Source of the DNA: Azolla caroliniana
Taxonomy: Eukaryota; Plantae; Polypodiophyta
Direction: 5' to 3'
Length of the DNA stretch: 64,000 nt
Assembly (NCBI GenBank): GCA_043228905.1
Contig: JBHGNT010000018.1
Span: 16,492,001-16,556,000 of the forward strand
A program made the translations under genes and the position numbers. Below the pieces are notes generated by a model. That model made no database searches and was not told the DNA's origin. It saw only the letters and a program-made list of their open reading frames with translations. Shown one piece after another: positions 1 through 64,000 of the stretch. Within the stretch, counting starts at the first letter, position 1, and each line of letters starts with the position of its first letter.

Positions 1-1549
1 TTCATAACATGTATGACTATAGATTAGGTGGTTTACTGGCATGTTGCTTTTTAAATGATGTTCAGAAATGGTTAGAAAATTTGAGAGTAATTTACAGTTT
101 CATAACATTTTCTATCAGACCATAGATGGCATCTACCTGAAGACATGGCTGATCTCCTTCAATAGTTAATAGTACTGTGATGGATATGGTAGGTATGCCT
201 AACTGTGCTTAGGAGCAATAAAGGTTGCATGAATTTGTAAGGTATTCACGTGTTTCATGTCTTGAAATATGCCACAGGTTTTGCTTGTCAGATGATGATG
301 CAATGAAAAAAAAAGAAGATTTTGGGAGAAAATAGTAATGGATTGACTTTTTCCTGTAATACATTATCTTACTGGTGGGAAATCTCAGATGAGTTGGAAA
401 CACAAAATAGTTATTACAATGAAATGATCAGGTGTTCATTATATTTGTATTCAAATTAGGAACATTAAAAAAGTGGGCATTCATATGCTCCTCTACATCT
501 TTTGAGAAACTGGAAGAATGTAATTTCTGCCAATGAAAACCTGAATATCTGAGATATGTTGGAAGTAGGTTGACTGCAATTCAGTTGGGTGTGAGATAAT
601 CAGGAAAATGCCAATGCCAAGGATCTGGAGTATGTAACAAGATAGCCAGGATAAATTTCTCAAATATTGGGCAAGAAACTCTTATTGGAGCTAGTAAGTG
701 ATTTGTTATAACAAGGTGGCTGTTTGTGGACAAGTCCATATCAGATGAAGTACAATTCATAAACATGTCCACATCTCCTATGAGTGCCAATGGCAATCGG
801 ACAATATTATAGACACCTATAAAAGAAGACTTGTTCGTGTACTCTTTTGTATTGTTCATAGCCTTTGTTTACACCAAACCAAGTTTTTTGCAAGCTCCAA
901 ACAACATTGCAACATATGTCAATGCAGGGATCATGCTGTCATAACCATAAAGTTTTCTTGCTCAAAAAGTGAAAAAGAGTGCCAAAATTAGAGAAAAGAT
1001 GTCAATCCTCAAGTAATAGTGCCATAAGTGTTTAAGAGCCCTTTAATGGCGTGCCATATCAGCCTCTGATGCGTGCTAATCCTGACCACTTTTTTCTTCC
1101 AAATGAATTCATTAAAATGCAAGACGATCATGTGGCTATTACCTCTTGCATCTTTGTTACACATGGTGACATTACACTAGTTTTCTTGGTTCATAGATAT
1201 TTTCCTTCACAGTTTACTGCCTTTGAGAGACTGATTGTTTCAATTTGATATCTGAAGACTCTTTATTACTTTAGTGTCCTTGGGGCTGGAAGAGGTGGAA
1301 GAGCATGTGGATGATACCCAAGTTGCAGAAACACAAAAAGATGACAACTTATGATTAAAAGGAGAACATTGATATTCAGCTTTGTTGATCTATTTTTCTA
1401 AGTTTCTGGAAGTTAGCCTATAATCTAGAAATTTTTCTTATTATCATCTTGACTTGCCTATCTAGTTGTATTTGTTTGAATTAATTACACTTGTTTCATT
1501 TTTCTACTCAATACACATTTAGAACTCTTATATATTACCGATCACCCTC

Positions 1550-3029
1550 CTCAGAGACAATGTGCACATCTGCAGTTCCAAGAGCCACGGACTAAGCTAT
1601 GGTCATTTGATACACTTGTCACACCAACTCTTTTCTATGGAGTAGAAACACGGGGACCGAGTCTTAACAAGGCAAATCATTGGAAAGATTTAGAGAGACT
1701 TTTAGTGTCAATGATTGCTCGCATGATAAGGAGCAAAACATCGGTGCCCCACGATATAATCCGGGCAGAGATGGGAGCAGCACCTATAATAACCGAGGCA
1801 TTGTTCCGATTTGTGACATTTATCCAACGTCTTTGGGAGCTACCTAAACGAAGGTACCCAAGGTTGGCACTTATGTCATCAAGACAACTGCCTGAAAATG
1901 GAGACACTCATTGTTGGTATGCTGAAATGCAGCAATGGTCCGAGTCACATGGCATGAGTATAAATGCACTACCGCCGTTCCAATATAGCTTGGACTGTCC
2001 CCACCTAAATATGACCAAAGTGGAAAAGAATAGAGTGATCCGGACTGATATTATTAACTTGGAAAACAAGATAACATGGATCAGCCCCAAAATACCACTA
2101 GGTACAAAGATGGCCCACTATAAGACGCACTTCTTACATACATTGGTGGATGGATTTGTCATCATGCCACCTTATATGGACATACATCTATCCTATGCGC
2201 TGCGTAGTGTGATAGGGCAGCTAAGAACTTCATCACATCAGCTACAGATTGAGGTAGGCAGATATACACGACTACCTCTAGAAGAGAGAATTTGCCAATT
2301 GTGTCATCAAGAAGTGGAATCTGAGGAACACTATGTTTGTCATTGTAGTATCTTTTATGAAATCAGAGGGAGATACCATTGCCTCTTTAAACAAGGCTTC
2401 GGCCCACTACGCAAGGTAATGGAATATGAGGACCAACGATGCCTAGGACTTTTCTTGCTAGAGCTCAAGAGACATCGGGAAAAGTTGTTGAAGAATACAA
2501 CCACACAAGCTCATCCACAAAGAACAATCACAACTTTCTTTAGCCCCATCACTCCTACTAATCCTACAAGTCCATCACGGGGTACACAAATGGGTTCCAA
2601 ACCAGGACATAACAAAGGGGTTACAATTGATCGGGCAATAACAATTTGCCGTGCACGTAGGCCCCGCCCCCATGGACCACGACCTCGACACCCTTGTCAT
2701 CGATAGATAAAAACCATTATCTCCCGCCATCGTAGATGCTTCCCTCGCTTTGGAGACATTTCCATTCTGGATCGACCTATGCTAGAGATCTTTCGAAGAA
2801 AAAAGCTACAATATACCTAACTTGAGGATCTCACATGTGTCAAAAGCCCGATTCCCTCGTTTCTTCTCTTTTCATCTTATTTACTTTTATATTTTCTTTG
2901 TCGTATTTATTTTATTTTGATTTGTTCTCAAAGACGAGACAACACTCAAGATGTAATCTCTTATTTGGTCTTATAGGCCATTTTGGCCTCTTAAAAGACG
3001 TTAATATATCTTTCTTTCTTTCTTTCTTT
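1550..3029 (+). mobile_element. 5'-truncated non-LTR retrotransposon (RTE-X/CR1/L2-like), sense orientation within a TRN1 intron
   Basis: RT thumb motif KLWSFDTLVTPTLFYGVE is in frame with ORF 1705-2706. That ORF carries LRTSSHQLQIEVGRY...RICQLC...EEHYVCHC (C-terminal zinc-binding motif). The element ends in a (TTTC)n tail at ~3010-3029. No TSD seen. Confidence 0.8.
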
Positions 3030-3846
3030 AAGTTTGCTTTTCTGTTCCTGTTTTGAATTTTTTTTGTCATTGTGCAAGGTTTTGCTAAATTATTATCCTT
3101 ACCAAAAATATTTGGCGGGATGTTTCTCAAGAGATCTTTTAGGCAGATGCAATATTTTGTTAACATTCTGTTGAATCCAGTGACAATTCCATTCTACATT
3201 CATATTTCTGAGATGTAGGAATAGACAACTTCAAAACTAATATAATATGACAGACATTAATAGACTATAATGTACCTCACTTGGTCATTACTGTATGTTA
3301 TCTCTGATATAATATAATTGACATTAATAGACTATATATTCTGAAAATTTCCTCCCTAATCTTTAAAGTTAATATTCCACGATAAATGCTTAATTTAAGA
3401 ATCAGTTTGCCAGGGAAAAAAGAATGATATTTCTCCTCTCAAGGTATGTGAGGAGAAACTGTGAGTGCCTGTTTAGATTTAAAAAATAGAGAATGAGAAG
3501 ACGTACTGCTTCATCAGTACAAATTTCATGATTCTGAAATAGGAGAAATAGAAAAGGGCAAACGTGATTTCAAGTCTCTGAAACTGGTAAATGAACTGAA
3601 AAGCAAGACCTTCTAAATAGAATTGATTCATATACAGCATTTTATTCATGATTGAGCTAAGGTGCGTTTACAACACGTTAAGCTTTAATTAATACAAGGA
3701 CATAGAAGTTGATAAGTAGAGGACATCTTTGGGAAGCAATGAGGTGGAGTTCCTGTTGAGAAATTTACAGCCCAATTTATCACGGCATTCTCTTCAGAAT
3801 ATACCCTAAAACGATGATTCCAGAAAATTCAGACAGACTAGCATTT

Positions 3847-3983
3847 GACAGAAAAGACCAGAAAACTTATGGGAAGAAACAGAAGAATAAGAAAAAAATT
3901 TAATAATCTCAGTATCGCTTCCTGATGATTGATTTTTTCTTATTCTTCTGTGTATTCGCATAGTTTTTCCAGTCTTTTTTGTC
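3847..3983. repeat. Imperfect ~60-bp inverted repeat (hairpin) in TRN1 intron
   Basis: The left arm GACAGAAAAGACCAGAAAACTTATGGGAAGAAACAGAAGAATAAGAAAAAA matches the reverse complement of the right arm, GACAAAAAAGACTGGAAAAACTATGCGAATACACAGAAGAATAAGAAAAAA. Loop is ~15 nt. Confidence 0.85.
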
Positions 3984-4110
3984 TTGTAAGCCCAGCACGA
4001 TTAGACTGTAAGGATGATATGTACACTCTTCTGCCAGAATGTCATTTATCTTTTCATCCAAGAAGTATATGCTATAACTGAACAGGTATGAAACTGTTGA
4101 TGGTTTGCAG

Positions 4111-6365
4111 AGAAGAAACCTCAGAATTCTTTATGATGCTATTGGAACACTCGCTGATGCTGTTGGGCCAGAATTGAATGAGGTATAGAACGATTCTTAT
4201 GATTTTTGCAAATATAGTTACATTTATTACTTATCATTACTTTTTGAAATATTGCAGGCGAAGCATCTCAAAGTGTTAATGCCCCCACTAATTGACAAGT
4301 GGCAGCAGCTTAAAGATTCTGACAGAGATCTCTTCCCCTTATTGGAATGTTTTACATCCATAGCACAGGTGGGTCTTGAATTCTGATAGAGTTTAATTTT
4401 ATAGTTAAAATTGTATCAGATGAATTTCACGCTTAGTTGTTATTGATAAGTACATAATATGCATGTCAGGCATACTATCTAGTATCAGATGTTACTATAG
4501 CCTCTGGAAATTTTCATCATTTTTTCCAAAATCCCTTGCAGACTGAAAAATGTTCATGTTTGGTAGATGGCATATTTACAGGTTGTGTTCTATTTTGTAC
4601 CAGGCTCTTGGACCAGCCTTTGCACAGTATGCTGAACCTGTATTTGTGAGGTGTGTCAATCTTATCCAGGCACAAGAGATTGCTAAGGTATAAGCAAGTA
4701 AGGTTCATTTCATTAACGAGCTTTATAAAAATATAATGCCGTTAATTTGGAAACATGGTCACTGCAGGCTGATCCTGGAAGAGCTGGTGTAACATATGAT
4801 AAAGAGTTTATTGTTTGCTCCTTGGACCTCCTCTCTGGTTTAGCAGAAGGTCTTGGAAGTAGTATAGAGAGTCTGGTAAATCCAGTGGCATAGTTTCTCT
4901 GAAATTACCTGATTTGGTGGGTGCTCATCAGGTTTAATTTCAATAATTACAGGTTGCTCGAAGCAACTTAAGGGAATTGTTACTCCAATGCTGTAATGAT
5001 GAAGCTCCTGATGTTCGCCAGAGTGCACTTGCTCTTCTCGGTGACCTTGCAAAGGTACTCCGATTACCTGCTTGCACATAGAAACTTATTTCAGATTATG
5101 AGATTAGACAAGTACCTAAACCATTATTTTCACAATATTTCAGGCTTGTGCTGTGCATTTACAGCCACGATTGGCAGATTTTTTAACACTTGCAGTGAAA
5201 CAACTGGTAATATCCAATTTTGTATCTTGCATATTCCTACATATTTTGTGGTGCATAGTGTTGATGTCTTCCTACTTTGATTGAAAGCACAGCAGGCCCC
5301 AGGAGTAAAAGAACATGTTTCAGTTGCAAACAATGCTTGCTGGGCCATTGGAGAGATTGCAGTGAAGGTACAACCAGATTTCTTGATAAAATAATTGTAT
5401 ATAGATATCAATATGAAGCTGTCAATAAATAATCTCATTGGAAGTGCCAATCTCAAAATCCAGGTGCGGCAGGAAATAGCACCCATTGTTATGAATGTGA
5501 TAACTTTTCTTGTACCAATTCTGTCAAATACAGAGGTACTGGGCTATCAGGTTTTACAGTTATAATGGCGTCCTTTGTTACTGTTTGTATAATTGTCTTT
5601 ATGTCTTCTTATTGCAAATGTAGGTTCTCAACAAGTCCTTGTTAGAGAACAGTGCTATTACATTAGGTAGACTTGGGTGGGTCTGCCCGGAACAGGTAGC
5701 TCCACATTTGGAGCATTTTATACAACCATGGTGTAGGGCCTTGCGTCAGTAAGTACCCCTCCTCGATTAATGAATATTGTGAATTTTCTGCTACATGATA
5801 TGCAATGCTAAATATCACCATTTATTAATAATTGACACTATTAAAAGGATTCGTGATGATATTGAGAAGGAGGATGCATTTCGGGGGCTTTGTGCCATGG
5901 TAAGCAATAAATAGAAAAGAAAAGAAAGGTTTTATGGTCTCATGGCTGACTGGCCCTACCTATTTGTAGGTTAAACTGAACCCTACAGGTGCTATTAGTT
6001 CTTTTAATGTGATGTGTGAAGCAATTGGGAGCTGGCATGTGAGTAGGATGTTTGATTGTCCTAACAAAAAGAGTTCTATGTTTGTTCAAACATAGTTTTA
6101 TTTATATAAACGATATGATTTTTGTATAATATACAGGAAATACATAGTGTGGATCTGCAGAATGAGCTTTGTCATGTTCTCCATGGATATAAACAGGTAA
6201 TCTGGATTTTCAAAATCTTCTGAGGAAACTGAAGGTGAAGATGAAGGAAGTGTGTGGCTGATTGATAAAATATTCTTGCAGATGTTTGGGAATTCCTGGG
6301 AACAGTATGTGACAGCGATGGATCCTGTTTTACAAGAAAAGTTATCTATTAAGTATGGAGTATGA
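4111..6365 (+). CDS. TRN1: Transportin-1 (importin-beta family, HEAT repeats), C-terminal 13 coding exons; 5' exons lie upstream of the window
   Basis: Exons read by eye, each with an AG acceptor and, except the last, a GT donor: 4111-4182, 4258-4368, 4604-4687, 4768-4875, 4953-5054, 5144-5206, 5293-5367, 5464-5535, 5624-5748, 5848-5899, 5970-6038, 6137-6196, 6282-6365 (1077 nt, ends TGA). They splice in frame to [19 protein letters not shown]...[16 protein letters not shown]...[20 protein letters not shown]...[15 protein letters not shown]...[16 protein letters not shown]...[12 protein letters not shown]...[15 protein letters not shown]...KYGV*, which are hallmark plant transportin-1 motifs. 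Confidence 0.95.
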
Positions 6366-7604
6366 TGGATCCATTGAGTTTCTTCACAGCATGTGCTACT
6401 AATGTTGCTGTTTAGCGGCAAGGCTAATAGCAGTAGTATTTTATATCCCTTGCGAGAAATGAATGTATGGTAGTCCTCTTTAGGTCATTGATGCATTAAA
6501 AGGTTTGATGACCTGCTGCTACCAATGACAGTTCATCATTATTTAAAGGGTAAGGATAGCCTTGGATATTGATTCAAGGATTTAGCGACTAGAGCAGCGC
6601 ACGAAAATTCGTTCACTATGCAGGCAGCAACAGTGTTGAAGTTTGATCTTATCCGTATAGCAAGAATAAGTGTGGTCATTCTGATCAGATGGTGAATGGC
6701 TCATTGTCTTCCAGTGTTCTGCAACGTGTTAAAGCTAACAGATTCTACAGTTGGTGGTTAATACTCCATTTTTTAGATCAAAGAGCTTCAGCTTTAATGG
6801 TAAGGAACTTACTGCCAAGGCCCTGTCATAAAGATTTCTTGGGAAGATTTATCATTTTTGGTGCATTTTGAGGAGCTTTGCTGGAGAAGCTACTTATCCA
6901 CGAGGCGATAGCGTGTTAAGCTTGTAGGTAGTTGGCAATTACAGTTTAACAAGAGGTTATTCTGCATGAATCCAATGTCGAGTAGATAAATCAGTTGAGG
7001 GGTACAGCACGTGGAGCATTTCTCCCGTTTGTGCTGATGCATAGATAAGTGTGCTAAGGCAGAAATTAGAATTTGATTTGAAATAAAGCCCAATAGGTAG
7101 CTGATCATGTAGTCTAGGGTGGCTTCATTTTGTATTGTCCCCATTATTATTAGGTTTGGTGCAATAAATTTGTTGAGCTCCAACCTTCATTTTTTTGCAT
7201 AGGAAGAGGTCAGAGGATGTATAGCAATTTTTTACAGGTTTGAAACCTGTAAATCTTCTTGCCTTGTAATGATCTATGTCAGTAAAAGATTTCAGGCCAG
7301 GTTTTGGCACTTTTTTTTAACTGGATTGTATTTTTATATATTAACATCACTTTATTTTGCTTCCAACTTATGTTCGATTACCAAAACAGTTTGGTTATCT
7401 TTTTCTTAGTCTTTGTATGGTTTGATCACTTCTCTCAAATTTCATTCTCTATTTTCTCTTCACAAATTACATGGGGGAAATTGGCTATTCAAGCCCAACA
7501 CAACAAACATTCATTTGCTTTAATAAACTATATCATATTTTCACTGTTGCTCATAAATAAAAGGGCCACTTATGCTTACTCAAAAATTGCTATGTTTTGT
7601 TGCA

Positions 7605-7668
7605 AGAAAGAAAGAAAACATCCTTTTAATATGTCAAAATGGCCTATAAGACCAAACAAGAGATGTCT
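7605..7668 (-). mobile_element. 3'-terminal fragment of the RTE-X-like LINE family
   Basis: The reverse complement ATCTCTTGTTTGGTCTTATAGGCCATTTTG...TTAAAAG...TTTCTTTCTTTC matches the LINE 3' end at ~2956-3029. Confidence 0.75.
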
Positions 7669-7934
7669 TAAAATATTGTTGAAATTGGTATTGTTCTGTT
7701 TTAATTGGTATCATTGCCAATTTTATCATATTAGTTTCTCCATAGATCCCAATTAGAATATGAGGAAAATACATGATAATTCTATTGTCCAATACTTTCT
7801 TTTTAGAATTAAGGTAACTAACAATTTTTAGCCAACACAAGAATGAGAAGAGGCGGTCAAAATGTTCTTTCCCAAAGTTACACTGATTACGCCATTTAAA
7901 TTGCATCATTTCACATGAAGAATTATTGGTAAGG

Positions 7935-8531
7935 TGTGAACCTTTCCTTGCTACATTTCATATTGTCCATGTTTACAAGGCCTTTTTGAGAGAGGCTTGA
8001 AGACCGGATCCCCTCGTTTCCAGGAGATTTGGATGTTGATCGCAGGCTTCACCCTTTTGGTATGTGTGGAAAGCACATTGCCTAAAGCTCTTCTAAGATT
8101 TGGTACGCGCCTAGGAGGAATTGATCATGGATATTTGGTTCGTGATTATCAGCTGCCTAAGAGGGAAATTAGATGAGGTTTGCGGCCACTTCGACGACAC
8201 GGTCACTACCCTGATGGTGTCGCAAGGACGAAATGGCCCAAGGTGGAACTACCAACCCCCACGCTGGTTGTTTCCTACTCACCTCTCGCCCTCCCTCCGT
8301 TGAAGGCCAGAGGATCAGGCTGGTGTTGGCCGACAATGATTGCCACTAGTTTATAGCCCTATATACCTACTTACATTAAGTAAAAAGTAGGAGAGTATAT
8401 GTACGTAGTCTCATATTCTTGAATTTTATCGAGGGGTGATTCCTTGATTTATATATAAGCCATCTTGTATATCCTTTCTGTAAAAATCCCTCTTAACTAA
8501 TGGGAAAGTATCTCCTTTTTTGGAAAAAAAC
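7935..8531 (+). mobile_element. L1-clade LINE 3' fragment (L1a)
   Basis: The frameshifted translation WMLIAGFT/WYVWKAHC...IMDIWFVIISCLRGK...PRWNYQPPRWLFP matches the ORF2 C-terminus of the L1 at 44165-44848. It ends in TTTTTTGG plus A7. Confidence 0.7.
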
Positions 8532-8548
8532 AACTTTCCCGTTCAATG

Positions 8549-11500
8549 TTTTATTTTATTATTTATTTTCCAAAACAAACTCCTTCCATTAGTTATAAAA
8601 TTTTACAGATGAGAGTGTTATATACAAATCTTAGTAGGGACACGATAGTTCCATATTATGTGGATGCCCACTGACTCAAGAAAGGGGGAGGACGACCATT
8701 GTTGGATGAAGGCTAGTCATTGTCTTTCAACTCCATCGGAGCTGTCCTTGAGGCCATCGTATTGGCTCTTTAGAGTGGCTACAACTTCACTCCATATCTC
8801 TTGCATTAACATTATTAGATGCACGGTTTGGTTGGAGAAAACTCGTCTACACTGCTGTTTCTATAAAATCCAAAGAGTTATTGGGCTAACCAATTCTAAC
8901 ACAACTTGAGATTTGACATTAATAGGAGTTGAGTGGATACTATGGATGGTGGAAAAAAAAACTTCTTATGCTTATATCACCAAAGTCATCCCCTCCTAAT
9001 GTTCATACCTGTCAACTGGGGCCTGCCATGATAACCAACATACATTTCCCCACTTGATTGAGCCATGCACCTGGCATAATTGCAATAGGCGGCCAACCCC
9101 CCGTGATATTCGATGGGTTTTTGGGCAGTCCCACAGAGCGTGTTAGATTAATTCTGTTGCATTTGGGCAGGCTACACAGTTAGGAGAGCTAAGGTTCCCA
9201 CACTACCACACTCCAACTGGTAGTGACTTATGTATTAATAGCCATTGGAATGTGGTAATTTGCATAGCGTGTTGTTGTTTCCAGATTTGTTTCCAAAACT
9301 TGGTGATAATTGTATGAGGAACATGATATGTGTGCCAGACCTTTGTAGTGGCCGGCTCTCAGGCGGTTTGAGCGACTAGAATGCGGCGACCCAATCTAGT
9401 TGTGAATTGGAAGAAAGTGATGGCATTGCTTCCTTGACCCACATAAGGATTGCGCCACATCCATTGCAAAGGGTCCCAACTGACCTTACGTAGCCATGTG
9501 TTTTCATGAGCACATATGTGCCATTCTAATTGTACTTTAATCGGGTCGGGATCTACAATCCATTTATGACCAATATGTGCGAGTACTCAAATTGCCATAT
9601 TCAATGTTGGTATTTCTTTGTCTCGCGATTCATGTTCTTCAATCCTATCCAGTGTTTCCCTATCTCTTGAGAACAAAGAGCCCTCCTCCTCGTATCCTAT
9701 CCACTTCTCCATTGTTGTCCTTTGATTAGCAACTTCTCTAACCAATAGAGCGTTAATAATTTCAAATGTCACAGTCTATCTGCCCCTAATTCCATGAAGT
9801 ATGTTGGCTTGATCTTGTATTGGCAATGACATAAACCGTCTCCAACATTCTATACTCTTTCCTGGACCTTATGCAATGCATCCCCATAACAACCCCTAAC
9901 TTGATCCAATTAATTGACCATATTCATCTTTGATAGATGGGTTCCATAGGATGCGTTGACTGAGCCAGGTAGGTTTCAAATTAGGTTGATCACACTTGAG
10001 CCCTCGTCTTATGTCACAACATGCCTTCCACATGGATGTACTGAATCTATCATCCAATTGGCATGACAAACTTGGTTTGAGATCCATGTTTAGAATCCAT
10101 CCCATTTGGGGGGGCAATTGGCCCCTTTTCGTGGCCTAAAGTAAGCAAATTGTAACCGCAATAGCATTTTCTAGAAGTCATCCCCTGGTCGGTGTCCTCA
10201 CACCACAAATCTGGTGAATAGGGCTTTGGATTGTGAGAGGGGATCAATCAGACCCAACCCTCCTCTTGACTTAGGTGATGTGAGTATAGGCCACGCCACC
10301 TTGGCCCGAGCTGCATGATCTTCCTTACTAGACCAAATGTAGTTGCATACTAGTTGCTGAATTTGATGTATACTTTCCTTGGAGATTGTCCAACATGATA
10401 GGTTGTACCATGCTGTTGAGAATAATACCTTATTTGCCACTATGACGTGACTTGTTAACAAGAGTTTTTTCAAGCTCCAATGTATCAACTTTTGTTGAAT
10501 GGAGTGAATAACTGGCGCAATCATCGTCTCCAGTGGAATGTTGAATCCAATTTGGAAACCCAAATATTTGGTTCTCATTCCTTGATTGATCCACTTGAAA
10601 GTGGGATGTGGGTGTCATACAAGATGTGCTTCATGAGAAAGCCATATTGCATAGGACTTGTGCCAATTGATCATGGCGTTTGATCTCTTGCAAAACACGG
10701 TTAATCTACTTTCTAGCTTCTGTAGATTTTCCAAGTCCCCTTGCAAGTAGACAACGGTGTCATCTGCAAATTCTATATCCAGGGGGATTTGGTGAGAGTG
10801 CGGCACAGGAAGACCACGTAGGTTTAGATGTCGGGAGTTGAGAAAGCTAGAGAGTGCTTCGGAGTATAATAGAAATAAGGATGGAGCCAGTGGGCATCCC
10901 TATTGTACATATCGTGATATTCGGAAGAAGGGGCCCCTTTCACTTACTACTGAAACACAACAACTGTCATTCCTATATAGTCTTGCAATGCCTTTGATCC
11001 ATGACACTTGAAGCCGAGTTTCCCCATCACACTTCCAGTAGAAATTTCCAACATACCCTATCATATGCTTTCTCCAAATCTAGGAGCACCACAACTACCT
11101 TGTTGTTGGCACGCTCGGAAAGGGCTTCTGCTTCCTAGAATGAGAAAAGGTTGTCTAGGATGCTCCGATTTCTAACGAACCATGTCTTGGACGAATGAAT
11201 GAGTTGAGGGAAAAGTGGTGCTAAGTGGCATGCCACGATTTTTGCAGCAACTTATAGACAATATTGAGAAGAGTTATGGGCCGCCACTTACTAATGTCGT
11301 TGGCACTCCCACCAGTTTTAGGATTGAGATGTATCATCCCATGTCCAAATTCCTCCGGCATGTTTCCAACGGTGATGATCTCCTCATATGCATGTAGGGG
11401 TGAGGGATGCTCTCCTCATATGTCCAAACCCCCTGTCCAAATCGGACAGTGCCTCCCATATTTTGATGATTGATAGGGGACGTGTGAGCGATGTATTCAT

Positions 11501-13770
11501 TTCCTTTGTGACTTTCTAGGGTATGCTTTGGAGGATAATATCTTCTCTTGTGTCTTCCCCTGTGGCCATACTATCTTCGGTAAGTAGTCATTTATAGTAA
11601 GTTATGGCGATATTCCTCATTTCTTCGCCATCCTCAGTGATTGTTCCATCCTCTTAGTTGAGGCTACACATCACTGTTCTAACGTGCTTTGGTCCCTTGG
11701 ATCAGAAGAATTCCTTCTTGGTCTTGTCCCCTACTCGAATCCAGTGAGTCATGATTCCATGAAACTCCATGTCATAAATTGTCTTTTCTGTCGCGATGAG
11801 TTCTTGTTTGGCCATGGCAACATGTCCCGCTACCCAATTGCATGATGGGTATCTCTTTTGGAGTCGTTGTAAGGCTATTAGTTCCCGTTTGGTCCTTTGT
11901 CTCTTTTGTTGAACATCCTTACTTCTGGTCTTGATGAGCTCGTGTAGTATATTTGAAGATCTTCTTAGTTTAATTAGAAGTTTGTTGGATGCTAATGAGT
12001 CATTGACCGGCAATGACCATTGGGTGGTCAGTTGTGCCTTCACCTTTGTAACTGTGTACATAGTGTGCGGGATTCGAGGCTGAAACGAGCCCCACTTTTA
12101 GTGCAATTGAAAATGGCCGATTACCGGTTAGTTGTCGGAGAAAGTTCTGCTTGGAGTTATGCGACACCATCCTCCCTTCACTTCTAAGGCCTTGCCCACA
12201 TAGATGTAGTCGATGCGAGATAGGGTGGGTCCACTATTCCACCCATCTGATCGAGAAAATAAGAGAGAGTCCCTTTTGTGTTGGAAGTTGTTTGAATGGC
12301 ATATATCTTGTAGGTTAAGGTGTTCCCTTCTTTGGAGAACTATGGGATTGTTGTTAGAACTATCGTGAAGGGATTCAATCATATTCAAATCCCCTCCAAT
12401 GCACCATTCCTCCTCACCCACTACTTGTAGGTGGATACGCTCCCAAAATGTTGCCCTTTCTATTATGTTATTTGGAGCATAAACATTCATGAAATTCCAA
12501 GGTTGCCCTTGAATGGCCAACGTGCAAAAATGTGCCCTAACAGGTATAAGTGATTCTTGGTGTATTAAGCCTTGGGCTACTAGATGTTCCCGAATCCAAG
12601 TGCAAATACCACGATAATTTCCATAATCACCTATTGGTAGCTAACACATTGTTCGTCACAATCCTGGTAGAAGGTCTCCGACTTCCTTTAAATAGGTACT
12701 ATCGAGATGGTGTTCCTGCAACATGATGATGTTAACAACACCGCCTAATATGTACTCCTCAAGGTACCTTCTTAGTTTCCATCTATTTTGATGGTCTAAT
12801 CGACTCATGAGCACTTGCACGTTCCATGTTACAACATTCATGGTCATGTAATGGGGTGGGCGATTACCAGGTGTTCCTAATGCTTTGCATAACAAGCCGT
12901 GTGTGGGGAACACTCACCATTTAGACATCTAGTCATTTTCATTAATGGAATGATGGTCCAGATCCATGAGTGGAGTTTGTGGGCTATCCGGTGAGCTTCA
13001 ATAGCCCCTTCTTGCTTCTCATAGAAATAGTAAAAGCCTGGATTTAGCTGAGTGTCTATGATAGTTCACAGTTGAATGTGGTAGAGGTGAGGTTTCTCTT
13101 TATCCATGGTGCACCGGAATTCTCTGTTATTCCAATGCTTCTTTAGTTCGTTCATGAGTTCTTCATCTCTTATTCTTGTTACAAAACATGTTGCTTGGCT
13201 ACATAGCGTATCTTTAATTTTGGACTTGGACCAGGCTTCCTATGCTAGAAGCAACAATGGAAAAGAGATTGAGGTCATTCATGCTCCATTATTGTGTACC
13301 GCTGATACATGTACCCTTATTTTGTCCATTGTCTTGTACCCTATACCTAGCGATTTCAAGGTGTTTTGTGGATGGGGTTCAAGGCCTTGGCTACAGGTAT
13401 CACACTCATTGGTGTTTGGGAAGGCTATGATCTAAGGGGTGACATTCAAACTTGTGCCTTGGTTTGTTGTGTCTCCATTGGGTGCAGTTTCGCTAAAGCT
13501 CTGCATTAGAGACTTAACATGACTTATCCTTCGTCTCTTCCTTGTTTTGTAAGCTTTAATGAGAACTTTCTCTTGGGTGCTTGGAATCACCTTAGGCCTT
13601 TCCTTGGGGCTTAAGAAAGTACTAGGGGAGTGTTCATCACTGGTGATTGGTGATAGGTGATTGTTATTGGAAATTGTGATCCAATTTGAAAGAGGTTTCA
13701 AGTTGACGAGAATATTTTTGGGTTACTCATAGACAAGTGAGATCGAGAGGTTTGAAGGGCTAATGTCCCA
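8549..13770 (-). mobile_element. Decayed L1-clade LINE (L1b): partial ORF1, APE endonuclease, RT, zf-RVT
   Basis: EN motifs: VVTWNV, IMLQEHHL, NVYAPN, IGGDLN, SRIDYIY (12128-12913). RT motifs: FADDT (10615-10806), KYLGFQIG and KVAW...PKSRGGLGL (10198-10578). Degenerate A-rich tail at 8549-8570. Many stops and frameshifts; the 5' boundary is approximate. Confidence 0.9.
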
Positions 13771-16746
13771 TAAGTGGCAAAACAAGTGTATGGGAAAACC
13801 ATGAGTAAATTTCTTTTCGTAAATGTGTGTCATTTGTCACTAAATTGAGTCATCCAATACCACATCCATAACCACATGCACCTAACCTAACGAGTGACTC
13901 CCTCTTATGTAAAAATACCAAAGTTGTTTTTGAGACAAATGCATTTTTTGAGTTTTCTAGATAGAAGCATTATAAATAAATAACATTGAAAAAAGATAGT
14001 TGAGGGGAGACACTATAGACAAATATTTTTCGACATTGGCAAAGTATGCTAGTAGGATTTTTTCGTTGAAGTAATGTACATGAGAATGACACCATGCATT
14101 GGCAAGGATCCATCATCATTCTATCAAGCTCAATGGAGCCATGTTCAATCAAAAGATCCACACTTTCGACTTGGATTGTTTCAGTTGATGTTTTTAGGTC
14201 GTAGTTATTCATGTCAATATCTGGAAGCCTCGAACGGACTTTTAGCTATTACTGCACTTGCTTTCTTGTACATAAAAACATCCATGAATATTTTTATGCA
14301 ACCAACATCATGGAAGAATATTATTTGATATATATTAAATTTTTTGTTTGGCAAAACCTTTTGGAACCACTTTTATGGATTGATATAAATCTACAAATAA
14401 GCTCCCCAATTTCAATCTATTGTTGTCTATTTATCACTTTTTTTAGGTTTCACATTGTTGTGCATATTTCGGTGTGCCTTCTATTAAAGATCTATATTCC
14501 TATTGCACAATTCTTCCAAATCTAATAGTCCCCTTAATGCCTTTCAAAATGCTCATGAAAACATTGGACACATGTTTCTTTAACACATTATCAAATATGA
14601 AGAGGCCTTGGTTCTAGAAATGGGTGTTCCCCACAAGTTACAACTTCATAGTTTTCATTATTTTCATTCACAATCCCTTTAAATTGTCATATTAAACAAA
14701 ACCATATCATACCCCATTTGTGACATTTCACACACACGCATTTAGTTATATCTCTCTTTCACACATTATCACTTTTAAATCACAGGCACACACATTTCTA
14801 AATGCAAGTCAAGTTTCACCCTTTTGGACTTGAATATATCGTTTTTGCACATCTCGTGTGCAATTCATTTTCTACAACCAATCTTTGTCTTTAAATTTTG
14901 TCAAACTTAAACATTGATGTTTATAGCAAAAGTGACAAAGGGATTCCCCCCATAGAGATGGGGAAATATATTTTACTTTTATCAGGTTTAGAGATTGTAT
15001 CATAAGGGAATGCCTTTCTAGTTCTCATTTGTTATTTATTATCTCTTATCTCATGTCTTTCCGGAGAACACAATGAGGTTGGATAAACCTAAATATGCAA
15101 TTTAATTTTTATAAAACTTAGAAAGTTAAGCCTATATATCTTCTCGATCATGTGAGCCCACCTTTATGATATGCCTAAAATCTAAGGATTAATGTGAACA
15201 CTACTAGAAGTAGATCATATTGAAAGCTACACTCAAGTTGTATCACGTATCTCCCCTCTTATTTTGTAGTTCCATAATATTCTAATGTAGTTTTCAATTG
15301 TCTATGTTCATCTTATGTCTCTATACTATAATCTACGATGAAACAATCATTTTCATGTGCCCCCTTAGCTAATCTATAATTGATGTGTTGTTAATTAGTG
15401 GTTCTTCATGGCTTTGACAATTTTACCTTTCTACAAGGTGCGATGTGTGCGTGTGTGTCATTTATTTATACTTCAAAACAACAAACATTTGAAAATTCCA
15501 AAGGTTGTCATGACAAACAAACCTAAACAATATATTGAAAGCACATATGCTTTTTAACCTCGACATATATTTGCTTATTTTTCTTCTATATATTAATGAA
15601 AAACTTTTGCGTGGAGTCAAAAAGTCATGTTTTCTTATATGAATACATGGCGTGATGAACATAGCATGTGCGAGATGATTCTGAAGATTTTCTTGGGGAA
15701 ATGAGAGGTGTAATACATTTACGTACAATTATTTTGATTGGTACTAGGGTTCATTGAAATGCTAATCAAATAAATGTTAGAAAGCCCTCATAACTGATAG
15801 TCCCCAAGTTAAGTTTCTTTTTGATAAACTAGAAGTCACTAAATGTAGAAATGGATTCCTCCTTAAATGAGCATTTAAAGCAACATTACATTTTTCTTAC
15901 AATTCACATTGTTGAAGTCTCTCTTTTCTTATATATTTAGAAAGAGTTGTCCATTAAATGACAAAGATCCTCGTCCATTGTCTTGTTAACCATAATCTCC
16001 ATACTCTTGTGATGAGTTGAGTGATGGACATCTTATTGGTTTTTAAAAATGATTTATACACCCATATCAATAGTAGGGGGTGACATTTGAGTGAGAAGAG
16101 GGGCTTGGGTCAAGTAGGAGACCAAGAGTACAATGCCTTTGGGCACACATACTACACCAAAAACAAATTATAAACATCACAAATTCTCATGAATGATCCA
16201 TTTGAGAGAGGATTGTTTGACATCATGTATCATGCTTGTATATGATGTAGCATACATGATCACACCTTGAACCATCTTCATCAATTCCTACTTGTATCAT
16301 CATTGAGTACAAATGCCATTTCTACTAATTGTTTTTCAACTAGTAACCAAAGTTGACTATAAATCACAATGTGCACTCTCGATTCCAACATTTATTAGTA
16401 AAATTCTTGAACATTTAGAGTCATTGCTTGATTCTACAAATACTGTGTTAAAATGATTCAATTTTGGTTGCATTGGTCATATTTAATATTTAGTATGCTT
16501 TCCTTTGCCTTTCATATTTTTGTTGTGGGCCATAATGTGTACCAATAATGTAGAGTGCGTTGGACTAGCATAATCTATGGATTCCATTTACAAGAAGGGA
16601 AACATATATACACAATCCATATATTCTAAAGAGAATAAGAAAATTAAAATACCTATATGGAAGATTACAAGGCAGTAAAGGATCAAGTTTCCACTATGGA
16701 TCTTGAGAATATTATAATTGAGGGTACAATGAGCTTCTTCTTAATC

Positions 16747-16747
<1 letters not shown>

Positions 16748-16782
<35 letters not shown>
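16748..16782. repeat. (AG)n microsatellite
   Basis: Uninterrupted AG dinucleotide run. Confidence 0.95.
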
Positions 16783-16785
<3 letters not shown>

Positions 16786-17999
16786 TTATATGTGAGAGAT
16801 GACCTCAAAGGAAGCTCCAAATTTGTCAAGATAAAGAAAATGTGATGACATTGTGTGTGAGGCATCCTTAAAAAGAGAGAACCAAAGGTGTGTGTGAAAG
16901 AGAGACAAAGAGCATGGTTAAAAATCCCAACAATATAATGTGGACAGTTTAAAGTGAGATGGTCATGCCAAGAGTTCAGAGACAATGAAGCCATTGCTTT
17001 GACACATTGAGGTGGAAATTTAGTCAATGAGTAATATTTTGTGACCAAACAACCTATATGGGGGTACTAATCTGAGCACCCTATCCCCCGAGTTGATAGA
17101 AGGCTAACAACATAGCACCAAAAACATAAAGAGGTTACTTCTGGAAGGGGGGGGACATAAGAAGGAAGAAGATAACACAACAGAAAAGGCACCACTCTTG
17201 TCTCTTTCCACATATATTCATAAACTCATTTGTTAGTTACACATTGTCGAAATTTGTATCCATATAATGTAGGATGGATCTTATACAAGCAAGCTTATCC
17301 CAACCACGACTGCAACTCCAACTACAACAGGTGTATGCCGTTGATCACCAATTTTGTTTTCTTTGTATGTTTACTCCCAGACCTCCATGTTAGAACTTGG
17401 TATCACTTTGGGATTCACAAGGAATACTTTTCTTTGCCACTCCTTGAGAGTAGTTTAAATGCAGCTTCAGAACCTGAACAGAATTGTGTTCTAAGACACT
17501 ATTGAATGACTTTCTGAATAAAATAAACTTTGAATATTGCCAAAGCTTGAGCTACACCAAGAAGTATATTTGATCGGGGAATTATCTTGATATACAAACA
17601 AGTATTTCACTCAAAACTAACCTAACATAATAAAAACCTCGAAGCTTTAAAATAACCAACCTCTTTAATTTTAAGATAATTTAGGAAACACATTGTCAAT
17701 TGTCCTGGCCAAAAGGCATGATAAATAATTGAACCAGCAATGAGCATAATACCTTGGCACCTGACGATCTTGCATAAGTTATGGCTTTGGACTTTGTTAT
17801 AGAAATATCATTGTTTGGAGATTGCCATGTAAAACTAAGTCAATCATAAGAATGACATTCATCAACTATTAAAACTTGAGAAAAACTCAAACCTATGATT
17901 GTCATCCTCATCTTTTAGAGGTTCTGATGCAATGGGAAAAACACAGTGGGGAAAATCATTTTTTTACCATTATTTTAAAAAAGAAGAAGCATAAATAGC

Positions 18000-18143
18000 C
18001 GGTTACAAAAATATGAACCGGTTAGATTCTGGATTTTGGGACATTCTAGGCAGAATCAGTTCCGGCTCTCTCCCACCTTGGCAGGCAAAAGTCCCAACTG
18101 AACCGGAACGTTGGCACTGTTCCTGGGACTTTGCCCAACACTG
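18000..18143. mobile_element. Right end of a hAT-type DNA transposon (17-bp TIR plus subterminal motifs)
   Basis: GACTTTGCCCAACACTG (18127-18143) is the exact reverse complement of the TIR CAGTGTTGGGCAAAGTC at 43445-43461. Both ends share a subterminal GAACCGGAAC motif. Confidence 0.65.
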
Positions 18144-20100
18144 GGTGTGGATCATGGTTTTGATGTAAATGGTATCTTGACCATAACTTCTAGGCAAGGT
18201 AACTCATGTTCCCTTACCTTCTCTCGAAGAGGAGTGAGAGTTCAAAGGGTTTTGATGAGGGTGTGGCCCGTGATCCTGATGTAAATGGTGTCTTGACCAT
18301 AGCTTGTAGGGGGCGTAACCCACTTAATTTCTTTTGCACGATAAGTGACTTTAAAGCCCGGTATCTGAGGGCATTGTTGCAAAAATTTGCTAGTGAGATG
18401 AGGCGGAACCATTGGGGTTCTGGACCGAAAGGAATTAGGGCTTAACGATTAATGCACTTTAAGTTTAAAGACGGGAAATATACCTTCAATAATACTTATT
18501 TATACTTATATGTGCAAGCAAAGCTTAGAGTAAGAGAGTTGGGCCTTATGAAGGAATGTCGTCTACTTTACAAACAACAAGGTATACTCAACCGGGACAA
18601 GGTGACCTTTAGAATTGAACCAAATCCTGGGAAGAATGAAGAGGCTAATGGAAGAGGCCAAGGAACTACACATTGAGGTTGTCCACAACTCGACATCAGT
18701 CACGATCCGAGCGGGGAAAGATGTGAGGTGCAAAGGGGAGAAAGAAATTAACTTTTGGTCATCCATCCTCGGAAGCCTTTTGTTAGAGCATAGATCTAAA
18801 GTAAGCATATGATAAGGATAACAAAGATAGATTAATAAGAAAGGAGAGAGAGAAAGAAGGGTGCCAATCCACCCGACCATCCTCAAGCGAAGGGATCGAG
18901 ACGGACTCGAGCCTCGATCGACGTCCCATACCACCGCTGTGGCGTTGAGTCGTACCTAGTGCTGGCGCGCTCGCTACAAGAGTTGATCCACCACAAGAAC
19001 AGAGTCTCGACGTAGTCAAGAAATGATGAAATGAGGGTAGCTAGGCCTCATATTTATAGCTAGACCCAAGGCCCCCAGGCAAGTTAACACTTGGCCTAAT
19101 GGGTTGTCTTAATCCCGAGTATTAAAACTAATCCTCCCCTTCTTTACACTGTCGTTTAACCCTCACACTTTATCCCCATGTATAGAATACTACAATACAT
19201 TCTCACCACGGGATATTATATGGTCATGCCCGTAACATACTCCCCCTCTTTAAAACATTGCACTCTTGTAATGGAAAGTTAGGGAAGTTAGTTCTAAGAG
19301 TATTTTCGCGTTCCCATGTGGCAGCTCTGATAGATTTATCCATCCATTTATTTTTAAATTCTCGGATTATTTTAGAACGCAAATGTTTTGTTTTAACATC
19401 GAGAATTAGTTCTGGTTCATGTGGTTTAGAAGATAATTCTTCAGAAGTAACTGTATTGTCGACAGAACCTAGAAGTTTTTTTAGACGACTTACATGAAAA
19501 ACTGGATGGATTTCAATGCCAACAGGAAGACCAAGATGATAGGTTGATGAACCAACCCATTTGAGGATTGTAAAAGGTCCACAAAACCGTGGGGCTAACT
19601 TAGTGCACTTACCCATAGACAATGTCTTAGAATTCTGAGGCACACGTAAAAATACCTTCTGTCTAGGGTTGAATACATGAGGTTATGTATTATGATCGGC
19701 ATAAAAACGCACTCTATCTTGAGCAGTTTTTATATTATCTCATGCAATATGCAACATATCTTGCATATCCTGAAGAAAGTTTTGCGTACCTCACAACTCA
19801 TCATGATTTATATTAACATCAATCGGGGCTCGTGGCCGAAAACCATACATCAACATAAAAGGACTATATCCCGTCGATGTATGCTTGGAGTTGTTATAAG
19901 CAAACTCCAAAATTGGGAGATAACGTTCCTATTTTGTTGGTTTTGTACAAACATATGCACAGAGCATGTCCTCAATAATTTGATTTACTCGTTCTGTTTG
20001 TCCATTGGATTGAGGATGATCCGTGGAGCTCATGCTCAATGTAGTTTCTAACTTCTTAAAGACTTGCATCCAAAAGTCACTACTAAACTTTGGATCTTGA

Positions 20101-23100
20101 TCACTCACTGACTGGATAGCTAAGGTCGGGTCGAGTTATCGTGAGATAGATGAGGCTCCCGATAAGTTGACGATATTGGGTCGGCTCGCACTCATCTGTG
20201 CCGGAGTCAACATCTAGTTTGAGGTTTCGATCGAGAGGCGTAGCCACCGATTTGCACTTCGTCATCCCGAACTTGTATAACAAGTTGAGGATGTAGTGTC
20301 GTTGAGAGATCATAATGCTGGTCGGAATCCGAATTACTTCGATGCCGAGGAAGTAATGGAGCTCCTTTATGTCCGTCATCTCGAATTTTCCGGAGAGGAG
20401 GGACTTGACCTTGTTGATGTCGACTAGACTTTCACCTCCAATGACCAGATCATCCACGTATAGGATGATGACAATTAGGCTTCTAGACTTGTGTTGTACG
20501 TAGAGGGAGTTGTCGGATTTCGACGTTCGAAAGCTGATTTGATAAAGATATTCCGTAATCTTCGAATGCCAGGCACGCGGTGCTTGCTTGAGGCCGTAGA
20601 GAGGCTTCTTGAGTTGGTGTTGAGAATCAAGCTCAACTTGGTCTAATGTGTGAACTCACCTTGAGAGTGAAGAGACACCTCAACGGTCAAGAGTCACCAT
20701 TATGTCACCACTTTGTATTCTAGCATTTAGTATGAGTCATAGAATCATATTCTATGACACATAACTTATGAGCTTTCACATTCCCCATGCTCCATGAGGC
20801 TTGTAGTTAATGAAGAGAGAGGGTGACTACATAAAGCACCCTCCTCCCACCTTGTAATATGTTGAGTCTTTCTCCTTTGCTAATATACTTAACCTTGCAT
20901 ATACTCTGTGTCTCTCTCTCTCTCTCTATCTCATACACACATACACAAACAGTTCACACCTATTTCGCTTCACAAGAATCCATCTCTTGATTCTTTACAT
21001 GGTATCAGAGCGATTTGGTAGCTCGATCTAGCCCATTCGCCTCATCGTGATCGTGTGTTGTGCTCTACGCCGACGACCAAGAACCGGCTCATAGCTATCG
21101 TAGCTTCGCTACATAGCTCGCATTCGAAGAGAGAAGAAGAAGAAGAAAAATCGATATAATGAATACTCAAATGGGGAGCACTCTCCCTACTGAGAAGTTG
21201 GATCGAAACAACTTCGCATCTTGGGAGTACAAGATGCACCAATACCTTGTCGGACAAGGCTATTGGAGCTACATCAAAGGAGTGCATGAAGACTGACCCG
21301 CCGAAGCGGCTCCCAGATACGCGTCATGGGAGCAAGCCGCAAGCCGCGTGATGTATTGTTTGGCGACATGTGTTCACGACCACATGCTCGGTTACATTCG
21401 AGAAGCCAAGACGCCGAAGGAAGCGTGGGAAAATCTACGAAAGATTTTCGCCACCAACACGACCGCGAGGAAGCTTCAACTCCGCCAAGAGTTGAACAAC
21501 ATTCAACAAAGGTACATGTCCATCACGACATACACCTTGAAGATCAAGGAGCTTTGCGACTCGCTCGGCTCAATAAGTGTAAGTATAGATGATGATGAGA
21601 TGGTACAAATATGCCTCGGCGGCCTCGCACCACGGTTCGGCGTGATGCGAACCGCCGTTCTAGCACGGGAGAAATCTCCCTCCTTCTTCGAGCTCCAATC
21701 AATGCTATTGGTCAAAGAAAACCACGTGCGTACAAGGAGCAATGAGTCGGAAGGCCACATGCTCTACATGCACTCTAATGGAGGAAGAGGACGCAGACGA
21801 GCAAGAGGCCGATTCGGCCAAGGACAAGGCGGACGAGGTCCGACCTACGACAGCAACTCCCAATTTCAGCCGCAAAATGGAGGCCAATGAGGAACCTTTG
21901 CAAGAAGGGGGAGCTTCCAATCCGGCCCTAGCCGTCAAAACGAACCGAATGCGGATATTGCGGAAAGCTAGGCCACCACGAAGAAGAGTGCCGAAAGAAG
22001 ATGCGTGAATCGGCTTCCACAAGCCGACAACTCACGAATTACGTACACAATTCCGACTACGAAGAGTATATCGGAATGTACGGGAACAACTCCGACTACG
22101 AAGATCGTGGCGGAATGTATGCATGGAACTCCGACCGTGGCGGAATGTTCATGATGAAACATAGAGCAAACTCTATGTCGGCCTCTACCTCAACTAGTGC
22201 CCTCAATCCGGAGGACGTATGGTTTGTAGACTCCGAAGCCTCAAACCATATGACATCCCATAAAGAATGGTTTCTCGAACTTCGAGAGCCGGAGCAACCC
22301 GGTTATGTCGAAACCGGAGATGACACTACACACCCGATTCAGCACATCGGCAATGTTCCGTTCGGCGAAAGAGGTAAGCAAACATACATTAGAAATGTCT
22401 TGCATGTTCCCACCATCACAAAGAATTTGGTCTCGGTCGGCCAAATGGTTGAGCAAGGGATGCAAGTACGATTCGACCAAGAAGGGTGCTTCATCGAAAA
22501 AGAAGGCTGAATCATCGCACGCGGAAGAAGAGAGGGCCGGATGTTAATTCTCGATTCGCACGAGATGAAATCCGCCATGTTCGCGAAAAGCACGAAAGTC
22601 GACTCCGACATAGAGCTATGACATAAGCGAATCGGCCACATCAATCTCAACAAACCCAAAGCAATGAGATCGAAAGGATTCGTTATCAAACTCCCGACAT
22701 TCAAAGAGAAGGAGATTGAAGGTGTATGCGAAGCGTGCCAATTCGGCAAGCAACACCGACACACATTCCCGAAGGAGCGAAATGTGAGCAAAGGCGTACT
22801 CGACGTAATTCATTCCGATGTATGGGGTCCGGCCCAAACGGCGACATTCGGCGGATGCGGATATTACGTGCTCTTCATGGACGACTTTTCTAGGCACCCT
22901 TGGATCTATCCGATGCGGCAAAAGAGCGAAGTGTTCGGACATTTCCAAAAGTTCAAGAATGAAGTCGAGAAAGCCATGGGCCGACATGTACGATGCCTTC
23001 GATCGGATGGCGGCAAGGAGTACTTCTCGGATGATTTCACGGCGTATCTCCGAAAGGAAGGAATTCAGCGAGAATTCACTTGCCTACACACTCCGCAACA

Positions 23101-26100
23101 AAACGGAGTAGCCAAGCGCAAAAATCGGCACATCCTCGAAGTAGCGCGGGCCATGATGAACGAGAAGCATGTGCCCAAGTCATATTGGGCCGAAGCGGCA
23201 AATACGGCCGTCTACCTAATGAACGGATGCACAACATCCGGCGTGCACGAGGTCATTCCGCACGAAAGATTCTTCGGAAAGAAGCCGAACCTATCACATG
23301 TTCGGATATTCGGCTCCATTGCGTACGTGCACATCCCTGACGAGAAGCGTCAAAAGCTCGACCCAAAGTCGGAGAAATGTATCCTCGTAGGATACTCACT
23401 GGAGCAAAAGGGGTACAAGTGCTACAACCCCTCAACTCGAAAATCTCGGGTAAGTCGAGACGTCGTCTTTGACGAGTCCGCATCCTGGTACGCACCAGAG
23501 ACAAGTTCGCCTCCGACTCCGCTCGACCTGGAATCCACCGAACAAGAGATAGAGGATGAAGATCATCTTATGCGCATGTTCAAAGAAAGTCCGATCACGA
23601 CCCGACTGAGCGGACCACAAGAGCCTTTGAGCGATCAAAGCACATCACGGCCTAGCTCGAAGATGGACAAAGGCAAGGCAAAAATGGCGGAATATAAAGA
23701 CGATCGCTTTGACGACGATGAATCGACTCACTCACTCGACAGTGAGTTCGGTGGTTTCGAGGTACCAATCGGAGCCAAGAAAGCCCTCATCTCTGCAAAT
23801 GAAAAGCTCCGCCGATCCACTTGTGAAAAGAACCCCGTAAGCCAATTCGGCTACAACGATTACATGGCGTACCATTACACCTTTATGATGAAGGTAGCGA
23901 CAGTACGAGAGCTAGAAACCTTTTCGAAAGCCGCAAAGGACCCGCGATGGATCGAAGCAATGAACGAGGAAATGCAGGCACTACGGAAGAACGAGACGTG
24001 GGATCTCGTTCCCACCTCACCACACAAAAAGGCGATCGGATGCAGATGGATCTACAAGGTGAAGTATAACGCCGATGGTTCCGTAAACCGCTACAAAGCT
24101 TGACTCGTAGCGAAAGGATACGCTCAGATGCATGGCGTCGACTACGAAGAGACCTTTGCCCTGGTGGCAAAGATGACGACAGTACGGACCGTAATTGCGA
24201 TTGCCGCGGCGAAAGGGTGGCACCTCCATCAAATGGATGTCAAGAACGCCTTTCTACAAGGAGAATTAGAAGAGGAGGTGTACATGATCCAACCACCCGG
24301 CTTTAACTCGAGCACTCATCCAAAAGCCGTATGCTGACTCAAGAAGCCACTCTACGGCCTCAAGCAAGCACCGCGTGCTTGGCATTCGAAGATAACGCAA
24401 TATCTTCATCAAATTGGCTTCCGTATGTCAAAATTGGACAACTCCCTCTACATACGAAGCGATTCCGCAAAACCGATCGTCATCATTTTATATGTGGATG
24501 AACTAGTCATTGGAGGTGAGCATCTCGTCGAAATCAATAAAGTCAAATCCCTCCTTTCCGACAAGTTCGAGATGACGGACATGAAGGAGCTCCACTACTT
24601 CCTCGGCATCGAGGTAATTCAGACTCCGGCCGGAATCATGATCTCTCAACGGCACTACATCCTCAACTTGTTATACAAGTTCGGGATGGCTGAGTGCAAA
24701 TCCGTGGCAACCCCGCTCGATCGTAATCTCAAACTAGATGCGAACTCCGGCACCAAAGCTCGGGAGTCTCATCTACCTCACGATCACACGACCCGATCTG
24801 AGTTATCCGGTCGGTCTCCTTAGCCAATTCATGCAAACACCGCGTGATACTCACTTGGATTGCGCTAAGTGAGTTCTATGCTACGTGAGCAGCTCAATGG
24901 ATTGTGGCATCCTCTACAAGACCGCGATGCCAATACGACTTGAGGGGTACATAGACGCCGATTGGGCCAGCTACAAAGCCAATAGAAGATCAACCTCCGG
25001 ATTTGTTTTCTCCCTCAGCAGCGGAGCAATATCCTGGAGTAGCAAGAAGCAGCCTACCGTCGCTCTTTCGAGTACGGAGGCGGAATATAGGGGCGCATCC
25101 GTAGCTACATGTGAAGCCGTATGGCTGAAGAGGATTTTTAAGGATTTGGGCGTCCCCATCAAGGATCCGACTCCCCTTTACTGCGACAACATGAACAGTA
25201 TTTATCTGGCTCGGAACCCTGTGTTCCACGCGCGGACAAAGCACATCGAAGTGCACTATCACTTCATCCGAGAGCGCGTTCTAGATGGCGATGTTGACCT
25301 ACAACACATTAGCACCAATCTTCAAACGGCTGACATCTTCACTAAAGCCTTAGGAGCCGACAAGCTATGGCAATTCATGACCGATCTCGGATTGACGATC
25401 CCTGACCTGCCAAGCTTGAGGGGGAGTACTGAAGACACTACACAATAACACGTGGATTCCGCAACCACGCAACAAAGCCGCGAAGGAAGCACGTAAGCCG
25501 AAGCACAGACTTCGTAACTACGCACAACGCAAGCTGGAGCACGGATTCCACAACTCTGCATACATGCGAGTCGACACGAGTCGACGCGGACTCCAGAACG
25601 CGAGTTGAAGCGGATTTCGGATACTGTCTGAAACCGACCCCACTTGAGTTTGAGGGGGCGTGTTGAGAATCAAGCTCAACTTGGTCTAGTGTGTGAACTC
25701 ACCTTGAGAGTGAAGAGACACCTCAACGGTCAAGATCACCATTATGTCACCACTTTGTATTCTAGCATTTAGTATGAGTCATAGAATCATATTCTATGAC
25801 ACATAACTTATGAGCTTTCACATTCCCCATGCTCCATGAGGCTTGTAGTTAATGAAGAGAGAGGGTGACTACATAAAGCACCCTCCTCCCACCTTGTAAT
25901 ATGTTGAGTCTTTCTCCTTTGCTAATATACTTAACCTTGCGTATACTCTGTGTGTGTCTCTCTCTCTATCTCATACACACATACACAAACAGTTCACACC
26001 TATTCCGCTTCACAAGAATCCATCTCTTGATTCTTTATAGTTGGCATACGGCTTTTGGATGAATGCGCGATTCAAAGCCTGGTGGTTGTACCATGTACAC

Positions 26101-29100
26101 CTCCTCGTCTACTTCGTCTTGAAGAAATGCGTTCTTGACGTCCAGTTGGTGGAGGTGCCACCCTTTTGCCGCTGCGAGTGCAATTACGGTCCACACAGTC
26201 GTCATCTTTGCCACCGGGGCAAATGTCTCTTCGTAGTCGACTCCATGTGTTTGTGCGTATCCTTTCGCTATGAGTCAAGCTTTGTAGCGGTTGACGGAGC
26301 CATCGACATTATACTTCACCTTGTAGATCCATCTGCAACCAATTGCTTTCTTGTGCGGTGAGTGGGGAACAAGATCCCACGTCTCGTTCTTGCATAGTGG
26401 ACGCATCTCCTCGTACATTGCTTTGATCCATCGTGGCTTCAGAAAAGGTTTCCGGCTCCCATACTATTTCTACCTTCATCATAAAGGTGTAATGGTACAC
26501 CATATAATTGTTGTAGCCGAATCGGCTTACGAGGTTCTTTTCACGTGTGGATCGGCGGAGCTTCTTGTTTGCAGATGCTACAACTTTCTCTACTCCATTT
26601 GTCCAAATGTCAAGGCCTTCGAACTCACTATCGAAGGAGCGAGACGATTCGTTGCCGTCGAAGTGATCGTCTTCATACTCCGGCATTTTTGCCTTCCCTT
26701 TGTCTAGCTTCAGACTCGATCGAGATGTGCTTTGATCACTTTGGGGCTCTTGTGGCCCAGTAAGCCTTGTTGTAATTGGGCTTTCTTCAAACATGCACGT
26801 GAGTCAATCTTTGGCTTCTATCTCTATTTCGGCATATTCTTGGTCGAGCGGAATCAGAGTCGAAGTTATCTCTAGTGCGTACCAGGATGAGGACTCGTCG
26901 AGAACGATGTCTCGACTTACTCGAGATTTTCGAGTCGAGGGATTGTAGCACTTGTACCCCTTTTGCTCCAGTGAGTATCCTACGAGGATACATTTCTCCG
27001 ACTTCAGGTCGAGCTTTTGACGCTTCTCATCGGGGATGTGCACATACGCAATGGAGCCGAATATCTGAACATGTAATAAGTCCGACTTCTTTCCAAAAAA
27101 CTTCTCGTGCGGAGTAAGTTCGTGCACACCCGATGTCGTACACCGATTCATGAGGTATACGGCCGTGTTAGCCGCTTCTGCCCAGTACGACTTCGGCACG
27201 TGCTTTTTGTTCATCATGGCCCGTGCTACTTCAAGGATGTGCCGATTCTTTCATTCGGCCACTCCGTTTTGTTGTGGCGTATGTCGACACGAAAACTCTC
27301 GCCGAATTCCTTCTTTCCGTAGATACGTCGTAAACTCATCCGAGAAATATTCCTTGCCTCCATCCGACTGAAGACATTGTACATGTCGGCCCATGGCTTT
27401 CTTGACTTCATTCTTGAATTTTTAGAAGTGTGCCTAGAGAAGTCATCGATAAAGGTCACGTAGTATCGGCATCGACTGAATGTCGCCGTCTGAGCCAAAC
27501 CCATACATCAGAATGAATTACGTCGAGTACGCCTTTGCTCACATTCTGCTCCTTCAGAAATGGGTGCCGATGTTGCATGCCGAATTGGCAAGCGGCACAC
27601 ACACGTTCAATCTCATTCTCCGTGAATGTTGGGAGCCCGATGACGACTCCTTTCGATTGCATTGCCTTGAGCTTTTGGAGGTTTATATGGCCAATCTGCT
27701 TGTGCCATAAGTCTATGTCGGAATTGGCTTTCACGCCCTTTTCGAACATGGCCAATTTCATCTCGTGTGAGTCGAGAATGAACATTCTTCCCTCTCTTCG
27801 TCCGCAAGTGATGAGTTGGCCCTCTTTTTCGATGAAGCAACCGCCTTGATTAAATCAAACTTGCATTCCTTGCTCTACAATTTGGCCGACGGAGACCAAA
27901 TTTTTCATGATAGTTGGTACATGCAAGACATTTTTAATATAAGTTTGCTTACCTTCTTCTCCGAACGGAACATTTCCGATGTGCCGAATCGGGTGCGTAG
28001 TGTCATCTCCGGTTTCGACATAGCCGGGTCGGTCCGGCTCTCGAAGTTCTCGGAACCATTCTTGATGCGACGTCATATGGTTCGAGGCACCGGAATCGAC
28101 GAAACATACGTCTTCTGGACCAGAGGCATTAGTAGAAGTAGAGGCCGACATCGAATTCGCCCTATGTCTCATCACGAACATTCCGCCACAATCGTCATAG
28201 TCGGAGTTGATGGCGTAGTTGGTGAGTTGTCGGCTAGTGGAAGCCGACTCGAGTATCTTCTTACGACATTCTTCTTTGTGGTGACCGATTTTTCCGCAAT
28301 ATCCGCATTTGACCGAGCTTTGTCGGTTCGGACCGGAATGGAAACTCCCCCTCTTCTGAAGGTTCCTCAATGGCTTCCGTCTTGATGCCGAAATTGCAAG
28401 TTGTTTTCGTAAGTCGGGCCTCGCCCGCCTCATCCTTGGCCGAATCGGCCTCTTCTTGCACGGCCGCGTCCTCTTCCTCCGTCCGAATGCGTGTAGAGCA
28501 TGTGGCCTTCCGGGGCGTTGCTCCTCGTTCAAAAATGGTTTTCTTCAACCAACAACATAGATTGAAGATCGAAGAAGGAGGGTGGATTCTCCCGTGCTAG
28601 TACGGCGGTCCACATCGCGCCGAATCGTGGTGCAAGGCCGCCGAGGCATATTTGCACCATCTCATTATCGTCCATATTGACGCTTATTGAGCCAAGCGAG
28701 ACGCAAAGCTCCTTGATCTTCAAGGTGTAGCTTGTGATGGACATATCCCTTTGTTGGATATTGTTCAACTCTTGGTGGACTTGAAGCTTTCTCGTGGTAG
28801 TGTTGGCAGCGAAAATCTTTCATAGATTCTCCCACACTTCCTTTGGCGTCTTGCTTCTCGAATGTACCCAAGCATGTGGTCATGAACACATGTTGCCAAG
28901 CAATACATCACTCGGCTTGCCGCTTGCTCCCACGTTGCATAGTCGGCGTCTTCTGGGTCGGGTCGGTTTTCTTGTGCTCTCTTGATGTAACCCCAATATC
29001 CTTGGCCGACAAGGTATTGGTGCATCTTGTACTCCCAAGATGCGAAGTTGTTTCAGTCCAACTTCTTGCTAGGGAGAGCGCTCCCCATTTGAGTATTCAT

Positions 29101-29714
29101 TGTCGATTAAGCTTCCTTTCTTCTTTTCCTTCTCTCTCGAACACGAGCTATGTAGTGGTACTACGATAGCGATGAGCCGGTTTTTCTTGAACATTGACGT
29201 AGAGCACAACACGATCACGATGAGGCAAGTGGGCTAGATCGAGCTACCAAATTGCTCTGATACCATGTAAAGAATCGATGGTGATTCTTGTGTAGCGGAA
29301 GAGATGTGTTATGTGTATGTGTGAGAGGAATTAGAGGAGAGATGAGAGAACACAAGATAGATAGAAAAAGGAATACTCAAGAAGAAGGTGTATATTTCAC
29401 AAGTAGAATAAGAATTACAAAATGTAGCATAATAAGGAGTCACAACCGACTTAGTATGAAGTATGAGGAGGGTGCTTTATATAGAGTCGCCCTCTCTCTT
29501 CATTAACTTACAACAACCACTCTCTCTCTTGGGGAATGTGAAGGCTCATAGTCATGGGGAATATGTAACTCATTAGTTGTGTGTCATAGAATATGATTCT
29601 ATGACACATAGTTAATGTGTAGAGAGTAGTGGTGTGACTCTTGACCTTTGAGTAATCATGGATTCTCAAAATATGTATTCACACATTGCACTACGTTGAG
29701 CTTGATTCTCAACA
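20101..29714 (-). mobile_element. Ty1/Copia element B (3'-truncated), interrupted by Copia A
   Basis: 5' LTR 29266-29714, PBS TGGTATCAGAGC at 29254-29265. Gag MHQYLVGQGYW, zinc knuckle CGYCGKIGHHKEEC, PR FVDSGASNHM, integrase. The RT continues across the Copia A insertion (…VCQ|LKKPLYGLKQAPRAW, YVDDL) and is cut at ~20101. Confidence 0.9.
20618..26039 (+). mobile_element. Full-length Ty1/Copia element A (disabled by a few stops and frameshifts)
   Basis: LTRs at 20618-20999 and 25661-26039 are nearly identical. TSD GTTGG at 20613-20617 and 26040-26044; PBS tRNA-iMet TGGTATCAGAGC at 21000-21011; PPT 25650-25660. Domain order is gag-PR-IN-RT-RH (ORFs 21348, 22001, 22664, 24128, 24425, 24885: [26 protein letters not shown]). 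Confidence 0.95.
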
Positions 29715-32237
29715 GAATAAAATGAGAACAATCGTTCAGTACAAAGGTAATGGAATGGTGAACCCAATCAATAGATAAAGAAGAGTTTTTATTAAAAAAC
29801 CAAGGATAACCCAGTATTACATCAATGGTACAAAGCTTCATAACATGGAAGTCTACTTCTTCTATATAAGTATCAATTGAAATTCTTAATGAATGAATCG
29901 CCCAATTGATGTATTCTACTCTTCCATAAACCAAGTGCACCTTATAGGTGTGATCACTTACTTACGATGGGTTGAATTCCCCATATCTGAACCAAACAAT
30001 CATTCACAAAGTTGTGTGAGCTTCCCGAATTAAATAAAAATTGTACGGGAGATCCATTGATATACCTGTTTGCACATAGTAAATCATTGGGTCCCAATAC
30101 ATAGTGAGGGAAAAAACATTTACAATTACTTAAATGATGTGTATAGACCTAAAGGACATTAGGAATCTCACCTTTATGGTCTACAACTTTTGTTTTGATG
30201 TCGTGCTCTTTCCGTTGGACTTTTCGACATTGCTCTTTTGTATGATCCTTCTTTTTGTAGACTACGCAAAAAGGATGTTGTCGCTTACAATCGTGATCCA
30301 TGAATTCATTGGGTGTCTTGCGTTTCCCAGGGAATTGCGACTGTTTAATCCTAGGCACTTCGTTGGGTTTGTTATGGTCCTTCTTCGAAGTGCGTTGATA
30401 GCGAAGGACTATTTCAACAGCCTGTTCGAAGGATTTGGAATCCTTATCGTGCACTATCTAGTGATAGTCCGAATTGGGGTTGTCATTGACAAAACAATCT
30501 ATCAACCATGTGTCCCCTTCTAGACCTGATTTTTGGATTTGGGTTCTAGCATGGTGAACATAGTCTTCTAGCGAGGAACATTTCCGGCTAGAGAGGTTCA
30601 TTAACGCTTGTGTTGTCTCGGTTTGAGATGGAGGTTGTAGAAATTGGCCCTTGAAAACTGTGACAAAGTCTGTCCAGGTATCGGACAATTTCCCCGTAGT
30701 GCGGAACCCACGTCACGAGGCATCGGCCTTACTCCCTAGTTCTCGACAAACATATGCAATCTTCGTACTATCTGGCTTGGGATAGAGCTCAAAATAAGAC
30801 TCCCATCGGCCCAGCAACGTGCAAATTGCTTCTTTGGTTCTTTCCTTTTTCTCTCCCGTAAATGGCTTTATGACAAATGATGGTTCACCTTAACGCTCAT
30901 CAAGTCTATTTGTATCATGTTGTAAACTAATGACATGTGGCTCGAGAGCATTATGAGATTCCCGAAGTTCGGTCATCTGATGCATGGTTGAATTAAGGAA
31001 ATTTTGTATTTGTAAAAAATACGACTCAATGGGGATTGGCCCGGGAGGATTTCCTTGATTTCCTTCCGCTTGTGCAGATGCCATCGGGTCATTATTATGA
31101 GTCATTGAATGATCATTTTTGGCAAAGAAATAGGATAAGGTCAGACAAATAGTCATGACATTATGTCGTGATGTAAACATATCATGGGCAAACATTAATT
31201 GATATCATGATCTTACGTCAATACCCGTCTAGACGTATGAGATGACACAAAGGTGTTTTAAAAACCATGGGGGTGACAAATGAATGTCTTTCCCTGATCT
31301 CTATATCAATTTTTTCATTGCGGCTCCCCGAGGCTCAACAATGTATGTTTGCGTCATGAATAGTTTAAACACGAAAAAATGTTAACAATAAACTATCTCT
31401 CTATGCCCATGCATATTATTTCGGCAATATGAGGACCCCGAAGTGTACCTAGACCTAATGTCTAAACATGTGTTATAGTCATATGTATCAACAATATTGT
31501 ATGGTCTTGGTCATATTTGAACTCGAGACCTTGAGAACAAAAGCATTAAACACTTGAGCTAACCAAATAGGTTGCTCGTGTTGAATGTTTAACCTTTTAT
31601 GTGTACAAGAGATATGCGAGGCATTTCCCATATATGTTTTTTTAAAAGAAACATATATGTCAAGAGTCCTTATTTCCCTCTCGTTTACCACAAACTATGT
31701 TGGTACGTTACCTAACCTCAAGTCTCATAATTACGATGGCATACGCCAAAGTGCAACCTAATGGTCAAGCCAAATGAGCCCTCTTTTTGTAGTAGGGCCA
31801 CGTGGCCCATCGCATGGTTGCGTCATTACGAATGCCTTTCATAAGAATGATCTCATGGTGGCATCATATCCATGTAATGAGGGAGGGATGTTGGATATGT
31901 GTGTCATAGGAGTGACCTCACATGAAGTGGGTCAAACCCTACGCTCTCAACATCATTGTGGCTATGATCGTTTCATTATAACGTGTAGCGAAATCGAAGT
32001 GACCAACGGGGATGACAACAAAAAAATTGTTGAAAAAAGGATGGTGACTACGCCATTGTCACAAAAATGTGACGATGGCCATCAAGATCCTTTCCCCAAA
32101 AAGGACAACGTTCGATATACAAAATCACGTAATAACTAATATACACATATGTATGTTTATCACATGTATATGATCAAATACGTATATATGTATATACTAA
32201 AAAAAAAAGTAACATAAAATAGCCAACAAATGATGAA

Positions 32238-32710
32238 ATCGAGGCATATAGACTCTATGCACACGAAACATCAAAAAATAAAGGTAAACATAATACACAA
32301 TTAAGGTATTGACCTCTTACGCATATGACACCTATCACCTAATCGAGGCATATAGACTCTATGCACACGAAACATCAAAAAATAAATGTGAACATAATAC
32401 ACAATTAAGGTATTGACCTCTTACGCATATGACACCTATCACGTTATCGAGGCATATAGACTCTATGCACACGAAACATCAAAAAATAAAGGTGAACATA
32501 ATACACAATTAAGGTATTGACCTCTTACGCATACGACACCTATCACATATCATTTAAATAGAAATCGAGGTATTCACCTCATACATATACACAACATATG
32601 TATGTAAACGTAATACGCAATTGAGGTATTAACCTCGTACGCATACGACACGAATCACATATCAAATATATGTCAAATGAGGTATTGATCTCATACACAT
32701 ATGTATACGT
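32238..32710. repeat. 104-bp tandem repeat (3 near-identical copies plus decayed copies) in the chromovirus 5' leader
   Basis: Units start ATCGAGGCATATAGACTC at 32238, 32342 and 32446. Degenerate GAGGTATT(G/A/C)ACCTC sub-units continue to ~32700. Confidence 0.9.
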
Positions 32711-34159
32711 TTTATACAACCAATCCATTACCACTACAACATCATTGAATCAATATAAAAAACACATATTAACTATACATGATTTGATTGCGAGAAGAAA
32801 GAATAGAAAAAAAAATCAGAAAGAGTTACCAAAGTTCACTTGTTAATTCCTTTCTGAATCACGATCGACCGCACACCGATCGATCACCATCCATCAAAAG
32901 AAAACAATCAACAAACGAAACATTAGAAACATGGCTCAGATACCAATTGTGAGAGCTTAGATCTTTAGTAAACTTTGATAAGGATAACAAAGATAGATTA
33001 ATAAGAAAGAAGGGTGCCGATCCACTCGACCACCCCCGAGCGAAGTGATTGAGACGAACTCGAGCCTCGATCGGCATCCCATACCACTGTCATGGCGTGA
33101 AGTTGTACCTGATGCTGCCACACTCACTACAAGAGTTGACCCACCACAAGAACAGAGTCTTGATGTAGTCAAGAGATGATGAAATGAGGGTCGCTAGGCC
33201 TCATATTTATAGCCAGACCCAAGGCCTCCAAGCAAGTTCACAGTTGGCCTAATGTGTTGGCCTAATGTGATCCTCCCTTTTTTTACACTCTCGTTTAACC
33301 CTCACACTTTATGCACATGTATAGAATACTACGGTACATTCTCACCATGGGATATTATATGGTCATGCCCGTAACACCTTTCAAAGGAAAAACTCAAGAA
33401 TGAAGAAGTAGAACAAGTGGAGAAGAGGGTCCAGGAGGCAACTAGATGGAGAGATCCATTCTATAGAAGCGAAGATGGGCTTTGTAGAAGTTTCTTGCGA
33501 GAACTACGAAGTTCTGGTTGAAGAAAAGAGGATCAACCATGATGATGGAGTCGGGCCCTTGAGGAGGTATGGCACCCGAGGAACATGAAGAAGGGAGGAG
33601 TCGAACCTAGTCTAAGCACATAACGAAAGAGGAAAAGAGAAGGGAAACCTCCCAACATCAAGCTTTGTGCAGAGATCAAACACGCAACGGATTTCAAGAA
33701 GGTAATGGAGGAGAGAATCCTCGATAGTTGCGTAGCATAGAGTTCACTCTACAAGAGGTCCTCAGAATAGCCAAGAAGAATTACTCGAGAAGTGGTGAAT
33801 CTTGTGAATGTGAATCCGGTGTCAACCGAGATGCTCCATGTGGATGAAGACTATGTAGATAGTCACTACATGAGGTCACATTGGGCAAGAGCAACAACGA
33901 AGACACTAGTGTAGATCGGAGATGTAAAGGAGCTGGTGGTAGCTTTGACCGACTATGGATTTGAGATCAACCTTATATCCATGGACCTTTACAAGAAGGA
34001 CAAGGGATTGATCAACATGAAGCACGAATGGCAAATTAGAGTAGTGACCCAAGCAACCGAGGGGCTACACGGGGCTTGCCCAAATGTGCAGTTGAAGGTG
34101 GGGGATGTAGAAATTGACCAACATTTCTTTGTTCAGGTGACATCCTTTCATTTGGTAAC

Positions 34160-35410
34160 AGAAGAAAAATCTTTCCGGTCAACTCCGTTGGCATGTGCAC
34201 TGCCATTGAAGACCTTGGGCGGTTGATTGAGGAAGAGAGGATAATCAAAGTACAAGACCATGGACAAGAAGGTGAAGCATGCGACTACTCCCTTGCCAAA
34301 CTGTATTATATTGTAAAACTATGGTCCAAAAATTTGAGAAGGAAGATGTTTTACGCGAGGCCCATTGTGGTATTGTTGGTGGGCATTATGTCGGCGACAC
34401 GACCGCTCAAAAAATCTGGAACATTGGATTATGGTGGCCAACGACTCTGAGAGATGCAGTAACTATTGTCGACAATGTGATTTGTGTCAACGACTCGGTC
34501 AACTAAGTGAACGAGATCGTATGCCTCATCAACTGGTACTATCCCTAAAGATTTTTTTTAAATGGGGTCTCAATTTTATCGGGCCATTTAAACCAGCAAT
34601 GGCGAGAACCGACAATCGATATGTCATAGTCACCACCGACTACTGTATGAAATGGGTCGAAGCCAAAGCTCTTCGGGATAATACGACAGCTTCAACGGTA
34701 AAATTCCTCTATGAGGGCCTATGTTGCAGATTCGGTTGCCCAATTGAATTAGTACGTGATCAAGGTACCCACTTTGTTAATAAAGTTATTCATGAGTTAT
34801 CAAACTATTATGCAGTAGTGCATAAAAGGAGTACATGGGCAAGCTAATGGGTTAGCCGAGTTGACAAACAAAACTATTCAAAAAATTCTAAGGAAGATTT
34901 TCAATGAAAATTGGACCAACTGGGATCAGAAGCTTCATAGTGCCCTATGGGCATACTGAACAATGTAAAAGACTATGATCAGGTCGACTCCGTGAGGGAT
35001 GGCAAGCAGTGATGCCGATTGAGTTCCAGATTCCGACTCTACGTGTACATGTGACAAAACGACTAGGTGAAGAACAATCAGAACAGATTCGGAAGGAACA
35101 ACTTCTTACATTAGAAGAAAGTCAATTGCAGACAATGTAACAATTAGAGCAGAAATAGAGAAAAACGAAAGTTTTTGTCGACTGACACCAACACAGTAAG
35201 GAAAAGTTGTTCGACATAGGTATACCCATTTTGGACTTTCAAACAGAGATGGGTGACATGCCAAGAAAACTCTGATTTCGATGGACCGGTCCTTATTGGA
35301 TTGTCAATGGCAACAAAGGCATGTATCAAATCGGCACATTACCTGATGAAGTCTAACCTAAGTGGGTGAATGGGTTCCGACTCAAGCCTTACTAGGAACC
35401 AACACCGACT
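34160..35410 (+). pseudogene. Non-chromoviral (Athila/Tat-like) Gypsy integrase remnant
   Basis: EAHCGIVGGHYVGDTTAQKIW..GLWWPT, CRQCDLCQR, KWGLNFIGP, DYCMKWVEAKAL, RFGCPIELVRDQGTHF, and a GPY motif near 35285. Confidence 0.8.
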
Positions 35411-37510
35411 TGTTGGCATAAAAGGCCGACTCCCTCCACTTTGTATCCTACTGTGAACTCGTCTACATAGGTAGGGCTTAGTATATAAGCAATAACCTAA
35501 CATTGTAAAGAGTGATCTTCTTGACCATATATTGTATATCGAGTCTCTGAGAGAGTAAGACAGAACGTAATAGAGCTTCCATTAAAGCTTCAATCTGTGT
35601 ATATCTTTGCTTCTCTTTTTGTGTTGTTTTCTGAGTACGAACCAAGACAGATCCTCAATGACATTTCCGCATACATTTTACGCTTCAACTGGTATCAAAG
35701 CGATCTGCTACTCGGCGGCAACAGACAACAGAAAAGGCTAAAAGAAAAGCCCAAGTTAGTAAATCTCACTTCCGAAAGAATCATGGCATCAACATCCGGT
35801 ATAGGAGTTGAGATCCAAAAATTCGATGGCAAAAACTTGACCTATGGAAGGAGATGATGGAGGACGTACTGATTATTTGAAGACAGGTCGAGGCCATTCG
35901 ACACTCCAAAAAGCTTGCTTCAATGTCATCCAATGAGTGGAGATCAACAGATGAAATCGCACGCTCCACCATTCGAATGCACCTAGACAAAAATGTCTAC
36001 TTCAGCATGGCAAAAGAGACGACAATGTTCTCACTATTGGGAGAAACTACAAGCCGTGTACAAGAAAATTTCCTCATCTTCAAAACTGATTCTGATCAAA
36101 CAATTGTTCAACATGAAGATGAGAGAGACCAATTCGGCTACCACCCACATCAACACCTTCAGCCGGGTGTTGCAAGAACTCTCCTCACAAGGGATCAACT
36201 TCGAAGCAGAAGTGAAAGCCATTGCCCTCCTATCAAGCTTGCCGACGAGTTAGGAAGTATTCTGTCAACCGATCCTAAATCTGGATGAGACGATCAGCCA
36301 AGTCCTCACCGAGGACATTCGGCAAAAATTGATGGGAATTACCATCGATGAATTGGTAGAAGCCCATCACTCGACCGAGTCGTTCGATCGATAGAGTCGT
36401 ACAAGAGAACAAGCCAACAGAACTGGTCAGAATACCAATCGATCAAAAATAAGGAGAGACCCACATAGGTCGAAGTCGAGAACGGGCCGATCAGGCGAAT
36501 TCTTCATACATTGTAGAAAAGTTGGCCATAATGTTTCTTGCTGCTGGTCAATCAAGAGGAAAGAGAGTGGTCGGAGATCCGAGCGGAATCAAGGATGACC
36601 CCACTCGGACCACTCTCCAATCGGCAACCAAATCAATGTTGCCGACTCCCAATCAGTTCTCTTCTTAGAGGATTCAGTGATCGGAGAAGTCCTCTACAGT
36701 GCAGAGGATGCACACACATGGCTACTAGATTCCGGTGCCACATTCCATGTGACCCCCAACATTGAATGGTTTTCGGACTATACAACCAACGCCAGTGGCA
36801 CAGTCCATCTAGACAACAGGCAGGAGTGCAGAATTGCAAGGACCAGAGAGATTCCCATCCGATTGCCAAATGGAAACACAATAACCCTGCACCGAGTTTG
36901 GCATGTACCTGATTTGAAAAGGAGTCTGGTCTCCATCGGCATGCTAGCCGAAGACGGGTACAAAACGACTCTAAGTGAGTCGGTATGGATGATCAGTCGA
37001 GGAAACCTGAAGATAGGAGGCGGGCACAAGTACAACAACATGTACCCATTAATGGGGGATCAATCCATAAGGGGCCATGAACTTAGCCGAAAAGATCGAC
37101 CCAAACTTAAGGCATGGCCGACTCAGTCACATGTCTCAAGCCGGACTTGATCGGCTAATAGTGGTAGGCTACATCCCAAAACTCCAAGCAAAGACGGACT
37201 TCTACGAGCATTGTTGATATAGGAAATAGACGTGACGTCCGCACACTCTCCACTACTAGACGGTACGACAACCCCTAGAGATCGTGCACATAGATATATG
37301 TGGGCCCATGCCAAAGCGATCACTAGGAGGCTCCCGGTACTTAATCACCTTTGTAGATGATTGTACACGGAAGGTCTAGGCCTACTTGATCAGGTCCAAA
37401 TACGAAGCGCTCGAGGTTTTCACTCGGTGGAAATCTAAAGTGGAGAACCGGTCAGAACACAGAGTGAAGACACTCAGATCCGACAATGGAGGTGAGTACA
37501 CCTCTAGAGC
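35411..37510 (+). mobile_element. Ty1/Copia element C (Tork/Tnt1-like), 5' part only
   Basis: LTR 35411-~35687 starting TGTTGG, PBS TGGTATCAAAGC at 35690-35701. Gag EIQKFDGKN, PR WLLDSGATFHVTP, IN VKTLRSDNGGEY, then an abrupt break. Confidence 0.85.
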
Positions 37511-40500
37511 AAAATTTCCATGTAGCAAAATTTCTATTGGAAGTGGCTTGTGTAAGCCCACAGTCATATTGCATCCTGAAATAGAGGTTGGGTTCATCAT
37601 AGCTACATAGGGGGAGAAAATTGACTGGGGATACATCACTGGTGTCGCTCTCAGAGAACAACTCCACGGGGTGCATAATGGGAAAGCCATGACACTGATT
37701 TTTGCACGGTGATTGGCGGTATTATGTCCCACCTCGGTAGCTAATACAGGACGTAAGAAGGAAAAGGGACAGTTGTCACAAGCAAGGCCGAAGGAATCGG
37801 CATGCCGAATAGTACCACGCAATGAATGGCAGGAACTAGAGCCGACAACCGCACCTGAACCTGACAACCAACAAGAACCGGAGCCGACATAGGAACCCAG
37901 ACCCGACACCGACCAAGGACCGAAGACAAATAAACAACAACAACCAGTCGAGTCGACAAGTGTCACTCGATAGTCGGCTCGAGTACCACAAGCCGAATCA
38001 CGACCATCACCTCAGATGAAATAGAAGATTAAGCGGTTGTCACAGCGAGTTTCCACTTACCAACCAAATCAAGGATAATGACGGCCGAATAAAAGAAGCA
38101 GAGTCAAACAATAGTCGTCGACCAAACAACAACAACAATAGCCAGCCAAACAACAACCGACTGGAGACTAGTCGAACCTGCACAGAGAGGAACAATAGAA
38201 ATGGGGAAGACGTCTACAATCTCCCCGAACGAGGTTCTTGGACTACCGGACATTCCACCAGCGGCCCATGTCTTTGTGGTCCTACTCTAGTTCAGCACAT
38301 CCTATGAATTGGTGGATTGGTTGGCAAAGCGTATACAATTCGCTTCTGACCTATTAGCGTAAGAACACAAGGATCGCGAAATGATCTAGAAGACCATGCT
38401 CGGATACCTTGAGCCAGAAGAAGAACAGGAGATGCAACGAATCGGCCGACAACGCCGTGTCAAGAATAACGGTACGACGATTCAACTACCTCCTCTTAAC
38501 ACTGCTCTCGTTGACGTACATTAGGAGTTAGATAGAACGAATAGAGCAGCAAAAGAAATGGCTGAAGCATGTAAAAGGGCAACGAAGGCAGCCGATCAAA
38601 TGCATATAGAGTGGTTAGCAACGAAGAAGAGTAATGAGGAGTTGTCGGCCTGACTTCAATAGGTAGAAGTAAAGTTAAAAGAAGCCGAAGAGTATATGCA
38701 AACCAGTGATTTTGCTAGAATCCCCCATGTACAAGATAAACAATTATGGGATCAGCTACGAGCCATGGAGAAAGAAGTCGAACAAGCCAATCAAAAGGCA
38801 GAAAAGGCCGAATCCAAAGTGCGGGAAATGAAAGACTACCTCGAGATGGCAAAGACCAAATTTGGACCATTGTTTGACGTAAAGGTGGACGAAATTAATT
38901 TCCTCAGGGAGCGGTTACAAAATCGCGAGGAATGGTTAGCAGGCGTCGAAGACCTGGTGGCATTGGTCGAAATACAGGAGGAGTAGTATGAGAAGCACAA
39001 GACTCAGCTCGAACTCGAGAAAGAAGAACTAACAAAGAAGTACACCGAGCTTGAGGCCAAATATGAACAAAAGAGATTGGCATTGTTGGTGGCAGAGGCA
39101 AAGTTGTAGTTTGATCAAGGTTCTGCAGAAGTCTGACTTGCCGAAATGAGGAGGGACTTGGTGTGTATGCAGTACCGACTCAACATGGGAGAAGAGAAAG
39201 TACATCTCAGCGCACAAGGCCAGTGCTCAAATCCCTCGACAAAGGCTGGAAGACATGGTCGGCACAAGCTGCCGAATTACAATTGTTGAGAGCCGACCAT
39301 GACAACAGAAAGAAGCAAGGTCAGGGCTTCTTCAAGATGGACGAAGTAGCGATCACCACAGTCCAAGAGGAGCTTGCCAAAGACCTATATGAGTTTTCCA
39401 CAAGCCACATGGAAGAGATCACCAAGCTGATGGAGGACTACGACGACCATCACATGGCCGCTACCATGCAACTAGATGCTTATGAGACAAAATTTCAGCA
39501 ACAGACAAATCAGGTGACATGGCGACGAGGATCTATCTCCCGACAAATCAGGTGACATAGTAGCAGTGAGCGATGTTGCAGGCGACACTGAGCCAGAGGA
39601 GACGGCAGTAGAATCGATGCGGAAGCCGGAACAAGAGTTTCACATGGGCACACAATCACATCCATCCGAAGCCGAAGCTCAAGCCTAAGAGGAGCCGAAT
39701 TTGTTCGACATACTAAATGAGGACGTGAGCAGAAGGGACAACGATGACCCAGCCGACGACGCACAAGAGGATGACCATTGTTCGACATACTAAATGAGGA
39801 CGTGAGCAGAAGGGACAACGATGACCCAGTCGACGACGCACAAGAGGATGACCATTGTTCGACATACTAAATGAGGACGTGAGCAGAAGGGACAACGATG
39901 ACCCAGTCGACGACGCACAAGAGGATGACCAGGTGTAAAGGGCAGGGTTCGACCGTGCAAGGCAATGTCCCACGAGGGTGCCATGTGTTAGTCCGTCAGC
40001 TACCTGAGGGACAAAGGTTGACAAGTTGGATTCAGAGTCGAAGCCGAACAGTATGAAAGGATAGATTTGAAAATTTAATTTTAGCCGAGTATAAAAATAT
40101 AGCAATTTAGAAAATAGAATGGTTTTGTGATAACTGTAGGATCTTGTTGAACAAGACAAGTGTAATCTTGGAGAGAGACTCTTGGGTCACCTATAAAAAG
40201 GGACCGAGAGCACTGTAATTGTATCGGTCTATTTTGGTTAATATAAGTTTTGGTAGTTAGAGTATTTACTGTGTCAACTACTATATGTATTTTTCTACCT
40301 GTCGCATGTTCGAATTTAGCCTCTACTACACATATTATATTATCTCTAATAGTCGATCAGGCGTGTATGTCTAATCATAATAACTAATCTCTGTGCAACT
40401 ATTCTTTGAGTGTAGAATTGGTGTTGACTAACCCATCTCTCCACCACAATCTTCTTGACAAAACGTCTGACCTATTGATGTCAATTACAATTGTCGGTTG

Positions 40501-40530
40501 TCGGCAGGTTAATAATTGTCATCCATGTAA
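37510..40530 (+). mobile_element. Decayed extra (coiled-coil) ORF and probable 3' LTR region of an LTR retrotransposon
   Basis: E/K/Q-rich helical ORF pieces at 38696-38986 and 39163-39555, a P/E/Q-rich linker at ~37830-37960, and TATA-like CTATAAAAAG at ~40192. Assignment to the Athila/Tat-like element is inference. Confidence 0.45.
39701..39931. repeat. 77-bp tandem repeat x3
   Basis: Units TTGTTCGACATACTAAATGAGGACGTGAGC...GAGGATGACCA start at 39701, 39778 and 39855, with one substitution in the first copy. Confidence 0.95.
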
Positions 40531-40778
40531 TATGTCTAATATCTAATAAGGTTGTGTATAACTAACCACATGTCTTTTCTTTCCATTTCCTTTGTGCATC
40601 CTTTGCTTTCTAATAAATGGCAATGTCGTTTTTCTTTACCCTCACTTTCTCTTCCAATGTCTTCTCTACCCCTCTCCATCTATCATTCATACTTCACCAC
40701 TCATCATGGATTGGCTTCCCCATTTGTAAGTACATCCTTTTTGTAACCAATAATCGCCCAATCCCCAAACACTCACTA

Positions 40779-40799
40779 CACCATGCATACATACATACC

Positions 40800-40892
<93 letters not shown>

Positions 40893-40963
40893 ATATCTCT
40901 ACCGAAATATTAAACAATCAGCCAATAAGTAAACAATACACCATGCATACATGCATACCTACA

Positions 40964-41030
<67 letters not shown>

Positions 41031-41090
41031 ATATGTATATGTATATATCTACCGAAATATTAAACAATAAAGCAATAAGTAAATCAATAC
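40779..41090. repeat. Tandem duplication of a unit containing a (TG)n microsatellite
   Basis: CACCATGCATACAT..CCTACATG(TG)n TATG..TATATCTCTACCGAAATATTAAACAAT occurs twice. Confidence 0.9.
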
Positions 41091-41510
41091 ATAAATACTA
41101 AATACACGATCGTACACTAATCAATAATAAATCGTTATAATAATCACAATAGAGCTAGTTAATAACATGGCTAAAAATAACAAATAGATGGCATACAATC
41201 CCAAGTCCAAATGGTTCATCTAACACTTCAATATGAGTCATTTTTCAACTAAATTGGTCCCATCTAGCATATTGATGTGGGAGTATGAGGAAGCCCTAGA
41301 TTTTCTTCGTCATCATTCAACCTAGGAAGTTACCTTTCTTTCAAAAAAGGTAGACATTTATTTATTCCTACTTCAACTCGACCACAAACACTTACATAAA
41401 TGCACTTAACCTTCTTCCCTCCTCCCAAAATTTGGCCTTGCTTGACCTCCACGCCACTTGATTGAAGTGCACTTTAATTCTATTCAATTGGTTGGCCATT
41501 CATTCAATAC

Positions 41511-41587
41511 CAGTCTTGGGCATATTCTTGTACATCTTATTCTTATTTCTAATAAGAATAAGATGTACAAGAATATGCCCAAGACTG
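41511..41587. repeat. Perfect 37-bp inverted repeat with 3-nt loop
   Basis: CAGTCTTGGGCATATTCTTGTACATCTTATTCTTATT-TCT-AATAAGAATAAGATGTACAAGAATATGCCCAAGACTG. Confidence 0.97.
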
Positions 41588-42199
41588 AATCAAAATGATT
41601 TATTAATGACTTAAGCACCTTCTTATATAACATCATTGGACCCATGCATTATCACCACTTTGTATTCACGCAAGCATGTCACTTGGTGATCATGTGTTGG
41701 CCTATGTGAGGTAACGACAAGTTCCAAGATTAGTAATGCAATATTTAAGAGTTAGCTTACTAGGATATTGATGCCAAATTTGAGCTACAACCTTTGTGGC
41801 ATTAATGAGATTTTCATCAAGTTTCTATGCTTGATCATGGGGTGTATAACCTAACCCATGAACCAAAGTAATATTGTTTGTTGTGTATTACCATTGAGTT
41901 CAAAATGGCTTTTACCTAAAGAAAAAGAACAAGATTTTGGATGGAGCTTGAAGCATAAAGTTCCAAAAGGGATGCATGGGTAACTACGAATATGCGGGAA
42001 ATTGCAATGAAATGAAACTTCATTTATTTTATCTGTGATTATACATGGATCGAAATGTTAATAGTACAACTTGTTGAAGTTCGGTGTGTAACACCCCTAC
42101 ATGAATAAAAGGCATGAGGTCCTTTATTCCAACAACATCCCACATTAAGGGAATGCCACTTGAGAGGAGATAGGGTCAACTAAGTCTAAGTATGAACAA

Positions 42200-43444
42200 A
42201 GTTGAGGTACATATATCTATCCAACTCCCATCGTTTTCTCGTAATGAGAAAACCACTAAGTTCAAAGAAAGTTCACGAGAAGATCTATAGGAATTTCATT
42301 TGTATGCACTTTGACAAGCTCAATGATGTTCATGACAAGTAAGATTTATCCCTTTTCTTATTTTTGCCATTGACCGATTCCCAACGATAACATAGACAAG
42401 ACCATGGCTTCTGATTTTATTCTCTAGTGTCTCAATCATCTCGTTGTCCATTGTTCGAGGAAGAGTATGAAACAACAAACCTATCAAGCAAATATAGGAT
42501 TCATGCAACTCAACACTTTCCATTACCCATTTTGCTTTGCTCCTAAAAGTCAACTACACCATTGGGATGGTTCACATTAATTTTGAGGTAAGCCTCTACA
42601 CTTTGGTTCTACTTTGATACAAGTCGTAGTCTTTCTTGATTCCAAACCGTCTTCCTATTTCATGACATCGCATTCATGAAAACTTATGATATCCCCATCA
42701 TAGGGCTATCAAAGCTCATAACAGTCGAAGAAATTGATCGGCAAGTGCATTGCTTGGGAATGCTTATAGAAGAAATGATTGCATTAATGTTTTCATCACT
42801 GTTGGACCAAGAAGAATTGATAGTGGTTGGAGGCACACAACCCAACAATGGATTTCTACAGTTGCTCCATCACATTTAGCCAACCTACTTGTTCACATAA
42901 ATCATTGACATGAGAGTTGATGGATTTCAGACTCAGCTGCTCACTCCCCATTGACCCTTAATTGATCTACAAGATGGTGCACATCCACCCTTTAGTCCCA
43001 TATATGAGTTGTCTGAATCAGAACTCGAAGGCTCTCCAGACATACCTTAATGAGAACCTTGAGAAGGGTTTCATTCAACCCTCCAATACACAGGTCCAAG
43101 CCCCAATCTTGTTCTTCAAATTTCTTCCTCGCCTCCCTACTAGATCCTTACCATCCGTACCAGATTTCAGTACACCAACCTTCTCTTTCGAAACCCATGG
43201 TATTGTCAACAAGAGAGGAGTACGAAATTGAGAAGATACTCGGACTCTTGTATGCATCAATGACAACTTCAATATGTGGTCTTTATGTAAACGGTATCTA
43301 TCCCATATAAGAAGAAGCTACCTAAGAATCAGCCAAACACTTAACCAATACTCTTGAGGTGGTTCATGATTCCCACCTACCATACCCACCAAAGAAAGTA
43401 GCCACTCTTGGAATTTGGCTGTAGAGGGAGGATAGTATCACAAC
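42200..43444 (+). pseudogene. Highly decayed chromoviral (Tcn1/Tf2-like) Gypsy remnant
   Basis: PR region FMKTYDIPIIGLSKLITVEEID; RT start IDLQDGAHPPFSPIYELSESEL/KALQTYLNENLEKGFIQPS..APILF; chromodomain EEYEIEKIL...EEAT*E. A purine tract AGAGGGAGGA is followed by TATCACAAC (LTR start), which is cut by the hAT. Confidence 0.7.
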
Positions 43445-43934
43445 CAGTGTTGGGCAAAGTCTCTAGCCCCTACCGAATTTTTCCTGCTTCATATGGACAT
43501 AACCAGAATTTAAAAATTTTAGCAGGCCACTTTTCAACAAGCGATAATGTGAACCGGAACATGTTGAAAAAAAATTTTACCACATACCAAATCAAATAAA
43601 TTTTTTCTAGTGCAAGACCAAAACAAATCAATCACAAAATTTTGCATCCAAAAAAGTGTGTGTGTGTGTGTGTATGTTTCCAAAAAACATTTATTAACTT
43701 TGTAAACAAAACTAACTTTTCAAAACTTTGTAAACTAGCATCAACAACATATTACAACAAATTAGATCTAATATATATAAAGTTCCAAAACAAATTAGAT
43801 CAAATTTACACAACTTCAATCTATACCTTCTATGAAGTCCTCGATGTCATCATCATGCTCGAAATTCCTATAAAAATATCACGATATGCCTTGCTTTCTC
43901 ACCACAACAAAATGTTGGCACTGAAGTCATATTC

Positions 43935-45688
43935 TTTTTTCTTTTTTTTCTTTTTTTTCTTTTTTTCCAAAAAAGAATATACTCCTTTAGTTAAAATATA
44001 CAGAAACTCGATCCCTTTCTCGGGAAGGCGGAGCCAAGACTATCCTATCCTACACAAGAGATCTTGCTTATTTATCTTACACTTTCACATATGGCTCTAG
44101 CCATCCTTTCATGCACATCACCTACATTCATTATCCCACATGTCATGTCTTTCACGCCCCTCGTTCATCTAATGGGAGGGGGGAACAACCATTTGGGTAC
44201 TTCATACTTCCATAGTATATCCAGTCCATTTGTTGTGGCCATCGGTGTAGTACACCATCGCTTTCGAAAATTCAGCCTTATTAGTTCTGCAACATCATTA
44301 ATACCATCAATCCGCTCATATTTAGCTCTTAGTGTAGTTATTAATGTGTGCCAGATTAGCTTAGTCGATTCAGTTGGGGGGCGTTTGTGTGCTGAAAATA
44401 CCCTGGTACACCTTGATGTCCATATATACCATATAGTAATGGGGGCAAGCAACATCCAAAAATCTCCAGGTTTTTGATTCTGTGCACAAGTTGTAGGTAC
44501 CCTGTTGTCAGTGATCAGCCGCACAATGCCATTCTCCCCTCTGTACTTAGCATCGCATGTGCTATCGTATTTCGCCACATCATCCTCAAGACAAATCCAA
44601 CAAGCATGTCCCCAATTGAGGGTGAACGGACTAGAGGCATGGCAAAGCAAACGTAGTGCCCTTCCCCATACAGCCACTGCCTCGCAACATTCCCATAGAC
44701 AATGGGAAATGCTTTCTATCTGTCCACGGGCAATACATCTAGGGTCTACATTGGGGCCTTTACCCCACGTCCCTACCGGCAAGGCTCTATGTGCAATAAG
44801 CCATAAACACATCATTATCTTGTGGTCATATCTGTCATGCCATATCATTTACCAGAATTTATCTAGTCTCATTTCACTAATGCCCTCCTGTATCCAAAAT
44901 TTCCTTGATGCAATCTTGTCGTGTTCTTGTTGTAGAATAATTTGCCTCCCAATCTTTGTGTTATACCTGAAAATTTGAACCAGCTTTTCCCCATCAGTTC
45001 GTCCTTGAGTTTTCCAACAATACATCGATGGGTCCCATGATCCAAATGCCCTTGTATAGGCCAACACACTATCGTAGGTGTGATCTCCATTGGCTTAGGG
45101 TCAATAATCATATTCTTGCCATTTTTGGCAATCACAATCTTGCCCGCAAAGGATAGTTTTCTCACATTCCACCATATTAACTTTGCTTTTATTTTGTCCA
45201 CTAGTAGATTGTAATGTTCTGCTCGATCAATGTCCATACCAATTTTGAAGCCCAAGTATCTACTAGCTTCTCCTTTCCTCAACCATCTAAAATTGGGGTC
45301 GGGGACCCAATTTAACATGAGCTTATTACTGATCCAAATGCCAACAAATTTATTCCAATTTATTTTAGCATTGTTGAGAATCAAGCTCAACTTGGTCTAG
45401 TGTGTGAACTCACCTTGAGAGTGAATAGACACTCCAACGGTCAAGAGTCACCATTAAGTCACCTCTTTGTATTCTAGCATTTAGTATGAGTCATAGAATC
45501 ATATTCTATGACACATAACTTATGAGCTTTCACATTCCCCATGCTCCATGAGGCTTGTAGTTAATGAAGAGAGAGGGTGACTATATAAACCACCCTCCTC
45601 CCACCTTGTATTCTGTTGAGTCTTTCTCCTTTGTTAATATAATCTACCTTGCGTATACTCTGTCTTACTCCTTGTCTCTCTCACTCAC

Positions 45689-45729
<41 letters not shown>

Positions 45730-48480
45730 CACACACGGTTCATTGTACCCGGACAGATAATGCATCGGCCTTTTCTATCCATGAGTCGAGGGTCCAAATA
45801 CCATCTGTCCAACCTGGACATCGTCCACCCATGCACACTTCCTCCTACTCTAGAGTATCGAATAGATTTTTCTTTTTGCATTTGAAAGTTAGGTGCATTC
45901 CAACAGTCTATCACATTATATGCTAAACAAAACTTATCCCATGCATACTTCTCTGCCCCCTGTACCGTGCCATTTGCATTGCCTCTTCTATCTTCTGGAT
46001 GCTCCACCATATTAAAGTCTCCTCCAATGATCCACAACTCAGCATCTGGTTTCTTGGCCACTAATTGCAAGTAGAATTCTTGTCTTTCAGCAGCTGAATT
46101 TGGGGCATATATGTTCAGTATGCCCAAGTGCCCACAACTATGTTTTATCCTTATGTAGATAGCACGCCCCTTTATTAAACTCCCCTTGCCTGTACAATCG
46201 ACAGTAAACTTAGCTTTCATAGCAATAAGTACTCCCCCCTGAATCGGCCTATCCTCAGTAGTTGTTGACCATGTATTGGTCCAGTTCCCAAGGCAAATGC
46301 TTCCAATTTTATCAATCTTATCCTCATCTAGATGGTGCTCCTGCACCAAGATAATATCAAGCACCATTGCCTCAATGCAACACTGGATTTCAGCAACCAA
46401 TACATTCTTTTTCATCTGGAATTGGGTGCCATCAATTCCTTGTATATTCCAAGTTAGCAAGCTAAGATTCAGATAATCTACACCTTCTGAGGCTTGGCCA
46501 ATGCATTTTCCGCTTCCAATATGGTAGCTAATATCCTATCTTGGAGATTTTCCTTTTCCAACTATGTCAACATTTCAGGGATGTATACCATGAATTCCAT
46601 GAACAATTTAGGAAGCTTCCTAAATTTCACATTTATGTGGCATATGCCTTGTTCATTCGCCTTGCCCGAACTCCAAATCAAGGCATCTTTCCATTGTCTT
46701 TTCATTTTCATCCCTATTGCGGTACCATATGATGAGTCTACATGAACATCCATTTGTTGTTCCAAACATCCAAGGGCTTCTTCTCTACTATGTGGTTCCT
46801 TATTTCCCAAGGCCAAAACATAGAACAGACCAACGATCCGTCCTTCATCAATACATTTACCATATATATTGACTCTACATATGTTGTCCTTCTTCATCTC
46901 ACTTCCACATATTTCCTTGAACCACTTTTTGCCTGTTAGTTTCAATTTGATCTATTGTCCAGTATTCGAGAGGGGGGTCACCTTGTATTGAAGATTCCAG
47001 TCCACTCTTGGCCATCTACGCATCCCTTTATTTTTTTCCATCCCCTGCACCTCCTCTTTTCTAGCACGCATGTGCCTTTTCATTTTTGCTATCCCCTTCA
47101 TATAATGGGTTGTCACCAATGCCTTAGCTTTCTCTTTCAAGGGGCTTACGACCTTTTCTACATTTAATTTTCCTACCTCATCCATACTTTCATGAAGCAT
47201 CTGGCCAAAATCATCCCCTACCAAGTTGTCTTCCTAGTGTAGTTTCTCCATATTAGTGCTTCCACATTATTGCTCTCATGAGTTGCCTTCGATTTTGCTT
47301 CCCTTTCATTAGGTTTGTTTTCATTGTCCTCTGAGGTTAAGAGCGCGTATTTGTTTCTAAGTGGGAGCCATTCTTGTCCGACCATGACTTTTTTTTTGCC
47401 TTTATAGGTGTTATATTTCCATCCATCTTCATTCTTACTCATTGCATGGTTTATTTGTTGATTATTCTGTTGCATCAGGCTTGTTTGACTTTTCTGTCCT
47501 TGCTTCCCATTTCCATGATGCATGTGCTCCTTTCCTCTAGGGCATTCTCGGGCCATATGCCCCATCTGTCTACATGCAAAGCATTGCCCTAGGGGTCCCG
47601 CATACTCTACAGTTTGTACATGGTCAACCATTTGTTTACTGCTCAACAACATTGATTGCGGTAAGGTCTTTACACCCAAAACAATTAGTTTGATCCTCGG
47701 TGTTTCACTTATTCTCTCTACAAGAGTTTTTCCAAGCATTGCCCTCCCATACTTTTGCCAATGGTTGGGAGAAAGGATCCCCATTGCTTAGGTAAACCAG
47801 GGAAAAAGGTCGTTAACATTGTAGGATTGCCTATACAAGCATCAGCTTTACACATGTCAAAGTTTGCAGCCCAATTGAATGCATAGGCTCTCGCATTGTG
47901 CCAAATCAGTGGGCTGCTCTCGACAATTTTGCATATATTCGTTTCCGGCATCACTGTAGCATGGTAGAACCCCTTTCCCATAAATGCAATGTCCTTCAAT
48001 TTGCCAAGGTCTTCTAGTAGCAAGCTTTGCAGCCAATCACGCAACATTGCTCTATTGGGTCAACTACCCACCACTTTTACCACAACGGATTCACGTTTAA
48101 GACGTGTTAATTCACTCTCCATAAGGCATTCTTCTTCCAGGGAGAGAACAAAGGCTCCCATTGCATGCATCGAGGGACCATTTCGATAGTCCACCCCTTG
48201 TATTTCCTGTTTTGTTTCAGCATCAATGCGATTATATAGATGTTCATGACATAACTGTGTCCCATTGAAGTCCAGACGGTTTGGGGATGATGTTCGTGCA
48301 TGCTCTGAAGCAGCCGAATCTTTGTTCAAAGATCCCTCTACTGCCATCGCTCCTCACAATCGGGTCGTTGTTCGATGACTCTGTTGTCGTCGTTTGATGA
48401 GCCCACTACTGTCAGCGTCGTTGTTCCTCTGTTCTCCCGTCAACACCTCCTATTCAGCCTCCCGTCGGCGCCTATCTCTA
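43935..48480 (-). mobile_element. L1-clade LINE (L1c): ORF1 and ORF2, RT core deleted at an LTR insertion
   Basis: ORF1 ~46480-48347 with zinc knuckle CFACRQMGHMAREC. EN 45723-46460 (LTWNIQG, LVQEHHL, NIYAPN, GGDFN, SRLDRWY). RT tail RYLGFKIG; zf-RVT LWLIAHRALPVG..ESISHCLWEC. A-rich tail at 43935-43966. Confidence 0.92.
45372..45742 (+). mobile_element. 3'-truncated LTR of the Copia A family inside L1c
   Basis: Starts TGTTGAGAATCAAGCTCAACTTGG and is colinear with LTR 20618-20999 for ~370 bp. Confidence 0.92.
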
Positions 48481-50899
48481 TTTTAATATTTCCGGTGATA
48501 GTGGTTTTCCTTTTTTCCTTTTTTCTTTTTTAAATATATAAATGTTGAGTTTTTATTTGTTATATTTTTATTTTTGGGGGTGGGGTCGGGGGGGTTTGGA
48601 GGGAGGGAGGTACTCTTCGAACTGTGGGTTTTTTTTCTTTCTTTCTTTCTTTTTTTGGGGGCACTCTTCGAACTATGGGTAGCTTTTCTTTCCACGCATC
48701 ATTACAATTTATCATAACCCAAACATCTAAGAAATCTCGTCGAAGTCGTTCCGTGGTAGCTTGTCATTTGAAAATTGCATATTCATCATACAATTTATCA
48801 TTATCAACTATAGGAGAAAATGTTTTCCTATCTATCATTTTTTTTAACACCATAAAAATTTCCAAGTGTTTTCAACTCATTAAGACCCATAGCCTTTTGT
48901 GCTAAAATGCTTGTAGATCCTGTAAATGAGTTGGTGTCAAGAGTTGTTAGTTGTTTTTGATGTAGTTGATTGATTGTTCATTATGGTTCACCCTAGTCGC
49001 TGACCCAACCATGATATGCGCCAAGAAGACCATTGTTTGTTCCATGGGACGAACCTTCGTTGGAAGAACCATGCATAGCACTGAATAGAGGGCCGCTGAA
49101 TATGCGCCCTTCCATGGGAAGAGCTACCAAAAAGAACTGGTCAGAAGCAAATTGTGCAAAAGTGTCCAATTCCGCAGAATCCAATAATGTTGGGGTCGTA
49201 GTGACGGTTTAATTTGATGCAACGCGAAGAACCTTACGCGCCGCTTCTTACAGCTTTAGATATGGGAGTACCGAGGATATGCCAGCCAAGCTCATTGGTG
49301 ATAACATTTTCAAGGCAGAAAGAGTCACCGGATCTTGAAACCTCTTTTTTATAGTCTCTAATAATGCCCTAGAAAACAAAGTTTGGAAACGTATGGCTTC
49401 ACTAAGTCCTCACCATCAATACTTCTATCCATGATTATGCTTTTATACATATTACCTTTTGTAGCATCTCGTAAAACGGTAAACATTCCTTTTTATCTAC
49501 CATATTCTGGAATAACTTGATAGTTATTGATATCCTTGTCAAAACCATTGAGATCCATAATAACATGATCCTTGTTCTTTCAAGCGTCTTGCACACACAA
49601 CTTTGTTCGATGTGCACAACAATGTAAGGAAGTCATAAAAGGATTACATGACTTCAATCTAGTAGCAACACCTGTAGACATACTTACAATAATAGATGCT
49701 CCATCACTTCCAAATCCCATCATTTTTCTAGCATCTAAGTTCCATTCTTTTAACAATGCTAAAATGCATTTTGTTATTTTATTTGTTGTACCATCCTCCA
49801 CTTCAAGTACCCCATAATAAGAGGTTCGTACTTGCCTTCCTTCCACAAATATACTGTAAAGGATCACGTTCTTGGTTACGCTTACATCGGTAGATTCATT
49901 TACCATAGGCCCAAACCAAGGACTTTTCCTCAACTGATCATATATTTTGGCTTCAAGAGCCTTGCTAATGGCAAGATAAAGCTTGCACAAGCCTTATTAT
50001 CATTATACATTCGTGGAAAGCCTTCCACACCACACTCTCTTAACAATCTTAAGAGGATTTCCAATTTTTAAATATAAGATCCTCTTGATCTACATAATAT
50101 GCATATTTAAACAAATTTTGAAATTGTTAAATCTACAGTAGCTTTTTTTCTTTTTCAAGACCATTCTTGTCTCGTTCTTGTAAACAAAATGGCATCTCAA
50201 TGGGCGACACTTCTTGCATGTTCTTCTAATGTAAGAGTTTTTTCTTTTTTAATATACTCCATTGGTATTAAAATGAAAATGGCAAAAAGCAATATACAAA
50301 ATAGTCCAATAGTCCAATGTTTGTAGGTAAAGATAATTCCTTCAAACAAGCATGAAGAATAGCCTTCAATATTTCCGTCGAATTCTTCCTCAATAACTTA
50401 TCCACGATCCCTAAACCGGTGTTTGACATGCCAAACAAACATAAAGCAAATAATGTCTATTATTTTGTGTACTGGCCAAATAAACATGAAGAATATTCTT
50501 CAATACTTCCTTCGAGCTCTTCCGCAATAGATCATCGACAATCACTCAACTGGTTTGTGATATTATCAATTGCTTTACACTATCTGCTTCCTCCTCGAAG
50601 ATATGTAGGCTATAAACCAGTTTTCATTGTCCTACATCACAAGATCCTATGGAAATGTTTCATCATGAAGCCATATCTTTTGTGACACTATCTAATATCA
50701 AAGGATCATTTATCTCCAAATTCTTGTACTTGGGAAATTGTTGTTCTTCAACAATTGTTGCATTTGTAGACATCAAACCTACCAACATACACATGCACTT
50801 GGAATTCCTTCATCTCCACAACCCCTCAATAATCCGCTTTATCACAAGAAGAGAATAATCCATGAACAATGTGGTTTATCACAACTTTCATATTCTCAC

Positions 50900-51940
50900 A
50901 TTAGCCATGTCCACTTTCGCTTTATCATAACCTCAAAAAACATGCTTCGACCCCCACACCATCTTCACTCATCCTTATCCCACAAAAAAATTCTTCATCA
51001 AGTCCGCATCAACCATCTCGCCGATTATCACCACTTTCCTGTACAAATAACAAACAAAATAAATCTATAGTGTTTCCTCATCCCCTCATGATCTGCTTCG
51101 GCCCCACACCATCATCACTCAGCCTCTCGTCATGTCAATATTCATTATTCATATGCTTCAATCCCTACCACCACATCAACATTGCTCATCCTAATGATCA
51201 ACATTAATCTTCTTCATTCAATAGCTCGAGCTCGCCAACTCACCGATTTCCATCAACATCCTGTATAGACAATAGAAATTTAGTGTAAACAGTTTCCTCA
51301 CGTACTCATGATAATCTGCTTTAACCCCGGCACCATCTTCACTCATCCTTATCCCTCAAAAAAAAAAATATTCTCAAGTCCACATCAACCATCTTGCCAT
51401 CTCACCAATTTCCATCAACATCCTGTATAGACAACAAAAATTTACTGTAAACAATTTCCTCACCTACTCATGATAATCTGCTTCAACCCCCACACCATCT
51501 TCACTCATCCTTATCCCTCAAAAGAGTTTGCTTCTTAAGTCCACATCAACCATCTTGCCGATTACCACCAAGTTCCTGTACAAATAACACCACATTGAGT
51601 ATAGAATGTTTTCTCATCCCCTCATATATTTGCTTTAGCCTCCACACCATCAACACTCATCCTCTCATCATGGCAGTATGCTATAAAGACAAATAACTAC
51701 GTGACAAAAACGACAACTAGATCTTGTTTGTTGTCATCCCTAAGAACCTAAAATCTTCTTCATTTTGTCCACATCAACATCTCGCCCGACCAACTTGCCA
51801 TGTCACCGACTACCACCAACATCCTGTATGAACAGCAAAAACAATGAGTCTAAAAAAATTCCTCTCGTTATGACAATCTACTTCAACCCCCACAACAACA
51901 TCACTTATCATGACAAAAAACATCACTCATCTATGTTAAG
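50900..51940. repeat. Degenerate complex tandem repeats in the hAT 5' region
   Basis: CACCATCTTCACTCATCCTTATCCC and AAGTCC(A/G)CATCAACCATCT recur at ~50955, 51330 and 51490, with variants. Confidence 0.8.
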
Positions 51941-54900
51941 TCATGTTGTTTGTTGTGAACGGTTACTTGCGGAAGCGTTAGAAAACAGAGAAAGTAGGGA
52001 ATACAAGGAGTACACAGGAGAGACAGAGAGAGCAGAACGTAAGAGCTATATTCAAAACGATATAATCACTCTGTTACATACAATTGTGCTCAGTAGCACT
52101 ATTTATACAAGTTCTCATGGGACTGACAGAAGTACTGCGTACTTCAATGCTCACACGAGCTTCTGACACTTACTACGAGACTATAATTGCCTAGTAGTCT
52201 AAACTAATATTCGGCTTCCGGTTACCGATTGGATCCGGCTAACCGACTCCCCAACTCACCGGCTTTGTTGCTTGCCGGTTCGGTTGCTTGCGGCTTACCG
52301 ATCCGTCTTGCTTGCCGGCTCAGGCTTATTGAGCCGATCCGGCTCTAGTTGAGCTTGCCGCTCAACACTCCCCCTCAAGCTCAACTTGAGGTTGGATCCT
52401 AGTGTCAGTCTCTGTGGCAGTCGGTTCTTCCAACCGACTTCTCCTGGCGTCACTCCGCCTTGCTCGCGCTACTCGTCCGGTTAGGTTCTGTTTGCCGCGA
52501 CCCCTCTTGTTCTGCGCGCCTCGACCTTCTCGGTCGGTATGTCTGCTCAATAGGCCCCTCTCAGCTCCTCGCTGCTATGACTCCGACGCTTATCGATCCG
52601 TCGGTTCCTCCGCGATGGCATTGACTTCCGCTGCATCTGTGTCTGCTTGGCCTTGAATTGATCCGGTTCTTCCAAATCTATCTTTTGAGCCGAATCGACT
52701 GTCTCCGATTCGTTCCAGCTCTTGTTTGAATCGGTTGCTCCCGATTCGTCTTCTGGTTCCAAGCCCTTCACCACATCGGACCATGTCCGAGTCTTGTCCT
52801 TCTTCCTTCGGTCATCTCTGTCCTTCTTGACTCTGCCGCCTTCTGTTCTTCCCTCACCGACGCAATCGGCAGTCTCTTTGCCTTTGCCCATTCCGGTGTC
52901 TTTGCTCGTCCTCCCCCTCAAGTGTGGCACGTCGAGTTGCTGAACACCAAGAATTTCGGTGAAGTGTTGCAACTTGTCTAATCCGAGCGGCTTGGTGAAG
53001 ATGTCGGCAACTTGTCGATCCGTGTGAACATACCGAAGTTCGACCTCACCGCTCAGGACACGCTCACGCACGAAGTGATAGTGCACTTCTATGTGCTTTG
53101 TGCGAGCATGGAATATGGTGTTCTTGGCGAGTTGCATGCTGCTTATGTTGTCGCAGTAGACCAGAATCGGGGTCAGTACCTCGATCTGTAGGTCTTGCAG
53201 CAGTCACTGAAGCCAAATGGCTTCACAGGTGGCAATGGTAGCGCCCCAATACTCAGCCTCAATGCTCGACAGAGTAACTGTTGGCTGCTTTTTGCTGCTC
53301 CACACAACAACCGCGCTACCTACGGAAAACATATAACCGGAGGTTGATCGACGATCTGATGCATCGCCGGCCCAGTCGGCATCCGTGTAACCGACGAGCT
53401 CTTCGGTTATACCTCATCGATATAACAGTCCCCGGTCCTTCGTGCCGCTTACATATCGCAATATCCGTTGCGAGCACTGAAGGTGCTCCACGGTCAGCTT
53501 CTGCATGAATTGACTTATCATTCTGACCGGATAGCTGATGTCGGGTCGAGTGATGGTCAGGTAAATAAGGCTTCCAACAATCTGTCGGAACCGTTGCTCG
53601 TTGCAGGCCGGTCCGGAGTTGGGACGAAGCTTCTGGTTCCGGTCCAAGGGTGTGGAGACAGGTCGGCATTCTGTCATGCCGAACTTGTACAGCATATTCA
53701 AGACGTAATGTCATTGTGAGAGCAATATGCCGTCCGGGGTTCGGATCACATCGATCCCTAGAAAATAATGAAGGTCCCCTAGATCCTTCATCTCAAATGC
53801 GTCCAACAACTGGGATTTGACGTGGTTGATTTCTGGAACTCCTGGTCCGGTGATGACTAGATCATCAACATACAGCAGTATACATACCGGACTGGCTGAG
53901 CCTTGCCGGATGAACAATGAAGAGTCCAATTTGGAGGCCACAAACCCCATCTTACGAAACCGGTGCGTGATCTTCGCATTCCAAGCTCGAGGGGCTTGCT
54001 TTAGGCCGTACAACGACTTCTTCAGCCGGCATACCGCCGACTTGTTCATCTCTGATTCAAAGCCGGGGAGTTGAGTCATAAAGACTTCTTCTTCAAGATC
54101 ACCCTGAACAAAATGCATTCTTCGCATCCATCTAGTGAAGATGCCACCCTCTTGCTGCAGCAACCACCAGCACCACACGAACCGTCGTCATCTTCGCTAC
54201 CGGAGCGAAGGTCTCGTCGTAGTCGATTCCGTGGGTCTACGCGTATCCCTTCGCCACTATCTGGGCTTTATACCGGTTAACAGAACCGTCGGCGTTGTAC
54301 TTTACCTTGTATATCCACTTGCATCCGATCGGTTTACAGTGACAAGGAGGGTCAACCAGGTCCCATGTCTTGTTGACATCAAGTGCCCGCATTTCTTCTT
54401 CCATAGCGGCACGCCAATTTGCGTCCTTGGCCGCTTCTGCATAGCTCTCCGGCTCACGCACTTCCGCCACCTTAGTCATGTACGCATAGTGATGCGCCAT
54501 GTACTCATTCTACCCGTACCGCTGTCATGAAGATTTTCGGCAATAGTGTGAAAATCCCATAAAACGTACGAAATCGAGTATGAATCACGTAGTACAATAA
54601 TTGTGAAGATAACATTTTAAATAGATTTAATATCTAATTACAAAATGATGGAGGTTTCGAATGCACTTTATTACACGAGAAACGGACAACTAAATGTCAA
54701 GATATGAGGGTATAACGTTTGTAAAAGGAAAGGAGAAAATTGTGAGATATCCCACATAGGCACGACAAATACAACTCTCATCATATATAAGGTGGAGCAA
54801 AAGATATTATCTTTGTGTCTATGTGTGGAGCATAGAGAGTTCAAGGTAACTTGAACTAAGAGTGGAGGTGGGCTAGCTACTCGTAAAGAGTTTTGGCCAA

Positions 54901-55101
54901 CCAAAACCGGACCGGCGATGGAGCCGGCGACGGTGATCCGGTGGCAATCCAGCGATGGCATCCGGCGAGGCACCGGTAACCGACGGCATCCGGCGACGGC
55001 AACGGTAACCGACGACATCCGGCGACGGTATTCGGCGAACCGGCGTCCGGCGACTAGATAAATAAATATATAAATATATATACATATTTACATATACAAG
55101 G

Positions 55102-55173
55102 AGGGCAAGTAAGGATTCGAACCTTGCACCTCCAAGTTAGGAGTCAATTGGCTTACCATTAAGCCATGCTATT
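55102..55173 (-). promoter_or_regulatory. tRNA-derived Pol III internal promoter (A box + B box) in the 5' LTR
   Basis: The minus strand reads TGGCTTAATGG (A box)...CTCCTAA...AGGTG CAAGG TTCGAAT CCTTA (B box GGTTCGAATCC) with canonical tRNA spacing. The acceptor and anticodon stems do not pair. Confidence 0.7.
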
Positions 55174-55576
55174 TAGTTGAAATTATATTTCTATCATTGT
55201 AGTTTTACATGTAAATTCTCATACATGAGAACTAAAATGAGTGACATGGTTATCATGCACCACATGTAATACATAAGCGCCAAATGGCAAACATGCAATT
55301 TATGCATGTCTTGTACCCTCACATGCATCATATGCATGAGAACATCTATAAAATAGGGAAGGGGGAGGAGAAAAAACACGAGTTTTTTTTATGAAAATTA
55401 AGAGGAAGAAATTCGTTATCAAATCAATCGTGTAATCTCAACTTCTCTCTTTCCCAATCTATCTTAAGTACTTTCTCGCCAAAGCTTGTATCGACTCTAA
55501 ATCCTTCTGGTCCAGAACCCCGGCGGTTCCGCCTCACGATCCACGCGTAGTGACGGATCTTCACGACATAATTAAG

Positions 55577-55594
55577 TGGTGAACCCGACGTGAA
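55577..55594 (+). promoter_or_regulatory. Primer binding site complementary to tRNA-Trp
   Basis: TGGTGAACCCGACGTGAA is the reverse complement of the 3' 18 nt of plant cytosolic tRNA-Trp (…UUCACGUCGGGUUCACCA, recalled). It lies 8 nt after the LTR end. Confidence 0.85.
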
Positions 55595-55629
55595 AGAGGC
55601 AGTAGGAAGGATCAAATCAAGATTAATAC

Positions 55630-57834
55630 TTGGAGATGGCGTCCTCAAGCAACCAAGCAGGAGAGCTCGAAAGGATGATGCTAATCATTGAGCAAATGAT
55701 GAGATCTCAGGACAACAGCGCGAGCGTGGAGAAGGCTGTCGATCGTGTCATAGAGCTCGAGGGCCAATTCGATGGAAGGAACGTTACGAAGTTCCTTGAT
55801 GCATATAGAAGGGAGATGAATCAAAGGGACGTGTCTGAGGCACGTCAAATCGCAAGCTTCAAGAGAGTTGTCGCCAACAACATCCAAAGACGCGTCATCG
55901 AGCTTCAAGAAGGTAAGACAACATGGTCCGAGTTCGAGAAAATGATACTAGCGGAGTTCGTGACTAAAGACTCAACGAGGATGACACGACATGCCTTGAT
56001 GAAGTGGATAGAGAAGAAGAATAAGAAGATGAGCGTCTCGAGGGTGTACGACGAATTCGACCAGATGTTTAGTCGTCTCCCCAATACGGACCAAGTGTTG
56101 CTTGAAGAGGACAAGACTTTGTACTTCTTGAAGGTCGTGGACATAAAGGATAGACGGGAGTTGGGGACTCTTCTCGAAGATGATACCCAAGCAAATGGGC
56201 TCGTAGCGGACTGGATTGCGGTGAAGCGGGCATGCAATAGGCTCGACAAGCGTCGCGAATGGGTTGATTACACCGACTTGATGGGACCGACTACCACGGA
56301 GAAAGCAAGACCGCCGAAAGTAGCTGAGCCGCCAAGACAAAGTAACGTGGAAGAAAAGAAGATTGATGACGACATCATTGAAGAGCTAGCGAAGAAGTTC
56401 GAGAAGGTCACGCTAGCCAACATGAATCGTCGGGGCCCTAAAGGAAAAGAACCCTTTAGATGCGTGTGGTGCGATAGTATGGACCACATGAGAAGGGATT
56501 GTGCGAGCCTTCGAGAGGCAATTCGACAAAATATCGTATACATAGAGGACAACATGATCTGCTCAAGCGAGACTAGAAGACCCCTACGGGTGAATTTCGG
56601 AAGAGGAGGAATGAAGAGATCTATGGAGGATGCCGATGCGACTCATGTGGATGCAATGCACTATGTTGCGTCGGCCGGAATAAGAGTCAGGAAAGACAAG
56701 ACTGAAGCTGCTAGAGCGGGAGCAAAGTTTTGGACTTCCGTTCTCGAATATGAGAAGAAGGGAAAAATCACATCGAACGAGGTAGAGCTTGCGGACCGAA
56801 GCGTGCAAAGCATAACCGGGTGGTCGGATCCGGTGGACGACAACACCATACTCGCAGAGGTGATGTGCGACAACCACGAAGTGTTCGTCGAAGAAAAGAG
56901 AAAGAGAATAGAAGAGCAAGGGCCATCAAAAAGACATGAAACAAGGAACGCGAAAAAGAAGGACGATGCGGAGACAAGTCGACCTTTACAAACGGAGGAA
57001 CGAGAATCAAGCCGAAAAGGGGAGCCGAGCATACGAATTGAAGAAACGGTTCGGCCCGTGAAGGTTGGTGTCGAAGACCCCGCTCGGAGGACAAGGACTA
57101 TACCTACCTATAAGCTAAGGTCGGACATAGAGCAGACGACGGACCTAAAGAAGATTCTCGAAGAACGAGTTCTTGATAGCCACGTAACTTTGTCCTTGAG
57201 GGAATTGCTAGGCATTACGAAGAAGGAGTTCCATGACACGATCGTGGACCTTGTAAAGAGAAAGAGACAACAATCGGACGAGGAAGAAGAGAAGCCGCAA
57301 AAAGCAAAAACGAATGCCATAACGATGGCAAGAGACGAAATCGATGAAGATATGGTGGACAGCCACTACACTCGACCTCATTGGGCACGAGCGACAACGG
57401 AGACGCCGGTGAAGATCGGGGAGAAGAAAGAGACCGTGGTAGCCTTGATCGACCACGGCTCGGAGATCAACCTCATGTCAACCGACTTCTACAAAAAAGG
57501 AAGATGGCCAATCAATACAAACCACGGATGGAAGATTCGCGCGGCAACAAAGTCTACGGAAGATTTGTACGGAGCTTGTCCCAATGTCAAAGTCACGATC
57601 GGGGATGTGGAGATGGATCAACACTTCTTCGTACAAGAATCGGCGTCACATCCTGTCACCCTAGGGCAACCTTATATCACATCATCTCGGATGGAGACCA
57701 AAGTGTTCGATAATGGAGCAGCCTTCGCACGAATAAAGAGTCTTGACAACCAAAGATCGGTCCAATTCCTAACGGTCCGAGCCAATCATGAAAGGAATCG
57801 AGATAGTCTCGGAGGCGAATCCTCGGATTTTTAG
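55630..57834 (+). CDS. Gypsy Gag-protease polyprotein (intact ORF)
   Basis: 734-aa ORF with gag FDGRNVTKFL, zinc knuckle CVWCDSMDHMRRDC and aspartic protease ALIDHGSEINLM. Confidence 0.9.
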   Translation: MEMASSSNQAGELERMMLIIEQMMRSQDNSASVEKAVDRVIELEGQFDGRNVTKFLDAYRREMNQRDVSEARQIASFKRVVANNIQRRVIELQEGKTTWSEFEKMILAEFVTKDSTRMTRHALMKWIEKKNKKMSVSRVYDEFDQMFSRLPNTDQVLLEEDKTLYFLKVVDIKDRRELGTLLEDDTQANGLVADWIAVKRACNRLDKRREWVDYTDLMGPTTTEKARPPKVAEPPRQSNVEEKKIDDDIIEELAKKFEKVTLANMNRRGPKGKEPFRCVWCDSMDHMRRDCASLREAIRQNIVYIEDNMICSSETRRPLRVNFGRGGMKRSMEDADATHVDAMHYVASAGIRVRKDKTEAARAGAKFWTSVLEYEKKGKITSNEVELADRSVQSITGWSDPVDDNTILAEVMCDNHEVFVEEKRKRIEEQGPSKRHETRNAKKKDDAETSRPLQTEERESSRKGEPSIRIEETVRPVKVGVEDPARRTRTIPTYKLRSDIEQTTDLKKILEERVLDSHVTLSLRELLGITKKEFHDTIVDLVKRKRQQSDEEEEKPQKAKTNAITMARDEIDEDMVDSHYTRPHWARATTETPVKIGEKKETVVALIDHGSEINLMSTDFYKKGRWPINTNHGWKIRAATKSTEDLYGACPNVKVTIGDVEMDQHFFVQESASHPVTLGQPYITSSRMETKVFDNGAAFARIKSLDNQRSVQFLTVRANHERNRDSLGGESSDF

Positions 57835-57887
57835 AGCGGACTATTGAAGCATGGGGCACAAATAGTCTGAGCAATCACAAGACCCCA
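57825..57887 (+). promoter_or_regulatory. Putative -1 programmed ribosomal frameshift signal
   Basis: G GAT TTT (57825-57831) lies directly before the gag-PR TAG. Stem 1 is CGGACTATT/AATAGTCTG and stem 2 is TGGGG/CCCCA. The -1 frame is open into pol. Confidence 0.75.
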
Positions 57888-60800
57888 CAAGAAAGAAGAG
57901 TGCGTGGATTGCAAGGAGAAGCAACATGTGTCACACCTAGTGGCGCATGTAAACTAGTACTACCCGACAAGAAGCACAAGCGCCGGATACAAGAATTCGA
58001 GAAGATGCTGAAAGAAGAGAACATAATAGAAGAAGGAGAGTTCGTGACTCATATTATGGAAGAAGCCTCATTTAACGACACCATCGGCGAAATCGAGGAC
58101 GTCGTGGACTTGAGCTATCTTCACAACCAACGCGTGATTTCGGTTAACTCCGTCAACATGTACGCTATCATCGATGAATACCGTCGTGGCATCTCGATGA
58201 AGGAAGCTGACATCAACACGAAATATAAAACGGTGGATAAGAAGATCACGCCAGTTGCGGTTCCGCTACCGGAAGATAGCTAGCAAAAGATGAAGGAAGT
58301 CGCTAACGATCCAAGCTTAAGAGATCCGAAGAAGATAGGTCATGTCTTCACCAAAGAGACGAAGGGGAAGCTACGAGTTGGAAAGGAGAATTTCCTTCTC
58401 CCTGAAGAGGACCGAATGTTTCGCGATATGCTTGAGAGACATGGGAAGGCTTTCGCATTCTTCCCATGAGAAATCGGATGCGCCGACCCAAAGGTTATAG
58501 AGCCGATGGTGATCTTCACGGTGCCTCATGTGCCTTGGAACTTGAAACCGATACCGGTTCCGAGAGCACACCTTCCGAAGCTGATCGAGCTCTTAAAGGA
58601 GAAGGTGAGTATGGGAATTCTAGAACCGTCAAATGCTCCTTATTCCAATAGGTGGTTCACGGTGCCGAAGAAGAATGGATCATTGCGATTCATCCAAGAT
58701 CTTCAACCCGTCAACAAGGTGACAATTCGAAATGCCGGAATCGGTCCGAGCGTGGACGAATTTGCCGAAGCGTTTGCGGGCCGGTCCATCTACTCCATTG
58801 GCGATCTCTACTCCGGATATGACCAATTCCAATTGGCGATCGACAGTCGGGATATTACAACCATGAGGACTCCGATCGGGCTTGTGCGGATGTGTACCTT
58901 ACCCCAAGGCCCAACGAACTCGGTGGCTCATATGGTGAATGCCATGAATAAAGTCTTGAAGGATTGCATTCCGGACATCACGATGCCATTCTTGGATGAT
59001 ATTCCGATGAAAGGATGTTCGGATGAGGAGAAAGATGAATCGAAAGATAAGGAAGGTTGTAGAAAGTTCGTTGCGGATCATATGAAAGATTGCGAGAAGG
59101 TGCTTCAAAGGCTCGAAGATGCGAATTTAACATTTTCGGGAGAAAAATCCGCATTCGGGCAACCGGAGATCTTGGTGGTAGGTCACTTGTGTGGAGCATA
59201 CGGCCGGAAGCCCTCGCCATCCAAAGTGAACGCAATCCAAGACATGAAAGAAGAATGCGAAAACCAAACGGAGGTTCGAAGGTTCCTTGGAGCGTGCGCG
59301 TTTTATCATATATGGATTCCTCACTACGCTCATGTCGCTGAACCGTTATATGGACTACTAAAGAAAAGAATAAAGTTCGAATGGAGAGACGAGCACACAG
59401 AGGCGATGCGAAGATTAAAGAAACTGCTTCTTGAAGCTCCGGCACTAAGGAAGGCCGACTATGCCGAAGGGAAACCAATTTATGTGACCATAGATACGAG
59501 CCCAACCGGAATCGGGTGGGTCATCAATTAAGAAGGTGAAGATAATGTGCAATATGCCATCCGGTTCGGAGCAAAGGTTCTCAGCGAACGGCAACAAAGA
59601 TATGCCCAAGTCAAGCGGGAACTTTGGGGTATTGTGTCGGCAGTGAAGACGGACAAAGATTACCTGATCGGGTCAGAAGTGATAATAGAGACAGATTGTC
59701 TCCCAATTCTCGGAATGGTCTCGGGATGTGCGACCCCAGATCTTGCTATGCTAAGGTGGATCGCCTACATCAAGTCTTTAAACCCAGAGATCCGTCACAT
59801 CGTAGGGAAGAAGAACGCCATGGCTGACATGCTATCGAGGGCAAGATTTTCAAATGGAAGTAACATGGTTTCGGAAGATGAAGATGTCGCCCTCGACTTC
59901 TTCAAGATGGCTTGATTGTCGGCGGAAGACCAGGACACGCAAACCCTCCACGCCTTCAACGAGAACGAGTACGAAGGAGAATGGTTACTCATCGGTAGAT
60001 TCCTAAGAACATTGACGACAGATGCTTCGTTGACAAAGGAGGAGGCCCTACGAATCCGAAAGAAAGCTTACCGATACTTCTTGAAGGGAGGATTCCTTTG
60101 GCGACATCCAAAAAGAAGGACAGGAATACCACGTCGAGTGGTGGTAAAGAAAGAAGAGCAAGAGACGCTGATGACCGAATTCCACGAGAGTGCTTGGGCA
60201 GGTCATAGAGGAACATGGGCGACGTTCGAAAAATTGAAGGAGAAGTACTGGTGGCCAAGCATGTTTAAAGATGTACTCCATTTCGTGTCCACATGTGAAA
60301 CTTGCCAAATATATTCAAATATACGTCATTGTGATGAGTTAAGGCCGACATACCCACTCACCATTCACTTCAAATGGATGGTGGATCTGGTCTCGATGCC
60401 AATGGGAGTGGGACAAATGAAGTACTTAGCGCTGGCAAGGGAAGACTTGACAAATCAAGTGGAAGGACGAGCCTTGACAAATAAGACGACTTCAGCCGTT
60501 TGTAAATTTTTACTTGAAGATGTTGTTTGCCGATATGGATGTGTAGGGAAGATAGTGGCCGACCGAGGGGAGTTGGACGCGCACGAAGCGACGGAGCTCT
60601 TCGAAAGACTAGGCGTGAAGCTCTCCCTCACGACTGCCTACAATCCGGAAGCAAATGGGAAGATCGAGCGAGGGCATGGACCTATCGTTAAAGCCATCGT
60701 ACGGGCATGCAACGGTCGAGTCGGGAATTGGCCACGACTATTACCCTATGCCTTGTGGGCCGATAGAACGACACATAGCTCAGTGACAGGGTATATGCCG

Positions 60801-61319
60801 ACGGAGCTTATGTATGCACAAAAGCCGATTATGCCCATCGAAAGGACGATCGCCTCATGGGTAGCGATACCGTGGGAGAACGAGATGGGCCGAGAAGAGT
60901 TATTAGCGGCGCGGATAAGGCAACTTGAAAGAAGACCTGAAGATTTAGAAAAAGCGCGAAAGATGATGAAGGCAGCCTGAGTAAAGAACAAAGTTCGGTT
61001 CGACAACACGCATCGACTTCGTCCCAAGAAGATTGAAGAAGGGGATTGGGTTTTGGTTTACAATAGCACCCTTGACAATCAACACAGTACAACAAGGAAG
61101 TTCGCAAGAAGATGGTTCGGGCCGTATGTGGTGACAAGTGCCAACGATAATGCCACATACCACCTTGCGGAACTAGACGGATCAAGGTTGGCCGTACCCA
61201 TTGCGGGAAAAAGAGTAAAGATTTTCAAGAAAAGACAAGACAAGGATCCTGACCTCGATTACCTCGACGATGAACATAATAGGCCAGATGAAAATGAAGA
61301 CATGGAGGAATCTAATTGA
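57828..61319 (+). pseudogene. Gypsy pol (RT-RNaseH-integrase) in the -1 frame, five in-frame stops
   Basis: ORFs 57900, 58506, 59547, 59916 and 61053 share one frame. RT DLYSGYDQ..PFLDDIP, RH IDTSPTGIG..ETDC, IN H..GH..C..C, VDL, ADRGE, NGKIERGH, GPY. Confidence 0.9.
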
Positions 61320-61970
61320 TCATCGTAGCCGAAATCTCACTTCTTCTCTTCTTGGCACGTACCGGAGGACGTGTGGTTTGGTGGGGGTGGATGTCGTGAA
61401 GATTTTCGGCAATAGTGTGAAAATCCCATAAAACGTACAAAATTGAGTATGAATCACGTAGTACAATAATTGTGAAGATAACATTTTAAATAGATTTAAT
61501 ATCTAAGTACAAAATGATGGAGGTTTCGAATGCACTTTATTACACGAGAAACGGACAACTAAATGTCAAGATATGAGGGTATAAAGTTTGTAAAAGGAAA
61601 GGAGAAAATTGTGAGATATCCCACATAGGCACGACAAATACAACTCTCATCATATATAAGGTGGAGCAAAAGATATTATCTTTGTGTCTATGTGTGGAGC
61701 ATAGAGAGTTCAAGGTAACTTGAACTAAGAGTGGAGGTGGGCTAGCTACTCGTAAAGGGTTTTGGCCAACCAAAACCGGACCGGCGATGGAGCCGGCGAC
61801 GGTGATCCGGTGGCAATCCAGCGACGGCATCCGGCGAGGCACCGGTAACCGACGGCATCCGGCGACGGCAATGGTAACCGACGACATCCGGCGACGGTAT
61901 TCGGCGAACCGGCGTCCGGCGACTAGATAAATAAATATATAAATATATATACATATTTACATATACAAGG

Positions 61971-62042
61971 AGGGCAAGTAAGGATTCGAACCTTGCACCT
62001 CCAAGTTAGGAGTCAATTGGCTTACCATTAAGCCATGCTATT
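61971..62042 (-). promoter_or_regulatory. tRNA-derived Pol III internal promoter in the 3' LTR
   Basis: Identical copy of 55102-55173. Confidence 0.7.
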
Positions 62043-64000
62043 TAGTTGAAATTATATTTCTATCATTGTAGTTTTACATGTAAATTCTCATACATGAGAA
62101 CTAAAATGAGTGACATGGTTATCATGCACCACATGTAATACATAAGCGCCAAATGGCAAACATGCAATTTATCATGTCTTGTACCCTCACATGCATCATA
62201 TGCATGAGAACATCTATAAAATAGGGAAGGGGGAGGAGAAAAAACACGAGTTTTTTTTATGAAAATTAAGAGGAAGAAATTCGTTATCAAATCAATCGTG
62301 TAATCTCAACTTCTCTCTTTCCCAATCTATCTTAAGTACTTTCTCGCCAAAGCTTGTATCGACTCTAAATCCTTCTGGTCCAGAACCCCGGCGGTTCCGC
62401 CTCACGATCCGCGCGTAGTGACGGATCTTCACGACACCGCTTGACGGGATCCTTCTGGCGGGTGGACCGACGTAACTCACTGTTACCCTGTTTGAGGCCC
62501 TTCTTGGCCGGTTCGGTCTTCGTTGTCGAAGGTCCGCCTTTCTCCTTGCCAGAGTCGGATGCACACTAATCCAACTCATCGTTGCCGGTTTCGAATTCCG
62601 GCATCTTTTTCTTCCCCTTCTCCTTGCGCGTGAACTGTCGCCTCGGTTCCTTGCGCGGGGAGTGCACGGCAAAGTCTTCACTACTCGTCGGTTCCTCATC
62701 GGACTGGTCAAATTGACTCAATCTCTCGTTTGGCCCGCTCAACCAGAACGATTCCGGACTCTCATCCTGAGTCCACACTTCATCATCCTCTACCTGGGCT
62801 GGTTCCAGCACACTAGCCTCATCCACCGGCATCGGGTCGGATTCGGAAGTCAGAACCGGTAAGGAGTACCACGATGCCGATTCATCGAACTAGACATCTC
62901 GACTAACTCGGACCTGCTTTGTCCGGGGGTGATAACACTTATAACCCTTCTGCTCTTGAGCATAGCCGATTGGGATGCATTTTTCCGATTTTGCATCCAG
63001 CTTCTTCTGCTTCTCTTCTGGTACATGCACATATGCAATGCTACCGAAGATCTTAAGGTGTCTCAAATTTGGCTTGCGCCCGAAATACAGCTCGTGAGCT
63101 GACACCGTGTCACTGATCCAGTTCTGGATGTAGACAGTCGTTTGGACTGCCTCCGCCCAATAGAATTTGGGCCTGCTCTTCTCCTCCAACATTGCCCTTG
63201 CCGCATCAATAAGCAACCAGTTCTTCCTTTCGGCAACACCGTTCTATTGCGGTGTGTATCTACAACTGAACTCTCGCCGAATTCCCTTTTGCTGCCGATA
63301 ACTGTTGAATTGGCTGGAAAAGTACTCTACAAGGAGCATCGACGGCGTATTCTCCCTTGTACACACCGTCGTTCGGAACGCTCTGAACTTAGACGCCAGG
63401 CCCCCAAGACAGACCTGTACCATCTCGTCTTCCTCTACGGTAACGTTGATAGAGGCAAGCGAGTCACAGATCTCTTTGATCCGGGCCGTGTAATCCGCCA
63501 TTGACATGTCCTTCTGTCGGACATTGCTCAACTCCTGTCGGAGTTGCAGCTTCCGAGCTGTAGTGCTCGCGGCGAAAACCTTCTTCAAGTTCCCGCAAGC
63601 CTCCTTTGGCGTCTTGGCGTCTCGAATGTGGCTCAGCAGCTGGTCTCCGACAGTGGACGCGAAGCAGTACATCACTCTGCTTGTCGATTGTTCCCACACT
63701 GGGAAGTCCTTATGTGCCGCATCAGGTGTTGTTTCGTTGGCTCCTTCGACGAAACTCCAGTAGCCATGCCCAAGCAGGTATTGGTGCATCTTATACGACC
63801 AAGATGCATAGTTGGATCTGTCGAGTTTCTTCACAGGGAGCGAGCTAGCCATCCCTTTATCCATCACTTCTCTGTCTGTTGTTCTTACGACTTGTTAGGG
63901 TTTGCTTTCAAGCGTTTGTCGGCTGAAGAGGTTCTCAACCCTCACGCTCTGATACCATGTGAACGATTACTTGTGGAAGCGTTAGAAAACAGAGAAAGTA

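What the first reader, a model, noticed from the sequence alone, without database searches (positions are those of the whole stretch)
13069..13317. Unrecognised domain at the end of L1 ORF1, conserved without gaps between two very divergent L1s
Seen: L1b (minus, 13069-13317) reads RVHVSAVHNNGA*MTSISFPLLLLA*EAWSKSKIKDTLCSQATCFVTRIRDEELMNELKKHWNNREFRCTMDKEKPHLYHIQL. L1c (minus, 46628-46876) reads RVNIYGKCIDEGRIVGLFYVLALGNKEPHSREEALGCLEQQMDVHVDSSYGTAIGMKMKRQWKDALIWSSGKANEQGICHINV. They align with no gaps over 83 aa, with 13 identities (R1 V2 L21 L23 E27 S30 L38 Q41 V46 K59 W62 H80 I81) and matching hydrophobic pattern. Both sit just upstream of the ORF2 endonuclease; in L1c the domain follows the zinc knuckle and a long linker. 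Known: plant L1 ORF1p is normally RRM/DUF4283 plus zinc knuckle plus a poorly conserved tail. I see no SGNH esterase or PHD motif here. Inference: a lineage-specific folded accessory domain or a third ORF.
Basis: partly seen in the sequence, partly recalled or inferred. Interest (0 to 1): 0.72.

Follow-up and report, generated by a model that had tools for sequence, protein, structure and literature searches.

The report
Undescribed domain ending plant L1 ORF1
Several jumping-gene (LINE-1) lineages of this plant genome end their RNA-packaging protein with the same conserved 145-residue domain, which matches no catalogued family, is predicted to fold roughly like ubiquitin or Nudix proteins without the Nudix catalytic motif, and likely serves as an optional protein-binding adaptor.

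The parts
8546..13638 (-). L1b: decayed, 5'-truncated L1 copy of family b
   Evidence: 81% DNA identity over 5.2 kb to relative L062
12850..13644 (-). L1b ORF1 remnant (end of linker, C-terminal domain, short tail), with in-frame stops
   Evidence: tblastn with intact ORF1 of L063, residues 310-574, 69% identity; translation
12952..13377 (-).
   Evidence: domain HMM, 133 bits, profile positions 2-143; profile built without family b scores it 23 bits, E 1.7e-8 in the window's six frames
8624..12913 (-). L1b ORF2 (endonuclease, RT, zf-RVT), frameshifted; its frame overlaps the end of ORF1
   Evidence: tblastn with intact 1456-aa ORF2 of L209; Pfam Exo_endo_phos
43952..48441 (-). L1c: decayed L1 copy of family c with two large deletions in ORF2
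   Evidence: 90% DNA identity in three blocks to the intact element L066
46472..48353 (-). L1c ORF1 (RRM/DUF4283-like region, knuckle, linker, C-terminal domain), two frameshifts and stops
   Evidence: tblastn with intact 628-aa ORF1 of L066, three frames, 74-82% identity
47539..47586 (-). CCHC zinc knuckle of L1c ORF1
   Evidence: Pfam zf-CCHC E 3.4e-6
46535..46939 (-).
   Evidence: domain HMM; non-c profile 22.5 bits, 0 of 5000 shuffles; translation
45741..46574 (-). L1c ORF2 endonuclease; its frame overlaps the end of ORF1
   Evidence: Pfam Exo_endo_phos E 4e-10; tblastn

Best explanation
The stretch is the core of a conserved ~145-residue domain fused to the C-terminus of ORF1p in a plant L1 clade; it is predicted to adopt a beta-grasp-like (ubiquitin/Nudix-type) fold, lacks the Nudix catalytic motif, and likely acts as an optional protein-binding adaptor for the L1 ribonucleoprotein. 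Shown: the order RRM/DUF4283 region, CCHC knuckle, 160-200-aa variable linker, domain, stop at or overlapping the ORF2 start; purifying selection; presence in five lineages here and in outside L1s; absence from an intact sister lineage. Predicted: helix, beta-hairpin, long helix, short helix, two to three strands, helix, with a beta-grasp-like core. Inferred: the RRM and knuckle bind the L1 RNA while the domain hangs on the flexible linker. From strand alternation alone, the conserved polar residues R23, H25, S41 and H104 would lie on the open face of the sheet. That face likely binds a protein, either a host factor or another ORF1p, to help assemble, traffic or shield the particle. The domain would have been in the clade's ancestor, diverged fast in lineages b, c and e, and been lost in the L210/L213/L214 branch.
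For: Fusion: intact ORF1s of 628 aa (c, L066), 575-605 aa frames (b, L062/L063), 605-607 aa (d1), 608-622 aa (d2) and 777-812 aa (e) end in the domain. Homology: leave-one-family-out HMMs give b 26-36 bits, d 13-20, e 9-14 and c 5-17. With outside relatives added, c scores 14-25 bits. hhalign gives b vs d-like E 1.5e-10 and e vs d-like E 2.9e-7. Selection: domain dN/dS 0.15 (CI 0.06-0.27, d1), 0.22 (0.13-0.37, e) and 0.31 (0.18-0.50, c), against 0.41-0.65 for the linker and 0.07-0.16 for the RRM region in those three pairs plus a closer e pair; five b pairs give 0.16-0.38. Spread: 55 hits at E <= 1e-3 among 1.84 billion representatives. Two divergent hits tested against this genome match at only 28% and 30% at best. 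Full-length cluster members carry DUF4283 and/or the knuckle, and three outside contigs have the endonuclease start right after the domain's ORF. Fold: two AlphaFold models of families about 18% identical give the same element order. Of the 50 VIA rows for the better model, 36 are Nudix-fold chains and 11 ubiquitin-like beta-grasp chains by title or my recall, and 3 I could not assign. Non-catalytic: RExxEE occurs in 0 of 49 sequences, and only S41 is invariant across 16 lineage representatives. Domain pI is 4.8-8.8, mostly 5-7, so it is not a basic RNA-binding surface. Optional: L299 and L301 have intact 508-aa ORF1 and 1450-aa ORF2 frames. The 508-aa ORF1 of their family (tested on L210) has no domain. 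The ORF2 tree nests this branch among domain-bearing lineages, and an AU test rejects the alternative (p = 0.0024). The exposed sheet face is the usual interaction surface of beta-grasp domains (PMC1949818, passages).
Confidence: 0.45

Rival explanations
1. The domain is a captured, degenerate Nudix domain that kept its ligand pocket and binds the L1 RNA, its cap or a nucleotide, as the non-catalytic Nudix domains of MUTYH, NrtR or CFIm25 do (their roles recalled).
For: Nudix-fold chains dominate both VIA lists and align over most of the domain (model residues about 17-140), whereas ubiquitin-like rows stop near residue 112. The best BFVD row is a Nudix protein (E 0.04). hhalign places the FSFPLCG strand on the Nudix WxFPGG strand.
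Confidence: 0.2
2. The domain is a self-association module (PB1/DIX-like beta-grasp) that replaces the coiled coil used by vertebrate and fish ORF1p to multimerise on RNA.
Against: An intact lineage lacks the domain, as do typical plant ORF1ps. Across the 16 lineage representatives the only charged positions kept in 11 or more are R23 and D98; no conserved acidic cluster of the PB1 type (recalled) is seen.
Confidence: 0.17
3. The domain is a new His-based, metal-binding enzyme (for example a nuclease or phosphoesterase) that is active in the d-like lineages and decayed in b, c and e.
For: The d-like lineages keep H25, D98, H104, a YIHE motif, a further Glu and an HxHW motif. An enzyme in ORF1p has a precedent in the SGNH esterase (PMC3905857).
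Against: None of these residues is invariant. Families c and e replace H25 and H104 yet remain under purifying selection and are young and abundant.
Confidence: 0.12
4. The domain guides integration by binding a DNA target or a chromatin mark.
For: PHD domains in other ORF1ps are suggested to read histones (PMC4120745, passages).
Against: The 19 copies of d1, d2 and e whose ends were inspected share no target sequence and sit in varied, mostly AT-rich flanks, like the 5 domain-less copies. A chromatin preference was not tested.
Confidence: 0.05

Closest known systems
Type I ORF1p of plant L1 (RRM/DUF4283 + CCHC knuckle); PMC5203782 (passages and section 16 read), PMC4120745 (passages)
   Same: DUF4283-like region and knuckle in ORF1, APE + RT + zf-RVT in ORF2, A-rich tail and target-site duplications.
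   Different: An added, conserved, folded ~145-aa domain after a long linker. The passages read list no such domain for type I ORF1p.
Type II ORF1p C-terminal domain (Transposase_22, human L1)
   Same: A folded domain at the C-terminus of ORF1p after the RRM.
   Different: No Pfam match at E <= 10. Here a knuckle and a 160-200-aa linker lie between the RRM region and the domain, which is not basic. The human CTD assists RNA binding (PMC4120745, passage).
Type IV ORF1p SGNH esterase (ZfL2-1; PMC3905857, abstract read)
   Same: An accessory folded domain carried in ORF1p by some lineages only.
   Different: No GDS motif in 49 sequences, a different predicted fold, and it comes in addition to the RRM and knuckle.
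Nudix / beta-grasp superfamily (NadM Nudix 2qjo, DR0079 1q27, MUTYH C-terminal domain, PB1 domains; PMC1949818, passages read)
   Same: Predicted hairpin, helix, strands arrangement; nearest rows in all three VIA runs; a Pro-containing strand before the long helix.

Membership tests
L1-type non-LTR retrotransposon | ORF2 with APE endonuclease, RT and C-terminal zinc-binding region | tested here: met
   Pfam Exo_endo_phos, RVT_1 and zf-RVT in the 1483-aa ORF2 frame of L066
L1-type non-LTR retrotransposon | A-rich 3' tail and variable target-site duplications | tested here: met
   A-rich ends in most of 24 copies; duplications of 15-25 bp at L207, L210, L290, L298, L301
Type I ORF1p | CCHC zinc knuckle | tested here: met
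   zf-CCHC in ORF1 of b, c, d1 and e; the CCHC pattern in d2
Type I ORF1p | RRM/DUF4283 upstream of the knuckle | tested here: met
   DUF4283 E 1.6e-4 (d1), 3.9e-3 (b), 3.1e-5 (P0080), all under the curated cut-off; not detected by Pfam in c or e, but the b ORF1 region matches c at E 5e-17
Nudix hydrolase | Catalytic helix motif RExxEE / Nudix box | tested here: not met
   0 of 49 sequences, strict or loose pattern
Nudix hydrolase | PxG motif in strand 2 | tested here: not met
   P43 in 12 of 16 representatives, followed by LCG (PxxG) in d-like lineages; no Pro in c and e
Nudix hydrolase | Beta-grasp core with Nudix elaborations | tested here: inconclusive
Nudix hydrolase | Sequence-profile similarity | tested here: inconclusive
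   hhalign against 35 bacterial Nudix proteins: score 13.2, reached by 5 of 100 shuffles, though in the expected register
Type IV ORF1p (SGNH esterase) | GDS motif and SGNH fold | tested here: not met
   GDS in 0 of 49; no Pfam hit
Type III ORF1p (PHD) | Cys4-His-Cys3 finger | tested here: not met
   no Cys conserved in 11 or more of 16 representatives; no Pfam hit
Type II ORF1p CTD (Transposase_22) | Profile or fold match to the human L1 CTD | tested here: inconclusive
   no Pfam hit at E <= 10; not listed in the fold searches, which does not exclude it
GH116 catalytic region (DUF608) | All-helical barrel (recalled) and family profile | tested here: not met
   ESM feature score 0.92 with 157 of 256 shared for family c only; no usable hit for d1; no Pfam hit; both models are alpha/beta
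RNase H / PIWI fold | Three consecutive strands, then alternating helix and strand (recalled), with acidic catalytic residues | tested here: not met
   the Argonaute-2 similarity has E 0.47; both models have only two strands before the long helix

The most novel reading that the evidence does not exclude
An ancestral L1 of this plant clade captured a Nudix-fold domain and turned it into a catalytically dead cap- or nucleotide-binding decoy on ORF1p that shields L1 RNA from host decapping and decay. This would be a new ORF1p type and a retrotransposon counter-defence built from a host RNA-decay fold.
Probability: 0.12. Interest if true: 0.8.

Novelty: new variant of a known kind. Interest (0 to 1): 0.5.

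Why it matters
What ORF1p does beyond RNA chaperoning is still open (PMC12503042, passage). The accessory domains described so far, such as the esterase and PHD, came from animal elements. This is an uncatalogued, selected, predicted-folded module on plant type I ORF1p. It comes with natural controls in one genome: young intact families with it (d1, d2, e, c) and a young intact sister family without it. That makes deletion, swap and pull-down tests direct. The domain also has no close solved structure, so it may be a new beta-grasp variant. The limit is that no function or partner is shown.

Tried and rejected
A third ORF was rejected. The ESM Atlas GH116 lead was rejected. The Argonaute PIWI motif likeness was rejected. 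Pfam gave no domain hit better than E 0.11. NCBIfam gave single-member hits only. PHROGs gave one 70-position unnamed family in 5 of 49 members, best E 2.8e-4, seen again only in a b copy at E 0.028; it was not pursued. PDB sequence searches gave nothing under E 0.2. No fused form turned up among 7119 candidates of 771-2200 aa, which is weak evidence. No viral contig matched one d2 query. The Transposase_22 CTD and POZ domains were not listed in the fold searches; this does not exclude them. No RNA holder was listed on record for a d1 stretch. Three poly(A) RNA runs of a related label gave 30-72 scattered reads and no continuous cover, which says nothing either way. A shared integration target was not seen. 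A sixth, degraded lineage (L169/L170) scores only 8-13 bits and was not counted. Paper searches showed no description of this domain in the listings; the 'beta-grasp + retrotransposon + ORF1 + LINE' search returned 0 papers and 'Nudix + non-LTR + ORF1' one human-genome review (listing only). Smyshlyaev 2013 and Khazina 2009 were not held. Heitkam 2014, Repbase and the supplementary domain table of PMC5203782 were not seen and could bear on novelty.

Full report
Observation. The two peptides translate as quoted and share the 13 stated identities without gaps. Alone they prove little. The best free local alignment scores 22, which 2493 of 5000 shuffles reach. Only the hand-picked register beats shuffles (0 of 20000). 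L1b spans about 8546-13638 and is 5'-truncated in the ORF1 linker. L1c spans about 43952-48441 and has frameshifts and two ORF2 deletions. Both copies are dead.

Families in the genome. The window lies in G000, a 523-Mb plant genome; earlier unreviewed notes call the host a likely fern, which I did not test. The L1c peptide has 93 matches among 104 candidates. The L1b peptide has 150 matches among 150 scored. These counts are lower bounds. I then sampled 40 of 149 DUF4283 hits and 20 of 150 endonuclease hits; 9 of these 60 loci carry the domain. They revealed families d1 and e. Searches with those gave 97 and 118 matches and a further family, d2. A possible degraded sixth lineage was not counted.

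It is one domain, fused to ORF1. Intact ORF1 frames of 575-812 aa run from an RRM/DUF4283-like region through a CCHC knuckle and a 160-200-aa linker into the domain, and end at or overlapping the ORF2 start. The frame is open from knuckle to domain in 6 of 30 c loci and 5 of 30 b loci. L066 is a fully open c element (628 + 1483 aa frames). Leave-one-family-out profiles score the held-out family at 26-36 bits (b), 13-20 (d), 9-14 (e) and 5-17 (c), with 0-11 of 2000 shuffles reaching them. A profile of d and e alone does not recognise c. With outside relatives in the profile, five c copies and the window copy score 14-25 bits, against 0 of 5000 shuffles. Profile-profile E-values are 1.5e-10 (b vs d-like), 2.9e-7 (e vs d-like), 0.003 (c vs d-like), 0.006 (c vs b) and 0.14 (c vs e). 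Family c is the most divergent member. The full domain is about 145 aa.

Selection. Domain dN/dS is 0.15, 0.22 and 0.31 between subfamilies of d1, e and c, all with intervals below 1. The linker gives 0.41-0.65 and the RRM region 0.07-0.16 in these and a closer e pair. Two close pairs have wide intervals, and the d1-d2 pair is saturated. Five b pairs give 0.16-0.38.

Outside this genome. A 25-sequence profile found 55 proteins at E <= 1e-3 among 1.84 billion. Many are fragments close to the families above; roughly 15 are divergent. Two of those, tested against G000, match at best 28% and 30%. Ten looked up have no names. Longer cluster members carry DUF4283 and/or a knuckle. Three metagenome contigs of 60%, 42% and 40% GC show the domain followed by the endonuclease start. 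Every relative with readable context is an L1 ORF1; no donor gene was found.

It is optional. Several L1 families here have ORF1s without it. One of them (L210, L299-L302) is young and intact, with a 508-aa ORF1 and a 1450-aa ORF2. In an ORF2 tree this branch is sister to d1 + d2 (UFboot 97) inside the domain-bearing group. On 11 of the 17 rows (window copies, short rows and near-duplicates left out), an AU test rejects a clade of domain-bearing lineages only (p = 0.0024). Loss is the simplest reading. The caveats are long-branch outgroups and an unresolved RRM-region tree.

Mechanism. I commit to a non-catalytic adaptor (0.45). The RNA-binding core holds the L1 transcript; this is established knowledge for type I ORF1p. 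The tethered domain would use the open face of its sheet, where R23, H25, S41 and H104 would cluster by strand alternation, to bind a host protein or another ORF1p. This last step is inferred. The rivals are a ligand-binding dead Nudix (0.2), an oligomerisation module (0.17), a His/metal enzyme decayed in some lineages (0.12) and integration targeting (0.05). The last has no support from 24 inspected insertion sites. Self-association was not tested, and the RNA data were uninformative.

Comparison and novelty. The element is an L1 with a type I ORF1p. The added domain is not the esterase or PHD, shows no match to the Transposase_22 CTD, and fails the Nudix catalytic tests. I read passages and one section of PMC5203782, passages of PMC4120745, PMC1949818 and PMC12503042, and the abstract of PMC3905857. 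Ten searches showed no description in their listings. Two key ORF1 papers were not held, and Repbase and the supplements were not seen. Earlier scan notes held nothing on this sequence. Verdict: a real, selected, uncatalogued domain and a new variant of a known kind; its function is inferred only. Interest 0.5.

Noticed in passing
L282, L283, L284 and P0040, just after the domain: A short tail, RS-DGDYSPSKP followed by Lys/Arg, is nearly identical in outside L1s whose domains are only about 35-60% alike; it resembles a proline-directed phosphosite before a nuclear localisation signal (recalled). A weaker Pro..Lys..Arg/Lys tail follows the domain in d1, d2 and P0080, but not in b, c or e.
   Followed up: partly
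L066, L205-L207, L209, L299 ORF2: ORF2 of this clade is about 1450 aa, with a long conserved region between RT and zf-RVT that has no Pfam hit. It is present in domain-bearing and domain-less lineages alike.
   Followed up: partly
L206, L287, L290 5' ends: Full-length d1 copies begin with an (AG)n run followed by a short leader, while other d1 and most d2 copies start within about 20 bases of the ORF1 ATG.
   Followed up: no
L066, L063, L207 ORF1/ORF2 junctions; window 12850-12913 and 46472-46574: In b, c and e the ORF2 frame opens before ORF1 ends, with the likely ORF2 ATG at or next to the ORF1 stop; in d1 and d2 the ATG follows the stop directly, which suggests termination-reinitiation.
   Followed up: no
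window 1480-2706 (+); L113, L119, L125: The window ORF looks like the end of a different LINE ORF2 (weak zf-RVT). A separate, very homogeneous LINE family with 1126-aa ORF2 frames and a 309-aa knuckle-free ORF1 frame is abundant in the genome; whether the two belong together was not checked.
   Followed up: no
window 54671-61956: A near-intact gypsy-type LTR element (long gag/protease, RT, RNase H and integrase frames between two similar terminal repeats), among several decayed copia-type elements.
   Followed up: no
L169/L170 (G000:C144, C2): A degraded L1 lineage with a weakly matching copy of the domain (8-13 bits) just before its endonuclease.
   Followed up: partly

Follow-up and report, generated by a model that had tools for sequence, protein, structure and literature searches.

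A candidate programmed -1 frameshift signal behind the protease of a Phygy-like LTR retrotransposon family

The Gag:Pol ratio of plant LTR retrotransposons has so far been explained mostly by single open reading frames (ORFs) and by splicing. A locus in the fern Azolla caroliniana presents a different arrangement, in which the Gag-protease (Gag-PR) frame closes with a stop codon directly behind a slippery heptamer and the polymerase domains follow in the -1 frame. In our effort to establish how elements of this kind might express Pol, we considered the locus within its window (the whole 64,000 nt stretch of DNA that was analysed) together with related loci and proteins. The reading that we favour, with a probability of roughly 0.88, is that the junction is a family-conserved cassette for pseudoknot-stimulated programmed -1 frameshifting of ribosomes (-1 PRF) at the Gag-PR/Pol boundary of a Phygy-like element.

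The host element and its gag-pol junction

The cassette is held by a Ty3/Gypsy LTR retrotransposon of 7914 bp (~7.9 kb; 54523-62436, plus strand), recognized by its LTRs, its target-site duplication and the domain order GAG-PROT-RT-RH-INT. The 5' LTR (54523..55568, TG...CA) and the 3' LTR (61392..62436), both on the plus strand, differ at 10 of 1045 aligned columns. A 4-bp duplication of the NCGN type, CCGC, flanks the element on the left (54519..54522) and on the right (62437-62440); a 5-bp reading was dropped because its last base already belongs to the LTR, as the T of the terminal TG. Eight nucleotides behind the 5' LTR lies a primer-binding-site-like motif (55577..55593, plus strand), which may be of the tRNA-Trp type that marks the Phygy clade and which recurs behind an LTR-like end in many related loci. 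A G-rich polypurine-tract-like stretch, read from the sequence, is located on the 5' side of the 3' LTR (61376..61391, plus strand).

By duplication, size and lack of a chromodomain the element fits the description Phygy-like, and these traits are what sets it beside the REXdb clade. According to the accessible part of the REXdb description, Phygy elements have a 4-bp NCGN duplication, matched here by CCGC on both sides of one insertion only, and a length of 7656-9968 bp, within which 7914 bp falls (PMC6317226). Pfam returned no chromodomain and no extra aRH or second RNase H match, and the length is that of a compact element (7.7-10 kb). Named relatives come from Physcomitrium, Riccia, Adiantum and Calypogeia, and the nearest ones from metagenome assemblies; the protease is 60-65% identical to many Physcomitrium predicted proteins. 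The viral contigs searched gave no match, and the prokaryote genomes gave one 811-bp fragment in which the junction is absent, which is likely contamination and was excluded.

Read by eye, the element appears nested in a minus-strand Copia-like element (52500-54522 and 62437-63900), whose RT/RNase H part lies to the left and integrase/gag part to the right. Elsewhere in the window are two more Copia-like elements, which are oppositely oriented, and an LTR copy related to them (20618-25959, 26000-29714 and 45372-45750), as well as tandem arrays at 32237-32660, 39701-39931 and 40788-41103, whose units measure 104 nt or 77 nt or are short and simple. A decayed remnant of the same lineage (33400-34300; 47% over the protease region) is deleted across the frameshift junction, with an integrase fragment of another element behind it. 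As its protease-like portion (33651-34160) is deleted before the junction, it is unusable as a second copy.

The Gag-PR ORF (55636..57834, plus strand) is intact, encodes 732 aa and ends SSDF*. The initial annotation had stated that the gag ORF includes the protease and ends at GAT TTT TAG, and this holds, with weak scores for the protease. The ORF contains DUF4100, a weak Gag match and, with the C-terminal tail, an aspartic-protease-like domain (57352..57831, plus strand) that scores below the Pfam cut-offs. Specifically, the last 160 aa reach E=0.011 against the aspartyl-protease Pfam models, below the cut-off, and Asp_protease_2 was matched in 17 of 20 family members with a best E=1.2e-4 that is likewise below it; alignment of the C-terminal part with the Ty3 protease is weak (E=0.14). 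The protease motif at 57451-57459 reads D-H-G, as in 20 aligned members, but D-Q-G in L055. The Ty3 protease has D-S-G, and the second residue of the catalytic triad is unusual here.

All coordinates originally given for the heptamer, stop, spacer and both stems proved exact on re-reading. The heptamer G_GAU_UUU (GGATTTT; 57825..57831, plus strand, as are all parts of the cassette) conforms to X_XXY_YYZ in the gag register, as a tolerated G_GA variant. The gag stop TAG (57832..57834) stands directly behind it and forms the first three nucleotides of the 5-nt spacer TAGAG (57832-57836). Predicted stem 1 (S1) joins the 5' arm CGGACTATT (57837..57845) to the 3' arm AATAGTCTG (57861..57869) by nine pairs, eight of them Watson-Crick and one G.U. 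Predicted stem 2 (S2) would pair TGGGG (57852..57856) with CCCCA (57883..57887), which gives the predicted knot loops of 6 (L1), 4 (L2) and 13 nt (L3). Signals for -1 PRF have their structure 5-9 nt downstream, and the predicted spacers are 5 nt here and 4-6 nt in most families.

The knot was assessed by a two-stem score that is a sum of stacking terms only and no true free energy. On this scale the score of the 70 nt examined was reached by none of 500 dinucleotide shuffles, and of the 21 slippery-like heptamers that the element contains, the one in the cassette has the best knot score (-25.5, against -19.8 for the next). Stem 1 is the minimum-energy hairpin (z=-4.2). The bare two-stem pattern ranks seventh among 5600 positions in the element; the knot alone is thus not unique, and what is unusual is the combination. 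A search against Rfam matched no family up to E=10.

The pol frame (57807..61319, plus strand, -1 to gag) runs through a linker, RT, RNase H, integrase and an SH3-like tail, and it is broken by stops at 58281, 58467, 59529, 59913 and 60978. The initial description of a -1 frame open into pol is right in that GFLERTIEAWG belongs to the RT frame, but the frame already closes at the first of the five stops. Related loci have uninterrupted counterparts of 1100-1200 codons. Because the five stops leave the window copy unable to make Pol, any function of the cassette is the family's and not this copy's, and the copy is a dead witness, in which the signal is kept while full Pol cannot be made. The five stops are present despite LTRs that differ by only ~1% and an intact Gag-PR; possibly the copy was made from an already defective template, with Pol supplied in trans.

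Reading frames, slippery site and pairing across the family

Scanning metagenomes yielded 164 matches, and the analysis went on with the best 80, many of which nearly duplicate one another and stem from a single assembly series. When the window copy is counted in, the end of ORF1 could be located in 79 rows, 71 of which have a DF, VF, GF or EF tail. Among the eight rows that do not have such a tail, the heptamer lies behind a premature stop in at least four. For the frame test, circularity was avoided by picking loci only for an intact RT core (n=42).

Relative to gag, the pol frame of these loci is -1 in 40 of 42 and -2 (equivalent to +1) in the remaining two. None has gag and pol in one frame, the arrangement that, in the initial annotation, would have marked the junction as a private indel. 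In 40 of 42 loci (30 of 32 when duplicates are left out) the pol frame also stays free of stops as far as the heptamer, the two rows that fall short being L012 and the window copy. A downstream ORF that is in the -1 frame and open from the shift site is thus found across homologues (40/42), as -1 PRF calls for. Six rows have a -1 frame that opens only 3 nt before the heptamer, which confines entry to 10 nt.

The heptamer itself is strongly kept. Among the 71 junctions, GGATTTT occurs 61 times, GGATTTC four times and GGTTTTT twice, with four singletons, and a stop stands directly behind the heptamer in 65 (TAA 28, TAG 26, TGA 11). Silent positions are fixed as well in the 40 non-redundant -1 rows. 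The preceding third-position base is G in 40/40, the Asp codon within the heptamer is GAT in 38/38 rows as against 228 of 392 upstream Asp codons (58%), and the Phe codon is TTT in 37/40 rows as against 67 of 167 upstream (40%). The three bases before the heptamer vary freely in the same rows, and neighbouring conserved residues use mixed codons.

At the protein level, the Gag-PR tail from VQFLTV to DF varies in length from 23 to 38 aa while DF is constant. When C-terminal ends were counted for 121 proteins (the query included, and only where the anchor motif matched), 33 ended in DF and 26 in PL, the latter mostly as a DF-xxx-PL tail; entries from Physcomitrium, Riccia and Adiantum are among the proteins with DF or PL ends. 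Distant representatives often end in or near DF, NF or GF, although these were not counted.

Covariation was assessed in a structure-blind MAFFT alignment of 36 distinct junction rows. Of its 540 cells 86.3% are paired, compared with 38-45% in slid-partner controls, and two-sided changes are seen in 12 of 15 pairs (S1 8/10, S2 4/5). None of 500 shuffles reached any of five covariation measures, but the rows are related, many coming from one metagenome assembly set, which inflates such counts and means that they are not probabilities. Covariation of both stems across copies, together with a conserved heptamer, had been proposed as a check on the cassette, and these counts bear it out. The predicted fold is of the H type: the loop of stem 1 would pair with a 3' strand, and the compensatory changes in S2 are consistent with this. 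Examples of alternative S2 arms are GCGAGA/TCTCGC in L077, GAGGGT/ACCCTC in L057 and CAAGG/CCTTG in L055.

An alignment-free test used 42 rows, left after 14 duplicates, 14 rows with a short pol frame, 8 tailless rows and 1 row that was too short had been removed from the 79; its windows were set by the analyst from the structure. Arms scored better with their own partners than with those of other families (S1 -14.5 against -11.6; S2 -13.3 against -11.4), a result matched in 0 of 10000 permutations.

Four DNA runs compared with the window add evidence from variation. Among the 40 variant rows listed, out of 48, none falls within 57811-57833 or the S2 arms. The listed cassette variants comprise one at 57834 that keeps the stop, two at 57837 and 57868 that keep pairing, and others that all lie in loop 3; no indel within the cassette is among them. 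The gag stop is polymorphic, TAG or TAA, and T57868 is C in 82-93% of the depth in the four runs, which turns the G.U of the window into a full G-C pair.

Pairing is not uniform throughout the family. The two outermost S1 pairs are present in only about half of the rows, and in L001 a non-knotted minimum-energy fold competes, in which the S1 5' arm pairs with a different downstream AGUCC. No knot was found by a search in the degenerate loci L071, L072 and L076. By eye, L023, L025, L026, L028, L029 and L036 share a 16-nt loop 3 with CCGG-like self-complementary bases, which might build one more helix together with the stem 1 end.

Routes to Pol and comparison with known systems

The layout, frames, conservation and covariation described above suggest the following course for the slip, each step of which is proposed from sequence. 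The ribosome would pause while its P site is occupied by GAU (Asp) and its A site by UUU (Phe), at which point stem 1, 5-6 nt downstream, would meet the mRNA entry channel and be locked by stem 2. Both tRNAs could then slip to GGA and UUU, and translation would go on as ...S-D-F-L-E-R-T-I. Ribosomes that do not slip would stop at the next codon and release Gag-PR, and a minority would yield a Gag-PR-RT-RH-IN fusion, so that Gag-PR would be in excess over RT and integrase. The functional recoding that the initial annotation proposed is supported by frames and covariation for the family, and not for the window copy, from which Pol cannot come. Evidence to the contrary is provided by eight long Riccia gene models that combine protease and RT in one protein.

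These models bear on the alternative that survives best, although we judge it improbable: splicing may remove the stop region, as in Ogre, with TTTTTAG as acceptor or the knot as part of a regulated intron. Ogre does have an intron between GAG-PROT and RT (accessible part of PMC6317226), and gene models from both Riccia and Physcomitrium bridge protease and pol. Yet 10 of 40 rows have no AG within 6 nt behind the heptamer, and an intron would neither hold the pol frame open to the heptamer nor fix its silent positions. In the four measurable Riccia models the join falls 51, 121, 121 and 126 residues ahead of the YK..KK motif. The models that were inspected lack the DF-plus-knot peptide, as we infer that automatic intron calls over a frameshift would. 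The annotated Physcomitrium and Riccia host 'genes' that bridge the frameshift are P0002, P0048 and P0293-P0300, and their bridges are likely falsely predicted introns. A frameshift junction would account for such false introns from gene predictors in moss, liverwort and fern genomes.

Slightly less probable again is that Pol arises by termination-reinitiation or from an internal AUG, with the knot serving as an initiation or packaging element. Stop and structure do adjoin, and a structured RNA could serve in packaging or dimerisation, but across 40 rows the position of the first Met in the pol frame ranges from codon 3 to codon 111, and the heptamer is of X_XXY_YYZ form in the gag register, with its silent sites conserved. 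We give still less credence to slippage of a polymerase, during transcription or reverse transcription, that adds a base to some RNAs on the T run. A run of T4-T5 is present, and structure-stimulated slippage of reverse transcriptase at shift sites has been published (PMC5737442 and PMC5737552, in part). Against this, the run is a short one, and the four GGATTTC junctions interrupt it to TTTC, one family of them (L049) having an intact pol of 1143 codons. A spacer of 5-6 nt also suits the entry channel of the ribosome, for which the accessible text of PMC7618472 gives 5-9 nt. Splicing, reinitiation and polymerase slippage all fit worse than -1 frameshifting. That a single dead copy acquired a private indel or was misassembled, with stems formed by chance, has almost no probability left: the window copy is decayed in pol and the two-stem pattern is equally strong at two other places in the element, but the complete absence of in-frame loci, the lack of listed cassette indels in four runs and the covariation refute it. 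Readthrough of the stop codon was rejected, as frame 0 closes again after 3-64 codons and none of the intact loci has RT in that frame.

The -1 frameshifting that we favour resembles canonical -1 PRF, as in Rous sarcoma virus gag-pol, animal Gypsy elements and PEG10, for which the accessible part of PMC5009743 describes an X_XXY_YYZ site, a 5-6 nt spacer, a 3' pseudoknot and pol in -1 near the end of gag. It differs from the canonical systems in the plant host, in the protease upstream of the shift and in the stop directly behind the heptamer. Alpharetroviruses likewise have the protease upstream of the shift. An identical G_GAU_UUU with a stop close behind is found in pea enation mosaic virus RNA2, a representative of umbravirus/dianthovirus sites, and stop-to-stop changes there are neutral, which matches the free exchange of three stops seen here. 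The structures differ, as the umbra- and dianthoviruses use a bulged stem-loop with long-range pairing whereas a compact local H-type knot is predicted here (both after the accessible part of PMC5009743).

Within plant Gypsy elements, the initial annotation held the break behind the protease to be unusual. That part did not stand, since Ogre (GAG-PROT:_:RT, with an intron) and Retand (GAG-PROT:s:RT, with a stop) are also broken there, but an overlapping-frame break at this place is unlisted in the accessible part of PMC6317226. In the same source, GAG overlaps PROT-RT in Tcn1 and Selgy, before the protease rather than behind it, and these overlapping ORFs already imply frameshifting in plant Gypsy elements. 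The Phygy entry gives its ORF organisation as ND, and the present family would fill it with GAG-PROT overlapping RT-RH-INT in -1. A gag-pol survey of 2003, as cited in the accessible part of PMC5009743, names no more than two types of plant element whose frames are split, in both cases +1. No description of the signal was found in the literature searched, which included accessible parts of PMC12786077, PMC7466625 and PMC3350952 and left subscription papers outside its scope, nor was classical -1 frameshifting with a pseudoknot described there for plant LTR retrotransposons. The interest of the family is carried by the breadth of its covariation, dozens of natural versions of one signal, and by the candidate switch from -1 to -2 considered below.

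A candidate -2 shift in two sister families

The two intact loci with pol in the -2 (=+1) frame, L057 (junction 2835-2898) and L059 (junction 2497-2560), read CAG GTT TTT GAC/TAC TAG and have AG_GUU_UUU in place of G_GAU_UUU. Their -1 frame closes immediately or after four codons, and an uninterrupted RT-RH-IN ORF of 1154 or 1101 codons lies in the -2 frame, which continues F-L/F-T-R-T-V/I, homologous to F-L-E-R-T-I. The knot is intact with paired substitutions of its own, and in stem 1 the conserved GG begins 5 rather than 6 nt behind the heptamer, a spacer shorter by 1 nt. L057 and L059 are sisters (100/100) among -1 lineages in a tree built from 29 of the 42 rows and given a midpoint root for drawing. 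Between them dS is 1.16 and the dN/dS of pol is 0.086, from which we infer that pol remained under purifying selection long after their shared arrangement arose. Within the L057-type protein cluster, all six members that reach the C-terminus end QVFD (among 15 of 35 listed). Two of four further runs cover the L057 junction, with no indel listed; the contig that crosses it at a depth of 2431 shows one difference and is free of gaps. The other two runs, X21 and X22, give L057 no cover.

We think it probable, if with some reserve, that a seed-free-plant lineage with knot-driven -1 shifting after the protease gave rise in L057/L059 to a natural -2 shift, in which the same knot acts on AG_GUU_UUU across a spacer one nucleotide shorter; the arrangement is known from these two lineages only. 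Two successive -1 slips are rejected for L057, as its -1 frame meets TGA immediately. Formally, a +1 shift may also lead into the -2 frame, with one residue fewer.

The site has a counterpart in the -2/-1 signal of arterivirus nsp2TF, which in the accessible parts of PMC7618472 and PMC6675879 shows the same eight bases, AG_GUU_UUU, in the same register, with a -1 frame that closes early and a product in the -2 frame. L057/L059 have the RG_GUU_UUU site that is characteristic of arterivirus-type -2 PRF, with the predicted product in the -2 frame. In the same sources, arteriviruses rely, in place of an RNA structure, on a C-rich motif at a distance of 10 nt that is bound by nsp1beta/PCBP, whereas L057/L059 have a covarying pseudoknot 5 nt away. 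The CCCANCUCC motif 10 nt downstream, which replaces an RNA structure in protein-stimulated shifting, is absent from both junctions. With the family pseudoknot in this position, the signal would work like the arterivirus system and not be a member of it. Shifting by -2 is optimal at spacers 1-2 nt shorter than those for -1 (accessible part of PMC3458567). If the proposal is true, L057/L059 would represent a natural -2 frameshift that is driven by RNA alone, through a pseudoknot, and evolution would thereby have confirmed the mRNA-tension rule established in vitro. The -1/-2 sister pair is a natural experiment, with the same knot, a spacer of one base less, another site and another frame, and makes the spacer-tension model of PMC3458567, as far as its accessible part sets it out, open to a direct test on plant ribosomes.

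In this respect a VF ending is no proof by itself, since L075 ends VFP and yet has pol in -1. The Gag-PR relative P0265 from Calypogeia fissa ends KVFY like L059, and it is possibly a further -2 case.
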